A stretch of 64,000 nucleotides of DNA from contig JAJPKM010000014.1 in the NCBI GenBank assembly GCA_021323735.1, forward strand, positions 32,173 through 96,172, in the 5' to 3' direction. A program made the translations under genes and the position numbers. Source of the stretch: Gammaproteobacteria bacterium. GTDB taxonomy: Bacteria > Pseudomonadota > Gammaproteobacteria > Steroidobacterales > Steroidobacteraceae. The notes under the pieces were generated by a model, which saw only the letters and a list, made by a program, of their open reading frames with translations, was not told the origin of the DNA and did not search any database. The stretch's first letter is position 1. Each line of letters begins with the position of its first letter. Below are positions 1-64,000 of the stretch, in pieces.

Positions 1-301
1 CAACAAGCGCAACGTGCTGTCCGTCGACGCCGAGACTTGCTACACGGTGACCTTGACCTGCAAGAACACCGAGGAGGCGCAGCTACGATCGGTCTTGCTG
101 CATGCGCTTTCTCGGGCCGAATTGGGTCTGCGACGGATCGACAGCGCCGACATCGACACCTCGAAAGTCGTCATCACTGCTCAGGTGCTGGCCCCCAAGC
201 GCAACGATGCGGCGCTGGAACAGATCGTGGGGCGACTGAGTTTGGAGCCGCAGGTCAGCGCCGCCGCGTGGCAGGTGGATCGGACCATTCCCGAGACTTG
301 A
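1..301 (+). CDS. 3'-terminal fragment of a gene running into the window; weak resemblance to the ACT-like C-terminal domain of MgtC/SapB-family proteins
   Basis: ORF is open to the window edge and ends at 301. Assignment rests only on loose resemblance of 'TLTCKNTEEAQLRSVLLHALSRAELGLRRIDS...' to the MgtC C-terminal domain. Confidence 0.35.
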   Translation, partial: NKRNVLSVDAETCYTVTLTCKNTEEAQLRSVLLHALSRAELGLRRIDSADIDTSKVVITAQVLAPKRNDAALEQIVGRLSLEPQVSAAAWQVDRTIPET

Positions 302-313
302 GTTCAGGCATCC

Positions 314-1462
314 ATGAGCGACGAGGACACGATGAGCGATGCGGATGAAATGCCGCCGGCGGCCCACGAGCATGTGTTCTTGGGCGTAGGTCATGATAAA
401 AACGAGCGCAAGACCTGGGCAGTCATCGCGCTCTGCAGCGTCATGATGCTGGTGGAGATCTTGGGCGGCAGCCTATTTGGATCCCTGGCGTTGGTGGCCG
501 ATGGTTTGCACATGTCGACCCATGCGAGTGCGATGCTGATCGCGGCGCTCGCCTACTCCTACGCACGAAAGCATGCCAGGGACCGTCGATTCGTGTTCGG
601 CACGGGCAAGCTGGGCGATCTCGCGGGATTCACCAGCGCCATCATCCTCGCGATGATCGCGATGCTGATCGGCTACGAGGCCGTGACGCGTTTCCTCGCG
701 CCGGTGCCCATTCATTTCGGCGAGGCCATTCCCATTGCCGTGGTCGGCTTGGCAGTCAACATCGCCAGCGCGTGGCTGCTGAGCGGCGACGATCACCACC
801 ATGGGCACGGTCACGGACATGCCCACCAGCACGATCACTCTCATGATCACGATCACTCTCATGATCACGATCACTCTCATGATCACGATCACTCTCATGA
901 TCACGATCACTCTCATGATCACGATCACGACCACCCTCACGAACACCCGCATTCTCACCAACACGCGCATGGCGAGGAATCGAGTCCGATCGCCGCTGCC
1001 TCAGCGTCGGACCAAGACGGCATCGATGCACGCGACCACAACATGCGCGCGGCCTATGTGCACGTCATAGCCGACGCGGCGGTCTCGGTCTTGGCCATCA
1101 TCGGATTGACGCTTGCCAAGCTCTTCGGCTGGCTGTGGATGGATCCGCTCGCAGGCATGGTAGGTGCTCTGGTCATCGCCAATTGGTCCTATGGATTGAT
1201 TCGCGATACCGGGGCAATTCTTCTCGACATTTGTCCCAGCGACACCATTGAGAAGAAGATCCGGACGGCCATCGTCGCCGCCGGTGATCGTTTGCTGGAC
1301 TTGCATGTGTGGCGCCTGGGACCCGGGCACTTCGGGGCGGTCATTTCGGTCGTCAGTGCAGTGGCGCAACGCGGGCCCGCGTTCTATCATCGGGCGCTCC
1401 GGGGATTCAAAGGCCTATCGCACCTCACCGTCGAGGTTCATCGCCAACCCGACGCGAGATGA
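314..1462 (+). CDS. Cation diffusion facilitator (CzcD/ZitB-type) divalent metal efflux transporter with an expanded His-rich cytoplasmic loop
   Basis: 382 aa; hydrophobic TM helices before and after a loop 'HHHGHGHGHAHQHDHSHDHDHSHDHDH...HPHEHPHSHQHAHG'; CDF-like C-terminal cytoplasmic domain. Confidence 0.85.
   Translation: MSDEDTMSDADEMPPAAHEHVFLGVGHDKNERKTWAVIALCSVMMLVEILGGSLFGSLALVADGLHMSTHASAMLIAALAYSYARKHARDRRFVFGTGKLGDLAGFTSAIILAMIAMLIGYEAVTRFLAPVPIHFGEAIPIAVVGLAVNIASAWLLSGDDHHHGHGHGHAHQHDHSHDHDHSHDHDHSHDHDHSHDHDHSHDHDHDHPHEHPHSHQHAHGEESSPIAAASASDQDGIDARDHNMRAAYVHVIADAAVSVLAIIGLTLAKLFGWLWMDPLAGMVGALVIANWSYGLIRDTGAILLDICPSDTIEKKIRTAIVAAGDRLLDLHVWRLGPGHFGAVISVVSAVAQRGPAFYHRALRGFKGLSHLTVEVHRQPDAR
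830..928 (+). repeat. In-frame 18-bp tandem repeat (cacgatcactctcatgat, 5 perfect copies plus a partial one) encoding (HDHSHD)n inside the CDF gene
   Basis: Direct reading of the sequence at 830-919 gives identical 18-mers, then a degenerate copy. Confidence 0.9.
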
Positions 1463-1466
1463 ATGC

Positions 1467-2651
1467 TTGAGATCTACCGTTCCCGATGACTGCGGAAAGA
1501 CGCATGCCGACACCGGTGAGTTCGACCGTCAGCCCCGAGGCTGGCGGCAGAGGACTGCCCATCGCCTTCCCGGCTTGGCGCTCACCGCCCTCTTGGCCGC
1601 CGTCGCGATCTCGGTAGGGCGAGTCGATTGGTTCGCTTCCGCGGGGATCAGCGCGCTCACCGTGGCCATCGTACTCGGTATGTTGGTGGGAAATACGCTG
1701 TACCCCCGCTTTGCTCACACCGGCGCCGCCGGCGTGACCTTTTCCAAGCAGACCTTGCTACGGCTGGGCATCATTCTGTACGGCGTGAGGCTGACGTTTC
1801 AGGACATCGCTCACGTCGGCATTGCCGGTGTGGCAATCGATGTCCTGGTGTTGAGCAGCACCTTCATATTGTCGTGGTGGATGGGAACCCGGCTGTTCAA
1901 ATTGGATCGCGAGACCGCTGTGCTCATCGGGGCCGGCAGCGCGATCTGCGGGGCAGCCGCCGTGATGGCAACCGAACCGGTGGTACGCGGTCGCGCCGAA
2001 CAGGTCACCGTCGCGGTATCGACCGTGGTGGTATTCGGTACTGTCGCAATCTTTCTATACCCCGCCCTCTATCACTTCATCCATCAGAGCCATCCTCTGG
2101 CCATGTCGCCTGCGTTCTATGGCATTTTTACCGGATCGACGGTTCATGAAGTGGCGCAAGTCGTTGCCGCGGGCAGGTCGATCGGCGAAAACGCAGCCAA
2201 CACGGCCGTCATCACCAAGATGGTACGCGTCATGATGTTGGCGCCCTTCCTGGCCATCCTCTCCACGGTGCTGGCACGCACCGGCGCGCGCCCCACGCCA
2301 CGACCGAGCGAGGCGTTCCAACCGGGCGGCGCCCTGCCGCCGATCGGTGCGAGCCAATCGAGCCACGCGCACCTATCAAAGCGAGTCGTGATCCCCTGGT
2401 TCGCGGTCGGCTTCATCGGCGTCGCAGCACTCAACTCTATGGTGGTACTACCCAAGGCCGCCGTCGCCGCAGCCGTTACTTTCGATACGGCCGTCTTGGC
2501 GATGGCGATGGCGGCACTCGGTCTCACCACCCATGTTTCCGCGATTCGCTGTGCCGGAATCAAGCCGTTGGCGCTGGCGGCGGCACTGTTTGCGTGGCTG
2601 ATCCTCGGCGGGGGCGCCATCAACGCCGTCGTTACGGCATTGCTCGGATGA
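1467..2651 (+). CDS. yeiH: YeiH/UPF0324-family inner-membrane protein (putative sulfate exporter family)
   Basis: Polytopic membrane protein with 'LLRLGIILYGVRLTFQDIAHVGIAGV...LIGAGSAICGAAAVMATEPVV...VTVAVSTVVVFGTVAIFLYPALY' typical of YeiH. The listed ORF start (1248) overlaps the CDF gene; the true start is probably TTG near 1467 or 1575, and is uncertain. Confidence 0.75.
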   Translation: MRSTVPDDCGKTHADTGEFDRQPRGWRQRTAHRLPGLALTALLAAVAISVGRVDWFASAGISALTVAIVLGMLVGNTLYPRFAHTGAAGVTFSKQTLLRLGIILYGVRLTFQDIAHVGIAGVAIDVLVLSSTFILSWWMGTRLFKLDRETAVLIGAGSAICGAAAVMATEPVVRGRAEQVTVAVSTVVVFGTVAIFLYPALYHFIHQSHPLAMSPAFYGIFTGSTVHEVAQVVAAGRSIGENAANTAVITKMVRVMMLAPFLAILSTVLARTGARPTPRPSEAFQPGGALPPIGASQSSHAHLSKRVVIPWFAVGFIGVAALNSMVVLPKAAVAAAVTFDTAVLAMAMAALGLTTHVSAIRCAGIKPLALAAALFAWLILGGGAINAVVTALLG

Positions 2652-5199
2652 CGGGAGCCCACGGCGCGATTTCGCCGGGGGAAGCCGACAGATACTTCTG
2701 TTCGAAAACATCGGCCGGCACGGGCTTGCCCAAGAGATAGCCCTGTAACTCATCGCAGCCCAGCGCTCGCAGCCGCTGCAGTTGTTCCTCCGTCTCGACC
2801 CCCTCCGCCACGGCATTGAGCTTCAGTTCACGGGCCAGATTGACGATGACCGAAACCAGCGTCAGCCCACCTCTTCCTGAAACCATGTCGGTCACGAACG
2901 AGCGGTCGATCTTGAGCGTGTCAACCGGCAGTTTGGTCAGATAGTTGAGCGAGGAAAAGCCGGTACCAAAATCGTCGATGGCAATCGTGACGCCCAAGGC
3001 GCGAATCGCACGCAGGCTGACGATGCTGCGGTTGACGTCCTGCATGATCAGGCTCTCCGTGATCTCCAACTGCAGTCCGGCCGCCGCATCGGGGGAAACA
3101 CCGACGGCCTGCTGGATTTCTGCGACGAAATCGGGATTGCGCAATTGCAGCGGCGACACGTTTACCGCGATGCGCACGACCGGAAGACCGTCATTGCGCC
3201 AGCGCATATAGTCTTCGACCGCTTTGCACAGCACCCACCGCCCGACTTCATGGATCAATCCGATCTCTTCGAGGAGGGGGATGAAGCGACCGGGCAGAGT
3301 CAGGCCGGACACGGGATCATTCCATCTAATCAGTGCCTCCGCCCCCGTCAGTCTGCCGTTTGCCAGATTTACCTTGGGTTGATAGTGCAGGACGAACTCG
3401 TTCCTTTCGAGCGCGCGTCGCAGGCGATTTTCTATGCCCAGACTCATCGCCACGGTTTCGGTCATTTTCTGCGCGTAGAACAAGTATCTGTCGCGGCTGG
3501 TCTTGGCTTTCTTGAGCGCCGCCTCCGCGTTTTGGAACAACGCATCGGCCTCGGCGCCGTCATCAGGAAATACGGCGACGCCGATCTTGGCAGCCAGCCG
3601 GTACACGGCATCATTGACGCCGAACTCGTTGTTCATGAAAGCCGCGATCGTCTTCTCAAGCAGACGCGCCACATTGGATTCGTACAGGATATCGGGCAGC
3701 ACGACGGCAAAATGGTCGGCCTCGATGCGCGCAACCAGATCGGCGTTCCCCAGGCTCTGCGCCAACCACTCGGCAACCTGCTTCAACAGTACGTCGCCCG
3801 CGGTCCTTCCCAAGCTGTCGTTGAGCTTCTTGAACCGCTCCAAATCGATCAGGAACACGGCGACTTTATGTCCGTCGTCGGCGGCCCTCAGCGTGTGCTG
3901 CGTGACCCGGTCGAGAAAGGACCGTCGGTTCGCCAGCCCCGTAAGCTCGTCATAGTAGGAGAGGCGATGCAGCTGCTCCTCCCTTTCGAAGTGATCTACC
4001 GCGAACGCAATATTTCCGGCCAGTTCGGTCAAGAGCAGCAGGCCTGCGGGGTCGAAGAATTCCGGTTTGTTCGTATACAGCGCAAGCACGCCGATTGCCT
4101 TGCCGGAGACGATGAGCGGAATGACGGCCAGCGAGCGAACGCCCGACTCGGCGTGTAGCTTCTGGAATATGAGACTTTCATCGTTCTTAACGTCATTGGA
4201 GACTACCGGCGCCTCCTCCCTGATCGCACGCGCAGCCATGGTATTTCCCGCCAGCGTGCCGTCGCTCGATGAGAAGTGGCCCTCGATGGCGGACCGAACC
4301 GGCTCTTCCACGCCTGCCCAAGCCACCGGTACGATCCTGCTATCTAGCGGGTCGATGATGGCTATCCAGGCCATTTCGAATTCGCCGTCCTCGACCGCAA
4401 TCCGGCAGGCGTGCTCGAATAGGTCCGCGCGGTTGCGGACCCGCACCATCAAACCGTTGATTCCCGTGACCATGGCATACAGGCGATTCAGGTGCTTGAG
4501 CCGATCTTCCACCCGCTTCCTTTTGGCTTGATCGATCGCCACCCGCCAACCCGAAACGGCGGCGATCAACAGCGCCAGCATGATTCCCGCGATCAACGCG
4601 ACTCGCGTCTCCCTGCTGCGTTTCACAGCCATCGAATTGCGGTCGCGCAGCAGCTGCTGCTCTTCGATCTCCATCTCACGAGCCGCGATTCGAAATGCAT
4701 TCAGGAGGGCGTCTTCCTGCCCGCTGCGAATCAGGGCCGCCGCATCCGGGGCGCCAGGTCTCTGCCGCGACTCAACCATCGAGTCGCCGCGTTGCACTAT
4801 CCGCTGCAGTAAATCGCCGGTGATGCTCAGGCGGCGTTGCTGATGGGGGTTATCCGCCGTCAATGCTCGCAGAGTGTTCTGTTCGTTGTCCGCCGACCAA
4901 GTATTGGCGCGTGACTTTTGCAGGAAGGCGTCGTTGCCGCTCAAGGCGAAATCACGATACGCACTCTCGATGTTCTCGACGCCCAGACGCAGGTTCGCGA
5001 TATGTTCCAGAACCTCATTTGCATGCTGCGCCCATTGGGCACTGTCGGCTGAGGCGAGAATACTGCGGTAGGCGACGATGCCAACGATCAGAAGCAGTGC
5101 CATCACCGCAGCGAACGCGGCCTGCACTTTTAGCGTCAGTGGCAATTTTATTTCCATCAAAATCTGTGATCCCAAACGCCGTTGCACCGTTGCATACAA
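2632..5199 (-). CDS. Membrane-anchored sensory GAF-GGDEF-EAL protein (c-di-GMP diguanylate cyclase/phosphodiesterase) with a periplasmic CHASE3-like N-terminal region
   Basis: 855 aa; N-terminal TM, helical periplasmic segment, second TM, GAF-like region, GGDEF-like block 'RIEADHFAVVL...GGDEF' context ('YRLAAKIGVAVFPDDG'), and EAL motifs ('EALIRW', 'QPKVNL', 'DDFGTGFSSLNYL', 'KIDRSF'). Confidence 0.9.
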   Translation of the reverse strand: MYATVQRRLGSQILMEIKLPLTLKVQAAFAAVMALLLIVGIVAYRSILASADSAQWAQHANEVLEHIANLRLGVENIESAYRDFALSGNDAFLQKSRANTWSADNEQNTLRALTADNPHQQRRLSITGDLLQRIVQRGDSMVESRQRPGAPDAAALIRSGQEDALLNAFRIAAREMEIEEQQLLRDRNSMAVKRSRETRVALIAGIMLALLIAAVSGWRVAIDQAKRKRVEDRLKHLNRLYAMVTGINGLMVRVRNRADLFEHACRIAVEDGEFEMAWIAIIDPLDSRIVPVAWAGVEEPVRSAIEGHFSSSDGTLAGNTMAARAIREEAPVVSNDVKNDESLIFQKLHAESGVRSLAVIPLIVSGKAIGVLALYTNKPEFFDPAGLLLLTELAGNIAFAVDHFEREEQLHRLSYYDELTGLANRRSFLDRVTQHTLRAADDGHKVAVFLIDLERFKKLNDSLGRTAGDVLLKQVAEWLAQSLGNADLVARIEADHFAVVLPDILYESNVARLLEKTIAAFMNNEFGVNDAVYRLAAKIGVAVFPDDGAEADALFQNAEAALKKAKTSRDRYLFYAQKMTETVAMSLGIENRLRRALERNEFVLHYQPKVNLANGRLTGAEALIRWNDPVSGLTLPGRFIPLLEEIGLIHEVGRWVLCKAVEDYMRWRNDGLPVVRIAVNVSPLQLRNPDFVAEIQQAVGVSPDAAAGLQLEITESLIMQDVNRSIVSLRAIRALGVTIAIDDFGTGFSSLNYLTKLPVDTLKIDRSFVTDMVSGRGGLTLVSVIVNLARELKLNAVAEGVETEEQLQRLRALGCDELQGYLLGKPVPADVFEQKYLSASPGEIAPWAPVIRAMP

Positions 5200-5546
5200 A
5201 GGGCGACGGCCGAGTCACGCAGGCCATCCGCACCGCCCGCGCCACTCAATCCTATTATTGTAACGCCACCGGTAGGCCCTATCTGAGATTGCCGTCCGAT
5301 TTAAGTACAGAGGAAAACGTCAGCGCTGCCCTGAGGTTGTCGGCCGCCCGGGATGCTCTTGGTCACCCTCAGCCCATGGAATCCCTGCTAGCGGTGTAGT
5401 GGGTTCCCTGTATCGAAGGAATATGGAACTTGCGTCGCACTGCGGCCGTTTTCCAGACCCCAGCCGGCCAAGGCCGATGCCGCTCCTTCGAGCCATCGGG
5501 CGCGCCGAGGTATCCGCCCGCTTCTATGCTGGAGTTCCGGCGGTTT

Positions 5547-6179
5547 TCAGATCGATTCCAGATAGGCGACCACAGCTTGTATCTGATCCTTGGTCAGGTC
5601 CTTGACGATGCCGTGCATCACGGGGGCGTTTCTCAGGGCGCTCTGAATGACGAGAATCTGTTTCAGAAGATAGGGCGCGTGTTGGCCCGCAAGACGGGGA
5701 AAGACGACCTGGCCTGCGCCGCTCTTACCGTGGCAGCTCGCGCAGGGGGGAATTTGCCGCGCTGGGACACCCTCCTCGAAGAGCCGCTTCCCTTGAGCGA
5801 TCAGCGCAGGATCGCCCGCCTTGCCGGTGGGCGCCGCCTGCGCCGCGTAGTAGGCCGCTATGCCTGAGATGGTGGAGTCGCTGAGCTGCGAGGCCATGCC
5901 CCACATGTATGCCTGCGCATCCGGATCCCCACGTGACTGGTCTTTGAAGGCGTGCAGTTGCGCTTCGATGTATGGCGCGGTCTGCGCCGCGAGATTGGGG
6001 AATGTTGGCGCGACGCTGTTGCCGTTGGTACCGTGGCAGGTCGTGCAGGTGTCGATGGTCTTGCGCAGCGCCGCCTTCTGCGCCGCCGTCATGCCCTCGA
6101 TGGTCTCATCCGCCGCATATGCCGCCTGACCCAATCCGACAGCGGCGCTCAATACCAACAGGACGAAGTGAAGTTTCAT
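5547..6179 (-). CDS. Periplasmic dihaem cytochrome c4 (Cyc1-like)
   Basis: Signal peptide 'MKLHFVLLVLSAAVGLGQAAYA'; two CxxCH haem sites ('CTTCHG' and 'CASCHG') with downstream Met ligand regions; about 210 aa, typical c4 size. Confidence 0.8.
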   Translation of the reverse strand: MKLHFVLLVLSAAVGLGQAAYAADETIEGMTAAQKAALRKTIDTCTTCHGTNGNSVAPTFPNLAAQTAPYIEAQLHAFKDQSRGDPDAQAYMWGMASQLSDSTISGIAAYYAAQAAPTGKAGDPALIAQGKRLFEEGVPARQIPPCASCHGKSGAGQVVFPRLAGQHAPYLLKQILVIQSALRNAPVMHGIVKDLTKDQIQAVVAYLESI

Positions 6180-6215
6180 GGTGTTACCTCGCGAGCCGAT
6201 TTGCGTCATCCCCAT

Positions 6216-7609
6216 CTAAAAGTTCAGCCATGTCAGAAGATATGTCGTGTTGTTGGCTGAGGCGTCTCGGCCGGAGCCGTCGTAGTTGATCTTGCCGCCG
6301 TTGAACTTCGTGTACCCCGTGTACTGGAGCTGGAGCTTCGTATTGAGCCAGGGCAAGTAATTCACCTCGAGGATGTATCCGCCGGTGTTGGGGCTGGAAT
6401 TTGCGCTGCCCGTCGCGGCGGCCGCCACATACAACAGCGGATCGCTGCTGCCTCGAGTGCTGAAATAGCCGATCGAGCCTCCGATCTTGCGCTGGTAGTA
6501 GTACTCGCCGGTGAGCTTCAGCGTCTTCAAGTTGTTGTCGATGTTTGCGGCAAGACCGTCTTGCACGCTCGCATCCAGCGTCTGGCGCTCATCGATATAG
6601 GTCGCCAGTGCCGTGAACAGATGATCTTCACCGATGAACTGATACTGCACATCCAGCGCCGCGTCCCGATACTTGTCGGTGGGCCCCGATAGCGGCTTAC
6701 CGTTGCCCGGCAACGCACGCGCCGTGAGTCCGTAAGCTCCCACCTCTAGGGAATTCCTGTCCCAACGCTGCTCGTAGGCCACGCGCCAGTAGGGGGCAAG
6801 AGCGTGCACCACATTCGCCTGCGAGCTGTCGAGCGGATGCGCGCCGCCCGTGATCGCGGACGTGTAGTCGGTCAGCTCGGCATAGAAGTGCTCATCGAGC
6901 CAGGCGTAGACGCCGAGCCCTGCCACGCTTTGTCCGAAGCCCCCGGCGCCGTTATCGATCTTCGCCGAGGTTATCGGACCCGGCGCGGTGTTGCTGGCGG
7001 AGTAAGGGAACCCCCACGCGGGCGTGGTGTTCCAAGGATCCTGAACGGTCGGATTGTTGTTGAGCGTGAGCCCGAGGATCAGGTTGTGATCGTTCCCGTT
7101 TACCCCGCCGAACGACCAGTGATGTACGTAGCGGATATCGGTGTTGTCGAATCCGAAATGATCCGCGGCGCCGTCATAGGTGATCTGCATGAAGGCGCCC
7201 AGGCCCTCCGCGATCTTCCCGGCGTAGAACAAGCTTACCTGCTGCGGAAAGAGCAGGTCGCCGTCCTTGGCGAGCGCGCCGCTGATGGCGCTGTCGGGCA
7301 GCGCCTTGTTCGTGCGGGTATAGGAGACCTGGAGCATCACGCTCAATGGGGGAATGGAATTGAGCGCGAGGGTCTGATTCGCCGCGGTATCGATTCCGGT
7401 CACCTGCTTCATGTTGTCCAGCACGTAGCCGTTGAGCTTGAACTCGCGCCCGAACGGAGTGAGCTCGGGGAACACGGTGTGGCAGGCGGCACAGGCCATA
7501 CCGGTCTGCCGCGCGAAGCTCGGAACCGCCTGGCTGGGAGCGACGGTTCCAATATAGAGTGCGGCGGCCAGAAACCAGGTCGGAATCGCAAACGTCCGTA
7601 AGCTCATGT
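6216..7609 (-). CDS. cyc2: Cyc2-like fused monohaem cytochrome-porin (candidate outer-membrane Fe(II) oxidase)
   Basis: Signal peptide, a single CxxCH ('CAACH') immediately after the signal, then about 430 aa of beta-barrel-like sequence ending in a C-terminal aromatic '...TWLNF'. It sits immediately upstream of the dihaem c4 gene on the same strand, as in cyc2-cyc1 of acidophilic iron oxidisers. Confidence 0.6.
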
Positions 7610-7801
7610 TCTCATCTCCCTCGAAACTGAAATCCTGTCGGCGTTGTCTTCGAATCGCAAAGTACCTGCGTTCGCACACAGCGTCTGTACGTAGAACCGC
7701 TTAGTGAATTGCGTTACTGGTGGGTTGCGTCACCGGCGGATGGCGACAAAGGTGACCATCGTCACAGCCGAGACGTTGCGCGGACGCGGAGTCTTAGGCA
7801 A

Positions 7802-8671
7802 CTACTCCGAACTCAAGGGAAGACGGAACCAAAATCGGCAGCCCTCGCCGCTCAAGTTTTCGTAGCCGATACTTCCTTCATGTGCTTCGACGATCGAGCG
7901 ACTGGAGGCCAGACCCAGCCCAGTACCATGCGTCTTGGTCGTGTAGAACGGCCTGAACAGACGATGCTGAGCCTCTTCCGAGACCCCAGGGCCCGAATCG
8001 ACGATGCTGGTTTCCACACCATAGCGATCGGGCGCCACGCCAACGCGCACATGAGGTGCGTGTCCTTGTTTGGCGGACTCGAACCCGTTTTGCACCATCG
8101 AAAAAATCACATGCTGAATCTTGACCCGGTCGACGCTGAGGACGGGGCACGGCGCGAGCGAGAGCTCGAGGGTTCCATTGTGCCGTGCGGACAGTAGTTC
8201 AAGCGCGGGTCGAAGTTCCAAGATCAACTCGTCGACCGCGCAGCGCGTTCGCGCAGAATCGTCCTGATCGAACATCCGCCGTAACCGGCGAATACCCTCG
8301 CCGGCGTTGAGAGCCTCTTGATTGATTTGCTTCAGCACCTCCAGCGCCTGCGGGATCATCGGCTGCGGCCGGTCGAGCATACGCATGCCTGCCTGCGCGA
8401 ATGTCGCGATCGCTCCCAGCGGCTGATTGAGCTCATGGGCCATGCCGCTCGCCATCTCGCCGAGCGCAGTGCGGCGAGCGATTTCGATCACCTGATTCAA
8501 TAGGGCTGCGGTTCCGCCGGATTCGGAGTCTTGATGGCTCAAAGGGATCACCTCCCCGACACAATGGCAGGAACCAGACTGTGCCACACCCTGTACATGC
8601 CGCGCATCCGTCAGGGGAAGTGCGTATGACTTGGTCGACGCCCTGATCACCGCCACCTCGGTATCCGACAT
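7802..8671 (-). CDS. Cytoplasmic sensor histidine kinase (HisKA + HATPase_c) with a short Cys-containing N-terminal segment
   Basis: H-box 'HELNQPLGAI'; N, G1 and G2 boxes ('DSGPGVSEEAQHRLFRPFYTTK', 'GLGL'); no TM segments; N-terminus 'SGSCHCVGE'. Confidence 0.8.
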   Translation of the reverse strand: MSDTEVAVIRASTKSYALPLTDARHVQGVAQSGSCHCVGEVIPLSHQDSESGGTAALLNQVIEIARRTALGEMASGMAHELNQPLGAIATFAQAGMRMLDRPQPMIPQALEVLKQINQEALNAGEGIRRLRRMFDQDDSARTRCAVDELILELRPALELLSARHNGTLELSLAPCPVLSVDRVKIQHVIFSMVQNGFESAKQGHAPHVRVGVAPDRYGVETSIVDSGPGVSEEAQHRLFRPFYTTKTHGTGLGLASSRSIVEAHEGSIGYENLSGEGCRFWFRLPLSSE

Positions 8672-8793
8672 AACCCGCGAGACGAGATCCGGAAATACGC
8701 ACGACCCACACTCTCGGATCCGGGATTTCGCGACAGATTTGTCCTAAACTGCGGGCATTCACGCTTTCCCGGTACTGCAGTTATGGAGCATCG

Positions 8794-9426
8794 ATGGAAA
8801 AGATCAATGAAAAAATCGCTTCGCCGACTGTCTACGTCGTCGATGACGACGACGGTATGCGCCGTGCGCTCGACACGCTCCTGAGCACGGTGGGCTACAA
8901 GACCTCGGTGTTTTCCCGTCCGCGCGACTTCCTCGCCCAGTACGGCGCCGACGCCCCCGGCTGCCTGGTGCTGGACATTCGTATGCCCGAAATGAGCGGT
9001 CTCGAGGTGCAGCAGCACCTGAACCGCATGGGATCTATGCTCCCCATCGTCTTCATCACGGGCCATGGCGATGTGCCGATGGCCGTTCAAGCCATGAAAG
9101 AAGGCGCTTTTGAGTTCATCCAAAAGCCGTTCAGAGACCAGGATCTTTTGGATCGCATCAATCAGGCTTTGAGGCAAGATGCGGAGAATCGAGCCGGTGC
9201 CGCGCGGCGTTCGGAGGTACTACAACGGCTCGAGTCGCTGACGCCCCGGGAACGCCAGGTGATGGACTTCATCGTCGAAGGCAGCGCCAACAAAGTGATT
9301 GCGATCGACCTGGGTTTGAGCGAGCGCACTGTCGAGATTCATCGAGCCAAGGTCATGGAAAAGATGGGCGCACGATCGGTGGCGCACCTGGTCAGGCTTC
9401 ACTTGACGTTGAACGACGCGTCCTGA
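8794..9426 (+). CDS. FixJ/NarL-family response regulator (REC + LuxR-type HTH)
   Basis: 'VYVVDDDDGMRRAL...LVLDIRMPEMSGLEV' receiver domain; C-terminal 'LTPRERQVMDFIVEGSANKVIAIDLGLSERTVEIHRAKVMEKMG'. Confidence 0.9.
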   Translation: MEKINEKIASPTVYVVDDDDGMRRALDTLLSTVGYKTSVFSRPRDFLAQYGADAPGCLVLDIRMPEMSGLEVQQHLNRMGSMLPIVFITGHGDVPMAVQAMKEGAFEFIQKPFRDQDLLDRINQALRQDAENRAGAARRSEVLQRLESLTPRERQVMDFIVEGSANKVIAIDLGLSERTVEIHRAKVMEKMGARSVAHLVRLHLTLNDAS

Positions 9427-9530
9427 ACCACGTGCTTTCGTTTCCCGGCGCAAGGGGCATCACGTCGCCCTCGTCCCCTGAGGACAAGATCCGCCCTCAC
9501 GTTTCCGCGCGCGCAACGATGGCAACCCCG

Positions 9531-10001
9531 TCAGCCGGCCAGCAGCGCGCGCAGCAGCGACAATAGTTTCTCGGCGTTGATGGGCTTGCTCGTGATCCTG
9601 AAGTGCGGATCGCTCGGCAATTGCTTGATGGCCTCCGAGGTATCTCCCGTCGTGAGCAGCGCGCGCAGCGGCACACCCAGCACTTCGCGCAAGGTCGCGA
9701 TCACCTGAGTCCCCGTCTCTCCGTCCGCCAGGTGATAATCGGTGATTAGCAAGTCCACCTGGTTTCCCTTCTGAACGTGCGCGACGGCCTCCGTGAGGGT
9801 GCCGATCGGCGTCACGTGATAACCCTCGATCTCCAGCAACGAGCACATGGCGCGGCGTACCGAAAGATTGTCCTCGACCAGAAGAACTCGAGCCCCTCCC
9901 AAGCGGCTTACATCGGTCACGTCAGGGATATTTCCATTCGCCCAGGGGCCTGGCGGCTTATTGTATGCAATGTCGCTGGGTATGGGGTTTGTTTGTCGCA
10001 T
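9531..10001 (-). CDS. Single-domain CheY-like response regulator receiver protein
   Basis: 'ARVLLVEDNLSVRRAM...DLLITDYHLADGETG...SKPINAEKL'. Start taken at the internal Met 'MRQTNPIP'. Confidence 0.75.
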   Translation of the reverse strand: MRQTNPIPSDIAYNKPPGPWANGNIPDVTDVSRLGGARVLLVEDNLSVRRAMCSLLEIEGYHVTPIGTLTEAVAHVQKGNQVDLLITDYHLADGETGTQVIATLREVLGVPLRALLTTGDTSEAIKQLPSDPHFRITSKPINAEKLLSLLRALLAG

Positions 10002-10250
10002 CGCACAAGAAATAAGGGAATCGGCGCAATGGATTGCGGCAATTCCTGATTGGCTCCCGCCAAGGACAGGGCACAATGGCCGGGCAAACTCTTCGAAAGG
10101 TGAGGACGCAAAGCTTCCGGTCTAAGGGCTCTTGCCTATGACAGCGGGGTTGCCGGGGCCGCAAGGCCTTGTTGTGCGGGTCAACGGCCTGCCAAAAAGC
10201 GACCCCTGTGTATTGGCTCCCAAGAATCGGATTCTCAATAGGGAGCGGTT

Positions 10251-10748
10251 ATGTCAGACATTCTTTGCAAACAGACGCGTGCACCGGAAACTCACTCCGG
10301 ACTGCAATACGTGGTGGAGCTGCGCGTTTCGCCGACTCCCATCGATCCTTACAGCGTGCCGCTGCTCGATATCTTTGACGCATATCGTCTTTACAGCGAG
10401 ATCGGCCGCGATAACGGCCAGGTGCGCCACGCACTTTATCTCGGATATTTCAAGGAGCGCGCCACCGCCGCCTCCGTCGCCGGCTACCTGGCAGCGTATT
10501 TTGATGCGCCCCGTGTGGTACAGACGGTGCCGTCACGCTCGCTGCATCTCAAATTCGTACCTCTCAAAGATATCGGTGCGACCGGGACACACTCGGTGAT
10601 CGAGTTGACGGGTGAGCGACCCATGCCAACGCCACTACCCGCCCGAGTTCGCTTGCCCGCGCAGGATCGTGTGCCGGCCATGGCGGCATCCAATCGCAAG
10701 GCCGCGGCACCCTCGCTGCTGGCACGCATTCTCTATATGCACCGATGA
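10251..10748 (+). CDS. Hypothetical protein
   Basis: Unoverlapped 165-aa ORF in an intergenic-looking gap; no recognisable motif. Confidence 0.3.
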   Translation: MSDILCKQTRAPETHSGLQYVVELRVSPTPIDPYSVPLLDIFDAYRLYSEIGRDNGQVRHALYLGYFKERATAASVAGYLAAYFDAPRVVQTVPSRSLHLKFVPLKDIGATGTHSVIELTGERPMPTPLPARVRLPAQDRVPAMAASNRKAAAPSLLARILYMHR

Positions 10749-10820
10749 ATATGCACGGATAGCGAGGACACCGGGGACCGCCGGCCTCGCCTCACGTGCC
10801 CCTCGAGGGGAAGCACTACC

Positions 10821-11018
10821 TCATCGATTCTGCGCCGTCTGCAGAACTTTGCCGGTTCCGCGGCATTCGGCATGGTGGCGAAAATCCGGATTGGTGCACA
10901 TACTCGCGGTCAGTCGCCGAGCGTTGAACTGGGGCGTGACGGAAACTACGATTAGCGCCATGATGGCGACCAATGCCATGACTTCGATGAGCGTAAATCT
11001 TGAATGCGAGCGGTTCAT
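10821..11018 (-). CDS. Small prepilin-type N-terminal methylation-domain protein (type IV pilin/pseudopilin-like)
   Basis: 'MNRSHSRFTLIEVMALVAIMALIVVSV' resembles the (G/R)FTLIE hydrophobic N-terminus of type IV pilins. Short and low-complexity. Confidence 0.35.
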   Translation of the reverse strand: MNRSHSRFTLIEVMALVAIMALIVVSVTPQFNARRLTASMCTNPDFRHHAECRGTGKVLQTAQNR

Positions 11019-11171
11019 GTGCGTACCCACGTGGATCTGGGGAATATGCTCGCACGACGTGGCCCCAACAGGTGTAACGTGCATCACGGTTGCTGTGCGG
11101 TCGGACTAAGTGCTTCTACGTAGGTGCGAGCCGCGGTGTCTTCGTGAGATCCTGCGCCTCATGGTGGAAAT

Positions 11172-11480
11172 ATGGAGATCATGCCGATGGATTTCGAATC
11201 CGTACGTAATCATCCACGGAATCATCAGGAAACACTGGTATTTGACCGCGTAACGCAGTTGGCGCCGAATTACCCAAGCCTTGCGCAGAACGAGGACATG
11301 CTGGTGGATGTGGCGTGCCTGGCACTCAATATGCTCAAGCCTCGGTACATTCGGCATTCCATCGATGCGATGGCTCACATCTCGAACGCCGAGCGGGCGC
11401 AGGAAGCCGCAGTGGTGGAGGTAGCGGTACTAGAAGCTTTCAAACTCGTGCAGTCCGGGCGGCGTAAGGATTCTCGCTGA
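11172..11480 (+). CDS. Hypothetical small protein
   Basis: Unoverlapped 102-aa ORF; no confident motif. Confidence 0.25.
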   Translation: MEIMPMDFESVRNHPRNHQETLVFDRVTQLAPNYPSLAQNEDMLVDVACLALNMLKPRYIRHSIDAMAHISNAERAQEAAVVEVAVLEAFKLVQSGRRKDSR

Positions 11481-11643
11481 GCCGGGAGTCACCGCAACTA
11501 CCGATCCTGATCGCGCGGCCGCCAAGCGCGCGTTCGAGGCAATGATGAAGATGAAAAAGATCGACATTGCCGCCATCGAAGCGGCACGGCGCGGAACTAC
11601 CCGCGCTTAGCGCACGTCAGCGCCTCGCGGCCTAAGAGAATAG

Positions 11644-12210
11644 TTGATCTTTAACGCAACTCATGTAACCTCACGGTTGATGTTTACATCAACTACACTC
11701 AAGAAGCTGCTGGATTCACTGACAGTGGCCGCCCGCGGCAAGGGGCTGAACGATGCAGCCTGGGCATCGGCAGCAGGCTTCAGCAAGGAAACTCTCTCGC
11801 GGTTGCGTCGCCGCAGTTCCTGCGATTTGTCCACACTGATAGCACTCGCCGACGCCTCAGGATCCCGTTTGTCCGTCACGATCGCCGCCCAACCCGTAAC
11901 CACCTCCGACGGTCATTTCCCGGGCGAGCTGTCGCGCGACTACGAGCGGCAACTGCTGGCGCTCTGTGCTTCCGGGAAGCTCGACCCGGCCGCATGGGCG
12001 GCCGCCGGCCCGGCTTTCTTCATGGCCGGTCTCGCCGTCATGCTTGCCAGCAATGCCGATGCGGATCGCCGCGGCCTGCTCGCGCTTGCCGATCTCTTGC
12101 ACCCCGGCGCCACCGAAGTCCCGGTGTTCGCGCGTTGGCTGAAGCGCAGTCCCGTCCGCCCCTCGCGCTTCTTGCCTATGCTGGCGACGGAGGCCAAGTA
12201 TGCGGCCTAG
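11644..12210 (+). CDS. Putative AbiEi-like antitoxin / HTH transcriptional regulator
   Basis: HTH-like 'AGFSKETLSRLRRR'. Overlaps the downstream nucleotidyltransferase-fold gene by 11 bp (operon coupling). Confidence 0.4.
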   Translation: MIFNATHVTSRLMFTSTTLKKLLDSLTVAARGKGLNDAAWASAAGFSKETLSRLRRRSSCDLSTLIALADASGSRLSVTIAAQPVTTSDGHFPGELSRDYERQLLALCASGKLDPAAWAAAGPAFFMAGLAVMLASNADADRRGLLALADLLHPGATEVPVFARWLKRSPVRPSRFLPMLATEAKYAA

Positions 12211-12796
12211 CCGTGCGACGCGGCCGGAATATCTCGCCGCATTCACAGAACTTGTCCAGCGCATCGCCTTGCCGCTTGGCGAATTACCTAGGCGAAGCCT
12301 ACCCATCAGGATGTATGTGGCCGGCGGTGCGGCCATGCATTTTTATACCGGCGAGCGTGTGTCCAACGACGTCGATGCCGTGTTTTCCAAACGCATCGCA
12401 CTACCCAGCGACTTGGAAGTCACCTACCAAGATCCCGATGGAGCCCCGCGACTGCTCTACTTCGACCGCCAATACAACGAAAGCTTCGCCCTCATGCACG
12501 AGGATGCTCACGACGACTCGGTCCCGCTGACACTCAAGCACATCGATGCCTGCATCCTCGATGTCCGACTACTCTCCGCGCTCGACCTCGCGGTTAGCAA
12601 GATCAGTCGCTTTTCCAGCCAAGACCGCGACGACATCATCACGCTCGGCAAGCACGGTTTAATCAAGTCCGCGGCGCTGCGCCGTCGTTCCGAACAGGCC
12701 ATGCATTACTACGTCGGTAATCTCGACACCCTCAAAGGAACGATCGATTTTGCCTGCCGCATCGTGGAAGACGCCGAGCAACGTAATTCTCGGTAA
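12200..12796 (+). CDS. Putative AbiEii/AbiGii-family nucleotidyltransferase toxin (DUF1814-like)
   Basis: 'LPIRMYVAGGAAMHFYTGERVSNDVDAVF' resembles the GG..AL....R.S.D(I/V)D(F/A) NTase motif of AbiEii toxins. Coupled to an upstream HTH gene. Confidence 0.45.
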   Translation: MRPSRATRPEYLAAFTELVQRIALPLGELPRRSLPIRMYVAGGAAMHFYTGERVSNDVDAVFSKRIALPSDLEVTYQDPDGAPRLLYFDRQYNESFALMHEDAHDDSVPLTLKHIDACILDVRLLSALDLAVSKISRFSSQDRDDIITLGKHGLIKSAALRRRSEQAMHYYVGNLDTLKGTIDFACRIVEDAEQRNSR

Positions 12797-12811
12797 GCGG
12801 ATGTTCCCGAT

Positions 12812-12890
12812 CTGGCCGGCCACTGCGCCGTGTCGGCTAACGGAAATTGGCGTTTGGCCTTCACATTTGAAGGCACCGATGCGATCTTGG
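12812..12890 (+). pseudogene. higB: Orphan 3'-terminal fragment of a higB-type (killer-protein family) toxin gene; degenerate copy of the element at 51074-51176
   Basis: Encodes '...NGNWRLAFTFEGTDAILVG', matching the conserved C-terminus '(V)NGNWR(I/L)TFxFxxGDAxxLxYxDYH' of HigB-family toxins. About 85 percent nucleotide identity with 51074-51150, including upstream 'ctggccactg'. Confidence 0.6.
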
Positions 12891-12922
12891 TCGGCGCCGA
12901 GACAAATGCGCCCATGAGGTCA

Positions 12923-14167
12923 TCATGTCGGCAAGGTCACGACAAAACAGCTACGCCCGCCCTCCGTAACTTCGCAGCGCGCATCGCCGCCATGACGGCG
13001 CGCGATTTGCCGTACCAGTGCCAAGCCCAACCCGGTTCCGGCGGACTTGCCGGCAACTTTCGGGCGATGGAAAGGCCGGAATACGTTCTCAAATTCGGCC
13101 GGCCGCACCCCTGGACCACTGTCCCAGACGGTGATGATCGCAGTATCAGCTTCGCGTACGATTTTCACATGGGTGGGAGGTGCGCCATGACGGCGCGCAT
13201 TCTCGAGCAGATTGCGCAAGAGGCGTCGCAACAGCCGCGCATCGCCACGAACACTGACGACGGCGCCTTCGAGCTGAACGTCCTCGTAGCGTGCGGATTC
13301 CTCTGCGGCGAGCGCAAGTAGATCGAGTTCCTCGGCGGCCAGGGGCTCGGTAACGACGTCGAGGCGGCTGGCGAGCAAGATCTCATCGACCAGCCAGTCG
13401 AGTTCGGCGATGTCCTGTTCCAGTCCCTTCCGGCGCCCGGCATCTGCGGAGTTCTTCATCAGTTCGACGGCCAGTCGGATGCGTGCCAACGGGGTCCGCA
13501 GTTCGTGCGAGGCGTTGGCGAGGAGGGTCTTATGACTTTGCACCAGCAGCTCGATCTGACTGGCGGCGCGGTTGAAACTCGCGGCGAGGCGCGCCACCTC
13601 GTCGAGACCTTCGACGGGAACGCGGGCGGTGAGGTCGCCGGCGCCGAGCGATTCGACTCCGCGCTGCAGGCGCTCGAGACGACGGCTGATCTGACGCACG
13701 ATCGGGAAGGCGGCGGCGCCGATCGCCACCGCAAGCAGCATCAGCACCAGATGGAAGAGGAGCCTCGTGTGGCCGTAGCCTAGGGGTACGCCTGCTACCA
13801 GCCATCGGCCATCGGCGAGATGTACATACGAAGCCGGCCCATGCTGCCAAGGAAACATACCCATCGTGTGGCGATGCTTCGCTTCGGGCGGGGGCATAGG
13901 CCGCCCTATGGCGGCGGTCGGGTGGCCCTCCTGATCGAACAAAGTGACATCGGCGTTAAGCCCCGCCGCCAGCCGCCGCAGTGCCTCCTGCTGCTCGGCG
14001 GCCGGCGCGGCGGCGGGCGGCAGCACGTTCTGTACGAGCCTCCCGAGTGTGATGCCGGCCTGCTCCGCGGACCCGCTGGTGAAGTGCCACAGGACCGCGG
14101 TCGCGAGCACGAACAATAGAAGACTCGCTACCAGGGCGAGATAGAACCTTAGGTAGAGGCGAAGCAT
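12923..14167 (-). CDS. Envelope-stress-type sensor histidine kinase (EnvZ/CpxA/RstB-like; two TM, HAMP, HisKA, HATPase_c)
   Basis: TM1 'LALVASLLLFVLATAVLW', periplasmic loop, TM2, H-box 'ASHELRTPLARIRLAVELM', 'DSGPGV', 'GTGLGLALV'. Confidence 0.85.
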   Translation of the reverse strand: MLRLYLRFYLALVASLLLFVLATAVLWHFTSGSAEQAGITLGRLVQNVLPPAAAPAAEQQEALRRLAAGLNADVTLFDQEGHPTAAIGRPMPPPEAKHRHTMGMFPWQHGPASYVHLADGRWLVAGVPLGYGHTRLLFHLVLMLLAVAIGAAAFPIVRQISRRLERLQRGVESLGAGDLTARVPVEGLDEVARLAASFNRAASQIELLVQSHKTLLANASHELRTPLARIRLAVELMKNSADAGRRKGLEQDIAELDWLVDEILLASRLDVVTEPLAAEELDLLALAAEESARYEDVQLEGAVVSVRGDARLLRRLLRNLLENARRHGAPPTHVKIVREADTAIITVWDSGPGVRPAEFENVFRPFHRPKVAGKSAGTGLGLALVRQIARRHGGDARCEVTEGGRSCFVVTLPT

Positions 14168-14859
14168 CAGTCCTGCGCTTTGGCGAACACGTAACCGGCC
14201 CCTCGAACAGTGATGACGCGGCGGGGCTTTTTCGGATCGTCCTCGATGGCCGCGCGGATGCGCGACATGTGCACGTCGATCGAGCGGTCGAAGGCTTCGG
14301 GTTGCTCGCCTTTCACGAGGTCCATGAGGGATTCGCGCGACAGCACCCGGCCCGCCTTGCGCGCCAGCGCCAGCAAGAGATCGAACTGGTAGCCGGTGAT
14401 ATCGCAGGTCTCGCCATCGAGCCGTACCATGCGCGCAGAGGAGTCGATCTCCAGACGCCCGAAGTGCAGCGATTCATCGGCAAATGCTCTGCCGCGGACG
14501 CCGCGTCTCAAGATCGCTCGCAGGCGAGCGAGAAGCTGGCGCGGCTCGAAGGGCTTCGGCAGGTAATCGTCCGCACCGAGCTCGAGGCCTACTATCCGGT
14601 CGATGGCATCGCCGCGCCCGGTGAGCATGAGGACCGGGGTGTCCGATGTCGTGCGCAGCTGACGGCAGACATCAAGCCCGTCCATGTCGGGCAACATCAG
14701 ATCGAGCACGACGGCATCATACTCGGCCTCGGAGAGCCGTTTCAGCGCCGTAGCACCTAGCGGGGCAAGATCGATCCGAAGTCCCGCCTGACCGAGATAC
14801 TCCAACAGCATCTCGGCAAGGCGGGAATCGTCTTCGACCAGGAGAATTCGCTCGGTCAT
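14167..14859 (-). CDS. OmpR/PhoB-family response regulator
   Basis: 'ILLVEDDSRLAEML...DAVVLDLMLPDMDGLDVC'; C-terminal winged helix 'SRESLMDLVKGE...DVHMSRIRAAIEDD...ITVRGAGYVF'. 1-bp overlap with the HK gene. Confidence 0.9.
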   Translation of the reverse strand: MTERILLVEDDSRLAEMLLEYLGQAGLRIDLAPLGATALKRLSEAEYDAVVLDLMLPDMDGLDVCRQLRTTSDTPVLMLTGRGDAIDRIVGLELGADDYLPKPFEPRQLLARLRAILRRGVRGRAFADESLHFGRLEIDSSARMVRLDGETCDITGYQFDLLLALARKAGRVLSRESLMDLVKGEQPEAFDRSIDVHMSRIRAAIEDDPKKPRRVITVRGAGYVFAKAQD

Positions 14860-14907
14860 CCAGCCACGGACTCTATGCCCTGCCGGTGGAATTCACCAGG
14901 CCACCCC

Positions 14908-15435
14908 TCAATGCGACAACCCGTGCAGGTGCTCGAGATGCTCGTACAGCGCCTGGCGTTGCGCCGGGGTGAGTACATCGCCGACATCAGCGAGGAGCTG
15001 CACGATGCGCTTCGAGGCTTCATCGGCGAGTTGCAGATGTTCGGCGCGGGCCGCCTCGAGCGCAGAGCGGTCGACGGTGGGTTGTTCGAGGGCCTGTACG
15101 GCATGGCTGCGCGCGGACCGCAACTGCGAATGCATGGTCATCAGGTCGTTGACCGCCTGCTTGACGAGAGGTCCGATCTGGACCTTCTGGGCATCGGTCG
15201 CATCGACTTCGACGTAGAAGTGTTTGAGCATGCTATCGACGTGAGCCGAGGCCTCGGCGCCGCTGTGCGCCCCGTCCATCATGCCGTGATGCCAGCCGCT
15301 CGTGGCCTCGCTACGGGCCAGGCCGCCGACGCTGGCCACGAGGGCGGCGCCCGCGAGAAATGCGGCGGCTGTGTGGCGGCCGAAGAAGCGCCGCGCCGAC
15401 GGCGCGCTCGGGCTGGTCGGTGTTGGATCGTTCAT
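14908..15435 (-). CDS. Periplasmic CpxP/Spy/ZraP-family stress protein
   Basis: Signal sequence plus 'LTPAQRQAL' (LTxxQ motif) and a His-rich helical protein of about 175 aa. Located just upstream of the RR/HK pair. Confidence 0.7.
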   Translation of the reverse strand: MNDPTPTSPSAPSARRFFGRHTAAAFLAGAALVASVGGLARSEATSGWHHGMMDGAHSGAEASAHVDSMLKHFYVEVDATDAQKVQIGPLVKQAVNDLMTMHSQLRSARSHAVQALEQPTVDRSALEAARAEHLQLADEASKRIVQLLADVGDVLTPAQRQALYEHLEHLHGLSH

Positions 15436-15583
15436 GAGTCACTCCTTGTTCAGGTGAGGGAAATACCCGATGAAGGATGCATGGCCTCGATGTGCGGCGG
15501 TTGTACGGCCGGTAAAGTTTTGTGAAGAGCGCCGCAGTGCTCGCCGCATGACCCCCCCGTGGATACAGTTACCCCGTGCGGGC

Positions 15584-17092
15584 TCAATCGAACAGGCTGA
15601 GGATGCGTTGATACTTTTCGATGTAGCCGCGATTTTCGCGGTTATAGGGTGGAATGCTGACTGCTCGCACGACTGAGCCTTCCTCGCGCCAGACACAGGG
15701 GCAGGCGACTGCAGAGCCCGGGGAGAGCTGGCCCGCGCGGCGCAACTCGCCCAACGGGACGCCCATGCGGTCGAGCGCGCGATGAAGCTTCGCCACGTTG
15801 CGCGGGCCGCCGTTGTAGGCCGCAACCGCAAAGATGCCAAGCACTTCCGGATTCGCGCGATAGGCGGAGCGGATTTCACTGCTCATCTGTGACAGCTCGA
15901 TATCCAGCAGGCAAACGGCCGCCTTCATAGCGTTCGGCAGGCGGGTCGCGCCGCGCTCAAAGTTCGAGTCCAGCTGTGCGCCGCGGCACCTGCGCACGAC
16001 AAACGAATAGGTGCCATTGCCGTGCCGGTTGGTGAACTGCATAGGGCCCAGCGCTTTCGCACTCGAGACGCTGTAGCGAAATGCTTCCTCGCGCTTCAGA
16101 CCGTACTGGCTGAGTACCTCGTCGAATGCATCTGTGCCCTTTTCGAGGAAATCCTCGTCGTCGGTCTGCTCTATGACCGCCAGCGTCGTGACCACCTCAG
16201 CTGGTATCACGTCCGCGAGCAACTCGCCGGGAAAGGCCGCGCTCGGCACATTCGCGTCACGAAGCTCGTCCATGGCTTGCCGTGCGGTGCTGAGCAGGAA
16301 ATCCCTGCCGCCCGTGACGAAGCGCGGGTCAAGGGTATCCTGGGTATAGGGCAGGTAGACGATGGGTCGTGCCGTCGCCGCCGCCTCGCGCCAGCGTTTT
16401 TTCTTGATGAGCGTGTTGTCGAATACCGGGAATTTGCGGCCGTAGACCTTCAGCTCCTCGCCGCCGCGCGAGAATGCGAACATCAGCCGCTCGGCCCCCG
16501 AGCCCTTCACGTGCCGTGCCTCAATACCGGGCGTGAGCACGGCGAAGGGCAGTGGCCCGTGGCCGGGCTTCCATTTCACCGGCGGGCGGGGGATCTCCAA
16601 GTGAGCAATGGTCCAGTTCTTCTGCTCCTCGCTCCACAACGCGAAGGCGACCGGCCGCCCGCGCAGCACCTCACGCCCACCCTTACCGGTGAAGGCGTAG
16701 TGCAGTTCTACGTCGCGTAGCTGCGCCTGGCCCTCGGCAACCAAGTCGTGGATGACGAGGTGGCGCTCGCGCCCCTCCACGACCAACTCCGGCAAGTTTT
16801 GAGTCTTGGGTGGCGCCTCGCGCTGCTCCGTCTCGGCGACGGCTGCCGGAACCTCGGTTTCACCCTCGTCTTTGGCTTTGCTCGCGGCCACCGGGAGGTC
16901 CTGCACGGGCGCGGGGGCGGGGACGGTATCCGCGACCAGTATTGGGTCGTCTGCTGTCTCGATGCGGCCGCCCCGGGAAGCGCACGCGGAGCACAATAGA
17001 AGGGCCAGGAGCGGCAGCGCCGTTGAGGCACCCCGGGAAACACGCAGAGAGGAACTCGGACTTGTAGAAGCGGGCGGTAGCAATGACATCAT
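15584..17092 (-). CDS. Lytic murein transglycosylase-domain lipoprotein with a Pro/Ala-rich N-terminal linker
   Basis: C-terminal SLT-like block 'LGIFAVAAYNGGPRNV' with an upstream catalytic-region 'E...S'; lipoprotein-like signal 'LLALLLCSACAS'. Start taken at the internal 'MMSLLPP'. Confidence 0.65.
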   Translation of the reverse strand: MMSLLPPASTSPSSSLRVSRGASTALPLLALLLCSACASRGGRIETADDPILVADTVPAPAPVQDLPVAASKAKDEGETEVPAAVAETEQREAPPKTQNLPELVVEGRERHLVIHDLVAEGQAQLRDVELHYAFTGKGGREVLRGRPVAFALWSEEQKNWTIAHLEIPRPPVKWKPGHGPLPFAVLTPGIEARHVKGSGAERLMFAFSRGGEELKVYGRKFPVFDNTLIKKKRWREAAATARPIVYLPYTQDTLDPRFVTGGRDFLLSTARQAMDELRDANVPSAAFPGELLADVIPAEVVTTLAVIEQTDDEDFLEKGTDAFDEVLSQYGLKREEAFRYSVSSAKALGPMQFTNRHGNGTYSFVVRRCRGAQLDSNFERGATRLPNAMKAAVCLLDIELSQMSSEIRSAYRANPEVLGIFAVAAYNGGPRNVAKLHRALDRMGVPLGELRRAGQLSPGSAVACPCVWREEGSVVRAVSIPPYNRENRGYIEKYQRILSLFD

Positions 17093-17178
17093 AGCCCGAT
17101 GATACCGGCGAACGGCGCGCCGCACGACCTCGAAGCGCGTGACGAGTAATCGGCTCCCGCAAGATCCCAGCGCCACAC

Positions 17179-17268
17179 GGCGCGGGTCGGGATAAAGCGA
17201 TAACCGGTTGATTCTCGGCAAGTAAGCTGCGGAGTGGACCCCCCCTCGACCTCAGCGTTGCCACTGCC
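17179..17268. repeat. Copy A of an ~88-bp direct repeat (partner at 30652-30738) containing the 'cggttgattctc' core element
   Basis: Hand alignment gives about 85 percent identity over about 88 bp, including 'cggttgattctc(g/a)gc(a/g)agtaag...gcggag(t/c)ggacc...tcgacctcag(c/a)gttgcc'. Confidence 0.7.
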
Positions 17269-17348
17269 CAGGTTAATTTCATAGAACTGCTGTATCCATG
17301 GGAGATGTGGTATTTTATGTGGATAGACATCCACATAGTTATACACAT

Positions 17349-17582
17349 ATGAAGACAATTCAAATGACAATCGATGAGCGATTGCTGAAGCTTGTCGACA
17401 AGATGAGCCAGGCACGCAAGACCACCCGATCTGCGTTCATTCGAGACGCGCTAGAGGCAAAAATCGAGCGCGAGCGAATCCGAGAGAAGGAACTCCGTCA
17501 TGCCGGCGGCTACGCACAAAAGCCTGTCGCGCCGGGTGAATTCGAAGTTTGGCTCAGTGAACAGGACTGGGGCGCATCATGA
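17349..17582 (+). CDS. mazE: MazE/CcdA-like ribbon-helix-helix antitoxin
   Basis: 'MKTIQMTIDERLLKLVDKMSQARKTTRSAFIRDALE' RHH fold. 4-bp overlap with the downstream toxin gene. Confidence 0.75.
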   Translation: MKTIQMTIDERLLKLVDKMSQARKTTRSAFIRDALEAKIERERIREKELRHAGGYAQKPVAPGEFEVWLSEQDWGAS

Positions 17583-17896
17583 ATCGAGGGGATGTGTGCT
17601 GGTACACCTTCAAGGCACCGGACAAGAAGCGACCGGTGTTGATTCTCACTCGCGAATCCGCAATTTCGATTCTAAATTCGGTGACTATTGCACCCATCAC
17701 ATCAACGATCCGCAGCATTCCTACGGAGATCCTCTTGACTGAGCAGGATGGTGTACCTCACATTTGCGCAGCAAACTTCGACAATCTCCAGACCGTACCC
17801 AAAAGTAACATTGGCAGTCGCATCACGCGTTTGACGTCGCACAGAATGAAAGAAGTGGCGACAGCCGTATCGTTCGCGCTCGGGTTGGATGAATGA
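17579..17896 (+). CDS. mazF: MazF/PemK-family endoribonuclease toxin
   Basis: 'MNRGDVCWYTFKAPDKKRPVLILTRESAISILNSVTIAPITSTIR' is a typical PemK/MazF N-terminus. Confidence 0.8.
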   Translation: MNRGDVCWYTFKAPDKKRPVLILTRESAISILNSVTIAPITSTIRSIPTEILLTEQDGVPHICAANFDNLQTVPKSNIGSRITRLTSHRMKEVATAVSFALGLDE

Positions 17897-18010
17897 TTGC
17901 CGTCCCACGCGCGTCCCGCATTACCGCCAACCTGACGCAGAGCGAACTCGCCAAGCTATTGGGGGCCGAGCGTAAGTAGGTCCTAAACCTGGAACGTGGC
18001 AACTCCCATC

Positions 18011-19276
18011 TCACTTTCCCAGTGTCTCCGCGGCCTTCTCGTGCACGACCCAGCCTCGCGTCTTAAGCTCGGCGCCGGCTCGAGGCGATATCGTACCGGC
18101 GGTCCATAGTTCTAATTCGCTAGGGTTCGCCGGTAGTAGCGCATGGAGCGCCGCTCCGTCGGTCGAGACCTCGTCGGTCCAATAGACTGCGTCGAATGCG
18201 CCAAGCACCGCAATGCCTCCGTCCGAGAATTGCGCCGTGGGCAGCCGCAGTCCAGAAAGGATCCGGGCAACGGGCCGATGTGCATGGAGACCGACCAGGA
18301 GACCCGTGCTCTGCAGAAACACTTGGACCTCGTCCTCGGATGTGAGAGTCATCGCGTGCCGGAACAATTCGTCTCGGCCGGCCACGCCATCCAGAGACTT
18401 CGCATACTCTCCCAGGAGCTTCTGCTGGGTGGGACTCAAGAGCAGCGTGTTTTCGAAGCGTTTGATTTCCAGCTTCGTGAGCCCGTAGCCCGCAAGAGTG
18501 GTCCGCTGTCGAGCACGTAGAACCGCTGGATCCTCATTGTAAATGGCATCCATCGCGCGCTTGACGTCGCCCAGATAAGGAACTCCCGGAATAGCGACGA
18601 AGTGCAGGCCCAAATTGATCGTCGCATCCACTTTGGCGAGGTGATGCACGGCTTTGCGCAGCACCTCATTATTCGTGTACGGGTCCACGCCGAGCTGCTG
18701 ATAATACCGACGTTCCGCCGCCGATACGCCAAGGTATCGATCAGCATAATGGGTCGCCTCGGCCTTCACATCCTTGGCAACGTGCGAGCTTTCGCCCGGT
18801 TTCCCTACCTGTTGCACTTGCTCGGTCAATTCACCGGCTTCGGCCTTGTACCCGTGGAACAAATGCGAAACCCCCTTCGGGATCCCAACGACGGTCTTGA
18901 TCGGATTACCGGCAACCTGGGCGATGGTCTTGACGTCACCCTGCACCCGTCCTGTCACGGTTTTGACGAGCACATCGATGTCGGTCGTCTTGGCGATTCG
19001 CGACAATGCCGCTACTTCTCGCACGCGGACGCCCAGTGCGGTTCGCCCATAGGCATTAAATTCGCCGAAGCGGCTCACCACCACATAGTGATGCATGAGC
19101 CCGTCGGACTGCACGGGTTCGCGGACATGGAAGTCAGGGCCTGAAACCAATTCCGCCGGCAGACTGGCCGCAGCGGACTCCTCGGGCGGCATTTCGAAGT
19201 CAACCGCGTAGGCAGTGGTTACCGCAGCAAGCGCCATCGTCAGAGAATTTATGAATGCGTACCGAGTTCTCGCCAT
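18011..19276 (-). CDS. Secreted hypothetical protein
   Basis: Signal peptide 'MARTRYAFINSLTMALAAVTTAYA'; about 420 aa; no recognisable catalytic motif. Confidence 0.45.
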   Translation of the reverse strand: MARTRYAFINSLTMALAAVTTAYAVDFEMPPEESAAASLPAELVSGPDFHVREPVQSDGLMHHYVVVSRFGEFNAYGRTALGVRVREVAALSRIAKTTDIDVLVKTVTGRVQGDVKTIAQVAGNPIKTVVGIPKGVSHLFHGYKAEAGELTEQVQQVGKPGESSHVAKDVKAEATHYADRYLGVSAAERRYYQQLGVDPYTNNEVLRKAVHHLAKVDATINLGLHFVAIPGVPYLGDVKRAMDAIYNEDPAVLRARQRTTLAGYGLTKLEIKRFENTLLLSPTQQKLLGEYAKSLDGVAGRDELFRHAMTLTSEDEVQVFLQSTGLLVGLHAHRPVARILSGLRLPTAQFSDGGIAVLGAFDAVYWTDEVSTDGAALHALLPANPSELELWTAGTISPRAGAELKTRGWVVHEKAAETLGK

Positions 19277-19480
19277 TTTAATGTTGCTCATGATCCCTTT
19301 ATTTCCATCCCTTGGATTGTTCCTCGTCCTGCCAAGACTCCGTCAAAGTTCGAGTATTCATGGTTTCGATCCAGTCCTTGGCGAATCGCGGAATCGAAGG
19401 CAGTAGACGCGTGCAGTATGCCGTAACCGTGTAACCCACAGTTACTGGCAATGCCGGAATGACAAATCGGCTTGACTCCC

Positions 19481-20239
19481 CTAGTCCAGCGGCTTCGAAC
19501 TTGCCGTCGGCTCCCGATCGAATTGGGCAAAACCGCTGAAATGCCAAGGCCGCACCGCGAGGACGAAGGCCCCTCCTTTGCGCGGCTGGGTCGTCAGGCG
19601 ATCACCCTCGATGATCTCCGCACATTCCCGCGAGGTCGCGCGAAGCGCCCGTTTGATGTGTGCGAAGGCGTCGTCGGACAACCGTCCCCCGTGGAAAAAG
19701 AACTCCTCCTGCACGCCCGCAAACGCGCTCGCGAAGAACTCGTGCAGGAGTTTTTGGTGAATGTATTTCTGCACGGGACCCCCGGGCCTCCAGCTGAAAT
19801 GCCGGCTCACGAGCAGGCGCACGCGGTTGCCCGGCTGAAGTTCGATGACCTTGAGCCGGTCGAGCCGAATTAGATACTGCAAGGCTTCGCGCTTGCTGAA
19901 GTGATAGTCGCGCACGATGTCTTCAAAGGGTGTGCGCACAAGAACCAGCCAAGTCATGAACAGCAGCTTAATGTCAGCGATCAGCTCGCTCTCCTGAGAC
20001 AGGGTCAGCTGGTTGGTCGGCGCCGACCTATCCGCGGCCCGATCCATGACGTCGCTCAAGTCCATCCCGATGAGTTCGCAGATCTGGTCCACGCGCTCGA
20101 GCGACAGATCCTCGGTCGAAAACAGCCGCTTGATGCTTGCCAGGCTCAATTGGAGCCTTTGTGCGACATCGGCATAACTGTGGCCGCTCTCGCGCAACGC
20201 GCGTTTCAGCTCAGCGACAATCAGAGTGCGTTGTGCCAT
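19481..20239 (-). CDS. XRE-type HTH transcriptional regulator with a C-terminal domain of unknown function
   Basis: 'AQRTLIVAELKRALRESGHSYADVAQRLQLSLASIKRLF' HTH. The start is 5 bp from a '..GGAGG..' stretch. Confidence 0.6.
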   Translation of the reverse strand: MAQRTLIVAELKRALRESGHSYADVAQRLQLSLASIKRLFSTEDLSLERVDQICELIGMDLSDVMDRAADRSAPTNQLTLSQESELIADIKLLFMTWLVLVRTPFEDIVRDYHFSKREALQYLIRLDRLKVIELQPGNRVRLLVSRHFSWRPGGPVQKYIHQKLLHEFFASAFAGVQEEFFFHGGRLSDDAFAHIKRALRATSRECAEIIEGDRLTTQPRKGGAFVLAVRPWHFSGFAQFDREPTASSKPLD

Positions 20240-20367
20240 GTTCCACCTCCACGGTATAGGTATCACATAGTAATACCATAAGGCCAGTTAATCGCAACTA
20301 CGGCGATTCCAGTAGCGCAATTGGACACCTTGCGAGAGATTAGCCCTGTACCAAACAGGGAGTTCTC

Positions 20368-21240
20368 ATGAAGTTAAAAGCACTACTCTTTGCCGCATCG
20401 TCGAGCCTCATGCTCTGCGGCTGCGTGCAGCTCGGCTGCTTTTCTGGCTGCAGTACTCACGGCCACAATTCCTCCAGCCTGGTCGAATTTCTTTATCCGC
20501 ATGGCAGCCCGCCGCCGGAACAGAACACCATTCCGCAGCTGCGGGTTCCGCTTCGAGTGGGCCTGGCGTTCTTACCGGCGCATCAGATGGATACCTCGGG
20601 CGCGCTGGATGCGGCCCATCAACAGGAACTGCTGGAACGCATTCGTCAGCGCTTCCTGAGCCGTCAATTCGTGGCCGATATCGTGATTTTGCCGGACTAC
20701 TACCTGTCCGGGCACCAGGGCTTTGAGGGGCTCGCCGGGCTGCAGCGACTTTACAACGTGGATGTGATGGCGTTGGTGTCGTACGACCAGGTCACGCACC
20801 AGGACAGCAACAACTGGTCGTTGGGCTACCTGACCATCGTCGGTGCCTATGTACTGAAAGGCGACCGGCACGACGTCTCGACCTTGGTGGACCTCGCGGT
20901 CGTTGATCCGGCCAGCCGCTCACTGGTGCTGCGCGCCGGGGGCACCGATACTCGTCACGGCAACACCACACTGATTGACTCACAACGCGACACCCGTGAG
21001 GCGACCCGCGAAAGCTACGATGCCGCCGCAGAGCGGATGATTCAGCACTTCGACGCCGCATTGGCAACTTTCGAAGCAGATGTGAGGTCCGGCAAGGCAC
21101 CCGTACGGGTCGTGCGTAAGAATGATGCTGGACACTCCTTTGGCGGGGGCGCGTTGGATTGGCCGACGCTGCTGGCGTTGCTGATGATGGTCACGCTACA
21201 TAGCATCGTGCGGCGGCGGGCCGTAGCCGAAAAGGGATAG
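20368..21240 (+). CDS. Putative lipoprotein with a C-terminal TM anchor
   Basis: Lipobox 'LMLCGCVQ'; C-terminal hydrophobic 'WPTLLALLMMVTL'. Confidence 0.5.
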   Translation: MKLKALLFAASSSLMLCGCVQLGCFSGCSTHGHNSSSLVEFLYPHGSPPPEQNTIPQLRVPLRVGLAFLPAHQMDTSGALDAAHQQELLERIRQRFLSRQFVADIVILPDYYLSGHQGFEGLAGLQRLYNVDVMALVSYDQVTHQDSNNWSLGYLTIVGAYVLKGDRHDVSTLVDLAVVDPASRSLVLRAGGTDTRHGNTTLIDSQRDTREATRESYDAAAERMIQHFDAALATFEADVRSGKAPVRVVRKNDAGHSFGGGALDWPTLLALLMMVTLHSIVRRRAVAEKG

Positions 21241-21244
21241 CGAC

Positions 21245-23461
21245 ATGAACGGAAACACTGTGTTGGGCGCGCGCATCGTGCGCTGGCTATTACGCCTGCT
21301 GTTGAAACCCTTGTTTCGGGTGCAGATCACCGGCGATGCTCAGCAGTTCAAAAACGAGCGCACGCTGATTGTGGCCAACCACGAGTCCTTCCTGGACGGC
21401 ATGCTGCTGGGCGCATTCCTGCCGGTGGCCGCGACATTCGTGGTGCACACCCAAGTCGTAGACAAGTGGTACTTCCGCTGGCTGCTGCGATTCGTCCCGC
21501 ATCTTGCAGTGGACTCCGCCAGTCCACTGGCCATGAAGCTGATCTGCCGGTTGGTCGAGACGGGCACGCCGGTGGTGATTTTTCCTGAAGGGCGCCTCAC
21601 GGTGACGGGCTCGTTGATGAAGGTCTACGACGGCGCGGCGTTTGTCGCCGCCAAGACCGGCGCCACGGTGGTCCCCGTCAGGATCGAGGGCTCTGGTCGC
21701 AGCTACTTCGGGCGCTTGGCCGGAATCTATCCGCTGCAATGGTTCCCGACAATCCGCATCATGATCCAGCCGCGGCGGCAAATTCCAATGGCGCCACTGC
21801 CCTCCGCCAAACTCAGGCGTCGGCGTGCCGGCGAGGTCATGCGCCGTATCCTGACTGACATGCTGGTTGCCACCCGCCCGCGAAGAACGCTGTTTAACGC
21901 ATTCCTGGATGCCAAGGCGACCTTCGGCTCATCCTACTCGATCGTCGAGGACGTCAGGCTTCAAGAGGAGTCGTATGGCTCATTGCTGCGGATGGCGCTC
22001 GCCCTCGGACGGCTGCTGAACTGCGATACAAAGCCTGGCGAGATCGTCGGGGTGATGACCCCAAACGCCGCGCCCACGCTCGCGCTCACCTTGGGACTGT
22101 CGGCCACCGGCCGAATCCCCGCCATGCTCAATTACACCGCGGGTGCCGAAGGTTTGCGCGCGGCTTGTACGGTTGCTCGCATCTCGAACATCGTGACCTC
22201 GCGTGCCTTTCTCGAGAAGGCGCGGCTCACGGAGCTCATCGCTCAGCTCCCCAACATCAAAGTCCACTACCTCGAGGATTTGAAAGCGCGAACTCGGTTG
22301 CCGGACAAGCTCTGGATCATTTGGCACCGGCTTTTCCCGGGCGCACTCGCCGCTTTGAGTCGGCCCGAAGATGCAGCCATCGTGCTGTTCACCTCCGGCT
22401 CCGAAGGCCGCCCAAAGGGGGTCGTGCACTCGCACGATTCCCTGCTCGCCAACGTCGCACAAATACGCGCGGTGGCGGATTTCACACCGCTCGACAAGTT
22501 CATGATCGCCTTGCCGGTGTTTCATTCCTTCGGCCTGGCCTGCGGGATCATCATGCCGCTGGTATCCGGATGCAAAGCGTTCCTGTATCCCAGTCCTCTG
22601 CACTACCGGATCATTCCGGAACTGGTTTATGACCGCAATTGCACGGTGCTTTTCGGCACCTCGACCTTTCTTGCCAACTACGGCAAGTTCGCGCACCCCT
22701 ACGATTTCGGACGCCTGCGCTATGTCGTGGCGGGCGCCGAAAAGCTTTCAGACGACGTGCGCCGCCTGTGGATCGAGAAGTTCGGCATTCGGGTGCTCGA
22801 AGGTTACGGCGTGACGGAATGCGCGCCGGTGATTGCAGTCAATGTCCCCATGGCCTGTCGCATTGGCAGCGTCGGTCAGCTCTCTCCCGGCATGGAATAT
22901 GAATTGGAATCCGTGCCTGGGATCGAAGATGCCGGTGTGCTGCACGTTTCCGGTCCCAACGTCATGAAGGGTTATCTGCTTTATGAGAATCCCGGTGTCA
23001 TTCAGCCGCCGAAATCCATTCGCGAGGGCTGGTATTCGACCGGCGACATCGTACACGTCGATCTCGACGGTTTTCTCCATATCCGCGGACGCATTAAGCG
23101 GTTCGCGAAAGTGGCCGGCGAAATGATTTCTCTCGAGGTGGTGGAACGGATTGCGGCGAGCGCTTCGCCCTCCTTCATGCACGCCGCTTCGAGCCGGGCA
23201 GATGCAGCAAAGGGTGAAGCGCTGGTGCTATTCACCACCGATCCTACGCTCAAGCGAGAACAGTTGAGCACGGCGGCCAAGAGTCTCGGACTGCCCGAAC
23301 TTGCCGTGCCACGGATCCTGAAGACCATAGCCGCCATACCGCTCTTAGGTTCAGGGAAGACTGACTATGTTCAGCTCAAGAAAATGGCTGAGGATTCGAC
23401 CACTCGTGATGTCCCGCTCGCAGCCAGCACGCAACGCACCTCTTCCATCTCTCTCGCATAA
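21245..23461 (+). CDS. aas: Bifunctional 2-acylglycerophosphoethanolamine acyltransferase / acyl-ACP synthetase (Aas)
   Basis: N-terminal PlsC-type acyltransferase 'VANHESFLDGMLL...VIFPEGRLT' fused to an AMP-binding adenylation domain ('LFTSGSEGRPKGV', 'GYGVTEC', 'YSTGDI', 'GRIKRFAKVAGEMIS'); 738 aa. Confidence 0.85.
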   Translation: MNGNTVLGARIVRWLLRLLLKPLFRVQITGDAQQFKNERTLIVANHESFLDGMLLGAFLPVAATFVVHTQVVDKWYFRWLLRFVPHLAVDSASPLAMKLICRLVETGTPVVIFPEGRLTVTGSLMKVYDGAAFVAAKTGATVVPVRIEGSGRSYFGRLAGIYPLQWFPTIRIMIQPRRQIPMAPLPSAKLRRRRAGEVMRRILTDMLVATRPRRTLFNAFLDAKATFGSSYSIVEDVRLQEESYGSLLRMALALGRLLNCDTKPGEIVGVMTPNAAPTLALTLGLSATGRIPAMLNYTAGAEGLRAACTVARISNIVTSRAFLEKARLTELIAQLPNIKVHYLEDLKARTRLPDKLWIIWHRLFPGALAALSRPEDAAIVLFTSGSEGRPKGVVHSHDSLLANVAQIRAVADFTPLDKFMIALPVFHSFGLACGIIMPLVSGCKAFLYPSPLHYRIIPELVYDRNCTVLFGTSTFLANYGKFAHPYDFGRLRYVVAGAEKLSDDVRRLWIEKFGIRVLEGYGVTECAPVIAVNVPMACRIGSVGQLSPGMEYELESVPGIEDAGVLHVSGPNVMKGYLLYENPGVIQPPKSIREGWYSTGDIVHVDLDGFLHIRGRIKRFAKVAGEMISLEVVERIAASASPSFMHAASSRADAAKGEALVLFTTDPTLKREQLSTAAKSLGLPELAVPRILKTIAAIPLLGSGKTDYVQLKKMAEDSTTRDVPLAASTQRTSSISLA

Positions 23462-23472
23462 GGAATTGACCC

Positions 23473-24687
23473 ATGAATGCCCAAAATAATCATGGACTGT
23501 GGTCGCGCGGGATGCTGGCGGTCGTCGCCGCGCAATTCCTGTCCGCGATGGCGGACAACGCGCTGCTGTTCGGCGCGCTCGCGCTGCTGCGCTTGGACCG
23601 CTACCCACTGTGGACCGAACCGTTGTTGCAGGAGTTTTTCGTCGGTGCTTACATCCTCCTGGCGCCTTTTGCGGGTCCGTTTGCCGATGCCTTTCCCAAA
23701 GGCCGGGTGATGCTGGTATCCAATGGACTGAAGCTCGCCGGTGCCTTGGGCATGTGGATGGGCTTGAATCCCTTCCTGACTTATGGCCTCGTGGGTCTCG
23801 GCGCCGCGGCCTATTCACCCGCCAAGTACGGCATTTTGTCGGAACTCGTGCCCTCGGAGCTGCTGGTCAAGGCCAACGGCCTGCTGGAGTCCTCGACGAT
23901 CGCAGCCATCTTATGCGGCGCGATTGCCGGTGGCGCGCTTGCGGACTTGAGCGTACCGCTCGCTCTCGGCGTCGTCACCGCTTGTTATGCCGCCGCGGCG
24001 GCGGCCAATCTGTTCATTCCCAAACTGCCGCCGGTACACGCTTTGAGTCAGTTTTCGCCGAACGCCATGATGCGCGACTTCGTAGCGGCGGTGCGCTCCA
24101 TGGTGAAAACTGAGGACACCCGTTTCTCCATGATTGGCACGAGCCTGTTCTGGGGTACCGGCGGCACGATGCGATTTTTGTTGGTCGCCTGGGTACCCGT
24201 CGCGCTCGGAATCACGACCAACCGTATGCCGGCATATCTGAATGCCATGGTCGCTGTGGGCATCGTCATCGGTGCCGGTCTTGCCTCCAAGTTCGTGACC
24301 TTGGACAAGGCGGATCGAGCGCTTCCGGCCGGTGTGCTCATCGGCGCTGCCGTGTGCCTCCTGGCCGTCACCACGCACTTGCCCACCGCCTTCCTCGTCA
24401 TGGGGTTGGTCGGCAGTTGCGGTGGGTTCTTTGTCGTGCCGCTGAACGCGCTCCTACAAGAGCGAGGTCGCCAAAGTGTGGGCGCGGGGCACGCCATCGC
24501 GGTCCAGAATCTGGCGGAGAATGCGTCCATGCTGGTGATGATCGGTCTCTATACGCTGGCTGTCCGGGCCGGCGCTTCAATTACGGGCATCGCGATGCTT
24601 TTCGGCCTGGCACTGTCGGCGACCATGGGCATCCTGTGGGTACATCGCGTCCGCGGCCGCGCCAGTGAACCGTTGACTGCGGTCTGA
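23473..24687 (+). CDS. lplT: Lysophospholipid transporter LplT (MFS)
   Basis: 12-TM MFS protein adjacent to aas, about 400 aa, with LplT-like conserved stretches ('[12 protein letters not shown]', 'YSPAKYGIL'). Confidence 0.75.
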
Positions 24688-24706
24688 ACGAACCAAGGAA
24701 CCTGAC

Positions 24707-27463
24707 ATGCATCTGATTCTGCCCGTCATCGGCATACTCGTTGCAATGCTACTCGGTGATTCCGCCAATCGCAGCTTCGATCTGGTCGTGGGCGCATTCG
24801 TTGGATTTCTCGTCGCCGATCTTGGCGTTCTTCGCGCGGAACTTAAAGCGTTGCGCAACACGCTCGCGCAACTCACCGTTGAAATGAGGCGCCGCACGGC
24901 CACATCGAGCACCGCCACGGCTGCCCCGGAACCTGCTTCTAGGCCGGATACTCCGGCGGAAATCGATGAGACGGAGGTGCCGGCCGATTCGATAGCCATT
25001 GACCCGGCCAATCTGCCTTGGCGGGAATTCGAGCATTCGCCCAGAGTGAATTCGCCTTCGGCGAATCTGCCTCCGCTGCAATCGCCACCGACGGAATCGC
25101 GGCTGGCGACCGAGGCGCCACCGACCAGGAGCCCGCCTCCCGACTCGCCCCTTGTGGCCGCGATTCGCAACTTCTTCACCGGTGGCAATACTCTGGTACG
25201 CGTCGGCGTGATCGTATTGTTCTTTGGTGTGGCGTTCCTGCTGCGTTACATGGCAGAACACACCCATATTCCCATCGAAGTGCGCCTCACCGGCATTGCG
25301 CTCGCCGCAATCGCACTCATCATCGTCGGTTGGCGGCTGCGCGCCCGCCGCACCGGCTATGCGCTCAGCTTGCAAGGCGGAGGCGTCGGAATTCTGTATT
25401 TGATCGTGTTCGCCGCCTTACGCCTCTACAAGATTCTCCCCGCAGAAATTGCATTTCCTCTGCTGGTCGCGATTGCCGCGCTCTCCGCACTGTTGGCCGT
25501 TGTGCAAGAATCGATGTGGTTCGCCCTGCTCGCGGTGACCGGTGGATTCCTAGCCCCTATTCTCGCCTCCACCGGGGAAGGCAGCCATGTGGTCTTGTTC
25601 AGTTATTACCTGGTGCTGAACTTCGGCATACTCGCAGTGGCTTGGTTCAAGGCCTGGCGGCCGCTCAATGTGGCAGGCTTCGCATTTACGTTCGCAATCG
25701 GAACCGCCTGGGGAGTCCTTAATTATCGGCCGGCGGATTTTGCCACCACCGAGCCCTTCTTGATCCTCTTCTTCTTGTTCTATTTGGCCATTTCAATTCT
25801 TTTCACTCTCCGCCAGCCCGTGAAACTCACCGGCTATGTCGATTCGACGCTCATATTCGGCACGCCCATCATCGCCTTCTCGCTGCAGTCGGCCATGCTG
25901 CACGATCGTCTCATGCCATTGGCTTATAGCGCGGTCGCCCTCAGCGCGCTGTATCTCATCGCCGCCTGGGCTTTGCAGCAGCGCCGCTCGGACACTCAAA
26001 AGCTACTTATAGAATCATTCATTGCGCTGGCCATTGCCTTTCTGACCCTGGCCGTGCCCCTGGCCCTGGATGCCCGATGGAATGCGGCGACCTGGGCGCT
26101 CGAGGGAACCGCCCTCATCTGGGTCGGCTGTCGCCAGAACCGCCTGTTGCCGCGCGTGTTCGGAACTCTGTTGAATTTGGTGGCCGCCGGCATCGTCCTG
26201 CAGACGTTCGACCGCACAGACGCCGTTCTTTCGTACGGCGCCTATTTCGGCATTGTGGTACAAAGCGCCGCGGCGCTGTTCTCGGCGCGTACGCTCAACG
26301 CCAACCGCGAGAAGCTGGCGGACTTGGAATCCCACGTTGCCGACCTCCTCTACTGCGTGGGTGTTGGCCTGTGGCTGGCCGGGACTTCTAGCGAGATCCA
26401 TCTTCACCTCGTCTCGATCAAGGTGGCAGCCACTCTCCTCTTGGTTAGTCTCACAACGGTTGTGTCGGCTGTAGTTTTCAAGCGCGCCGAGCTTCAGTCC
26501 GCTCGATTCATTGCGCTGCTGCAATTGCCGGCAATGCTGTTATTCGCAGCCGTTGCAACTGTCATGGACAGTCATCCTTTCGCCAATGGCGGCTGGTGGG
26601 CGTGGCCGCTCGCCTTTGCAGCTCTCTATTCAGTGATGTACCGCTTGGAAGGCCCAAGTCGTGCCACCCTTGCCAATGCACTGAATGCCACCGCGTCCTG
26701 GCTGATCTGCGCTTTGTTGAGTTGGGAGATCGCCTGGCAGGTGAACACAGGGTTGACACCGAGCGATACCTGGCGCGCGGCGGTCTGGGTTATTGTCCCG
26801 GCCGCGCACCTGTGGTGGCTGCCGCGTCTCGTAACCCGTGTGCAATGGCCATTTGCCAAGAACCGCGAAGCCTATCTTTTCATCGCCGGCATCGGCATGA
26901 CGGCATATCTTGCCGCATGGAGCTTGATCACGAACCTTACCTGCACCGGCGACACTGCGCCATTGCCGTATCTGCCGGTACTGAACGCGCTCGATATCGC
27001 TCAGGCCTCGGTGCTCCTCAATTTGGTGCGCTATTGGCGATTCTTGAAGTCGGTGAACTCTCCCGGATTTGCGCGCATGGACAAGAGACTGCCCCCGGCG
27101 ACCCTCGTGGCGCTGACCTTCGTTTTTCTGAACGCGATTCTGCTGCGATCCTTGCATCAATGGTTCGGCGTCGGCTTGCGACTCGATCAACTCATGGCCT
27201 CCACATTGGTGCAGACTTCGATTTCGCTCTTTTGGACTGTGCTTGCGCTGCTAACCATGTTGTTTGCCACGCGCAAAGGCAGCCGTATGATCTGGGTGCT
27301 CGGCGCCACGCTGCTGGGCGTCGTCATTGCAAAACTGTTCTTGATCGATCTCTCCCGCAGCGGATCGGTCGAACGTATCATCTCGTTCGTAGGCGTCGGG
27401 CTACTGATGCTGATTGTGGGTTACTTGTCGCCTCTGCCACCCGCAAGGAAGTCACCATCATGA
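24707..27463 (+). CDS. Large polytopic membrane protein, DUF2339-like
   Basis: 918 aa; N-terminal TM, Pro/Ser-rich linker, then more than 20 predicted TM helices. Confidence 0.6.
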   Translation: MHLILPVIGILVAMLLGDSANRSFDLVVGAFVGFLVADLGVLRAELKALRNTLAQLTVEMRRRTATSSTATAAPEPASRPDTPAEIDETEVPADSIAIDPANLPWREFEHSPRVNSPSANLPPLQSPPTESRLATEAPPTRSPPPDSPLVAAIRNFFTGGNTLVRVGVIVLFFGVAFLLRYMAEHTHIPIEVRLTGIALAAIALIIVGWRLRARRTGYALSLQGGGVGILYLIVFAALRLYKILPAEIAFPLLVAIAALSALLAVVQESMWFALLAVTGGFLAPILASTGEGSHVVLFSYYLVLNFGILAVAWFKAWRPLNVAGFAFTFAIGTAWGVLNYRPADFATTEPFLILFFLFYLAISILFTLRQPVKLTGYVDSTLIFGTPIIAFSLQSAMLHDRLMPLAYSAVALSALYLIAAWALQQRRSDTQKLLIESFIALAIAFLTLAVPLALDARWNAATWALEGTALIWVGCRQNRLLPRVFGTLLNLVAAGIVLQTFDRTDAVLSYGAYFGIVVQSAAALFSARTLNANREKLADLESHVADLLYCVGVGLWLAGTSSEIHLHLVSIKVAATLLLVSLTTVVSAVVFKRAELQSARFIALLQLPAMLLFAAVATVMDSHPFANGGWWAWPLAFAALYSVMYRLEGPSRATLANALNATASWLICALLSWEIAWQVNTGLTPSDTWRAAVWVIVPAAHLWWLPRLVTRVQWPFAKNREAYLFIAGIGMTAYLAAWSLITNLTCTGDTAPLPYLPVLNALDIAQASVLLNLVRYWRFLKSVNSPGFARMDKRLPPATLVALTFVFLNAILLRSLHQWFGVGLRLDQLMASTLVQTSISLFWTVLALLTMLFATRKGSRMIWVLGATLLGVVIAKLFLIDLSRSGSVERIISFVGVGLLMLIVGYLSPLPPARKSPS

Positions 27464-28794
27464 ATCGAGCGCTCGGGGTCGCATTCATCCTGCTTTGGAA
27501 TTTGAGCGCAGCGAAGGCGGCATCCGAATCGCCACAAGATTTCGCCTATGGTCAGCCCGTGATCACAATGGAAGCCGCCGCGGCTTACCGCGTGACCCTA
27601 CCGCTCGCCATCTACCAAAGTATCTTGAGTGCCAATTTGTCGGACTTGCGCGTATTCAACGACGCCGGGGCGGTCGTCCCTTATTCGCTGTCTCGTCCGG
27701 CTGAGCAAGCGCGGCCTAAAACACCCGCCGTGTCGCTGCCGTTATTCCCCCTTCACGGCTCCCCGGTTCTTATCAACGGCGTGCAAGTCACGATCAATTC
27801 CACAGGATCCGCGGTTAGCCTGCAGACTCAAAATGGCAGCGGCCAGCTAAGCAACGGCACGCGGCAGTATCTGCTGGACGCGCATGACTCTGATACCGCC
27901 TATTCCGCGCTGCAACTGACGTGGCCGGATACGGCAACGGATTTCACCGGTCGCTTGAGCATCGAAGTCAGTGATGATCTGGCGGCGTGGCGCGCAGTCA
28001 TTGCCGCCGCGCCGATCGCGAATCTTCACGCCAATGGCCAGTCGCTGATCGAGAACCGCATCAGCCTCCCGCCCACAAAAGCCAAATTCTGGCGCTTGAC
28101 CTGGCTCGGAGCCGCACCCAGTTTTGAATTGAGCACGGTGCTCGCCGAGCCGGCATCCAACCCCATCGAACAGCGGTACGACTCTCTCGACCTTACCGGG
28201 CTCCGAGAGAAGGATTCGCAGGATTATATGTTTGACTCGAGCGCCCACCTCCCGGTGACGCGTCTGAATATTCTACTTAGCGACGTGAATACCCTCGCCA
28301 ACGTCGAGTTGTCTTCTCGCTCCGACATCGATAAGCCCTGGCACCCGGTCACGCGCGCGCTGGTATACCGGCTGAAGACGACGGAATCCGAACAACACAA
28401 CGCCCCAATTGAGGTGGCCACGGATACCGATCGCTTCTGGCGCGTGCACATCGTCGGCACCGGCATCCCCCCGCAAGCGCCCCTCACTCTCCATGTCGAG
28501 TGGGTACCCCACGAACTGACATTTCTGGCCCAAGGTCACGAGCCCTTTCTAGTCGCCTATGGCAGCGCCGCTGCAGGCCGCGTCGAGGCCGACTTCAGCC
28601 ATCTGCCCACCAATTTGCAAATGGCAGCCGCCACGTTAGGCCCGCCAGAGAGCCTGGGAGGAATCGCTCGCCTCACTGCCCCACGCGCCCCCTTTCCACG
28701 CACGCGCGCCATCCTCTGGGCAATCCTGCTCCTCTCGGTCGTGATTCTCGGGTGGATGGCTTTTCGTGTAGCGAAAGAACACGGTCCCATATAA
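27460..28794 (+). CDS. DUF3999-like secreted/membrane-anchored protein (partner of DUF2339)
   Basis: Starts with ATGA overlap with the upstream gene; signal peptide 'MNRALGVAFILLWNLSAAKA'; C-terminal TM 'AILWAILLLSVVILGWMAF'. The listed ORF's N-terminal extension from 26596 is antisense read-through. Confidence 0.55.
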   Translation: MNRALGVAFILLWNLSAAKAASESPQDFAYGQPVITMEAAAAYRVTLPLAIYQSILSANLSDLRVFNDAGAVVPYSLSRPAEQARPKTPAVSLPLFPLHGSPVLINGVQVTINSTGSAVSLQTQNGSGQLSNGTRQYLLDAHDSDTAYSALQLTWPDTATDFTGRLSIEVSDDLAAWRAVIAAAPIANLHANGQSLIENRISLPPTKAKFWRLTWLGAAPSFELSTVLAEPASNPIEQRYDSLDLTGLREKDSQDYMFDSSAHLPVTRLNILLSDVNTLANVELSSRSDIDKPWHPVTRALVYRLKTTESEQHNAPIEVATDTDRFWRVHIVGTGIPPQAPLTLHVEWVPHELTFLAQGHEPFLVAYGSAAAGRVEADFSHLPTNLQMAAATLGPPESLGGIARLTAPRAPFPRTRAILWAILLLSVVILGWMAFRVAKEHGPI

Positions 28795-29143
28795 TCGCGC
28801 AACGCGAAGCCCGAAAAGTCAGGCGAATCGTAAAGCCGAGCTTGAAATACGTCCGGGCTCACGCCAAACGCCTTGCAAGGGTGAGCGCGAATGCATTCTC
28901 GACGCGACTCAATTTGCACCAGTTTCGTCGTGACGCGAGAGCTTAAGCTTTCACAGGCGTTGACGACGGACCACCTCTTCTCGCGAACGGGGTTCGATGC
29001 CTTGTTGCTGTCTGCTTTGCAATAAGTTCGTCACGATTCGCTGAGCTATCCTAGGCGCGCATTTTCCGCCCCCGGGACCACCTCCTTGGGCGATAATGGC
29101 CTCTTGCGAACCAAATCGTTTTGCGAAATTACAGGTCTCGTTC

Positions 29144-30604
29144 ATGACCCCGGGTCGAAATGATCCTTGCCTCTGCGGCAGCGGCAAGAAGTACAAACAC
29201 TGTTGTTTGCGCGCGGCGGCCAACTCCGCCGATTCCCCGGTGGAGATCTCTTGGCGGCGGGTGCGGCGGGCGCTGGACGAATTCGCCATGGCGAGCTTGA
29301 TGCTCCCTTTTGTGGCTGAAGCGTACGGTCCCAATGCGCTTGAAGAGGCATGGGAAGAATTCTCCGGCGCTCAAGAACCTTTTGATCCCGAGACCCCGCA
29401 CATCCAGGTCTTTATGCCGTGGTTCTTTCATCGCTGGTCGCCCGATCCGTACGGCACCGAGGTTACGGACACCGCGCTTCACCAGCGCAGTCCGACCAAG
29501 CTTTTTCTGGAACGCAGAGGTGTACGGCTTGACCCCGTGATACGACGGTACCTTGAGTCTTGCCTGGAGGCCCCTTTTAGTTTCCACGAGATTTTGCGCT
29601 GCGATCCGGGCCACGGGTTTCAGGCCCGGGATCTTTTCACCGGCGAGGAACGGGCGGTGCTGGAACGGATGGCAACCCAGGGAATGCAACGCGGCGATAT
29701 CGTATTCGGCCAACTGGTCACGGCGGAGGGCATCACCATACTCGAGGCCGCCTCCTTTTGCTTTATCCCGCCGATCTACAAGATCGAGCTTATCGATTTT
29801 CGCAAGAAATTGCTGCGTGGCGAGCCCCGTTTCACTGCTGCAACCCTGTGTGAATGGGACCTCGAACTCGTTGAGCGTTACTTGGACATCATGGACAAGG
29901 TGCTGCATCCGCAGCTTCCGAAGCTTCACAACACCGATGGCGAGCCGCTGGAGATGCACCGCCTCGTGTTCGATATCGATTCACCCGAGAAAGTATTCCA
30001 AGCACTGAAGTCGCTCGATTTAGGCCGCTCCGAGGAGGAGCTACTCGCCGCCACGAAGCGTACGGCACGCGGCGAGTTCAAAAGCGTGCAATTCAACTGG
30101 TCGATGGCAGGCAATCAAATGCACGAGAACTGGTCCACCACGATCCTCGGTCACCTCGAGATCAAGGGACGGCGCATGCTGGCCGAAGTCAATTCCTCGC
30201 GTCGGGCGCATGAATTCAAGACCCTGGTCCAGGAGCGCCTGGGAAGTGAGGCACGGCTTCGCGCTGACCGCATCCAGTCAGTCGAGAAAATGTTGGCCGA
30301 GCGCAACGGCGCGGGGCTGCAGGATTCCGTCCGAGAGGCAGAATCCAGCGCGCTCGCGGAACACCCTGAGGTGCAGGCCCGCGTGCAACAGATGATGGCT
30401 GAGCACTTCGAGCGCTGGGTAACCGAGAAGATTCCAGCGCTCAACGGGCAAACGCCGCTCGAGGCAGTTCGCCATCCAGACGGCCGCGAGAAAGTCATGG
30501 CGCTCGTCATTGAGGCAGAGCGCAGTGCGCGCCGCATGAAACCCCCTGTGGATCCAGTTACCCTGCGCCGGGTCCGAGAACGGCTAGGGCTCACAGACGA
30601 TTGA
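29144..30604 (+). CDS. SEC-C metal-binding-motif protein
   Basis: 'MTPGRNDPCLCGSGKKYKHCC' is a SecA C-terminal-type zinc motif at the N-terminus; remainder unknown. Confidence 0.6.
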   Translation: MTPGRNDPCLCGSGKKYKHCCLRAAANSADSPVEISWRRVRRALDEFAMASLMLPFVAEAYGPNALEEAWEEFSGAQEPFDPETPHIQVFMPWFFHRWSPDPYGTEVTDTALHQRSPTKLFLERRGVRLDPVIRRYLESCLEAPFSFHEILRCDPGHGFQARDLFTGEERAVLERMATQGMQRGDIVFGQLVTAEGITILEAASFCFIPPIYKIELIDFRKKLLRGEPRFTAATLCEWDLELVERYLDIMDKVLHPQLPKLHNTDGEPLEMHRLVFDIDSPEKVFQALKSLDLGRSEEELLAATKRTARGEFKSVQFNWSMAGNQMHENWSTTILGHLEIKGRRMLAEVNSSRRAHEFKTLVQERLGSEARLRADRIQSVEKMLAERNGAGLQDSVREAESSALAEHPEVQARVQQMMAEHFERWVTEKIPALNGQTPLEAVRHPDGREKVMALVIEAERSARRMKPPVDPVTLRRVRERLGLTDD

Positions 30605-30651
30605 GAGGCCTGCCTCCAATTAGGTCCCGCAAGATCCCCGCACCACACTGT

Positions 30652-30738
30652 GCGCGGTCGGACGAAGCGATCATCGGTTGATTCTCAGCGAGTAAGTGGC
30701 GGAGCGGACCTCTCGACCTCAGAGTTGCCTGTGCCCGA
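30652..30738. repeat. Copy B of the ~88-bp direct repeat (partner at 17179-17268)
   Basis: See copy A. Confidence 0.7.
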
Positions 30739-30758
30739 GTTGGAGACCGTAAAGGAAG

Positions 30759-31853
30759 CTACTCGTCTGCCACGTCCCTGGTGAGGAGGCGAAGGAAAGC
30801 CGGATTCACGAACAATTTGGTCCTTCCAAACTGAGCGCTTGACAGTACTTTTGCCTGAGCGAGCTTGTTCAGATAAACGGAGGCCGTTTGTCTCTTGGCG
30901 ATGCCTGCGTTGGTCAGATTCTCAATGCGAGTGTACGGCTGCACAAAGATCGATTCGATCAGCTCCTTGGAATATATTTTCGGCAGCCTCTTCTTCACCG
31001 TAGCGGCAGTTCGTTCGGCCAGCTCTCGAATAGCCTGAATTTTCTCAACCGTCCATTTGGCGGTATCGGCAGTCGCGCGTAGCATATATAGAATCCACTC
31101 TTCCCACGCCTCCTCCTTGGTGACTCGCAGCAACAGATCGTAGTACGTCCGCTTGTTTCGAATGATGTACCGCGAGAGATACAGCACGGGGCTGTCGAGC
31201 AGCCCGTACTGAACCAAAATTAACAGGTTCAGGATTCTGCCGGTTCGACCGTTTCCGTCCGTGAAGGGATGGATGGCCTCGAACTGGTAGTGTGCAATCG
31301 CCATCCTCACCAATGGGTCCAAATCGCTCGGAAGGTTGACGAACCGCTCCCAGTTTGCAAGTTTGTCGCGGAGGAGGCTTTCGCCCACTGGCGGGGTATA
31401 GATGATGGCGCCGGTGCCTTCGTGGGCAAGGGCAGTACCTGGCACCCGCCGAACAGTCATTCTCACGTCCTTGATGATCGTGCAGATCTCCTCGGCAATT
31501 CGAGTATTTAGTGGCGTCTTGTCGATTGCTACGCAGCCATGGCGCAATGCTGTTCGGTACCGGAGCGCCTCTTTCGTTTGCGGATCTGCGCTATTCTCCT
31601 GAAGTTGAGCCTGACGAAAGAGTGCATCAGTCGTCGTGACGACATTCTCGATTGCCGAGCTCGCCTGAGCCTCAAGCAGCGGAATGGTATTGATCAAGAC
31701 CGTGGGATTCGGAATGAGCGCCGTCGCTTGCTTCAGACTGGCCAACGCCGCACGAGCCTCCACGCATGCTTTTAGCACCGGCTTATTCTCTAAGTCCCCT
31801 TTTGGAGGCAATAGAGGTAAGGCAACAAAGGGCGTATTCGGGTTAAATGGCAT
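30759..31853 (-). CDS. Fic/Doc-family protein (AMPylation-type) with a C-terminal wHTH-like region
   Basis: Canonical Fic motif 'HPFTDGNGRTGR'. AT-rich upstream region at 31860-31930. Confidence 0.85.
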   Translation of the reverse strand: MPFNPNTPFVALPLLPPKGDLENKPVLKACVEARAALASLKQATALIPNPTVLINTIPLLEAQASSAIENVVTTTDALFRQAQLQENSADPQTKEALRYRTALRHGCVAIDKTPLNTRIAEEICTIIKDVRMTVRRVPGTALAHEGTGAIIYTPPVGESLLRDKLANWERFVNLPSDLDPLVRMAIAHYQFEAIHPFTDGNGRTGRILNLLILVQYGLLDSPVLYLSRYIIRNKRTYYDLLLRVTKEEAWEEWILYMLRATADTAKWTVEKIQAIRELAERTAATVKKRLPKIYSKELIESIFVQPYTRIENLTNAGIAKRQTASVYLNKLAQAKVLSSAQFGRTKLFVNPAFLRLLTRDVADE

Positions 31854-32126
31854 ATGTCGATAAAGTATAGTTTTTTAAACACGTATAAACAACATGTTTA
31901 TCCTATCAACATATCGAGAGGACCTGTTTAAAACACAAGCCTTTTGAACGCTTCAACGTTTTGAGAAGGTTCCCGCACTCCCCCGCGTCTGTACCTTTTT
32001 CTCGCAGTTTGAATCGATAAGTGGCTAATTTTTAGAAGCGAATCAGGAGCCGCAGATTCGACCTCTGCATTGCCTATGCCAATATTGGCGCTCCGCGCCA
32101 AGAAACCGACGACGACGAGATGACTA

Positions 32127-32735
32127 CTAATGATCACTAACGGCCAAGCGATTCCGACGTTCGTCTTGATCGAAGACGTGTCCGAAGAGCTCGAAAATCG
32201 CTTGGACTAGTTGACGAGTTGCGATTGCATCACCCAATGCTGTATGCCGTTTCGAATCGTCAACCACCACTCCAAAATACTTCAACGCGCCATCGGAGGT
32301 CATCGCAGCGCTTGGGATCAGGTCCAGCTGATTTAACAAGTACAACATCGTATGCGTATCGAGGGTTCGGTGCGAAACCCCGGCTAGTTCGTCCTTGCCT
32401 CCTTGCGAAGCGAGTTGTTTGAGAAAGCTTAGATCAAACGCGATGTTATGACCCACCAGCTGTGCTGGTCGATTTGCAGAAACCTTCGCAAAAAAAGCTT
32501 CGATTCGCCTGATCGCTGACGCCGATTCGACCGCTTCGCGCTCCCAGTCCGCTTTGTATCGCTCAAAAAAGCGGCTCGCTTGCGGAGACCATACGATATT
32601 GTCGTGTCTAACGTAGATAGTTGTCGGAGCTACCGAACTTCCAAAGGGACTCAGACCGACAGCGAGAAGCTGATGGTTGAACGGATTCAACCCGCTAGTC
32701 TCTACGTCCACTGCCACAAGGTTACTTGGATTCAT
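32127..32735 (-). CDS. DEDDh-family 3'-5' exonuclease (DnaQ-like)
   Basis: Exo I 'VAVDVETSGLNP', Exo II 'LVGHNIAFDLSFL', Exo III 'HTALGDAIATRQL'. Confidence 0.8.
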   Translation of the reverse strand: MNPSNLVAVDVETSGLNPFNHQLLAVGLSPFGSSVAPTTIYVRHDNIVWSPQASRFFERYKADWEREAVESASAIRRIEAFFAKVSANRPAQLVGHNIAFDLSFLKQLASQGGKDELAGVSHRTLDTHTMLYLLNQLDLIPSAAMTSDGALKYFGVVVDDSKRHTALGDAIATRQLVQAIFELFGHVFDQDERRNRLAVSDH

Positions 32736-33504
32736 TGGACTTTCGCTCCGGACCGAACAACAGTGAGTATAGCTCGGTGATGATTGTGTCGCCAAAGCGC
32801 CCCCAGTGCAATCGATAGCTCGCCGTGAATCCGTTAACCATAAAAAGGGAAAACGCAATCAAACCAATAAGTTGGTACCAGCGCGGCGCGATGTGCATGA
32901 AGTGATTTGTAACGGCTGACGCAAACAGTGCGAGAGTGCACAACCAGAAAACAACCACCGCGCCCAGCACTAGAGATCGATGAAATGTGTATTTGTTCTG
33001 ATATGTCGTCACAAGGGAGTTAGCAACGTTTCGCGCCAAGTATGCCTTTCCGACGGGATAAAACATGCGCCATTCCAGACCTGCTGCGCCAGGTGGGGTG
33101 AATTTCTCGCGAACCCTGTCAAAGAGCGGACCGAGGGCAACCGCGTAACTATGTTCTGGCTTCGGGATCTTTAAGAACAGCGAACTCCACAGGAGGTGCC
33201 AGGAGTTCGCATTTGGGTCGGGTCTTCCAGAGCGACTAATCCACACCAGCAGATTGCCAAGAAAGTATGAGGCGAGGACTGCCGGAACTGCGAGACCGAC
33301 GCCGAGTCTGACGTCCAACTTTCGAATGAAGCCTTCAAGCCAATCTACAGTAAGCGCGGGAATCCCGCCTGATGTGAGGACGGATAGCAGGTCTCCAGTG
33401 CACCACCAGACGAGCAAAATAAAGAGGCAAAAAATGAAGCCGGGAAGGAAGACACCGAGCAATTCGTAAGAAAGGTTGACGAGCTTTGCGAGAATTTGAT
33501 CCAT
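32722..33504 (-). CDS. Polytopic membrane protein of unknown function (about 5-6 TM), translationally coupled to the exonuclease
   Basis: Hydrophobic helices throughout; overlaps the exonuclease gene start. Confidence 0.5.
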   Translation of the reverse strand: MDQILAKLVNLSYELLGVFLPGFIFCLFILLVWWCTGDLLSVLTSGGIPALTVDWLEGFIRKLDVRLGVGLAVPAVLASYFLGNLLVWISRSGRPDPNANSWHLLWSSLFLKIPKPEHSYAVALGPLFDRVREKFTPPGAAGLEWRMFYPVGKAYLARNVANSLVTTYQNKYTFHRSLVLGAVVVFWLCTLALFASAVTNHFMHIAPRWYQLIGLIAFSLFMVNGFTASYRLHWGRFGDTIITELYSLLFGPERKSNESK

Positions 33505-33934
33505 TGCACCTACTCCTTCCTTGAGCGATGATTTGACTAGAGTCGACCTCCTGAATAAACACGCGCTATTTTATTTGCGGTGGCTTCTGCCGCCAAGTCC
33601 TGCGCAAGGGATTCTCTCACTCGACCATGAAACTGTCGATTCGTATCCTATTGAAACCCGCAAAGTCCACGCAGAACGCAGAGGGGAATGCGCAGGCGAC
33701 TCTGTGCTACGGCCGTGGAGTCAATTGGCTCATCGACCTTTGCATCGCGTGGGCCAGGGTTGTCAGCGATTACAATGCATATTATTCGGCACTTCGTGCC
33801 TCACCCCTCGTGGAATTCTGTGCCGCCCTGCGGGCGTTCGCCGCCGTTGACGACATCGCCACTGCGGTCCGGAAACACGCCCCGGGGCTGGCTGCCGGCG
33901 TCCCCTGCCGGCCTCCGCCTCAAATCGCGAAAAC

Positions 33935-34564
33935 TTACTTCACCAGCTTCTTACCCGCCGCCCGCTCCATGGCAAGGAGCTGATCCGAGGTGGAGAGCAT
34001 CTTTGCGTGGTCGCCGCCCTCCACCATGTACTTTCCCGCAATTGCCAGGGCCGGCACACCGGGGATTCGGTAGTCGATCGCCTTTTGCTCCGCCTGCCCC
34101 GCGGATGTATTCACACCGAAGGAGCGAAACGCAGCAGTGAATTTAGGCATATCGACGCCGTGCTTCCCAACCCACGCCGTGATGCTCGCCTCATCGTAGA
34201 GCCACACATGATTCTTGTGGATGTCCTCGAAGATTTGAGTATCCAGCCGATCCACATCCCCCGTTGACTGCAAGGCGTAGTAAGCCTTAGCCAACGCCTC
34301 CCACTCCGGATGACCTAAGCCCACAGGAATACGCTTGAAACTTGTGTCTTTCGGCAGCGTCGCGAGCCAGCGCGCCAGTTTGGGGTAGAACGCGTAGCAA
34401 TGCGGACAACCCCACGAGAAAAATTCCAGCACCTCCACCTTCCCGGTGTTGCCCTGGCGCTGCGGCGTGTCGAGCACCATGTAGTCGTGCCCGGCGACGA
34501 TGCTGGCTTGAGGCGAGGTAGACAGCGCAAGGAAGGCAAGAGCGACGATTCCGATCCCCAGACG
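33935..34564 (-). CDS. dsbA: DsbA-family periplasmic thiol:disulfide oxidoreductase
   Basis: Signal peptide; thioredoxin-fold active site 'WGCPHCY'; about 210 aa. Confidence 0.85.
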   Translation of the reverse strand, partial: RLGIGIVALAFLALSTSPQASIVAGHDYMVLDTPQRQGNTGKVEVLEFFSWGCPHCYAFYPKLARWLATLPKDTSFKRIPVGLGHPEWEALAKAYYALQSTGDVDRLDTQIFEDIHKNHVWLYDEASITAWVGKHGVDMPKFTAAFRSFGVNTSAGQAEQKAIDYRIPGVPALAIAGKYMVEGGDHAKMLSTSDQLLAMERAAGKKLVK

Positions 34565-34695
34565 CATAGCAACTCCTTTTGAGAATGGACAACCCGCGAC
34601 CGAGACATTGATCTTAGCGCCAAACAGTCCGGCAATGAATGTTCTTCGTCTTGCCGAGCCATTCGGGCTCATGCCCTCGCCTGGCGCTCGGTGAC

Positions 34696-35631
34696 TCAGG
34701 CGCTATTTCCAGAATTGCAATTCGACATCTCCCGCTGCGCCTCGTCGATCTTAGCTGCCAGCTCCACAATCGAGTGCGCCGCGATAGGATTCCAGGCACG
34801 AAACACGAAATACCGTACGCCACGAATCGCCGCATTTCTCGTCGACGGTTTATAGAAAAGGCTCAAAAGGGATCGCAGCAGCGCCAGAATCTCACCCCGC
34901 TCGTAGATGCGATCGATCAACCGGCCCCTCTTGTTTGCAGTTCGCAGGCGTCGCATGACACTAAAAAAGCCGGTCACCGGGGATGGATCAAAGGCATACA
35001 CCTGCGTGACGCGCTTCACGCAATCGAGCGGCACCGAATAGGCGAACTGTTGCGCCAAACCGCCCCCAAGCGAGTGACCGGTCGAGTACAAGACGAGCTT
35101 GGATAAGCGCACCGGATCCATGCTTTTCGAGCGCCGCTCTAGTTCATAGTGAAAGTCGGGTGCAAACGTTTGCACGATGTCCGTGTACGCGTCGCGCTTC
35201 GCCGGGAAGAACCAGCGAAGATTCGCCCGCCAATCTGCATCGTTATTGAACACGGTGCCACCAAAGGTTACCGCAATAGCCGGAGGCTCATTCCTTTCCC
35301 AGACCTGGACCCGAAGATGCGTTTCCTTGATCTGCTTGAGCAACTCCTCTCCAGGGAAATTCTCCCACCGCCTCCATCCGGCTGCCGCCAAGGGCGGCAA
35401 TGGATTGGGAGCGACCGCAGGGGCGGCAGACTTAGATTTTTTCGCAACCTTCGCGATATGCTTTTTGCCGGCCGCGGTCTCCTGATAGGCTGCATCGCTC
35501 AGCCAAGCAAATTCCCAATGCTCCTGCGCAAAGGGAGTGATCGGCTGCGGCGCGCTTAGGAAGCGCTGACCGGGTGCCCTAACCACCACCTCGGTGGATC
35601 TTTGAAAAAACGCGCGCAATATCGGGATCAT
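34696..35631 (-). CDS. Alpha/beta hydrolase of the class-3 lipase (lipase_3 / DUF2974-like) family
   Basis: Nucleophile elbow 'GHSLGG' in 'LVLYSTGHSLGGGLAQQFAY'. Confidence 0.65.
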   Translation of the reverse strand: MIPILRAFFQRSTEVVVRAPGQRFLSAPQPITPFAQEHWEFAWLSDAAYQETAAGKKHIAKVAKKSKSAAPAVAPNPLPPLAAAGWRRWENFPGEELLKQIKETHLRVQVWERNEPPAIAVTFGGTVFNNDADWRANLRWFFPAKRDAYTDIVQTFAPDFHYELERRSKSMDPVRLSKLVLYSTGHSLGGGLAQQFAYSVPLDCVKRVTQVYAFDPSPVTGFFSVMRRLRTANKRGRLIDRIYERGEILALLRSLLSLFYKPSTRNAAIRGVRYFVFRAWNPIAAHSIVELAAKIDEAQREMSNCNSGNSA

Positions 35632-35664
35632 TGATCACACCTCCGCTGTTCCGCCTAGCGGGGC

Positions 35665-37530
35665 CTACTGGGCTACCAGAACCTCTGTCCCGTCGGAGGT
35701 ACCTGGCACGGCCGCTCGTTCGACGTGAACGGCCAACGCGAGATATTGCCCATCCAAACTAACCATGATCCGATCGCCAATCCACTCACTAAGCACCGAC
35801 ACGACAGATGACGCGCGATCTGCCACTTCAGGAAGGGCCAGGATTTGCTGTAGCGATCGATGCTGATCACAATACAAGTACACAGCACGATCGCGCGACC
35901 TAAGCACCGTCACCATACGCATAGCGCCGGGTCGGAAATCCCAGATCACGAGATAGTCGCCGTGATCAACACAGTTCAAGCCTCTGTTAGCTCGATTAGC
36001 GCGCCATCGAGCTACTGCATCGCGAGCGGCGCCAGTGTAAGTATGGGGGTCACGCCCATCGGCGTACTCGAAGTTGAAAAAATAAGCGATCTCTGCAACC
36101 GCCTCGCCTGGAAGATCATAGACAAGGGAATAGTTGCGCATGGGCTTGATATTGACGATTCCTAGGTTCTTCGCGTCATAGAAATTGGGACTGAAGCGAT
36201 CAAGGCGAATTCGGTCAATGCTGTGTGGGGGATGCAGATGGTGCAGCGAGTCCATAATATCGGCCATAGCGGCGTAGTCAGAAGCCTCCTCGCCCGGGAA
36301 CCCGTAGAGCAAGTTCCAGTGAGGAACTATTCCGAATTCTCTGCACCACTTCAGCAATTGAATGTTTTGAAGTCCAGTAATTCCCTTGCGCATGAGGCGC
36401 AATATCCCCGTGCTCAGACTCTCGATTCCGGGTTGAATGGCTACTATGCCCGCTTCACTCATACTGCGAAGTTGGAGCTTGGTAAGATTGGCCTTAGTCT
36501 CGTAGAACAACGAGAGCTTCACTTGCCTGCGCTTTAACGCAGGTAGTAGGTCCGCAAAGTATTTCATCGGGAAGATATTGTCGACCAAGCCAAAATGTAA
36601 CTGTTCATATCTTTTGGCCAACTCCTCCATTTCCTCGATAACTCGGGAGCCGCTCTTGCTCCGAAACTCCATTGAAGCGCCGTTCAAGCCACAAAATGTG
36701 CAATGGTGCTTTTTTCCCCACCAGCAGCCCCGTGACGATTCCATGGGCAGATCGCCCCCATTGGGTTGCGTCAGCTCGCAATCTTTGAGCTGCTCGAAGA
36801 AGTCGTCATAGTCGGGTGTGGGCAACGTGTCGAGGTGGTTCTCCATGTGCGGGGACAAGCTTGAAAAGCGGCTGGTTCCATCACGACGCGATATCACACC
36901 GGCAATTTCTTCCACTGAACGGCGGTCGCGCAATGCCAGCACTAGCTCTGGGAAGCTCCGATCCGCCTCGCCAGAGCATACGAAATCGATGAAATGGAAG
37001 GATCGATGTGTCTGCAATCCCATCGCGTCTTCGCAATTCGCTCCACCAAACACGATCGGTATTGTGGGAAATCGTGCCTTAACCCGTTTGGCCAACGCGA
37101 GAGACGCGACATGCTGCGAAAATGTGGACGTAAAGCCAACCACGTCATAGGATTGCCATTCTATTGACTCTAGGCAGTCCGCCAAAAATTGCTCGGCCAC
37201 CGACCGACACAGCTCAAGAGAGCGTCGGGACACATGCGGATTCTCAGATAGACTATGGTCCTGGACAAATTCAGTGAGGTAGGCATCATCAGACCTCTCG
37301 TGAGCCCCGGATAAGCAGGCACGGAAGACCCAATCGCCAGCTAAGCTCTCGGAGGAAACTGTTTCGGCGACAGCATGGTAAACCGCTTCTCCGACCCGCT
37401 CGGCGAATCGCATGCTCAAATACTGTACTCGTGCATGTACGTCGATCCGCGCGAGGTGTGCCTTGAGCAAACTGACACCAAGGTTTGGCCGGATCGATGC
37501 AAACGGCATCACGACAAACAGGACTCTCAT
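35665..37530 (-). CDS. B12-binding-domain radical SAM enzyme (RiPP-maturase-like)
   Basis: N-terminal Rossmann-like B12-binding region ('MRVLFVVMPFASI...'), then a Cys triad 'CWWGKKHHCTFCG' followed by a TIM-barrel-like rSAM core ('GLVDNIFP', 'ETKANL', 'IQPGIESLS'). Confidence 0.75.
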   Translation of the reverse strand: MRVLFVVMPFASIRPNLGVSLLKAHLARIDVHARVQYLSMRFAERVGEAVYHAVAETVSSESLAGDWVFRACLSGAHERSDDAYLTEFVQDHSLSENPHVSRRSLELCRSVAEQFLADCLESIEWQSYDVVGFTSTFSQHVASLALAKRVKARFPTIPIVFGGANCEDAMGLQTHRSFHFIDFVCSGEADRSFPELVLALRDRRSVEEIAGVISRRDGTSRFSSLSPHMENHLDTLPTPDYDDFFEQLKDCELTQPNGGDLPMESSRGCWWGKKHHCTFCGLNGASMEFRSKSGSRVIEEMEELAKRYEQLHFGLVDNIFPMKYFADLLPALKRRQVKLSLFYETKANLTKLQLRSMSEAGIVAIQPGIESLSTGILRLMRKGITGLQNIQLLKWCREFGIVPHWNLLYGFPGEEASDYAAMADIMDSLHHLHPPHSIDRIRLDRFSPNFYDAKNLGIVNIKPMRNYSLVYDLPGEAVAEIAYFFNFEYADGRDPHTYTGAARDAVARWRANRANRGLNCVDHGDYLVIWDFRPGAMRMVTVLRSRDRAVYLYCDQHRSLQQILALPEVADRASSVVSVLSEWIGDRIMVSLDGQYLALAVHVERAAVPGTSDGTEVLVAQ

Positions 37531-37589
37531 TGATCGTCAACTAAGCAGGCAATCGGGTGGCTCCATTCATAGCGACTTATCCTCCAGCC

Positions 37590-38534
37590 TCAATTTCGCG
37601 GCCGCAAATTGCTTGCGATCGCTTTAACCAACCACTTATAGGGAGAATTCTTATCTGCTCGAATAGAGTCCTTGATGGCAGAAAAAACGGCGCTCCGCTT
37701 TTCTATAGCATTCTTCATAAATCGCTTCACCGCGGGTACGCTTGATGATTTGAATACGTGCGGCAAAAGCGCGGATGCCATGTACCAGGACGATAGGTTG
37801 TCCGATGGATAATGCACTCCCGCAAAGACTCGTCTATCCCCAATGTCCCCCGCAAATTGCTCGAGGACTTGGATTGACCTCTTAGTCATCAGCGAGCGAA
37901 ACTCCGCGTAGACACTACAGACACCAATTAAGCCCTGCAGGCAATGACCGCTGACGAGCGACGACGTATCGGCGGTAGCTGCCCATCGATACTGGTAAGT
38001 CGAGCGCCTTTGTATAAATGCCACCTGCCAAGGACGGGGGCGCTGGAAAGCCCGCTTCAATTGAAGATCAATGGTTCCGACCTTATCTGTATATCCAGCG
38101 CGGAGAACATCACGCAACTGGCTTCCCACTAGCGGATCGAGAGTGGGATCGTAGCGCTCGTAGTTGAGGCCAAATCCGATGTTATCGTCATCCTCTTCGG
38201 CAAAGAAGTCTGAGTGAATAACCGTCGATCCATAAAATCCGTTGATTGGCAGACGAAGATGCGAATGCAATGCCGCTAAAAGGCGGAAATCAACATCAAA
38301 CAGCCGTTTGACGGTACCAGTATTCCACGCAGAGCCACCCGGGACGTAGAGTGGCCAGAGGTGTGTGGAGATGTCTCTCATTCTGGCATCCAGCCATTTC
38401 TGATAAGGCAATGCTTGCCGCGGCCGCCAGTCAAGAGGAATCTGTTGACTCGTAAGGTCGGCGAGCAGTCCTTCATCCATCTGACCCCAAGGAGGCACCT
38501 CTCCCGAGATCATGTTGGGTGTCTTGGCGCGCTT
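37590..38534 (-). CDS. PAP2-superfamily protein (acid phosphatase / vanadium-haloperoxidase fold)
   Basis: All three PAP2 signature motifs: 'KRAFQRPRP' (Kx6RP), 'SGH', 'RRVFAGVHYPSD' (Rx5Hx3D). Start taken at the internal Met, which overlaps the precursor stop. Confidence 0.6.
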   Translation of the reverse strand, partial: KRAKTPNMISGEVPPWGQMDEGLLADLTSQQIPLDWRPRQALPYQKWLDARMRDISTHLWPLYVPGGSAWNTGTVKRLFDVDFRLLAALHSHLRLPINGFYGSTVIHSDFFAEEDDDNIGFGLNYERYDPTLDPLVGSQLRDVLRAGYTDKVGTIDLQLKRAFQRPRPWQVAFIQRRSTYQYRWAATADTSSLVSGHCLQGLIGVCSVYAEFRSLMTKRSIQVLEQFAGDIGDRRVFAGVHYPSDNLSSWYMASALLPHVFKSSSVPAVKRFMKNAIEKRSAVFSAIKDSIRADKNSPYKWLVKAIASNLRPRN

Positions 38535-38797
38535 CATCGCTTGGCGCCGGGCGGATGGCTTCGGATATGGCAGATGCCCACCGCCCAACTGTCTGCGTCA
38601 ATCGGACCCAATGGGATTGTCGCAAATCGATCCAGATCAGCGGAAAGAGTTTTCAAAACGGCCAAATCCTCAGGGTCCAGCTCGACCAACGACTTCACAG
38701 CCTCTTGAGGCGCGGATTTGAGTAATTCGCGAAAGGCGGAATCGGTAGTAGCTTTGGTGACAAGAAGCTCCAATTGATCTTGGGAAAGTTTCGACAT
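38534..38797 (-). CDS. Small precursor-like peptide with an NHLP/Nif11-type leader region
   Basis: 87 aa; 'SQDQLELLVTKATTDSAFRELLKSAPQEAVKSLVELDPEDLAVLK' resembles nitrile-hydratase-leader-peptide/Nif11 RiPP leaders; C-terminal candidate core '...IPLGPIDADSWAVGICHIRSHPPGAKR'. GAGGA RBS 5 nt upstream of the ATG. Confidence 0.55.
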   Translation of the reverse strand: MSKLSQDQLELLVTKATTDSAFRELLKSAPQEAVKSLVELDPEDLAVLKTLSADLDRFATIPLGPIDADSWAVGICHIRSHPPGAKR

Positions 38798-38865
38798 GCG
38801 TTCCTCGCATTAGGTTTGTTCATAGGCTTTGATCAATAAGTCGAGTGGCAAAGAATACTGGCGAT

Positions 38866-41691
38866 TCAAAATGAGACATCAGCACGATCGATGAGCGATA
38901 GTTCAGTGCGTGCGCGGACCGACCGCCAATGTTTTGGCCCGTAGAGTGATTGATATATCTCAAAAACGGCGGTAAGCGAGTTTCGCGCTTTCACCTTATC
39001 ATTGTGCGCCAGTGCGAGAAGACCGCTTACTCGATGCCATTGAGCTGTGATTGGATGCACCTTCGGAAGGCGATTTAACGCAGTCATGGGAACGGCAGCC
39101 AACAATTGTTGTGCTTCGCCACCGCGACGTTGTGCAAGTAGCGCTTCAGCAAGCGACAGGCGTGCGGAAAACGTATTCGGATGCTGCGGACCCTCGGCCA
39201 ATTCAGTTAGTTCAACTGCTTTCTGGAGAGTAAGGGTCGCAGCGACCAATTTTCCCTGGCGTGCGTATGCCTCCCCTAGAGCCTGACGCACCGGTCCGCT
39301 GGAATCCGGTTCCAACGGCAATCCCTTATGCCGCTCATAGTACGCGGCGTTGAGCGAGTCATCGTAGGCCACAATTTCTGCGAGAACCAGTTCCGCCTCA
39401 GCCGGTTTGTCTTGCTGAAGCTGCATCAGGGCAGCGAAGTACCGCGGTCGCACGACTGTCCAAGTGTCGGGTGGTGCCCATCGGACACCGAGGTCTTGAG
39501 CGACTTTCAACTCAGCTTCCGCTTGCGCGTACTGGCCGGAGTCTGCTAGCGCCTTTCCCAAGTCCGCTCTTGCTTCCGCCACCAACTCATGCTTTTCGCC
39601 CAACGCGGTTGTCAACTGCGCGACGGCCTGGCGGAGTTGAGTCTCCGCTGCGCTGGATTCGGACAAATCGGTTAATATCTGCCCATAGTACAGCTCGGCT
39701 TTACCAAGAAGCTCTGGCAAATTGCTCTTGTGGGTATCAACCAATACGCTCTCAAATGCCGGCAATGATCGTGTCCAATCCCCTGCGAGATAGTATCCAT
39801 ACGCCAGTCGTAAGCGCAGATCGAGGATAATTGGCGCGGTCGGCGGCAACCGCTTCAGACCGGCAGCAAGAACTAGAGAGTAGTGCGGAATCGTCTCCTG
39901 TAGCTTGCCGAGCCCGTGGTCGATCCGTATCAATTCTGCAACGCTTCGGAGTGCAGGATCTGAGACCCCGCCATCTGGAGCAACACCCAGTTCCAAGGCG
40001 CGTTGGAAGTGTTGCACTCCAAGCGGACTTTCATAGAACGCCAAGAAGGAGCGGCCGAACACATAGTGAAGCTCGGCCGCAATGTCTGGCTGACCAGCGA
40101 AACGCTGGTCGATCTCGTTTCCGGCGCGAGTGAGCATCTGAATGACGGTCATGTCTTTCACGGACTCCACATCCGAGCTCACAGGCGCAAACACGTCCTT
40201 GCTCAGAAATTCCGTGACCGCCTGTGACTGCGCCGCCGCCATCGCGGTGCGCTTCTGTGCGTCGCGCTCTCTGATATAGAGAGTGGTACTGACGGCCGTT
40301 CCGATCAACAGTACGACCAGCGCCACCGCCAACCCAAACCGTCGAGCCTTCGCGCGATCCAGGAGGCGACGCGTCCGCTCCGCCTTGGCCTTCGCCTCGC
40401 GTTCGGCCTCCAATTGGCGCCGCCGCTCATCCAGTCCCCGCAAACGCCGCGCCAGGCCGTCTGCGTCCCCCACCCGCTCGGCCGGATTCCCCTCGGCCAT
40501 GAGCGCGATATCCTCACGTAACAGCTCATCATCGATGACGCGCTCCCAACCGGGCGACATGACCTTGTGAAAATCCCCGGCCAGAAACTGGTAAAGAATG
40601 ATGCCGAGCGCATAGATATCGCTCTTTACCGTGAAGGGCTGGCCCGCCAGGACCTCGGGGGCGAGATATAGCGGTGTTGCGGAACTGCTATCGATCGACG
40701 ACACCGTCTTGGTGAAACCCAACCGGGTAATCCCCAGTTCCTTGAGTCGATTGCCATCGAGCACGCCGCCGCTGCCAAAGTCACCCAGCAGGATCTCGAC
40801 CTGATTGTCTGCCAGAGGCTTGACGAGCACATTCGAGGGCTTTAAGTCCTTGTGGATGACGCCGACCGAATGAACCGCCGCAAGCGCGTCGGCGATCTTG
40901 GCGACGATCTCCAAGCGATCAGACAGGGATATGCCGGCAACTCCCCCTCGAACCGCGACCCAATCGACGAGGCTGCCGCCGGGGATGTAATCGGCTTCCA
41001 AGAAATACGGGATCTGCTCGAGGTTCCAATCGAGCAGCTTGACGACCTTGGCACTCTCCCCAAGTGTGTCATTGATGACCCGAAACAGCGTAATTTCGCG
41101 CTTCAGCGCGACTAGCGCTGCTTCTTCCAGAGCAAATTTGAAGACGCGTTGCTCATTGGTCTTATCATGGCGAGCTCGCCACGCATCGCCGTGTCCGCCG
41201 CTTCCCAACCGTTCAACCAAGCTCCACAGCGGTCGAGACGGCGGGTGCACGCCCGGGCGCAGATCAAATCGCGCCGGCTCCGGCGTTGCGACCGACTCAA
41301 CGCGAACCGGCGCTACGAAGCGATAGCCAAATCCGTAGGCAGTCTTGATGATCTCCTGATCGTCATCACCTAGGACATCCCGCAGCCGCCCGACGCACTT
41401 GGTTAAGACCGTTTCACTCAGGATGCGACCGGGCCAGATGCCTGCCAGTAACTCATCCTTGGTGCAGACCTCTCCCGCGTGCTGCAGCAGGTAGATCAAG
41501 ACTTCCAGGGGTTTGCGTTCGAGTTCCGCGTCGACGCCATCGACCAACAGCTCAAGGGTGCGCTCGTCGAGCATTGCACGCCCGAAGTGCCAGCGGCGAC
41601 GACTCGTGCCTGATGGTAAAGGCGCTATTGGCTGCGCTTGCTCGATCACTTCCCTAGTCCCTGAACCTTTTTTCCTTACTGCTCCCATCAT
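38866..41691 (-). CDS. Multidomain regulator: OmpR/PhoB-type winged-helix DNA-binding domain + Ser/Thr protein kinase + TM + TPR repeats
   Basis: N-terminal 'LEVLIYLLQHAGEVCTKDELLAGIWPGRILSE...YGFGYRFV' (trans_reg_C); kinase motifs 'HKDLKPSNVLV', 'LGDFG', 'PLYLAPE'; TM 'LAVALVVLLIGTAVSTTLYI'; C-terminal TPR-like helical repeats. Confidence 0.8.
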   Translation of the reverse strand: MMGAVRKKGSGTREVIEQAQPIAPLPSGTSRRRWHFGRAMLDERTLELLVDGVDAELERKPLEVLIYLLQHAGEVCTKDELLAGIWPGRILSETVLTKCVGRLRDVLGDDDQEIIKTAYGFGYRFVAPVRVESVATPEPARFDLRPGVHPPSRPLWSLVERLGSGGHGDAWRARHDKTNEQRVFKFALEEAALVALKREITLFRVINDTLGESAKVVKLLDWNLEQIPYFLEADYIPGGSLVDWVAVRGGVAGISLSDRLEIVAKIADALAAVHSVGVIHKDLKPSNVLVKPLADNQVEILLGDFGSGGVLDGNRLKELGITRLGFTKTVSSIDSSSATPLYLAPEVLAGQPFTVKSDIYALGIILYQFLAGDFHKVMSPGWERVIDDELLREDIALMAEGNPAERVGDADGLARRLRGLDERRRQLEAEREAKAKAERTRRLLDRAKARRFGLAVALVVLLIGTAVSTTLYIRERDAQKRTAMAAAQSQAVTEFLSKDVFAPVSSDVESVKDMTVIQMLTRAGNEIDQRFAGQPDIAAELHYVFGRSFLAFYESPLGVQHFQRALELGVAPDGGVSDPALRSVAELIRIDHGLGKLQETIPHYSLVLAAGLKRLPPTAPIILDLRLRLAYGYYLAGDWTRSLPAFESVLVDTHKSNLPELLGKAELYYGQILTDLSESSAAETQLRQAVAQLTTALGEKHELVAEARADLGKALADSGQYAQAEAELKVAQDLGVRWAPPDTWTVVRPRYFAALMQLQQDKPAEAELVLAEIVAYDDSLNAAYYERHKGLPLEPDSSGPVRQALGEAYARQGKLVAATLTLQKAVELTELAEGPQHPNTFSARLSLAEALLAQRRGGEAQQLLAAVPMTALNRLPKVHPITAQWHRVSGLLALAHNDKVKARNSLTAVFEIYQSLYGPKHWRSVRARTELSLIDRADVSF

Positions 41692-41999
41692 GCCAGAACC
41701 TAAACTAACGGACTACGGCGCACGCCTAAAAATAAACCTGACTGAAATCAGGTATTTGCCCAAGTCAGTTTCTTTTCATGAGTTTTTCAGTGGAGGGTCA
41801 GGATTTCTGCCCCCCTTCCCGCCAGATTGCGATTCCGCCGGGACACGTCGTCTTGGCAAGGGCTCAAAAGGAATCGCCGATGTTCAGACGGGTCATAGGT
41901 GCGGTGTCTAGCGAAAAACGGCCAAGAGCAACGACTGCTCAAGATCGGTCGGACATCCGTGGATTGACCCAGCATTCGCAGCTTAGCGCCTCGCGAGTT

Positions 42000-43217
42000 A
42001 TGGATAGCAACCGGCCAAGGACGGCCACCCCCAATCCCGCTCGATCTTGGGTCCGTCTGCTGGTCGTATCGCTTGTATCAACCGTCACCCTGACCGGCTG
42101 CCTACGCCCCTATTCCAAGTCCGTCTTCGATCCCCCGACCGCCCAATTCCCCGGCATCACCAGCCAGTGGCACGGTAAGTCAAACAGCGACATTCGCGTC
42201 CTGTTCGTACACGGCATCTGCACCCACGATGAGAAGAACTGGATCACCGACGGGTGGGATCAAGTCATAACAGGGTACTTCCCATCCGTAACCATGCCTC
42301 CGGCGCAAACTTCACAGGTTGGCCAGGTCCAAATCGTGGACCAGGAATATCAGATAGGCGCAAACAGGATCTCTGGTCGTTACCTGATCTGGTCCGCGCT
42401 GACCAAAGACGACAAGACCAAGCTCCTCTACGACGACCGGCCAACGGACAATCCCGCGGGTCAGTTCAAGTGGAAACGCGCGAAGCTCAACGGCGAGCTC
42501 AAGGCTTCCCTGCTCAATGACTGCCTCGCCGACGCCGTGATCTACGCCGGCTACCGCGGCGCCGAAATTCAAACCGCGATGCAGAACGCGATCTGCGCGG
42601 CGCTCGACGGTATGACGTCCAACAACACCTGCACCTTCCCGGCCACCTACGGCCATGGCAGCCGAAGAATTGTCATCGTCACCGAGAGCCTCGGCAGCCG
42701 CATGGTGTTCGACGCCATCTCGGCGCTGAAAATCGAGGCGGAAAGAAAAGGCACTCTCGCCGCCTTCGACGAAGCGGTATCCCCGATCACCCAGATCTAC
42801 ATGCTCGCCAACCAATTGCCAATTCTGGCGCTGGCCAAGCCCACACTCATGCAAGCCGCCTCTACGGATTCAAGCGCCTCCAAAACACCCAGCATGGCAA
42901 CAGCACTCAGCGTGCTTTCAGAATCGCGAGCGAGACATGAAAGGAAGCGCGAGAACGATCCGCAACTAAAGGCTACGGAGCCGAAACTCAGCATTGTCGC
43001 CTTCACCGACCCGAACGACCTATTGAGCTATCGCCTTCAGCCCAACGACCCCGCCGTTGTTGGTGCTAATACGAGAGTGGTCAACGTGATTACTAGCAAT
43101 GACTACAGCTACTTCGGACTAGTTGAAAACCCACTGACAGCGCATGAGGGATATGACTTGAACAAGGATGCGCTGCGGTTGCTGTTTGGCGGATCGGCGC
43201 GACTACGTCTTCATTAG
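42000..43217 (+). CDS. Putative lipoprotein, possibly alpha/beta-hydrolase-like
   Basis: Lipobox '...VTLTGC'; start uncertain (41778, 41880 or 42000); 'VLFVHGICTHDE' and 'VIVTESLGSRMVFD' are hydrolase-like. Confidence 0.4.
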   Translation: MDSNRPRTATPNPARSWVRLLVVSLVSTVTLTGCLRPYSKSVFDPPTAQFPGITSQWHGKSNSDIRVLFVHGICTHDEKNWITDGWDQVITGYFPSVTMPPAQTSQVGQVQIVDQEYQIGANRISGRYLIWSALTKDDKTKLLYDDRPTDNPAGQFKWKRAKLNGELKASLLNDCLADAVIYAGYRGAEIQTAMQNAICAALDGMTSNNTCTFPATYGHGSRRIVIVTESLGSRMVFDAISALKIEAERKGTLAAFDEAVSPITQIYMLANQLPILALAKPTLMQAASTDSSASKTPSMATALSVLSESRARHERKRENDPQLKATEPKLSIVAFTDPNDLLSYRLQPNDPAVVGANTRVVNVITSNDYSYFGLVENPLTAHEGYDLNKDALRLLFGGSARLRLH

Positions 43218-43234
43218 GTCAATAGCAGGCAGAC

Positions 43235-44161
43235 GTGATGGCGACTCCGCAGGAAATCAAAGTGCTAGTAGCGATGGAGCTAAGAATGCTGAATCGACAA
43301 TATTGTTTTAGCCGGTCAAAAAATCGCCGGATCCACACCGCGTTCTCAGTAAAGTCGTCTCTTGTGCTCGGTTTAATAATGGTTTTTAGTCTAAATCACG
43401 CGGAGGCAGTAGGAGCGGCGCTAACGAAAGCGTCCGCTACCGGCGCCGCCGCGAAGGCTCAAAGCACGAATGAGTTTTATGCGGAATTTACGGCACTCAG
43501 CTTGAGACACAATGCCGACCTTAGTGGTACCGCCGTCGCCGTAAGGAAAGTGAAAGCCTGGGTTTCCCCCACTGACGACAAGTCGCCGCCTACAGCATAC
43601 AAAATTCGTTTGATCACCTGGATTTGTGTCGAAACGGAACCGGCCAATTGCCCTACTGCCGGCGATCCTGGCATCTATTACGCCAGCAGCCAGGACTATG
43701 CAGCAGATAAAGATCTTTCACTAGGCATTTCATACGGTGTGCTAGCAGTGCCGTTCAAATACCACTTTAACGATCGCGCTTTAACCGGAGGCTCTACTAT
43801 CGGCGGGTATCTCGGGTTTACCCAAGATTGGGGATTTACGCAGGTATCAGAGATTTTTGGAGCCGGGCTGGCGCTCGTGTCCACAACGGCAGCAACGTCG
43901 AATTTCTCAAACGCTGCACCTACAGGTGCGAGCTCCCGTGCGTTCAGCACGGATGCGGCAACTGCCACGTCAGGGACTACACCAAGTACCAGTACGTTGA
44001 CTGGGTTGTCAATTGCCGCAGGCTTATTGGGGAAGCTAGGAAGTACCAACACGCAATTCGGGGTTCTGATTGGAACCGATCTAGTGGAAAAATCCGCGAG
44101 CTACAAATACAACGGCAAGGTCTGGCTGTCATTTTCGGTCGGTTACAACTTCTCCAACTAA
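43235..44161 (+). CDS. Secreted Ala/Thr/Ser-rich hypothetical protein
   Basis: Signal-like N-terminus; low-complexity A/T/S-rich middle; beta-rich C-terminus. Confidence 0.4.
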   Translation: MMATPQEIKVLVAMELRMLNRQYCFSRSKNRRIHTAFSVKSSLVLGLIMVFSLNHAEAVGAALTKASATGAAAKAQSTNEFYAEFTALSLRHNADLSGTAVAVRKVKAWVSPTDDKSPPTAYKIRLITWICVETEPANCPTAGDPGIYYASSQDYAADKDLSLGISYGVLAVPFKYHFNDRALTGGSTIGGYLGFTQDWGFTQVSEIFGAGLALVSTTAATSNFSNAAPTGASSRAFSTDAATATSGTTPSTSTLTGLSIAAGLLGKLGSTNTQFGVLIGTDLVEKSASYKYNGKVWLSFSVGYNFSN

Positions 44162-44260
44162 ACATTCAGCCCAGATTCCGCCCTGCTGACCTGGAAAGGG
44201 TCCAACAACCGGAAACCTGGCGTAGAGCAACAACGAAATCATCGCAAAGGAGGCTAATTC

Positions 44261-44800
44261 ATGAGCGACAACCAGTTTTTTGACGCATTGCGTGTATTCG
44301 ACGGGTCGCGGCCAGTGAGCGCCGCAGTGATCGCAGCTCCTCGGCCGGCAGCATCAAGCAATGATCTTTGCTCGACCTACGCCACGGTGCGCCCCGTTTT
44401 CGAGGGAGTATTGCCGTTCCTAAAGGCAATTCCTGGTATCGGTCCGCGAATTGGCACAGCCATTGAAGCATTAGTCGCTGCACTCGACGTCGTGTGCCCG
44501 CGCTCCTCGGGTCCGACACTCAACGCTCTGACGATGACATATGGTCGAAGTAATGATGCGTTTTTCGATGCGCTTCGAGCCTTTCCGGCACCGACGGCGA
44601 GCGCGGCGCTCACTCCAGCGATGGCCGCAATCACTTTGCCGGATGTCTGCGCCTTGTACAAAAAGGTCAAGCCGATTCTAGACACCGTGGTCCCAATTAT
44701 CGGCTTGATTCCTGGCTTTGGTACTGCCGCGGCAACCGCCATACGCGCGTTAATGGCCATACTTGATTCGATTTGTCCCTCAGGAAGCGACACACCGTAG
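44261..44800 (+). CDS. Hypothetical protein built from an internal tandem duplication of an ~85-aa Cys-containing module
   Basis: Halves 'NQFFDALRVF...LCSTYATVRPVFEGVLPFLKAIPGIGPRIGTAIEALVAALDVVCP' and 'NDAFFDALRAF...VCALYKKVKPILDTVVPIIGLIPGFGTAAATAIRALMAILDSICP' align residue by residue. Confidence 0.5.
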   Translation: MSDNQFFDALRVFDGSRPVSAAVIAAPRPAASSNDLCSTYATVRPVFEGVLPFLKAIPGIGPRIGTAIEALVAALDVVCPRSSGPTLNALTMTYGRSNDAFFDALRAFPAPTASAALTPAMAAITLPDVCALYKKVKPILDTVVPIIGLIPGFGTAAATAIRALMAILDSICPSGSDTP

Positions 44801-44837
44801 CTTTATGGCACATCGAAGGATAGAGGGGGATGTTCAA

Positions 44838-45716
44838 ATGACTCAGCTTGTCTGCACACCCAAGAGATTGCCGGTTGCCCAGTGGGCAGCGGCGGCCACC
44901 CAAGCGATTAACATTAATCCGCTTAACTACACTCCGCTGCATCGCCTGACGGCATTGATTCCTGATTTTCAGCCGACCCGTGAACGAATTGCCGTCTTGA
45001 CGACTAAGTATTGGCATACGAACGGCGTAAAACTCACTGTCGGCTTTCTCGACGGTGCGCCGCAAGACCTGCGCGCGCGGATACTGCTGCACATGAATGC
45101 CTGGTCTTCGAGGATCAATGCGCAGTTCGTGGAAACTAGTACCGATCCGCAAGTGCGCATCGCGCGTACGGCGGACAGCGGCTATTGGTCCTATCTGGGG
45201 ACCGACATCCTCAGCATTGCGTCCGGTGAGCCGACCATGAACCTCGAGGCATTCACTATGGATACTCCAGAGTCAGAGTTCCATCGCGTTGTACGTCACG
45301 AGACAGGACACACCCTCGGTTGCCCGCACGAACACATGCGCGCGGAACTCGTAAACTTGATTGATCCCGCTAAGGCGATAACCTACTTTGGGGCCACACA
45401 GGGTTGGAGTGCAGAGGAAGTCCGGCAACAAGTACTAACCCCGATCGAGGAATCTTCCCTACTGGGAACGGCGCATCCGGACCCCAACTCGATCATGTGC
45501 TATCAAATTCCGGGTTCAGTTACCAAATCTGGTCAACCGATACTCGGCGGGACCGACATCGACGAGCTCGACTATCAATTCATGGCTCAGATTTATCCCA
45601 ATCCAAGTCTGGATGCCTCGCCGGCGAATATTGGCAAGTTGAATGCGCTACTTGAGCGAGCCCAGGACGACCGCGACGCACTCAAGAAGGCACTCGCAAT
45701 ATTTGCTCGGGAATGA
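44838..45716 (+). CDS. Astacin-like (M12A) zinc metalloprotease
   Basis: Extended metzincin motif 'HETGHTLGCPHEH' (HExxHxxGxxHE) and Met-turn 'SIMCY'. Strong RBS 'GAGGGGGA' before the ATG at 44838. Confidence 0.75.
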   Translation: MTQLVCTPKRLPVAQWAAAATQAININPLNYTPLHRLTALIPDFQPTRERIAVLTTKYWHTNGVKLTVGFLDGAPQDLRARILLHMNAWSSRINAQFVETSTDPQVRIARTADSGYWSYLGTDILSIASGEPTMNLEAFTMDTPESEFHRVVRHETGHTLGCPHEHMRAELVNLIDPAKAITYFGATQGWSAEEVRQQVLTPIEESSLLGTAHPDPNSIMCYQIPGSVTKSGQPILGGTDIDELDYQFMAQIYPNPSLDASPANIGKLNALLERAQDDRDALKKALAIFARE

Positions 45717-46041
45717 CGTCATTTGAAAGGACCTCATCGTGCAATCCGGGTACGTCCTTGGAAGCGCCAAGAAATTGAGGTATGGCTGGCGCAAACGACT
45801 GACGAACGGCGCCGGCAAGGCGGGGACTGATCGACGAGGACTTCACACGTACAGGCGCGAGCACCCATCTCACCGGACCAAGTACAGATCTACTTTGTCC
45901 ACCAGCCAACAGAGATTTGGAAATAGCACTCCTCGATACTTCGAGCAGGGGTGCGGCGTGGTGCACACACTGGTTGACTGTAAGACATTTTCGGGGTTAC
46001 ATTCATTTAGAGTTGTAATGGACAGCAACAAGGAGCATGGA

Positions 46042-46266
46042 ATGGCTAATGTATTTGTCGAGCCTCGACCGAAAGGCCGCCCGGAAGGCACTCCCATCTC
46101 AGACTATGTAGTCGAGCTTGCCGGTGGACAAACCATTGGAGGGACCTTCGCAACTCAAGCGCAGGCTGCCCAGTTCGCAAGGCAGCAGGGACATCATCCT
46201 CTTTGCGCTCGAGTACGCCACACGGATAAGGGAAATCCTGATCATTGGCGCTCCTGTCCCCCATAG
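46042..46266 (+). CDS. DUF2188-family small protein
   Basis: 'MANVFVEPRPKGRPEGTP...TFATQAQAAQFARQQGHHPLCARVRHTDKGNPDHWRS' matches the DUF2188 pattern; AAGGAG RBS 7 nt upstream of the start. Confidence 0.55.
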   Translation: MANVFVEPRPKGRPEGTPISDYVVELAGGQTIGGTFATQAQAAQFARQQGHHPLCARVRHTDKGNPDHWRSCPP

Positions 46267-46451
46267 CTGCTTAGGTACAGGCGCCCGGGCATCCCTACCC
46301 CTCGCGCGACATTGCCACATCCCGCATTGAGCTTCACTGATAACTCATTCCTCGCAGACATCGCTTTTCATTTAAAAGGAGCTTTTTCTCGCATTCGGAG
46401 ACTTCTGCTAGCGAAGCGCGAACAGGCATATAGACCACCAGAGTTGCGAGG

Positions 46452-47297
46452 TTAGACGATGGCGAACCTGGTGGCTGGGGAAATTCTTTCCTGAAGTGCG
46501 GCGATGATCTGTAGGAGCTCGACGCGGGCCTCGGCTTGCAAACCCATGCACTTCGATATTCCTTCGGCGTCCGTGCTTAGCCGAGCCGCTAGTGAAAGCA
46601 GCAATGACTTGTCGGGCTGCGCGACGAAACTATAGGCGTGCATATGCATGGAGTCGCCGAGTGTTGCCGGGTTGCGCAAGTGTGCGAAATTGAATTCCTT
46701 GGTCATGTACGCCAGAAGCTTGTCCTGAATGACTAGGACTAGTTTCTTGTTGACGTGCTCGAAAGTTTCAATCTTGTGATGCATTTGAACCAAGATCGTT
46801 TTCGCCGTCATTTTCCAGTTCATGCCGTATGGTTTATCAGACTTCTCTGCAACGTCGTTCCGAGGTACGCCAAGCTCGCTCAAAAGACGTTGCCGCTCTG
46901 GCCAGACGGTGCCGGTTGTATCGAGCGTTTGAAGCTCGATGCCGACAAAGTCGCGAACTTTGTCGCCTTTGACCGATACGAGGAAATAGTCGACGCTTCC
47001 GCCCGGAACTGAAATCTCGGAAACGATGTGCAACTCGTTGCCAGGCTCATGTGTCGTGAGCAAATGAAGGCAATCCGCGAAGATTTGGCGTCGATCGATG
47101 AGCCGCGTTGGACAAATTATGAACGGTTCAGGCGGCTTGCCGTAGAGGACTGTGCAAGAGCCGATGGCGGTCGAAGGATCGCTTTTGCGGACCTTGTAGC
47201 ACATCTTCCCCAGAAACGGACATTGCTGCTCCTTTACGATCTTCTTCCAGTTATTCTTTTCCTTTGTGGAGTGCCCGAAGAGTTCGACCACCATGCT
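46452..47297 (-). CDS. Putative type II restriction endonuclease (partner of the upstream methyltransferase)
   Basis: Immediately downstream of, and co-directional with, a SPPY-motif DNA methyltransferase. Start chosen at the internal Met abutting the MTase stop; no catalytic motif recognised. Confidence 0.5.
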   Translation of the reverse strand, partial: SMVVELFGHSTKEKNNWKKIVKEQQCPFLGKMCYKVRKSDPSTAIGSCTVLYGKPPEPFIICPTRLIDRRQIFADCLHLLTTHEPGNELHIVSEISVPGGSVDYFLVSVKGDKVRDFVGIELQTLDTTGTVWPERQRLLSELGVPRNDVAEKSDKPYGMNWKMTAKTILVQMHHKIETFEHVNKKLVLVIQDKLLAYMTKEFNFAHLRNPATLGDSMHMHAYSFVAQPDKSLLLSLAARLSTDAEGISKCMGLQAEARVELLQIIAALQERISPATRFAIV

Positions 47298-48451
47298 CAT
47301 ATGAGCGATTCGCATCGCTGCGCGGTGAACTCCAAATATTCCGAGGACAAGTCGATCCCGATCGACCTTCTTCGCATGTTTCGCGCGGCCAGCAATGTGG
47401 TGCCGGTTCCGCAGAAGGGATCCAACACAATGCCCCCTTCCGGACACGTAGCCAAGATTGGAATGCGGCACAAATCCATTGGATATGGAGCGAAATGTGA
47501 CTCCCGCTTCTGCGTGTCTTCTGGAATAATGTCCCAAACATCAGCGGGCTTGCTGCCATTGGGGTGATACTTTAGAAAGTAGAATCCCTTCGTAAGTAGC
47601 TCTTTGGCGCGACCTGACACGTTTTCTTTGTCGGAGTGCGTCGTTCGTTGCTGGCCACGAATGATCATTCGAAAATCAGATATGCGTCCACCTGCGACGT
47701 CGCCGAGGATCCCTTCGAGCGCCCGGAACGCATTTGCCTTCTCAGACTCATCTAATGCGGTAGTCAGCTCGAGTTGCCGCTTGTAGCGAATTCCAGAAAC
47801 TCCCGTCGCAGAGATGACCGAACCGTTTACAATCTTCGTCTCACGTGGTTTGGATCGGATTGCGTCCGCGTTGTAATAGTAGCCTTTGGGCTGCTTCACG
47901 AAGTGGAACACATGTTCGTGGACGTTGCCTAGCCGATCTTTAGTATTGTCCATTCCACTCTTGACCTTGTTCCATATGACACTGTTGCGCAGCGTCCATC
48001 CTTGGTTATCGGTCATTTCCAGTGCAACGCGCCACGGTATTCCCAGGAGGCGCTTATTTTCGTAGGTGTCACCGATATTTAGCCAGAATGATCCCTCTGC
48101 CTTAAGGATCCGCTTCAGTTCTAGGAAAATATCTGCAAGCGCCCGCACGAAGTGCCGATAGTCGCCTTCAAGTCCGATTCCACCTTCAGCGTACTCTCGC
48201 TTGCCCCAGTAGGGCGGCGATGTCATGGCAAAATCCACCGTATTTTCGGGCAGGTCCTTTAGGATGGTAAGCGCATCGCCTTGAAGTAGCAGCGGCCGCA
48301 AGTCCCGATCGGTCGAATAATCATTGAAAGCGGCCCGCCAACCTCTCTTGTGGACATGAATGCAATGCGAAGATCGATTCGGGGAAGCGGCCTCTCTCGG
48401 GAAAGATCCATCAATTCCGTGTTCATGGCTAGTGTCCAGCATTTGTTCCAT
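47297..48451 (-). CDS. DNA methyltransferase (beta-class N4-cytosine/N6-adenine; DPPY/SPPY family)
   Basis: Motif IV 'TSPPYWG' near the N-terminus and motif I 'DPFCGTGTT' near the C-terminus, which is the beta-group order. Confidence 0.8.
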   Translation of the reverse strand: MEQMLDTSHEHGIDGSFPREAASPNRSSHCIHVHKRGWRAAFNDYSTDRDLRPLLLQGDALTILKDLPENTVDFAMTSPPYWGKREYAEGGIGLEGDYRHFVRALADIFLELKRILKAEGSFWLNIGDTYENKRLLGIPWRVALEMTDNQGWTLRNSVIWNKVKSGMDNTKDRLGNVHEHVFHFVKQPKGYYYNADAIRSKPRETKIVNGSVISATGVSGIRYKRQLELTTALDESEKANAFRALEGILGDVAGGRISDFRMIIRGQQRTTHSDKENVSGRAKELLTKGFYFLKYHPNGSKPADVWDIIPEDTQKRESHFAPYPMDLCRIPILATCPEGGIVLDPFCGTGTTLLAARNMRRRSIGIDLSSEYLEFTAQRCESLI

Positions 48452-48935
48452 GGTGAATGGTCCGGAATATTACTCGGCGGATCTTGATCTTGGGTGTCGC
48501 TTCGTCATTAAGCACGTCGCAAAAGTGCTCATCGGAAGTCTACCGTATTTCGATAATGGCGTCCCGTTGCCGCATCCCGGCCACTGTTGGGGCAAACGGT
48601 ACGATCCGCTCGGCTGAGCGCAAGGTCAGAGGTCCCGCACCCGCCCCGCACGGCTTTAGCCTTCGTTTCCTCGATTACATGTGAACTCTGTATTGTTTGC
48701 GGTTATAGGGTGAAACTTTCCAGATGCATTGGCATCCGCGGCCGGGCAACCTCGGCATTATGACGACCCAGGTCGGATGGTTACGACTGATGGCAGATAG
48801 TGACTTTTGCGCTTCTATGAAAAGGAGGTACGAAAAGTTCGTTCCCCACGAGGGCGGTGGTTAAGAGTGCAGAATACGCATTTAGGCGCTGGTGCGAGCC
48901 CGCGGCCACCCACCGATTTGCGAAATATCTACACT

Positions 48936-49295
48936 TCATTCCACACGCATTCCCAAATACGGCGGCACCAACCGCTCAAATAGGCGTATCAAGCGCGGGT
49001 CCATATACTCGTAGTCGTCGGTGATGCCTAGGACGACTATCATCTGATTTCTAATACTCGTCCGGAATTGCTTGAGCAGCTTGTTGCGGTGATGACGTTC
49101 CATGACAAAAATCACGTCCGCCCAAGCCAGGAGCTCCGGTGTCACCGGCTCCTGACATTTAGGATCAAGGCCTGCCGACGCGACTTCGATCTCCGGCCGC
49201 CTGGAGAACACCTGCTCTGCCGTCGGACTCCGAAGCTGATTGCGGCTGCAAATGAACAACACGTGGCGAACAGTCCAGCGCACCCAGAGCGACAA
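48936..49295 (-). CDS. Low-molecular-weight phosphotyrosine phosphatase / ArsC-like family protein
   Basis: P-loop 'CSRNQLRSPTAE' (Cx5R[ST]). Confidence 0.65.
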   Translation of the reverse strand: MSLWVRWTVRHVLFICSRNQLRSPTAEQVFSRRPEIEVASAGLDPKCQEPVTPELLAWADVIFVMERHHRNKLLKQFRTSIRNQMIVVLGITDDYEYMDPRLIRLFERLVPPYLGMRVE

Positions 49296-49399
49296 CTGCG
49301 ACCATCGGAATCAAAGTATGGAAATTGCTCTGCATAGCCCACCAACCTCCCTGTCATCGTGCCTCATTGTAGAATAGAACACGAACCTCAGCGAACTGA

Positions 49400-49945
49400 C
49401 TACCCGATGAGCTTCTTGTAGGCGGCAAAATCTTCGCCTGAGTAACAGCAAAACACGACTTTCTCCAGCACCTCTGATTCCCTTGTAAAACGCCTTACCT
49501 CACCAATGGCAATCCGCGTCGCCTCCTTAATCGGATACGCATACGCCCCGGTACTGATGGCCGGAAAGGCAATCGACTTCAAACCTTTCTCAACCGCCAA
49601 CCGCAAAGAGTTTTCATAGCAAGAAGCCAGCAGCGCCGCTTCATTCCGGCTCCCACCCTTCCAAACCGGCCCCACGGTATGAATGACCCACCGCGCGGGT
49701 AAGCGATAGCCACCCGTGATCCGCGCCTCGCCGGTGGGACAACCTCCAAGCCCCCGGCATTCCTCCAACAGTTCCGGCCCAGCAGCATAGTGAATCGCCC
49801 CGTCTACTCCGCCGCCGCCCAGAAGCGATGTGTTCGCCGCATTGACGATCGCATCCACATCGAGAGTCGTGATGTCCCCTTTTACGATGCAGATTTCGGT
49901 TGGCATTCGCACCTCGATCGCTGCTGAGCTCTGATATTTAACCAC
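49400..49945 (-). CDS. Macro-domain protein (O-acetyl-ADP-ribose deacetylase / ADP-ribose-binding, YmdB-like)
   Basis: 'IVKGDITTLDVDAIVNAANTSLLGGGGVDGAIHYAAGPEL' and 'GYRLPARWVIHTVGPVW'. Confidence 0.8.
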   Translation of the reverse strand: MVKYQSSAAIEVRMPTEICIVKGDITTLDVDAIVNAANTSLLGGGGVDGAIHYAAGPELLEECRGLGGCPTGEARITGGYRLPARWVIHTVGPVWKGGSRNEAALLASCYENSLRLAVEKGLKSIAFPAISTGAYAYPIKEATRIAIGEVRRFTRESEVLEKVVFCCYSGEDFAAYKKLIG

Positions 49946-50109
49946 TGGCCTTAGTTGTTTCTCTCATCGGCTATTTTGATTGCCCTCCAGATAACTTCTA
50001 ACGCGCATGCTCCGGATAGCATAGTTATAACTATTGTGGTAACCTGTTAACAGGACAATTGTTACGCCGCCGGGCTTCGCACGGCGCAGTTCGAGTCACG
50101 AGGTACGAT

Positions 50110-50337
50110 ATGGTAGCGCTCAAGGTGCGGAAAGTTGGAAATTCCCTCGGGCTCGTACTTCCCAAGGAGGTCGTCAATCGCCTTCGTACCGGCGAGGGGG
50201 AAGAACTCTTCCTGATCGAGGGTCCGAATAATACTTACCGTCTCACGCCCTTCGATCCGGCTTTCCAAAAGAAGATGGAGAAGGCCGAGGAGATCATGTC
50301 GCGCTATCGGAACACGCTCAACGTTCTATCGAAATGA
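50110..50337 (+). CDS. AbrB/MazE/SpoVT-type antitoxin
   Basis: 'MVALKVRKVGNSLGLVLPKEVVNRL' swapped-hairpin motif. 4-bp overlap with the doc gene. Confidence 0.7.
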   Translation: MVALKVRKVGNSLGLVLPKEVVNRLRTGEGEELFLIEGPNNTYRLTPFDPAFQKKMEKAEEIMSRYRNTLNVLSK

Positions 50338-50726
50338 GCAAACCGATCTGGATCGAAGCCGAGCTCGTGCTCGCGATTCATGATCGACAGTTGGTCGAAC
50401 ACGGAGGCGCGACGGGTTTGCGTGATGAAGCGCTACTGCACTCCGCACTCGGCCGGCCGATGAATAAATTGGCCTACGAGAGCGCGGATATTGTCGAGCT
50501 TGCGGCGAAGTACACCGCCGGTATCGTGCAGAATCACCCTTTTGTCGATGGCAATAAACGTACAGGTTTTGTTGTCGGCATACTCTTTCTCGAACTTAAT
50601 GGCTATCGCTTCACGGCGAGCGAGGAAGCGGCGGCGCAGGCCATCCTTGAACTCGCCGCCGGTAGGATGGACGAAAAGGCATTCTGCGAATTCGTGCGCG
50701 CCAACTCGAAGCGAACGAGAACCTAA
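50334..50726 (+). CDS. doc: Doc (death-on-curing) Fic-fold toxin
   Basis: 'HPFVDGNKRTGF' Doc-type Fic motif; 130 aa. Confidence 0.85.
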   Translation: MSKPIWIEAELVLAIHDRQLVEHGGATGLRDEALLHSALGRPMNKLAYESADIVELAAKYTAGIVQNHPFVDGNKRTGFVVGILFLELNGYRFTASEEAAAQAILELAAGRMDEKAFCEFVRANSKRTRT

Positions 50727-50771
50727 TTACGGGTCGCACGCGGAATACGACGAGATCGATGCGGAGACGGT

Positions 50772-51101
50772 GTGATGAAAACGACGCTGATTGTTATACA
50801 AAATGCAGCAGACCACGCTGATGCCAAAAGGTTGGTCGAAAAGCTAATGGGATCGAGTGATCCTCAGGATGGCGCACGGATGGTAGCTCAGGCCCGCCTG
50901 GTCGAAGCTTACGAGCGCGCACAGTGGCCACGTACCGCGCCAGCACTTCCTGTGCTTCTCAGCTACTTAATGGATCAGCATAGCCTGTCGCGCGCCGATC
51001 TTGTGCCATTACTTGGAACTTCCAGCCGCGTGAGCGAGGTTTTGAACGGCAAACGAGACTTGAGCATGACGATGGTGCTGGCCACTGGGCTGTGTCGGTG
51101 A
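50772..51101 (+). pseudogene. higA: E. coli YgjM-type HigA antitoxin gene, truncated inside its C-terminal HTH by insertion of a higB fragment
   Basis: 'LMDQHSLSRADLVPLLGTSSRVSEVLNGKRDLSMTMV' parallels YgjM 'LMDQYGLTLSDLPEIGSKSMVSRVLSGKRKLTLEHAKKLA' but stops prematurely. Preceded by a toxin C-terminus-like '...EYDEIDAETV*'. Confidence 0.55.
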
Positions 51102-51176
51102 ACGGAAATTGGCGTCTGACCTTCACGTTTGAAGGCACCGACGCGATCTTGGTCGACTATTTGGATTATCACTGAG
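51060..51176 (+). pseudogene. higB: Orphan 3' fragment of a killer-protein-family higB toxin gene (no 5' part), directly upstream of its cognate higA
   Basis: Encodes '...GAGHWAVSVNGNWRLTFTFEGTDAILVDYLDYH*', matching the HigB C-terminal consensus; no start codon or N-terminal region. Confidence 0.65.
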
Positions 51177-51182
51177 GAGATG

Positions 51183-51494
51183 GCTATGACGCGCATGCAC
51201 AACCCACCGCACCCCGGCGAGGTACTCCAGGATGGCGTCCTGGGTGGTGATTTGACGGTGACCGAGTTCGCCAAACGCCTACGCGTTTCCCGCGTCGCTT
51301 TGTCGCGCGTGCTTAATGGACATGCCGCCGTCAGCGCTGAGCTTGCTATTAGGCTGGCCGCCGCGCTTGGTGGCTCGGCTGAATCATGGCTCAGCATGCA
51401 AGCTGCCTACGATCTTTGGCATGCAGCAAAGAAGCGCCGGCCGAAGATCCAAAAGATCGAACGCGCGCACTTGGAGCGCGCGGCAGCTGCATAG
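51183..51494 (+). CDS. higA: HigA-type XRE-family HTH antitoxin
   Basis: 'MHNPPHPGEVLQDGVL...TVTEFAKRLRVSRVALSRVLNGHAAVSAELAIRLAAALGGSAESWL' is a canonical HigA HTH. Confidence 0.8.
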   Translation, partial: AMTRMHNPPHPGEVLQDGVLGGDLTVTEFAKRLRVSRVALSRVLNGHAAVSAELAIRLAAALGGSAESWLSMQAAYDLWHAAKKRRPKIQKIERAHLERAAAA

Positions 51495-51670
51495 AACTGC
51501 ATGTGTCCTTGAAGAGGCGCGACGGCGTGGTATTTCGGGTCGCACGAGGAATACGACAAGATCGATGCGGAGACAGTGTGATGAAAACGACGCTGATTGT
51601 TATCCAAATCCGAAAGTGGTTGTCCCTGTTGCTGGCTATCGCAGAAACGGGCTTCCGCCCGGTGTCCTCG

Positions 51671-53005
51671 CTATGTATTATCTTGAGAGAGCTTTTCCAC
51701 GTCTGCAGTTGTTAACAACACGGAGTCTGGCTCTTCAACAGCCCAGCAGAGATATTTTGTCTTGACCATCCGCTCGATCTTTGATCGGTTGCGGTGAAAT
51801 GTCGCAAGCCGCCCTTCGTTGTCTCGCCTATCCGAGCCAAAATGATCATCCAGCGCCTCGCGACTTACAGCACACTTCACAGAATGCCCGAGTGCTTCAC
51901 CGACGAAACTGATGACCTCTCGACTCGAATCGTATAGCGGCGGCGCATCGGAGAATGTCAGCATTATGCCCTTCAAAATCTCGCGGGGCTTCTGCAGCGT
52001 CCTCAGCAACAGGTCGCGGGCTTCCGAGGACAGGCGGGTCATGCCTCCCAGTAACAATTTCCGCCACCGTGGTCCGCGGCCGTATGCCTCATCCCAAGCC
52101 AATCGCAGTTCGTCCGAGCGCTTCTCGAGTAACGTCAATATCAATGCCTCCGCCTGTGAGACATCCTTATCTCGCTTCGTCACTGCGGGCGGACGCTCAA
52201 GTGCGAGAATCAACTTGTGCACGGCAAATCTCTCAGGCGCAGGCACAAGGACAAGGACTCCTGACTTGTACAACATCACGGCGCTAATAGGATCGTGAAT
52301 CAGGAAATCCAGGTACCGGAGCGGTTGTGCGTCGGTTTGGAGGGCAGGAAGATTCTGCGGCGAATCAGTATTCGCCCCCTCATTCGGGGTAACGAAATCC
52401 ACGCGCAGGCCACCCTTGCCAATGTAACTCGTCGTATGCTGGTGACGCGCGAGAGGTGGTATCTCGCGAAATGTCTTGTCTACACCGCGTAGGATATCCA
52501 GCATGGGTGCGGTTTGATCTCCCACCGCAACTGAAATACTGCTGAACTGCGCGATGTCTACGTCACTCGTTTGGAGCAGCGCGTTGGGTAATTTGGTACC
52601 AAGAATTGCCGGATAGCTCTGATAGGCCACGGTACCGACCAAAACACTGCGCAGGCGAAACACTCCCGCCCGCGCGAGCGCGGCCACGAGATCGCCTATT
52701 GGCGCAATCGGGGCGGGAAGACCGAACGCTCTGGTGAGGGCTGAAACCAACGCGCGGCGCTCCTTTTCGTCATCTCGCTGTTCACGATGATGTTTGATGC
52801 GCTCCAGAAGTTCTTGGGTCTCCGGACCAACGTATCGCTGTACGCGCCCTTGGGCCGTCGACTTCTGGAAGTACCAGTAGCGGCGCCCCTTGATTGCTTT
52901 CGAGTTAAATGTGCCGTCCTCTGCGAAGGCTTGGCTGAAGTAACTCGCCTCGCAGCGCTCCAGCAATTCGGCATAGGTAGTTTGAGCAACTAGTGGCGCG
53001 GCCAT
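51671..53005 (-). CDS. Nucleotidyltransferase-fold protein (GSU2403/AbiEii-like superfamily)
   Basis: 444 aa; central 'LVGTVAYQSYPAILGTKLPNALLQTSDVDIAQF' NTase-like region. Confidence 0.5.
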   Translation of the reverse strand: MAAPLVAQTTYAELLERCEASYFSQAFAEDGTFNSKAIKGRRYWYFQKSTAQGRVQRYVGPETQELLERIKHHREQRDDEKERRALVSALTRAFGLPAPIAPIGDLVAALARAGVFRLRSVLVGTVAYQSYPAILGTKLPNALLQTSDVDIAQFSSISVAVGDQTAPMLDILRGVDKTFREIPPLARHQHTTSYIGKGGLRVDFVTPNEGANTDSPQNLPALQTDAQPLRYLDFLIHDPISAVMLYKSGVLVLVPAPERFAVHKLILALERPPAVTKRDKDVSQAEALILTLLEKRSDELRLAWDEAYGRGPRWRKLLLGGMTRLSSEARDLLLRTLQKPREILKGIMLTFSDAPPLYDSSREVISFVGEALGHSVKCAVSREALDDHFGSDRRDNEGRLATFHRNRSKIERMVKTKYLCWAVEEPDSVLLTTADVEKLSQDNT

Positions 53006-53191
53006 GACATCAATCTACTTTTATACGCAATTCTCAGAGTGAGTATAATATGGTTATACGCAATAAGCAACTTGCTTATAACAGTGTTGCTTAGCCGCGA
53101 TACCCGCAGCGATAAATAACTCCCACATCGCCCAGCTGCAAGCGATCATTAGGCGACAACACACTGATTCCAGGAGAATTGTCTAGCGATC

Positions 53192-54037
53192 CTACGGACG
53201 TAAAGCGCGCTGCAGCGCTCTTGTTTCCTCACTGGCTTGAGCGATGAGGCTTCGACAGGCCTCGACACTCAGGTCAAGTCGCACGAAAGCTCCGCCTGCG
53301 TTGAGGGTCGAGGTGTCGTAGCTGTTTCGCAGCCGGTGCGCGAGTCGAATACTCACGATCAACACATCAGTCAGTGTCGGAGGGCCGACTCGGACGATGT
53401 TAACCTCCCCTTGGGCGCCGACCGCTTCGCAAACCGCCTCATCCATCTGCCAGTTTTTCAGCACCGCCTTGGCGATTGCCGGATGCCATGCCTCGACAAG
53501 CGCTGGATTTAGAGGAGCTTGCGGCGCTCCCCGGCTCGCACTTTGCACCAGAATGTAGAAACGTCCTATGCCGTGCAGCAGACCGGCCGCAAAGGCGCCT
53601 GGAAACGGCAGCGACTTTCGCTTGGCGACCGCTTCGGAAAAATGGGCGACCATGACGCATTCGGACCAGAGCTCATCCAGCCGAGGGGCGATGGATCGCA
53701 GTGATTCGCTGTGCCGGATATGCGCGACGGCATGCCCGAGAGCGACACTGTAGACCTTTTGGGCCCCCAGGCGATTGATGGCGACACCTAGGTCGATGAT
53801 CACTCGCCCCGTCGCGTTGAAGGCAACGGAGTTCGCCATCTGGAGCAGCCGGTCGGCGAGCGTGCGTTCAGTCGAAATGACACGCGCAACCTTCTGCGGC
53901 GTAAAGTCCGGATCCTTGTAGGCCTCCTGAACCTTGATCACGACCTGCGGAAAAACGGGTAGATCCACGGTCCCGGCCGCCAACGTATCCGCCAGGCTTC
54001 TTAGGAATTCGAGAGTTTGGAGGTCTGCAACTGTCAC
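53192..54037 (-). CDS. HDOD-domain signalling protein
   Basis: 'LPVFPQVVIKVQEAYKDPDFTPQKVARVISTERTLADRLLQMANSVAF...AAGLLHGIGRFYIL' is a typical HDOD. Confidence 0.7.
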   Translation of the reverse strand: MTVADLQTLEFLRSLADTLAAGTVDLPVFPQVVIKVQEAYKDPDFTPQKVARVISTERTLADRLLQMANSVAFNATGRVIIDLGVAINRLGAQKVYSVALGHAVAHIRHSESLRSIAPRLDELWSECVMVAHFSEAVAKRKSLPFPGAFAAGLLHGIGRFYILVQSASRGAPQAPLNPALVEAWHPAIAKAVLKNWQMDEAVCEAVGAQGEVNIVRVGPPTLTDVLIVSIRLAHRLRNSYDTSTLNAGGAFVRLDLSVEACRSLIAQASEETRALQRALRP

Positions 54038-54349
54038 ACCGATTCATTCCTTCACTTTGTTACGAGGGTTGAGCCCTCGGGCACCGTGTGCGCGGCATCG
54101 GCGCTTTCCGCCCATGCTTGGCAGCGCAAAGTTTTCCATTTCGGCGGGCTCAAACAACTACCTCAGACCTAGCATAAGCTCAGCGTAGTCTGGAGTCGAC
54201 TGCCGATCATCGAGCGCAAATGTCTTCGCTCGAATACTCATGGGCGGCATCCATTCATTTCGAGGTTTTTGCAGTGGAAAGGAGTGTTCCATTGCCGCTC
54301 GGGGGCATGCGATCGTCGAATCCGGATATCCACTGTTGCAACCGCCCCC

Positions 54350-55477
54350 ATGGCTCCGATTCAAAGACGACCGCCGGGACTCCTGCTTCGCGGCGGCGTC
54401 TGGCACATCGACAAGGTCATCTACGGTAAGCGGATCTGCGCGAGCACCGGCACCCGAGACCTTACCGAGGCCCAGGCGCTTCTGGCGCGACGGGTGACCC
54501 AGGCCCGTCAGGTACATCTGTTCGGTGAACAGCGCGAGCATACTTTTCGCGAGGCCGGCTCGAAGTTTCTTGCCGAAAATCAGCACAAGCGCAGTCTGGA
54601 GCGCGACCAACGGGCGCTAGCGATTCTCGACCCCTTCATCGGCGCGCTGCCTCTGCAACGGGTGCATCACGATACACTCGCGCCGTATATCCGCTCCCGA
54701 CTCGGCCAGGGCCGCAGCCCGGGAACGATCAATCGGGATCTCTCCGTCGTGCGACGCATCCTGAATCTGGCGGCACGCCTGTGGCGCGATGAAACCCACC
54801 GGCCCTGGCTTCCGGTGGCGCCTCTCATCCAGATGCAGCGTCATCCGCGCGCGCGAGAGCCCTACCCGCTGTCGATCGCGGAGCAAAGCTTGTTGTTCTC
54901 TGAACTCGCAGATCACCTCGCCGCAATGGCGCTCTTCAAGGTCAACACAGGCCTCCGGGAACAGGAGGTCGTCAACCTGCACTGGCAGTGGGAGTCGCAC
55001 ATCCCAGAGCTCGGCGCTTCCATCTTTGTCATTCCCCGCGACTATGTGAAAAATGGGCTTGACCGCTTCGTCGTGCTCAATCGAATTGCTCGATCCGTGA
55101 TCGCGAGTTGCCGGGGCCGGCATCGCGAATTCGTCTTTACCTGCGACGGCCGTCCCGTGACCCGGATTTACAACTCGGGCTGGAAGGCCGCGCGGCGGCG
55201 CGCCGCAGCGCGCTACGAGCGTGAGCTCGGGCGCCCGTGTCCGGCAGGATTTCGGTCGATTCGCGTTCACGATATGAAGCACACGTACGGTCATAGGCTG
55301 CGGGTTGCCGGCGTCAACTTCGAGGATCGCAAGCTGCTCCTCGGTCACAAGGCACAGCACATCACGACGCATTATTCGGCGCCGGAGATCGGCGCGCTCA
55401 TCGAGGCCTCGGAGAAGGTGTGTGAGCTCGAGTCGCGCACAAGCCCCCCAATCTCTGTGGTGCGAACGCGCGCCTGA
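54350..55477 (+). CDS. int: Tyrosine-type site-specific integrase
   Basis: Catalytic-domain residues in 'VHDMKHTYGHRL' (HxxR), 'LLGHK', '...THYSA' (Tyr nucleophile region); N-terminal SAM-like and core-binding regions. Confidence 0.85.
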   Translation: MAPIQRRPPGLLLRGGVWHIDKVIYGKRICASTGTRDLTEAQALLARRVTQARQVHLFGEQREHTFREAGSKFLAENQHKRSLERDQRALAILDPFIGALPLQRVHHDTLAPYIRSRLGQGRSPGTINRDLSVVRRILNLAARLWRDETHRPWLPVAPLIQMQRHPRAREPYPLSIAEQSLLFSELADHLAAMALFKVNTGLREQEVVNLHWQWESHIPELGASIFVIPRDYVKNGLDRFVVLNRIARSVIASCRGRHREFVFTCDGRPVTRIYNSGWKAARRRAAARYERELGRPCPAGFRSIRVHDMKHTYGHRLRVAGVNFEDRKLLLGHKAQHITTHYSAPEIGALIEASEKVCELESRTSPPISVVRTRA

Positions 55478-56187
55478 TCGGGTGGGGTTCCTGCATCGTC
55501 CAGCAACGCGAGGGGATCGGTGAGAAGCAGCACTGACGGGGGCCGGATGAGCCATTATCGCTCAGTATTTGCCATTAAAGTGAGCGATAAATGGCCATAT
55601 TGTCGCTCGTGCGCTGGAATTGGCAGGACCCGAATTGGCCGACCTTCCGCTTCTGCCCGACCGCGACGAGTGGTGTGAGTAGACATACTCCCGCGTTGCA
55701 GGCTGCGCATCCTATGAATCCATAGCGAGATAATTTCGACAAATTAGTTGACACGCCGCAATTTTGGCGTAAATTGCGCGCCCCTATGAATCATCGATCA
55801 ACAGGTTTTGAGACGCGGCAGCGTTGCGTGCTGAAAGATTGCGCGGGAAATCTCGTGAATTCCCGCGGTGCGCCGCCGCGCACTTTGGAAATTGTGATGC
55901 GTTAGCCTCGTTCGCATAAGTTGCGGGGCTGACCAGATGGCAGTCCCCGGAACAATCTCTCACCGAGACCTCGGAAGGCACTGCCGACCGGGGTCTCGTC
56001 GTTTTGGGCGGCGAGAAGCTAGAGAGAACGAGAGAGGAGGATTTGGGACCGCGGATTACCGCGATCCCGCGACGAGGTCGAAACATCGATCGTGCAACGA
56101 AAGTGGGTTCGTAAGCCCACCTGGCGCGCTTGTGCCCCGCTTCGGGTTGCGCTGGCGCGTACCACACGGCCGCTCTGTTTCAGCCAC

Positions 56188-56261
56188 CACAAGTTAGCTC
56201 AGATGGGTAGAGCAACGGTCTCGAAAACCGTGTGTCGCGGGTTCGACTCCCGCACTTGTAC
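56188..56261 (+). tRNA. tRNA-like gene with a class I cloverleaf; anticodon loop CUCGAAA (apparent anticodon CGA); C1-A72 mismatch; no encoded CCA
   Basis: Hand-folded: acceptor CACAAGT/ACTTGTA, D-arm 'TAGCTCAGATGGGTAGAGC', anticodon stem ACGGT/ACCGT, 5-nt variable loop, T-arm 'GCGGGTTCGACTCCCGC'. Identity is ambiguous because a Ser-type anticodon sits on a short-variable-arm body. Confidence 0.6.
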
Positions 56262-56602
56262 CAGTCCACAAACTGGGACTTGATGGTGTTGAGGCGAGGT
56301 TAGCCCCTCGCATCGAGGTGAGCTTCGGTGGGGGAACGATGAGCATTTCGGCATCGATCCAACACAACGCGTGCAACGCCTTGAGCGGTGGAACGCGCGG
56401 TGTTTGCTCCGATGGCCGCTGAGTTGAGTCGCTGAGTTTGGTTCGCTCTCTCGAGGAACCGAATTCGACGATCGAAGACTGAGGCGAATCGGCTTCGCGA
56501 ATGCCGCGGCCCCACGGCCCGCGCGGCCTGCGGAAGTGAACCTCGACCTTTTTGGATGGCCGCCGTACATGGGGTACGGCGGCCGCGGTAAGGAGAAGAG
56601 AG

Positions 56603-57751
56603 ATGAACGCGATGATGGGAATGAAGCGAGTCACGATTGCGCAGTACGAGCGCGGCCTTCTGTTTCGTAACCGCAGCTTCGAGGCGGTCCTGGATCCGGG
56701 CGTGTACTGGATGTTCGATCCGCTGAACCGCACCGAGATCAAGGTGTACGACGTTGCTGTGGCGGAGTTCGAGCACCCGCGGGTCGACGTGCTGATCACC
56801 GAGGCGCGCGCGCTGATCGAACGGCACCTGATGATTGTGGAACTGGGCGACCGCGAGGTCGGACTGGTCTACAAGAACGGCCGATTGGAGTCGGTGCTGG
56901 CGCCGGGTAAGCGTCAGCTGTACTGGCGCTGGCCCATCGTCGTTCGGGTCGATGTGAAGGATATCTCGCGCGACTTTGCGCTCGATGCCGCCACGGCCCG
57001 GATCTTGATGCGCGCAGGTTCAGCAGCGAACACCGCGGCCATCGGCTCCGTCGAGGTACCGGATACCTCGGTCGGCCTGTTGATCGCGGATGGCGAGCTG
57101 CGCGAGGTGCTGAAGCCTGGCTTGACGGCGTTCTGGAAGTTCCAGCGCAACGTCAAGGTAGAGTTGGTGGATCTGCGATTGCAGACGATGGAGGTTGCGG
57201 GCCAGGAAATCCTGACGCGCGACAAGGTGAGCTTGCGCGTCAACCTGACGGCGCTCTGGCAGGTGCTTGACCCGGTTCTGGCCCGGACGCGGCTCGTCAA
57301 CTTCGTCGAGTACGTCTACAAGGAGCTGCAGTTCGCGCTGCGAGAAGCAGTGGGTGCTCGCACCTTGGATGAGTTGCTGGGCGATAAGGGAGCGTTCGAT
57401 CGCGAGATCAGCGCCATTGTGGCCGGCAAGCTCGAGGGCAACGGTGTAGTGGTTCGTTCGGTTGGTGTGAAGGATGTCATCTTGCCGGGGGAGATGAAGG
57501 TGATCCTCAACCAGGTGGTCGAGGCGGAAAAGATCGCGCAGGCGAACTTGATCCGCCGGCGCGAGGAGACGGCGGCGACTCGATCGCTGCTCAACACCGC
57601 GCGCTTGATGGACGACAACCCGACGCTGTTGCGGTTGAAGGAGTTGGAGACGCTGGAAAAGGTGACGGAGAAGATCGACAAGTTGACGGTCTTCGGCGGC
57701 CTTGAAGGCGTGTTGAAGGATGTCGTACGTATCCAGGTGCCGGGTGCCTGA
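56603..57751 (+). CDS. SPFH/band-7 (slipin-like) domain protein
   Basis: 'RVTIAQYERGLLFRNRSFEAVLDPGVYWMFDPLNRTEIKVYD' band-7 N-terminus and a coiled-coil-rich C-terminal half; AGGAGA RBS upstream of the start. Confidence 0.65.
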   Translation: MNAMMGMKRVTIAQYERGLLFRNRSFEAVLDPGVYWMFDPLNRTEIKVYDVAVAEFEHPRVDVLITEARALIERHLMIVELGDREVGLVYKNGRLESVLAPGKRQLYWRWPIVVRVDVKDISRDFALDAATARILMRAGSAANTAAIGSVEVPDTSVGLLIADGELREVLKPGLTAFWKFQRNVKVELVDLRLQTMEVAGQEILTRDKVSLRVNLTALWQVLDPVLARTRLVNFVEYVYKELQFALREAVGARTLDELLGDKGAFDREISAIVAGKLEGNGVVVRSVGVKDVILPGEMKVILNQVVEAEKIAQANLIRRREETAATRSLLNTARLMDDNPTLLRLKELETLEKVTEKIDKLTVFGGLEGVLKDVVRIQVPGA

Positions 57752-57952
57752 GAGCCGCACGACAAGCAGGTGCCCGGCGGTCGCAAGGCCGCTGGGCTTT
57801 TACATGTTCAGGACACGAGCATGATTGATCGCAAATTTGGCGCCGGACCGGACGAGAGACTGTTCGAACCCTTTTGGCTAAATGAGTAACAGCGATGCCC
57901 ATGGGCCGTCATTCTGCAGGCCGCCCGGCAGCGTAGCGGAGCGTCAGCCCGT

Positions 57953-58819
57953 TCAAACCGCAATCGGTATTTGAATTTCTGTCAAACAGTCTGCCGGCGC
58001 CTGCGCCAGCTGGGCTTTCGGAATGGCATATCCCTTTTGATCGGCGGCGTAACGCCAATAAACCTCGCGCAGCGGACCTGCCACCCGTTCTCCGCTCGAA
58101 TGGATCCAACGCTGCATCCCTTCGAATGTTGCGACTCCCTGATCATAAGGCCCGCGAAAGCGTCCACACACGGCGCGCCTGGTTCCCTCGATCAGCCTAC
58201 CGCCGGTCGCTGCGATAGATCGCTTCAAGATTGGTATGCACACCTCCACGTCCTTGTACGCTGCCGCGTATTGGGCATCGTGCAATATCAGAAAAGGCGG
58301 ACGAGCGGCGCGCGCGCCGTGTCTCGCGACCCGAATTTCGGCCGCTTCAAACATACGATATATCGAGTGTCGCGTGCACTGCCCCCGGTACCGAATACTG
58401 TACGCGGCGACCTGGGACACGGAACGCTCGGCCGGATCGCCCAGGCCGCAATGCACATGATTTTCAAATTCTTCTTCGATGAGCAGTTTCAAAGCACGCA
58501 ACCGCTCTTCATCGGCCGCCATTTGCCGCAGAACCCGGTGCTGCAGAGCGCCCAGCAAACTCATTCGCGCGGCAGAGCCCTCAGCGGCGGCCAGCCAGGC
58601 TCTGAGTTCGGCCATACCCAATCCCAGTCCTCGCAGATGCCGGACTTGCCGCAGCATGGGCAGCTGATCGGAGCGATAGAAACGATATGAAGTGCCAGGA
58701 TCGATGTATGCCGGCACTACAAGTCCGCTGTTGGCGTAGTAACGGACCCTCTTCACGGAAACACCGGCCAAGCGCGCAAATTCGCCAATTCGCAGCCACT
58801 TAGCCCTCACAAGTCCCAC
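57953..58819 (-). CDS. MerR-family transcriptional regulator with a C-terminal effector-binding (GyrI-like) domain
   Basis: 'LRIGEFARLAGVSVKRVRYYANSGLV...YRFYRSDQLPMLRQVRHLRGLGLGMAELRAWL'. Confidence 0.8.
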   Translation of the reverse strand: MGLVRAKWLRIGEFARLAGVSVKRVRYYANSGLVVPAYIDPGTSYRFYRSDQLPMLRQVRHLRGLGLGMAELRAWLAAAEGSAARMSLLGALQHRVLRQMAADEERLRALKLLIEEEFENHVHCGLGDPAERSVSQVAAYSIRYRGQCTRHSIYRMFEAAEIRVARHGARAARPPFLILHDAQYAAAYKDVEVCIPILKRSIAATGGRLIEGTRRAVCGRFRGPYDQGVATFEGMQRWIHSSGERVAGPLREVYWRYAADQKGYAIPKAQLAQAPADCLTEIQIPIAV

Positions 58820-58873
58820 TTGAGTCTCCCCCGGCGGTAGAGTTCAAAATCCAGCCGGTCACAAGGATCTCTT

Positions 58874-59953
58874 ATGCCACTCGTCAAGACAATGATTTTC
58901 GCGGCGCTCGTCGCCTTGGGCACAGCCTCGCCTTCGAATGGCACGGATGGGATTTCTTTGCCGCGTAAGGGCGAAGGCTCCGGACGCGATGAAACCTATG
59001 CCGGAGTGAAGGTTCTTTACGACGCAGTTCGCGATGAGGCAGGTAATCGGTTGCGGCTGATCGCAACGTACCCCGGCATGCCGGCCAAGCGGTTCCCAGT
59101 GATCTTCGTCGTCGGCTGGCTGAGCTGCGATTCGGTCGAAGCGCGCAACGGTACTACCGATGCGACGCAACTCATGCTTCGATCAATCGCCAGCTTGCCA
59201 GGATTTGCCACGGTGCGCCTCGAAAAGGCGGGAGTCGGCGATTCGGATGGAGACTGCGGCAGAAGCGACTTCAAAGCTGAGCTTGCAGCCTATCGGCAGG
59301 CATTTGCTCATTTAAACGAATATAAATTCGTCGATCCCTCGGCGATTTTTCTCTTCGGTATCAGCAATGGCGGTGGTTTTGCGCCGCTTGTGGCGAATGG
59401 CGCGCCGGTCAAGGGCTACGTGATTGACGGCGGTTGGAGCAAAACGTGGTACGAGCACATGCTCGAGATCGAGCGCCGGCGCCTAAATCTGGCAGGTCAC
59501 GGCCCGGATCAAATCAACGGCCTCATGAAATCGGTGGAATCCCTCTATAGCGCCTACCTACTGGACAGAAAATCGCCGGCCGAAATATTTGCAGCCCATC
59601 CGGATCTGAAATCGCTATGGCAGGGGGATCCCACTCGACAATACGGCCGCCCGACCGCGTACTACCAACAGCTGCAGGACCTCGATCTCATGGCGGCTTG
59701 GTCGGCGGTTCGCGTTCCCCTGTTGGCGATGCGTGGAGAATACGATTGGATCATGAGCGCGGACGACCTGCACCAGCTGGTCGAGGTGGTGAATCGAAAT
59801 GCACCCGGCAGCGCGGAATTTGTCGAGCTCGCCCGAACCGGACACACGTTCGAACACTATGACTCGCTCCACGCCGCCTTTGCCGGTGAGACCGGCCAAT
59901 TTGACCAGTCGCTTGCCCAGAGGGTGGGCGATTGGTTCGTGCGACATCGCTGA
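58874..59953 (+). CDS. Secreted alpha/beta-fold hydrolase
   Basis: Signal peptide; 'LFGISNGGGFAPL' nucleophile elbow (GxSxG). Confidence 0.65.
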   Translation: MPLVKTMIFAALVALGTASPSNGTDGISLPRKGEGSGRDETYAGVKVLYDAVRDEAGNRLRLIATYPGMPAKRFPVIFVVGWLSCDSVEARNGTTDATQLMLRSIASLPGFATVRLEKAGVGDSDGDCGRSDFKAELAAYRQAFAHLNEYKFVDPSAIFLFGISNGGGFAPLVANGAPVKGYVIDGGWSKTWYEHMLEIERRRLNLAGHGPDQINGLMKSVESLYSAYLLDRKSPAEIFAAHPDLKSLWQGDPTRQYGRPTAYYQQLQDLDLMAAWSAVRVPLLAMRGEYDWIMSADDLHQLVEVVNRNAPGSAEFVELARTGHTFEHYDSLHAAFAGETGQFDQSLAQRVGDWFVRHR

Positions 59954-60625
59954 CCGCCCCGTCGTCCGCTTCTGCCCAGGTCGCGCGTCGCGACATTGGG
60001 CCCGCCACGCACTGACGATCACTTTCATTCCACCCTCAAACGGAGAGCCGAATTTACCTTCGCTTCAAGGTGGCATGAGCGTACCGAATCCGATCCAGCC
60101 AAGGCATGGTTTAGGAACATGCTGATTCATCTCAGCCAGTCTTTGGCTTCCTGAACAACCTGTTTTATAGGTATCTCGATGACGCTCTGACTGGACCACC
60201 GGATCTCTAGGGGCTCCTTCGCATCGGCGATCGTCTCATCCGCGACCTCTTTTCCCGTACCGTAGTTGATCTCCTCCCCGGGTTGCTTGATGATGCTCAG
60301 CACGACGACGAGTCGGCTGCCGGCCTGGATCTGCCGGCTGGTCAGCCGACCGCTTCGAAAAGGAAGGGACTCGCGCCGGCCCGGTGTGAGCAACTGCCGA
60401 TGCGTACGATCGCGCACATAGCTGGCGCGATCCCAGCAATAGGAGAGCTGAAAATATTCGCCTTGCGGCCGTCGCGTACCTATGGCCCATGAGCCTGGTG
60501 ATTGCCGTCGCCGCGCAGGCCGCCGATTTTCCGGCCCAGGGAATCGACGATCCGGCGGCACTACTAGCGCTCACTTGCGCAGTTCCCCAATGGCAATCGA
60601 CACGCCCGCATTCACAATCTCGATC

Positions 60626-63600
60626 TCACCTGCTGAGCGTCTCGAACGCAGCAACCTCTTGGGCCTTGAGCTCGCGCCACCGGGTCAAGCCCAAGGCTGC
60701 CTCGCTCTTCAGTTCGGCGAACATAGCTTCATTCTGCGTAGTCGGCGCCGCATCGCCGGAACCCACCAGCGACCCTAACGCCGCCAGCGTGTTGTTCAAT
60801 CGCACCGGATAGTTCAATGCGTCCTCCGAGGCGTGCGAGCGCGGTTGGATCAAGATCTCCTCAACCTCGGTCAGCTTGCGGTCGAGGGCATCGCCGGCGG
60901 CCGCGACCTTGGCGGCCTTCGATCCGGTGGCTGCCTTCTTGGCCGCCATGATCTTGACGCGGATGGCGCGGATGTCGAGAACGGCGTCATGCACCTCGGT
61001 CAGCAGGGCGTTGATCGCACTATGCAGAGCGAACTGCTTGGCGAGTTCATCGAGAGTCGCGGTGCCGCGCGGATCCGGTGCGATCTCGAGCGGCTGAGTC
61101 TGGCTCATACCATCGACGGTCAGCCTGACCTGGTAGCGGCCCGGCAGCACCTTGGGACCCTCCACGCTACCCGCCCACAAGGGCGCATTCTTGATGGCGC
61201 GCGCCTTGTCGGTGCGCAAGTCCCACGCGAACGTGTTGAAGCCGGCGAAATGCGGCGGCTTGAGTGGTTTGGAGGTACGTCCCCCTTCTTCCTCCTCTTC
61301 CGGCTCGAGTTTGGCATCGTCCTCACCGGGACTCTTGGCATCTTCGGATTCCGGAAAGTGACGGATCAGCTTGCCGCTGGCATCGAGAATATCGAGGCTG
61401 ATGCGCTGATCGAGGGGGTCAGCCTTATCTTCATCCTTGTCCTTGTCCTTCTTGTCGGCATCTTTATCGGCATCCTTGGGAGGCCGCGGTTTGCCGATCT
61501 GCGGCGACAAGGTGTAGCTGATCACCGCGCCGGCCGGTGGGTTCGCTCCGCCGAAATAGCGCTGTTGCCCGCCGCCGCCGAAGGCCGTGTGGTTGGCGAT
61601 GGCCGGCCTGAACAGATGCGCCGTCTCCGTCGGAATCGTGGGTGTCCACTGCCGCACGGGGGATAAATCGTCGATCATCCAGAAGGCGCGGCCGTGTGTG
61701 GCAACGGCCAGGGCATCGCCATGCACCACGAGGTCATGCACGGGCACGACAGGTAGGTTCAATTGCAGGCTCTGCCAGTGAGCGCCGTCATCATAAGACA
61801 TCATGATGCCGCTCTCCGTGCCGGCATAAAGCAGACCCGACCGGGTGGGATCACGCCTGATGACGTGCAGATACGCATCCGGCGCCAGCCCCTCGGTGAT
61901 GGGAGTCCAGCTCTTGCCATAGTCCTCGGTGCGGAACGCATAAGGCTTGAAATCATCGAGCCGATGACGATCGGCGGCAACATAGGCCACGGCGGGATTG
62001 TTGGGATCGGGCTCGATCATTTGGACCGTGGCGAATTCGGGCATGCTCTTGGGCGTCACATTGGTCCAGTGGGTCCCGCCGTCCCGGGTCAGATGCACCA
62101 GCCCGTCGTCGCTGCCTACCCAGATCAAATCCTTGAGTTTGGGCGACTCGGCGACGGCGAAGATGGTGTCATACGTCTCGACGCTGGTATTGTCCTTGGT
62201 CAGCGGCCCGCCCGAAGAACGCTGCTTGGATTTGTCGTTGCGGGTGAGATCGGGCGAGATCACTGTCCAGCTGCGGCCCTGATCCAGCGAGCGGAATAGC
62301 ACCTGTGCGGCAAAGTACAGGGCATGGGGCTCGAATCTCGAGATCATGATCGGCGCCGTCCATTGGAATCGATACTTCAGATTCTCCGCGGCCCAGCCCA
62401 TGGTGTTGCGCGGCCACGGCGTGATCTGGATGTTTTGGCCGGTGCGCCGGTCATGGCGGGTTAGCTCGGCATCGTAGCCGCCGCCATACACGATATTGGC
62501 GTCTGTGGGGTCGGGAATGATGAATCCGCTCTCGCCGCCGCCGACCGGGCTCCAGTCCTCGATGCCGACGCCGCCTGAGCGACCCGCTGTCGCGATAGAA
62601 ATACTGGAATTATCCTGCTGGTCGCCGTAGAGGCGGAACGGAAATTCATTGTCGGCGGCGATGTGATAAAACTGGGCAGTGGGCTGGTTCATCTCCGAGG
62701 TCCAAGTCTCGCCGCCATCGACAGAGATATTGGCGCCGCCGTCATTGCCTTCGATCATGCGCCTAGGATTGGTCGGATCGATCCACAATTCGTGATTGTC
62801 GCCATGCTGGGTCTTCAGCGTCTTGAAGCTCTTGCCGCCATCGGTGGAACGGTAGAGCGAGGTGTTGAGTACATAGACGCTATTCGCGTCCTTGGGGTCG
62901 GCGAAGACCGTATTGAAATACCATGCGCGCTGTTTGATGCTGTTCTTGTCGCTGACCAGCGTCCAGGTCTCACCGCCGTCATTCGAGCGGAAAAGGCCGC
63001 CTTTCTTCGCCTCGATCATCGCATAGACCACTTTGGAGTCAGCCGTCGGCGCAACATTGATGCGGCCCAGGATGCCGTCCGGCAATCCACCGCCGCTCAA
63101 ACGCCGCCAATGCTCGCCGCCGTCGAAGGACTTGTAGAGGCCGCTGCCCGGTCCGCCGCTCTCCATGATCCAAGGCTTGCGATAGGCCTGCCACATGCCG
63201 GCATAGAGGATCTTGGGATTGTTGGGATCGAAGGCGACGTCCGAAGCGCCGGTCTTGGCGTCAACATAAAGCACCTTCTTCCAATTGGCACCGCCATCGG
63301 TTGTGCGGAACACGCCACGCTCCTGATTGTCGCCGAAGGTATGCCCGAGCGCCGCCACGAGAACGATGTTGGAGTCGGAGGGATCGACGATGATGCGGCC
63401 AATCACCTGACTGTCGCGCAACCCGGAGAAATGCCAGGTTTTCCCGGCGTCAGTCGATTTATAAAGGCCATTGCCGGTGGCGACATTGCCGCGAATGTTG
63501 ATCTCGCCGGTGCCTGCATAGACGACTTTGGGATCAGATGGCGCCACGGCGACGGCACCGACGGCGGCCGCGGCCTCGGGAAAATCGTCCCATAACGGCT

Positions 63601-63886
63601 TCCAGTTGGTGCCTCCATCGATGGTCTTCCACAATCCGCCGGTGGCAGCGCCGAAGTAATACGTGTTGGGATCGCTGATGACGCCCGCAACGCCCGTGGC
63701 ACGACCGCCGCGGAAGGGACCGACCAGCCGATATTTGAGTCCGTCGAGGGGCGATTTCTTGCTTAAGTCGGTGGATTTGACGGGAGTCGGCGCTGGATCC
63801 GCCGCAATCGAGACCGTAGTCGTGAGCAGGGCAAGGACGATGACCCAGAGGCGTGATGCAGACAATTTCGATCTCCCGTTTATCAT
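60626..63886 (-). CDS. Secreted BNR/Asp-box repeat protein (sortilin/Vps10-like double beta-propeller) with an acidic Lys/Asp-rich low-complexity insert
   Basis: Signal peptide; at least 8 Asp-box repeats ('TIDGGTNW', 'STDAGKTW', 'TTDGGANW', 'SFDGGEHW', 'SNDGGETW', 'STDGGKSF', 'SVDGGETW', 'TRDGGTHW', 'SYDDGAHW'); insert 'PPKDADKDADKKDKDKDEDKADP'. Confidence 0.8.
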   Translation of the reverse strand: MINGRSKLSASRLWVIVLALLTTTVSIAADPAPTPVKSTDLSKKSPLDGLKYRLVGPFRGGRATGVAGVISDPNTYYFGAATGGLWKTIDGGTNWKPLWDDFPEAAAAVGAVAVAPSDPKVVYAGTGEINIRGNVATGNGLYKSTDAGKTWHFSGLRDSQVIGRIIVDPSDSNIVLVAALGHTFGDNQERGVFRTTDGGANWKKVLYVDAKTGASDVAFDPNNPKILYAGMWQAYRKPWIMESGGPGSGLYKSFDGGEHWRRLSGGGLPDGILGRINVAPTADSKVVYAMIEAKKGGLFRSNDGGETWTLVSDKNSIKQRAWYFNTVFADPKDANSVYVLNTSLYRSTDGGKSFKTLKTQHGDNHELWIDPTNPRRMIEGNDGGANISVDGGETWTSEMNQPTAQFYHIAADNEFPFRLYGDQQDNSSISIATAGRSGGVGIEDWSPVGGGESGFIIPDPTDANIVYGGGYDAELTRHDRRTGQNIQITPWPRNTMGWAAENLKYRFQWTAPIMISRFEPHALYFAAQVLFRSLDQGRSWTVISPDLTRNDKSKQRSSGGPLTKDNTSVETYDTIFAVAESPKLKDLIWVGSDDGLVHLTRDGGTHWTNVTPKSMPEFATVQMIEPDPNNPAVAYVAADRHRLDDFKPYAFRTEDYGKSWTPITEGLAPDAYLHVIRRDPTRSGLLYAGTESGIMMSYDDGAHWQSLQLNLPVVPVHDLVVHGDALAVATHGRAFWMIDDLSPVRQWTPTIPTETAHLFRPAIANHTAFGGGGQQRYFGGANPPAGAVISYTLSPQIGKPRPPKDADKDADKKDKDKDEDKADPLDQRISLDILDASGKLIRHFPESEDAKSPGEDDAKLEPEEEEEGGRTSKPLKPPHFAGFNTFAWDLRTDKARAIKNAPLWAGSVEGPKVLPGRYQVRLTVDGMSQTQPLEIAPDPRGTATLDELAKQFALHSAINALLTEVHDAVLDIRAIRVKIMAAKKAATGSKAAKVAAAGDALDRKLTEVEEILIQPRSHASEDALNYPVRLNNTLAALGSLVGSGDAAPTTQNEAMFAELKSEAALGLTRWRELKAQEVAAFETLSR

Positions 63887-64000
63887 GGATCAGGCTAGTG
63901 TGGTGTCCCACTAATTCGTGTCATATATTGAACCTATCATTGAGGTATCTTTCCGAGCGGAGATACAGCGATGGCGAGGGGACGACCGAAAGCGGAACTG

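What the first reader, a model, noticed from the sequence alone, without database searches (positions are those of the whole stretch)
5547..7679. Cyc2-like fused cytochrome-porin followed by a dihaem cytochrome c4: candidate extracellular Fe(II)-oxidation module
The upstream gene has a single CxxCH immediately after its signal peptide, followed by a long beta-barrel-like region ending in a terminal Phe, which is the hallmark architecture of Cyc2 iron oxidases. The next gene, same strand and abutting, is a periplasmic dihaem c4 (Cyc1-like). This matches the cyc2-cyc1 order of the Acidithiobacillus rus operon. A Cys-containing soluble HK / FixJ pair and a GGDEF-EAL gene flank the module.
Basis: partly seen in the sequence, partly recalled or inferred. 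Interest (0 to 1): 0.6.

Follow-up and report, generated by a model that had tools for sequence, protein, structure and literature searches.

The report
Cyc2 iron-oxidase homologue with c4 partner
This soil-metagenome contig carries a true homologue of the outer-membrane iron oxidase Cyc2 followed by its usual two-haem periplasmic partner; the gene pair is already known and very common in soil bacteria, and its role in iron oxidation here is plausible but untested.

Summary

The pair is conserved in 75 of 80 species-level genomes, mostly soil MAGs of Steroidobacteraceae, Burkholderiales and Stellaceae. It evolves as a unit (r = 0.93).

No rusticyanin, cupredoxin or oxidase lies in the window, so this is a stand-alone cyc2-cyc1 pair, not a rus operon.

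Context points to low-oxygen control. A FixJ-type regulator with a sensor-less kinase is adjacent. An exact FixJ SELEX motif lies 87 nt upstream of cyc2. FNR/FixK boxes precede cyc2 in 17 related loci, and HiPIP, HemN and Usp genes recur nearby.

This is a new member of a known kind. Fe(II) oxidation is the most likely function but is not shown.

The parts
6216..7607 (-). cyc2-like gene: fused monohaem cytochrome-porin, 463 aa plus stop
   Evidence: ORF. Start at ATG 7607 supported by the RBS, homologue lengths and the JGI gene call. 33% identity and E 6e-68 to A. ferrooxidans Cyc2 over the full length. hhalign probability 100%.
7527..7607 (-). signal peptide (residues 1-27, cleavage SQA|VP)
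   Evidence: Read from the sequence. Hydrophobic helix 7-21 in the model. No SignalP was run.
7503..7529 (-). AVPSFARQT: the Cyc2-specific AXPXFAR[Q/K][T/Y] motif (residues 27-35)
   Evidence: Motif definition from Keffer 2021. Conserved across the 91-sequence family alignment. Also present in AfCyc2 as LPSFARQT.
7479..7493 (-). CAACH haem c attachment site (residues 39-43), the only one in the protein
   Evidence: C39, C42 and H43 are invariant in 91 sequences. AfCyc2 has the same CAACH.
7461..7469 (-). PEL: the PXL motif, with Pro as the 4th residue after the CXXCH
   Evidence: P47 nearly invariant, L49 invariant.
6219..7346 (-). porin barrel, residues about 88-463, 16 long strands, ending in Phe463
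5547..6179 (-). cyc1-like dihaem cytochrome c4, 210 aa (ORF extends to ATG 6215)
   Evidence: Pfam PF00034 x2 and PF13442. Best PDB relative 1h1o, E 9.6e-37, 39.8% identity over 171 residues. Start and RBS. Directly downstream of cyc2 in 75 of 80 related genomes.
6033..6047 (-). CTTCH, haem site of c4 domain 1
5730..5744 (-). CASCH, haem site of c4 domain 2
7608..7801 (-). 194-nt intergenic region upstream of cyc2; presumed promoter and regulatory region
   Evidence: No sigma-70 consensus match. No FNR/FixK box.
7687..7694 (+). GTACGTAG: exact match to the FixJ SELEX consensus GTAMGTAG, 87 nt upstream of the cyc2 ATG; candidate FixJ-type binding site
   Evidence: the only exact match among 79 upstream regions, with a control rate of 0.002 per region. 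Matches with <=1 mismatch occur in 26 of 79 loci against 14% of controls. Consensus taken from PMC4999443. Inference only.
7802..8671 (-). sensor-less histidine kinase (HisKA + HATPase only), similar to the FixL C-terminal half
   Evidence: Orthologues are about 250 aa with no sensor domain. Found near cyc2 together with a FixJ-type gene in about 8 of 80 loci.
8794..9426 (+). FixJ-type response regulator (REC + GerE/LuxR HTH), divergent from the kinase
   Evidence: NCBIfam FixJ model NF006900: 250 bits against a cut-off of 255. Pfam hits. FixJ homologues lie near cyc2 in about 10 of 80 loci.
9531..9920 (-). stand-alone receiver-domain protein (129 aa by the JGI call)
   Evidence: Resembles the REC domain of the PAS-HK-REC hybrid kinases found near cyc2 in 8 related loci.

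Best explanation
The two genes form a stand-alone cyc2-cyc1 operon. It encodes an electron conduit from outside the cell into the periplasm.

Shown here: the first product is a member of the Cyc2 family, namely a Sec-exported outer-membrane 16-strand porin whose N-terminal 40-60 residues form a tiny one-haem cytochrome domain. The second product is a periplasmic dihaem cytochrome c4 of the Cyc1 type.

Inferred by homology to A. ferrooxidans Cyc2 and Mariprofundus Cyc2PV-1: dissolved Fe2+ reaches the haem at the barrel and is oxidised. The electron passes to the c4, with HiPIP as an extra carrier in some relatives. From there it goes to a cytochrome c oxidase encoded elsewhere in the genome, most plausibly a high-affinity cbb3 type.

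Inferred from context: expression is switched on under oxygen limitation. In this contig the switch would be the adjacent FixJ-type regulator with its sensor-less kinase. In betaproteobacterial and Stellaceae relatives it would be an FNR/FixK-type regulator. Low oxygen is the condition under which Fe(II) persists at near-neutral pH. The host is probably a facultative, largely organotrophic soil gammaproteobacterium near the Steroidobacteraceae, which would use Fe(II) as a supplementary electron donor.
For: Family identity:
- The Cyc2-specific motif AXPXFAR[Q/K][T/Y], a single CXXCH, PXL, and length >=365 aa are all present (definitions; sequence).
- Full-length BLASTP to A. ferrooxidans Cyc2: 33% identity, E 6e-68 (reference sequence). 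Profile comparison: probability 100%, E 7e-81.
- A 54%-identical relative (L041, Rubrivivax) is the same protein that appears in a published AfCyc2 homologue alignment.

Partner:
- The c4's best solved relative is AfCyc1 (1h1o), E 9.6e-37.
- c4 lies immediately downstream in 75 of 80 genomes. Its divergence tracks that of cyc2, r = 0.93.

Direction of electron flow:
- Recurrent neighbours are high-potential carriers. HiPIP occurs in 11 of 80 loci and on a Caballeronia plasmid.
- The same cyc2 + HiPIP + Cyc1 cluster was reported in a Bradyrhizobium from a pyrite-oxidising enrichment.

Low-oxygen control:
- FNR/FixK boxes lie at -60 to -110 in 17 of 79 upstream regions, against 0.017 expected per region.
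- The window has an adjacent FixJ-type regulator and kinase and an exact GTAMGTAG motif at -87.
- HemN and Usp genes lie near cyc2 in 8-9 loci.

A Steroidobacteraceae MAG carrying Cyc2 has already been flagged as a putative Fe(II) oxidiser.
Against: - No biochemical or expression data exist for this subfamily. Keffer 2021 warns that function is uncertain for homologues distant from the characterised proteins and in organisms not known to oxidise iron.
- No terminal oxidase, rusticyanin or cupredoxin, bc1 complex or carbon-fixation gene is in the 64 kb window, and none is conserved in the 80 neighbourhoods.
- Close relatives sit in plant pathogens (Ralstonia solanacearum) and in Acidiphilium cryptum. 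From my own knowledge, A. cryptum is an Fe(III) reducer.
- The window has no FNR box. The FixJ-motif evidence is post hoc, and the enrichment across loci is only about twofold.
- The kinase has no sensor domain, so the signal it responds to is unknown.
- No Met or His is conserved enough to serve as the sixth haem ligand, so the haem chemistry may differ from that of standard electron-transfer cytochromes.
Confidence: 0.6

Rival explanations
1. Same proteins, opposite or bidirectional electron flow. Under oxygen limitation the c4 donates electrons to the Cyc2-like haem, which reduces an extracellular or porin-accessible acceptor such as soluble or chelated Fe(III) or quinone/humic compounds. 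The pair would then be a small electron-export valve rather than an Fe(II) oxidase.
For: The conserved context belongs to a low-oxygen or anoxic regulon: FNR/FixK boxes, FixJ, HemN and Usp. In Acidiphilium cryptum JF-5 the plasmid copy sits beside genes annotated as an SCP2 sterol-binding protein and two U32 peptidases, one of them tagged with a ubiquinone-biosynthesis GO term. Their reading as O2-independent UbiT/U/V-type enzymes, and the status of A. cryptum as an Fe(III) reducer, rest on my own knowledge. Electron flow through the A. ferrooxidans rus-operon proteins is described as reversible.
Against: c4 cytochromes and HiPIPs are high-potential carriers that normally feed oxidases or reaction centres (established knowledge). 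At near-neutral soil pH they are poor reductants for Fe(III) minerals. All three biochemically tested Cyc2 proteins oxidise Fe(II). Low-oxygen induction fits microaerobic Fe(II) oxidation through a cbb3 oxidase equally well.
Confidence: 0.12
2. The pair oxidises Fe(II), or another small soluble reductant such as Mn(II), Cu(I) or reduced organics. The purpose would be protection or redox homeostasis during microoxic transitions, for example preventing periplasmic Fenton chemistry. It would not be an energy-conserving lithotrophic pathway.
For: The family is extremely widespread in organisms not known as iron oxidisers. It gave more than 7,900 clusters, mostly from soil MAGs, and it also occurs in Ralstonia, Caballeronia, Paraburkholderia and Methylocystis. 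The module is minimal and mobile: it sits on plasmids and next to transposases with no dedicated oxidase. Usp stress-protein genes recur as neighbours. A His-rich CDF metal-efflux gene lies 4 kb away in the window.
Against: Mechanistically this differs from the best explanation only in physiological pay-off. Electrons delivered to c4 would still reach an oxidase and contribute to proton-motive force. The barrel is strongly conserved (53% mean column identity among 16 members) and the pair co-evolves tightly with c4, which argues for a selected, specific electron-transfer function.
Confidence: 0.2
3. This is not a redox module. The upstream gene would be an ordinary porin with a fortuitous CxxCH, placed next to an unrelated housekeeping c4 cytochrome.
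For: No Pfam or NCBIfam model matches the protein. PDB sequence search finds nothing. Its fold neighbours are general porins.
Against: C39, C42 and H43 and the flanking motif are invariant or nearly so across 91 diverse homologues. The protein shows end-to-end homology to the haem-containing Fe(II) oxidase AfCyc2. c4 is adjacent in 75 of 80 genomes, with correlated divergence.
Confidence: 0.02

Closest known systems
Cyc2 of Acidithiobacillus ferrooxidans (UniProt B7JAQ7; Cluster 2 of the McAllister/Keffer Cyc2 tree)
   Same: Signal peptide, xPSFARQTG motif, identical CAACH haem site, PxL motif, three short helices followed by a 16-strand OprP-like barrel, similar length (463 vs 485 aa), and a terminal aromatic residue. 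33% identity end to end, E 6e-68. In both cases a dihaem c4 gene follows.
   Different: The host is a near-neutral soil bacterium, not an acidophile. The downstream rus-operon genes (cup, coxBACD, rus) are absent. The adjacent regulator is FixJ-type. From my own knowledge, the redox-sensing pair described for A. ferrooxidans is RegBA. Activity and potential have not been measured.
Cyc2PV-1 of Mariprofundus ferrooxydans and other Cluster 1 Cyc2 of neutrophilic iron oxidisers
   Same: Same fused cytochrome-porin architecture and defining motif. The proposed pathway is the same: Cyc2 to a periplasmic dihaem Cyc1 to a cbb3- or aa3-type oxidase at low O2.
   Different: Not compared directly, because no Cluster 1 sequence was available. 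AfCyc2 is only about 20% identical to Cluster 1 proteins, so the window protein is expected to be a distant relative. Cluster 1 hosts are obligate lithoautotrophs, whereas this family's hosts are mostly soil MAGs and heterotrophs.
Cyc1 / CYC41, the dihaem cytochrome c4 of A. ferrooxidans (PDB 1h1o)
   Same: Best solved relative of the window c4: E 9.6e-37 and 39.8% identity over 171 residues covering both haem domains. Same gene position directly after cyc2.
   Different: In A. ferrooxidans, rusticyanin is placed between Cyc2 and Cyc1. No cupredoxin is present here, so a direct Cyc2-to-c4 transfer would be needed.
cyc2-HiPIP-cyc1 clusters of soil and enrichment-culture Proteobacteria (Bradyrhizobium from pyrite enrichment, Rhodanobacter of culture KS, Steroidobacteraceae AMD MAG 28)
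   Same: A Cyc2 homologue clustered with a Cyc1-type cytochrome, and often HiPIP, in organisms outside the classical iron oxidisers. HiPIP is a neighbour in 11 of 80 relatives of this locus.
   Different: The window itself has no HiPIP gene. None of these clusters has been tested genetically or biochemically as far as the papers read here state.
MtoAB / PioAB porin-cytochrome complexes
   Same: Outer-membrane route for electron uptake from Fe(II).
   Different: Those systems use a separate decahaem cytochrome inside a 26-strand porin. Here there is one haem fused to a 16-strand porin.

Membership tests
Cyc2 fused cytochrome-porin (sensu McAllister 2020 / Keffer 2021) | N-terminal signal peptide | tested here: met
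   Residues 1-27 contain a hydrophobic core with an A-x-A-type site SQA|VP. Read from the sequence. Helix 7-21 in the model. No dedicated predictor was run.
Cyc2 fused cytochrome-porin (sensu McAllister 2020 / Keffer 2021) | Exactly one CXXCH haem-binding motif near the N-terminus | tested here: met
   CAACH at residues 39-43 is the only one. It is invariant in 91 homologues.
Cyc2 fused cytochrome-porin (sensu McAllister 2020 / Keffer 2021) | AXPXFAR[Q/K][T/Y] motif just upstream of CXXCH (stated to be unique to Cyc2) | tested here: met
   A27-V-P-S-F-A-R-Q-T35, with 3 residues before C39. AfCyc2 and the Ralstonia homologue have the same spacing. The paper says '5 amino acids upstream', and its counting convention is unclear.
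Cyc2 fused cytochrome-porin (sensu McAllister 2020 / Keffer 2021) | PXL motif 4 residues after CXXCH | tested here: met
   P47-E-L49.
Cyc2 fused cytochrome-porin (sensu McAllister 2020 / Keffer 2021) | Length of at least 365 aa | tested here: met
   463 aa.
Cyc2 fused cytochrome-porin (sensu McAllister 2020 / Keffer 2021) | 16-strand outer-membrane porin domain, structurally like OprO/OprP | tested here: met
Cyc2 fused cytochrome-porin (sensu McAllister 2020 / Keffer 2021) | Sequence homology to a biochemically characterised Cyc2 | tested here: met
   Against A. ferrooxidans Cyc2: 33% identity over 482 columns, E 6e-68. hhalign probability 100%, E 7.4e-81. The reference sequence was machine-read from a PDF and may contain a few errors.
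Cyc2 fused cytochrome-porin (sensu McAllister 2020 / Keffer 2021) | FeGenie Cyc2 HMM score above cut-off and placement in Cluster 1, 2 or 3 of the reference tree | not testable with these tools
   The HMMs and the figshare alignment are not available here. Cluster 2 is inferred from the closeness to AfCyc2.
Cyc2 fused cytochrome-porin (sensu McAllister 2020 / Keffer 2021) | Covalent haem incorporation and Fe(II)-oxidising activity | not testable with these tools
   Requires expression and biochemistry.
Cytochrome c4 (Cyc1 type) | Two class I cytochrome c domains, each with CXXCH, in a secreted protein of about 20 kDa | tested here: met
   PF00034 in two stretches. CTTCH and CASCH. Signal peptide MKLHF...AYA|A.
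Cytochrome c4 (Cyc1 type) | Homology to solved c4 structures across both domains | tested here: met
   1h1o at E 9.6e-37 (query residues 52-222, 222-aa ORF numbering), 6q2u at 7e-31, 1etp at 1.7e-28. Met in YMW and in xMxxI is conserved with 1h1o in the printed alignment.
rus operon of Acidithiobacillus / Acidiferrobacter / Acidihalobacter | cyc2-cyc1 as the first two genes | tested here: met
rus operon of Acidithiobacillus / Acidiferrobacter / Acidihalobacter | Followed by cup, coxBACD (aa3 oxidase) and rus (rusticyanin) | tested here: not met
   The gene after c4 is a CHASE3-GAF-GGDEF-EAL protein. No other CxxCH protein, cupredoxin or oxidase was found among the window ORFs scanned, and none is conserved in the 80 related loci.
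FixLJ oxygen-sensing two-component system | Kinase with a haem-binding PAS sensor domain | tested here: not met
   Only HisKA and HATPase_c are present. The match to FixL covers its C-terminal half only. Orthologues are about 250 aa with no sensor domain.
FixLJ oxygen-sensing two-component system | FixJ-type REC + LuxR/GerE regulator | tested here: inconclusive
   NCBIfam FixJ equivalog: 250.0 bits against a cut-off of 255. This is just below threshold, so I call it FixJ-type, not FixJ.
MtoAB/PioAB/MtrAB porin-cytochrome complex | Multihaem (decahaem) cytochrome plus a separate 26-strand porin | tested here: not met

The most novel reading that the evidence does not exclude
The cyc2-c4 pair of Steroidobacteraceae, Burkholderiales and Stellaceae may be a dedicated low-oxygen regulon member, controlled by FNR/FixK or FixJ. 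It would let very abundant, nominally organotrophic soil bacteria tap Fe(II), or exchange electrons with soluble iron or humic shuttles in either direction, whenever soils turn microoxic. If so, a large and so far uncounted share of soil iron redox cycling would run through heterotrophs rather than specialist iron oxidisers, and cyc2 counts in soil metagenomes would need to be read together with oxygen status.
Probability: 0.2. Interest if true: 0.6.

Novelty: new member of a known kind. Interest (0 to 1): 0.3.

Why it matters
Cyc2 is the main candidate marker gene for microbial Fe(II) oxidation, so it matters which organisms carry real homologues and in what context.

This locus shows that a soil gammaproteobacterium has a full-length Cyc2 closer to the characterised A. 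ferrooxidans enzyme (33% identity) than the Cyc2 proteins of several accepted iron oxidisers are reported to be (20-30%; the identity methods differ). It is paired with a Cyc1-type c4 but lacks the rest of the rus operon.

The comparison across 80 genomes adds two practical points. The two genes are the conserved unit. Their recurrent regulatory context is oxygen limitation.

This gives testable conditions (low O2 plus Fe(II)) and tractable cultured carriers (Ralstonia, Caballeronia, Paraburkholderia) for finally testing what Cluster-2-like Cyc2 proteins do in non-classical hosts. The finding itself is an expected member of a described family, not a new kind of system.

Tried and rejected
1. 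Pfam, NCBIfam and PDB sequence searches with the Cyc2-like protein returned nothing. No curated model for Cyc2 exists in those libraries, so the absence is uninformative.
2. The AlphaFold-database fold search (afdb50) was not available, so named UniProt Cyc2 models could not be retrieved.
3. The 91-sequence alignment was too diverse for the search for related loci. A 16-sequence alignment worked.
4. A literature search for the peptide strings FARQT/FARKY returned only German 'Infarkt' papers. The Keffer 2021 and McAllister 2020 supplements hold no sequences. The AfCyc2 sequence was finally found in the SI of Jiang et al..
5. I looked for an FNR/FixK box upstream of the window's cyc2. There is none. 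The box is a feature of the betaproteobacterial and Stellaceae relatives only.
6. No sigma-70 promoter consensus lies in the region, and no terminator on the gene's strand was found between c4 and the next gene.
7. Rfam found nothing inside the module. The c-di-GMP riboswitch at 10073-10157 is not conserved next to cyc2 in 8 close relatives, so I rejected it as part of the module.
8. The GGDEF-EAL gene, the CDF transporter and the other window genes have no counterpart near cyc2 in the 80 loci, so I rejected them as module parts.
9. The 'A. ferrooxidans' plasmid hit CP084173.1 gives the same identity, E-value and bit score as the Acidiphilium cryptum pACRY03 hit. I therefore did not use it as evidence for Acidithiobacillus.
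10. A search for the metagenome identifier in the literature found nothing, so I make no statement about the sample's habitat beyond the JGI record number.
Full report
WHAT IS THERE

The finding's interval holds two co-directional genes on the minus strand.

The upstream ORF runs from a GTG at 7679. Its likely start is the ATG at 7607. A GGGAG ribosome-binding site lies 8 nt before it. The closest homologue is also 463 aa with 100% coverage. JGI's own gene call on the source contig uses the same start.

The product reads MSLRTFAIPTWFLAAALYIGTVAPSQA|VPSFARQTGMACAACHTVFPELTPFGREFKLNGY... and ends ...TYLLTWLNF.

The second gene's ORF begins at an ATG (6215) that touches the cyc2 stop codon. The ATG at 6179 is the probable start. 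It has a GAGG site 7 nt upstream, it gives a clean signal peptide, and it is the JGI call. That leaves a 36-nt spacer.

In the whole 64 kb window these are the only credible c-type cytochrome genes.

THE UPSTREAM PROTEIN IS A CYC2

Pfam, NCBIfam and PDB sequence searches return nothing. The same is reported for A. ferrooxidans Cyc2 itself.

Keffer et al. 2021 define the family by five features:
- a signal peptide;
- one CXXCH;
- an AXPXFAR[Q/K][T/Y] motif just upstream, stated to be unique to Cyc2;
- a PXL motif whose Pro is the fourth residue after the CXXCH;
- a length of at least 365 aa with a 16-strand porin resembling OprO/OprP.

The window protein has A27-VPSFARQT35, C39-AACH43 and P47-EL49. 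In an alignment of 91 homologues down to 35% identity, Q34, C39, C42, H43 and L49 are invariant. A27, P29, R33, T35, G36 and P47 are nearly so.

An AlphaFold2 model built on that alignment is confident (pLDDT 92.4, pTM 0.88). It shows three short helices around the haem site. A short hairpin follows, and then 16 long strands run from residue 88 to the C-terminal Phe.

I recovered the A. ferrooxidans Cyc2 sequence (UniProt B7JAQ7) from the supplementary text of Jiang, Khare and Banta. BLASTP gives 33% identity over 482 columns, covering residues 13-463 against 17-483, at E 6e-68. The family profile aligns with it at hhalign probability 100%, E 7e-81. AfCyc2 has the same CAACH and the sequence LPSFARQTG.

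For comparison, AfCyc2 is reported to share only 18-30% identity with the Cyc2 proteins of other accepted iron oxidisers (identity methods differ).

One relative in my set, L041 (Rubrivivax sp., 54% identical to the window protein), is the very protein used as an AfCyc2 homologue in that paper's alignment. Plasmid-borne relatives include Ralstonia solanacearum (46%), Caballeronia (45%) and Acidiphilium cryptum (37%). These genera or groups are already noted in the Cyc2 literature.

THE DOWNSTREAM PROTEIN IS A CYC1-TYPE C4

It has two Pfam cytochrome c domains and two CxxCH sites.

Its best solved relative is 1h1o: E 9.6e-37 and 39.8% identity over 171 residues spanning both domains. Jiang et al. 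identify 1h1o as A. ferrooxidans Cyc1.

HOW CONSERVED IS THE ARRANGEMENT

The family is very large. There are more than 7,900 90%-identity clusters among the 8,000 candidates scored, and 3,555 50%-identity representatives at E<=0.001.

A scan of one genome per species returned at least 586 loci. I examined the best 80. They are nearly all MAGs of Steroidobacteraceae, unclassified Gammaproteobacteria, Burkholderiales and Stellaceae. One locus each is assigned to Acidobacteriota and Methylomirabilia.

A c4 homologue lies directly downstream in 75 of the 80. The identities of the two proteins to the window's copies are correlated, r = 0.93 over 76 loci. The pair is therefore inherited as a unit.

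Nothing else is conserved to that degree. After clustering all flanking ORFs, the next most frequent neighbours are:
- an unknown 180-aa protein, 16 loci;
- HiPIP, 11 loci;
- FixJ-type regulators, about 10 loci;
- tandem Usp proteins, 9 loci;
- sensor-less kinases, PAS-HK-REC hybrid kinases, GNAT acetyltransferases and HemN, 8 loci each.

A Caballeronia plasmid also has HiPIP just upstream of the pair.

No oxidase, cupredoxin or rusticyanin is conserved nearby, and none is in the window. This is therefore a stand-alone cyc2-cyc1 pair, not a rus operon. Such stand-alone pairs have been described even in Acidithiobacillus.

REGULATORY CONTEXT

An FNR/FixK-type box (TTGAT-N4-ATCAA, up to 2 mismatches) lies 60-110 nt upstream of the cyc2 start in 17 of 79 loci. 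About 0.017 would be expected per region in that sub-window. These are the betaproteobacterial and Stellaceae members.

The window and its closest relatives lack the box. Instead the window has, immediately upstream, a kinase with only HisKA and HATPase domains and a divergently transcribed FixJ-type regulator. The regulator scores 250 bits on the NCBIfam FixJ model, whose cut-off is 255.

The 194-nt region upstream of cyc2 contains GTACGTAG at 7687-7694. This is an exact match to one of the two FixJ SELEX consensus motifs, GTAMGTAG. It was the only exact match in 79 upstream regions. One-mismatch versions occur in 26 of 79 regions against 14% of control regions.

I treat this motif as a lead only. 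It was found post hoc, and FixJ sites have no agreed consensus.

Together with the HemN and Usp neighbours, the recurring theme is control by oxygen limitation. The kinase orthologues lack any sensor domain, so the actual input is unknown.

MOST LIKELY MECHANISM

Steps shown here:
- family membership of both proteins;
- their export signals;
- the barrel fold;
- the conserved gene pairing.

Steps inferred from the characterised homologues:
- Fe2+ reaches the single haem at the porin and is oxidised.
- The electron goes to the periplasmic c4, and HiPIP may also serve in some relatives.
- From there it goes to a cytochrome c oxidase encoded elsewhere.

Step inferred from context: the pair is expressed at low O2, where Fe(II) is stable and a high-affinity oxidase is in use.

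I put 0.6 on this reading.

The main alternatives keep the same proteins but change the physiology. One is electron export to Fe(III) or organic acceptors under O2 limitation (0.12). It is suggested by the anoxic-regulon context and by the reversibility noted for the A. ferrooxidans rus-operon electron-transfer proteins. My own knowledge that Acidiphilium cryptum reduces Fe(III) points the same way. The other is protective, non-lithotrophic oxidation of Fe(II) or other small reductants (0.2). The idea that this is a plain porin with a chance CxxCH is excluded.

One open point concerns the haem. No Met or second His is conserved enough to be the sixth haem ligand in this family. The best candidates are K57 (98%), Y61 (92%) and M91 (71%).

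COMPARISON WITH WHAT IS KNOWN, AND NOVELTY

The protein meets every testable defining feature of the Cyc2 family. By its closeness to AfCyc2 it most probably belongs to Cluster 2. Cluster placement could not be tested because the FeGenie HMMs and the reference tree are not available here.

Several related observations are already published:
- Cyc2 homologues in Steroidobacteraceae;
- Cyc2 homologues in Rhodanobacter and Bradyrhizobium, the latter clustered with HiPIP and Cyc1;
- Cyc2 homologues in Burkholderiales, Ralstonia and Acidiphilium.

The locus is therefore a new member of a known kind. The modest additions from this work are three. The pairing is quantified across 80 species. The enrichment of FNR/FixK boxes and the FixJ-type link are documented. 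The pair is shown to lack the rest of the rus operon.

Interest is 0.3. A specialist would not be surprised by the gene pair. The low-oxygen regulon angle and the sheer abundance of this subfamily in soil data do make the question 'what does Cyc2 do in heterotrophs?' more directly testable.

SOURCE

The exact protein is on JGI metagenome 3300005537, contig Ga0070730_10000126, 95.8 kb. The closest species-level genome is an uncultured gammaproteobacterial MAG at 86% identity (L001).

Noticed in passing
window 10073-10157 (+): A c-di-GMP-I riboswitch (RF01051, 74 bits against a gathering score of 35, E 2e-13) lies about 95 nt upstream of an unannotated 165-aa ORF (10251-10748, no Pfam hit). It sits between the receiver-domain gene and that ORF. 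A CHASE3-GAF-GGDEF-EAL gene lies on the other side of the cyc2 pair. It is not found near cyc2 in 8 close relatives.
   Followed up: partly
L022-L041, L050, L059, L069 (upstream of the cyc2 homologue, -60 to -110 from the start codon): FNR/FixK-type boxes (TTGAT-N4-ATCAA, 0-2 mismatches) lie at a fixed distance upstream of cyc2 in 17 of 79 related loci, mainly Burkholderiales and Stellaceae. About 0.017 per region would be expected by chance. I did not see this regulatory link mentioned in the Cyc2 papers read here.
   Followed up: partly
11 of loci L001-L080 (e.g. L054 6951-7325), and L081 4933-5244: A HiPIP gene with a Tat-type signal (PF01355, E 5e-22) recurs next to the cyc2-c4 pair, including on a Caballeronia plasmid. 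None is present in the window.
   Followed up: partly
window 6216-7607 (-), residues 57, 61, 91: Across 91 family members, no Met or second His is conserved enough to serve as the distal haem ligand. The best candidates are K57 (98%), Y61 (92%) and M91 (71%). The haem may have unusual ligation.
   Followed up: partly
window 7802-8671 (-): The kinase next to cyc2 has no sensor domain. Cys144 (RTRCAVDEL) is conserved in the 6 closest sequences (the window plus L001, L002, L003, L009 and L031) but not in three more distant ones. It could be a redox-active Cys.
   Followed up: partly
window 314-1462 (+): A cation-diffusion-facilitator efflux protein (PF01545) carries a very long His/Asp-rich loop (HGHGHGHAHQHDHSHDHDHSHDHD... 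about 60 residues). It lies 4 kb from the cyc2 pair.
   Followed up: no
window about 29000-55500: A low-GC stretch (0.53-0.58, against about 0.60 elsewhere) carries accessory genes. These include a Fic/SoFic adenylyltransferase (30759-31853), a SEC-C/Xre-MbcA-ParS antitoxin-like protein (29096-30604) and a DNA methylase (47297-48451). Also present are a nucleotidyltransferase-DUF1488 protein (51671-53005) and a phage-type integrase (54269-55477). This is probably an integrated mobile element.
   Followed up: no
window 38866-41691 (-): A 941-aa protein combines an OmpR-type Trans_reg_C DNA-binding domain, a Ser/Thr protein kinase domain and TPR repeats. This is an uncommon one-component architecture.
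   Followed up: no
window 24707-28794 (+): Adjacent DUF2339 (918 aa, E 1e-174) and DUF3999 (E 5e-97) genes. Their ORFs as listed overlap by about 870 nt, so one of the two start codons is mis-set.
   Followed up: no
L082 (Acidiphilium cryptum JF-5 plasmid pACRY03) 2675-5234; plasmid record CP084173.1: The Acidiphilium cyc2 homologue sits on a conjugative plasmid next to a transposase. Nearby are an SCP2-domain gene and two U32-peptidase genes; from my own knowledge these resemble O2-independent ubiquinone synthesis genes (UbiT/U/V). Its cytochrome motif reads FAAQT instead of FARQT. A hit with the same identity, E-value and score occurs in a record labelled as an A. ferrooxidans plasmid, which may be a mis-assigned Acidiphilium plasmid.
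   Followed up: no
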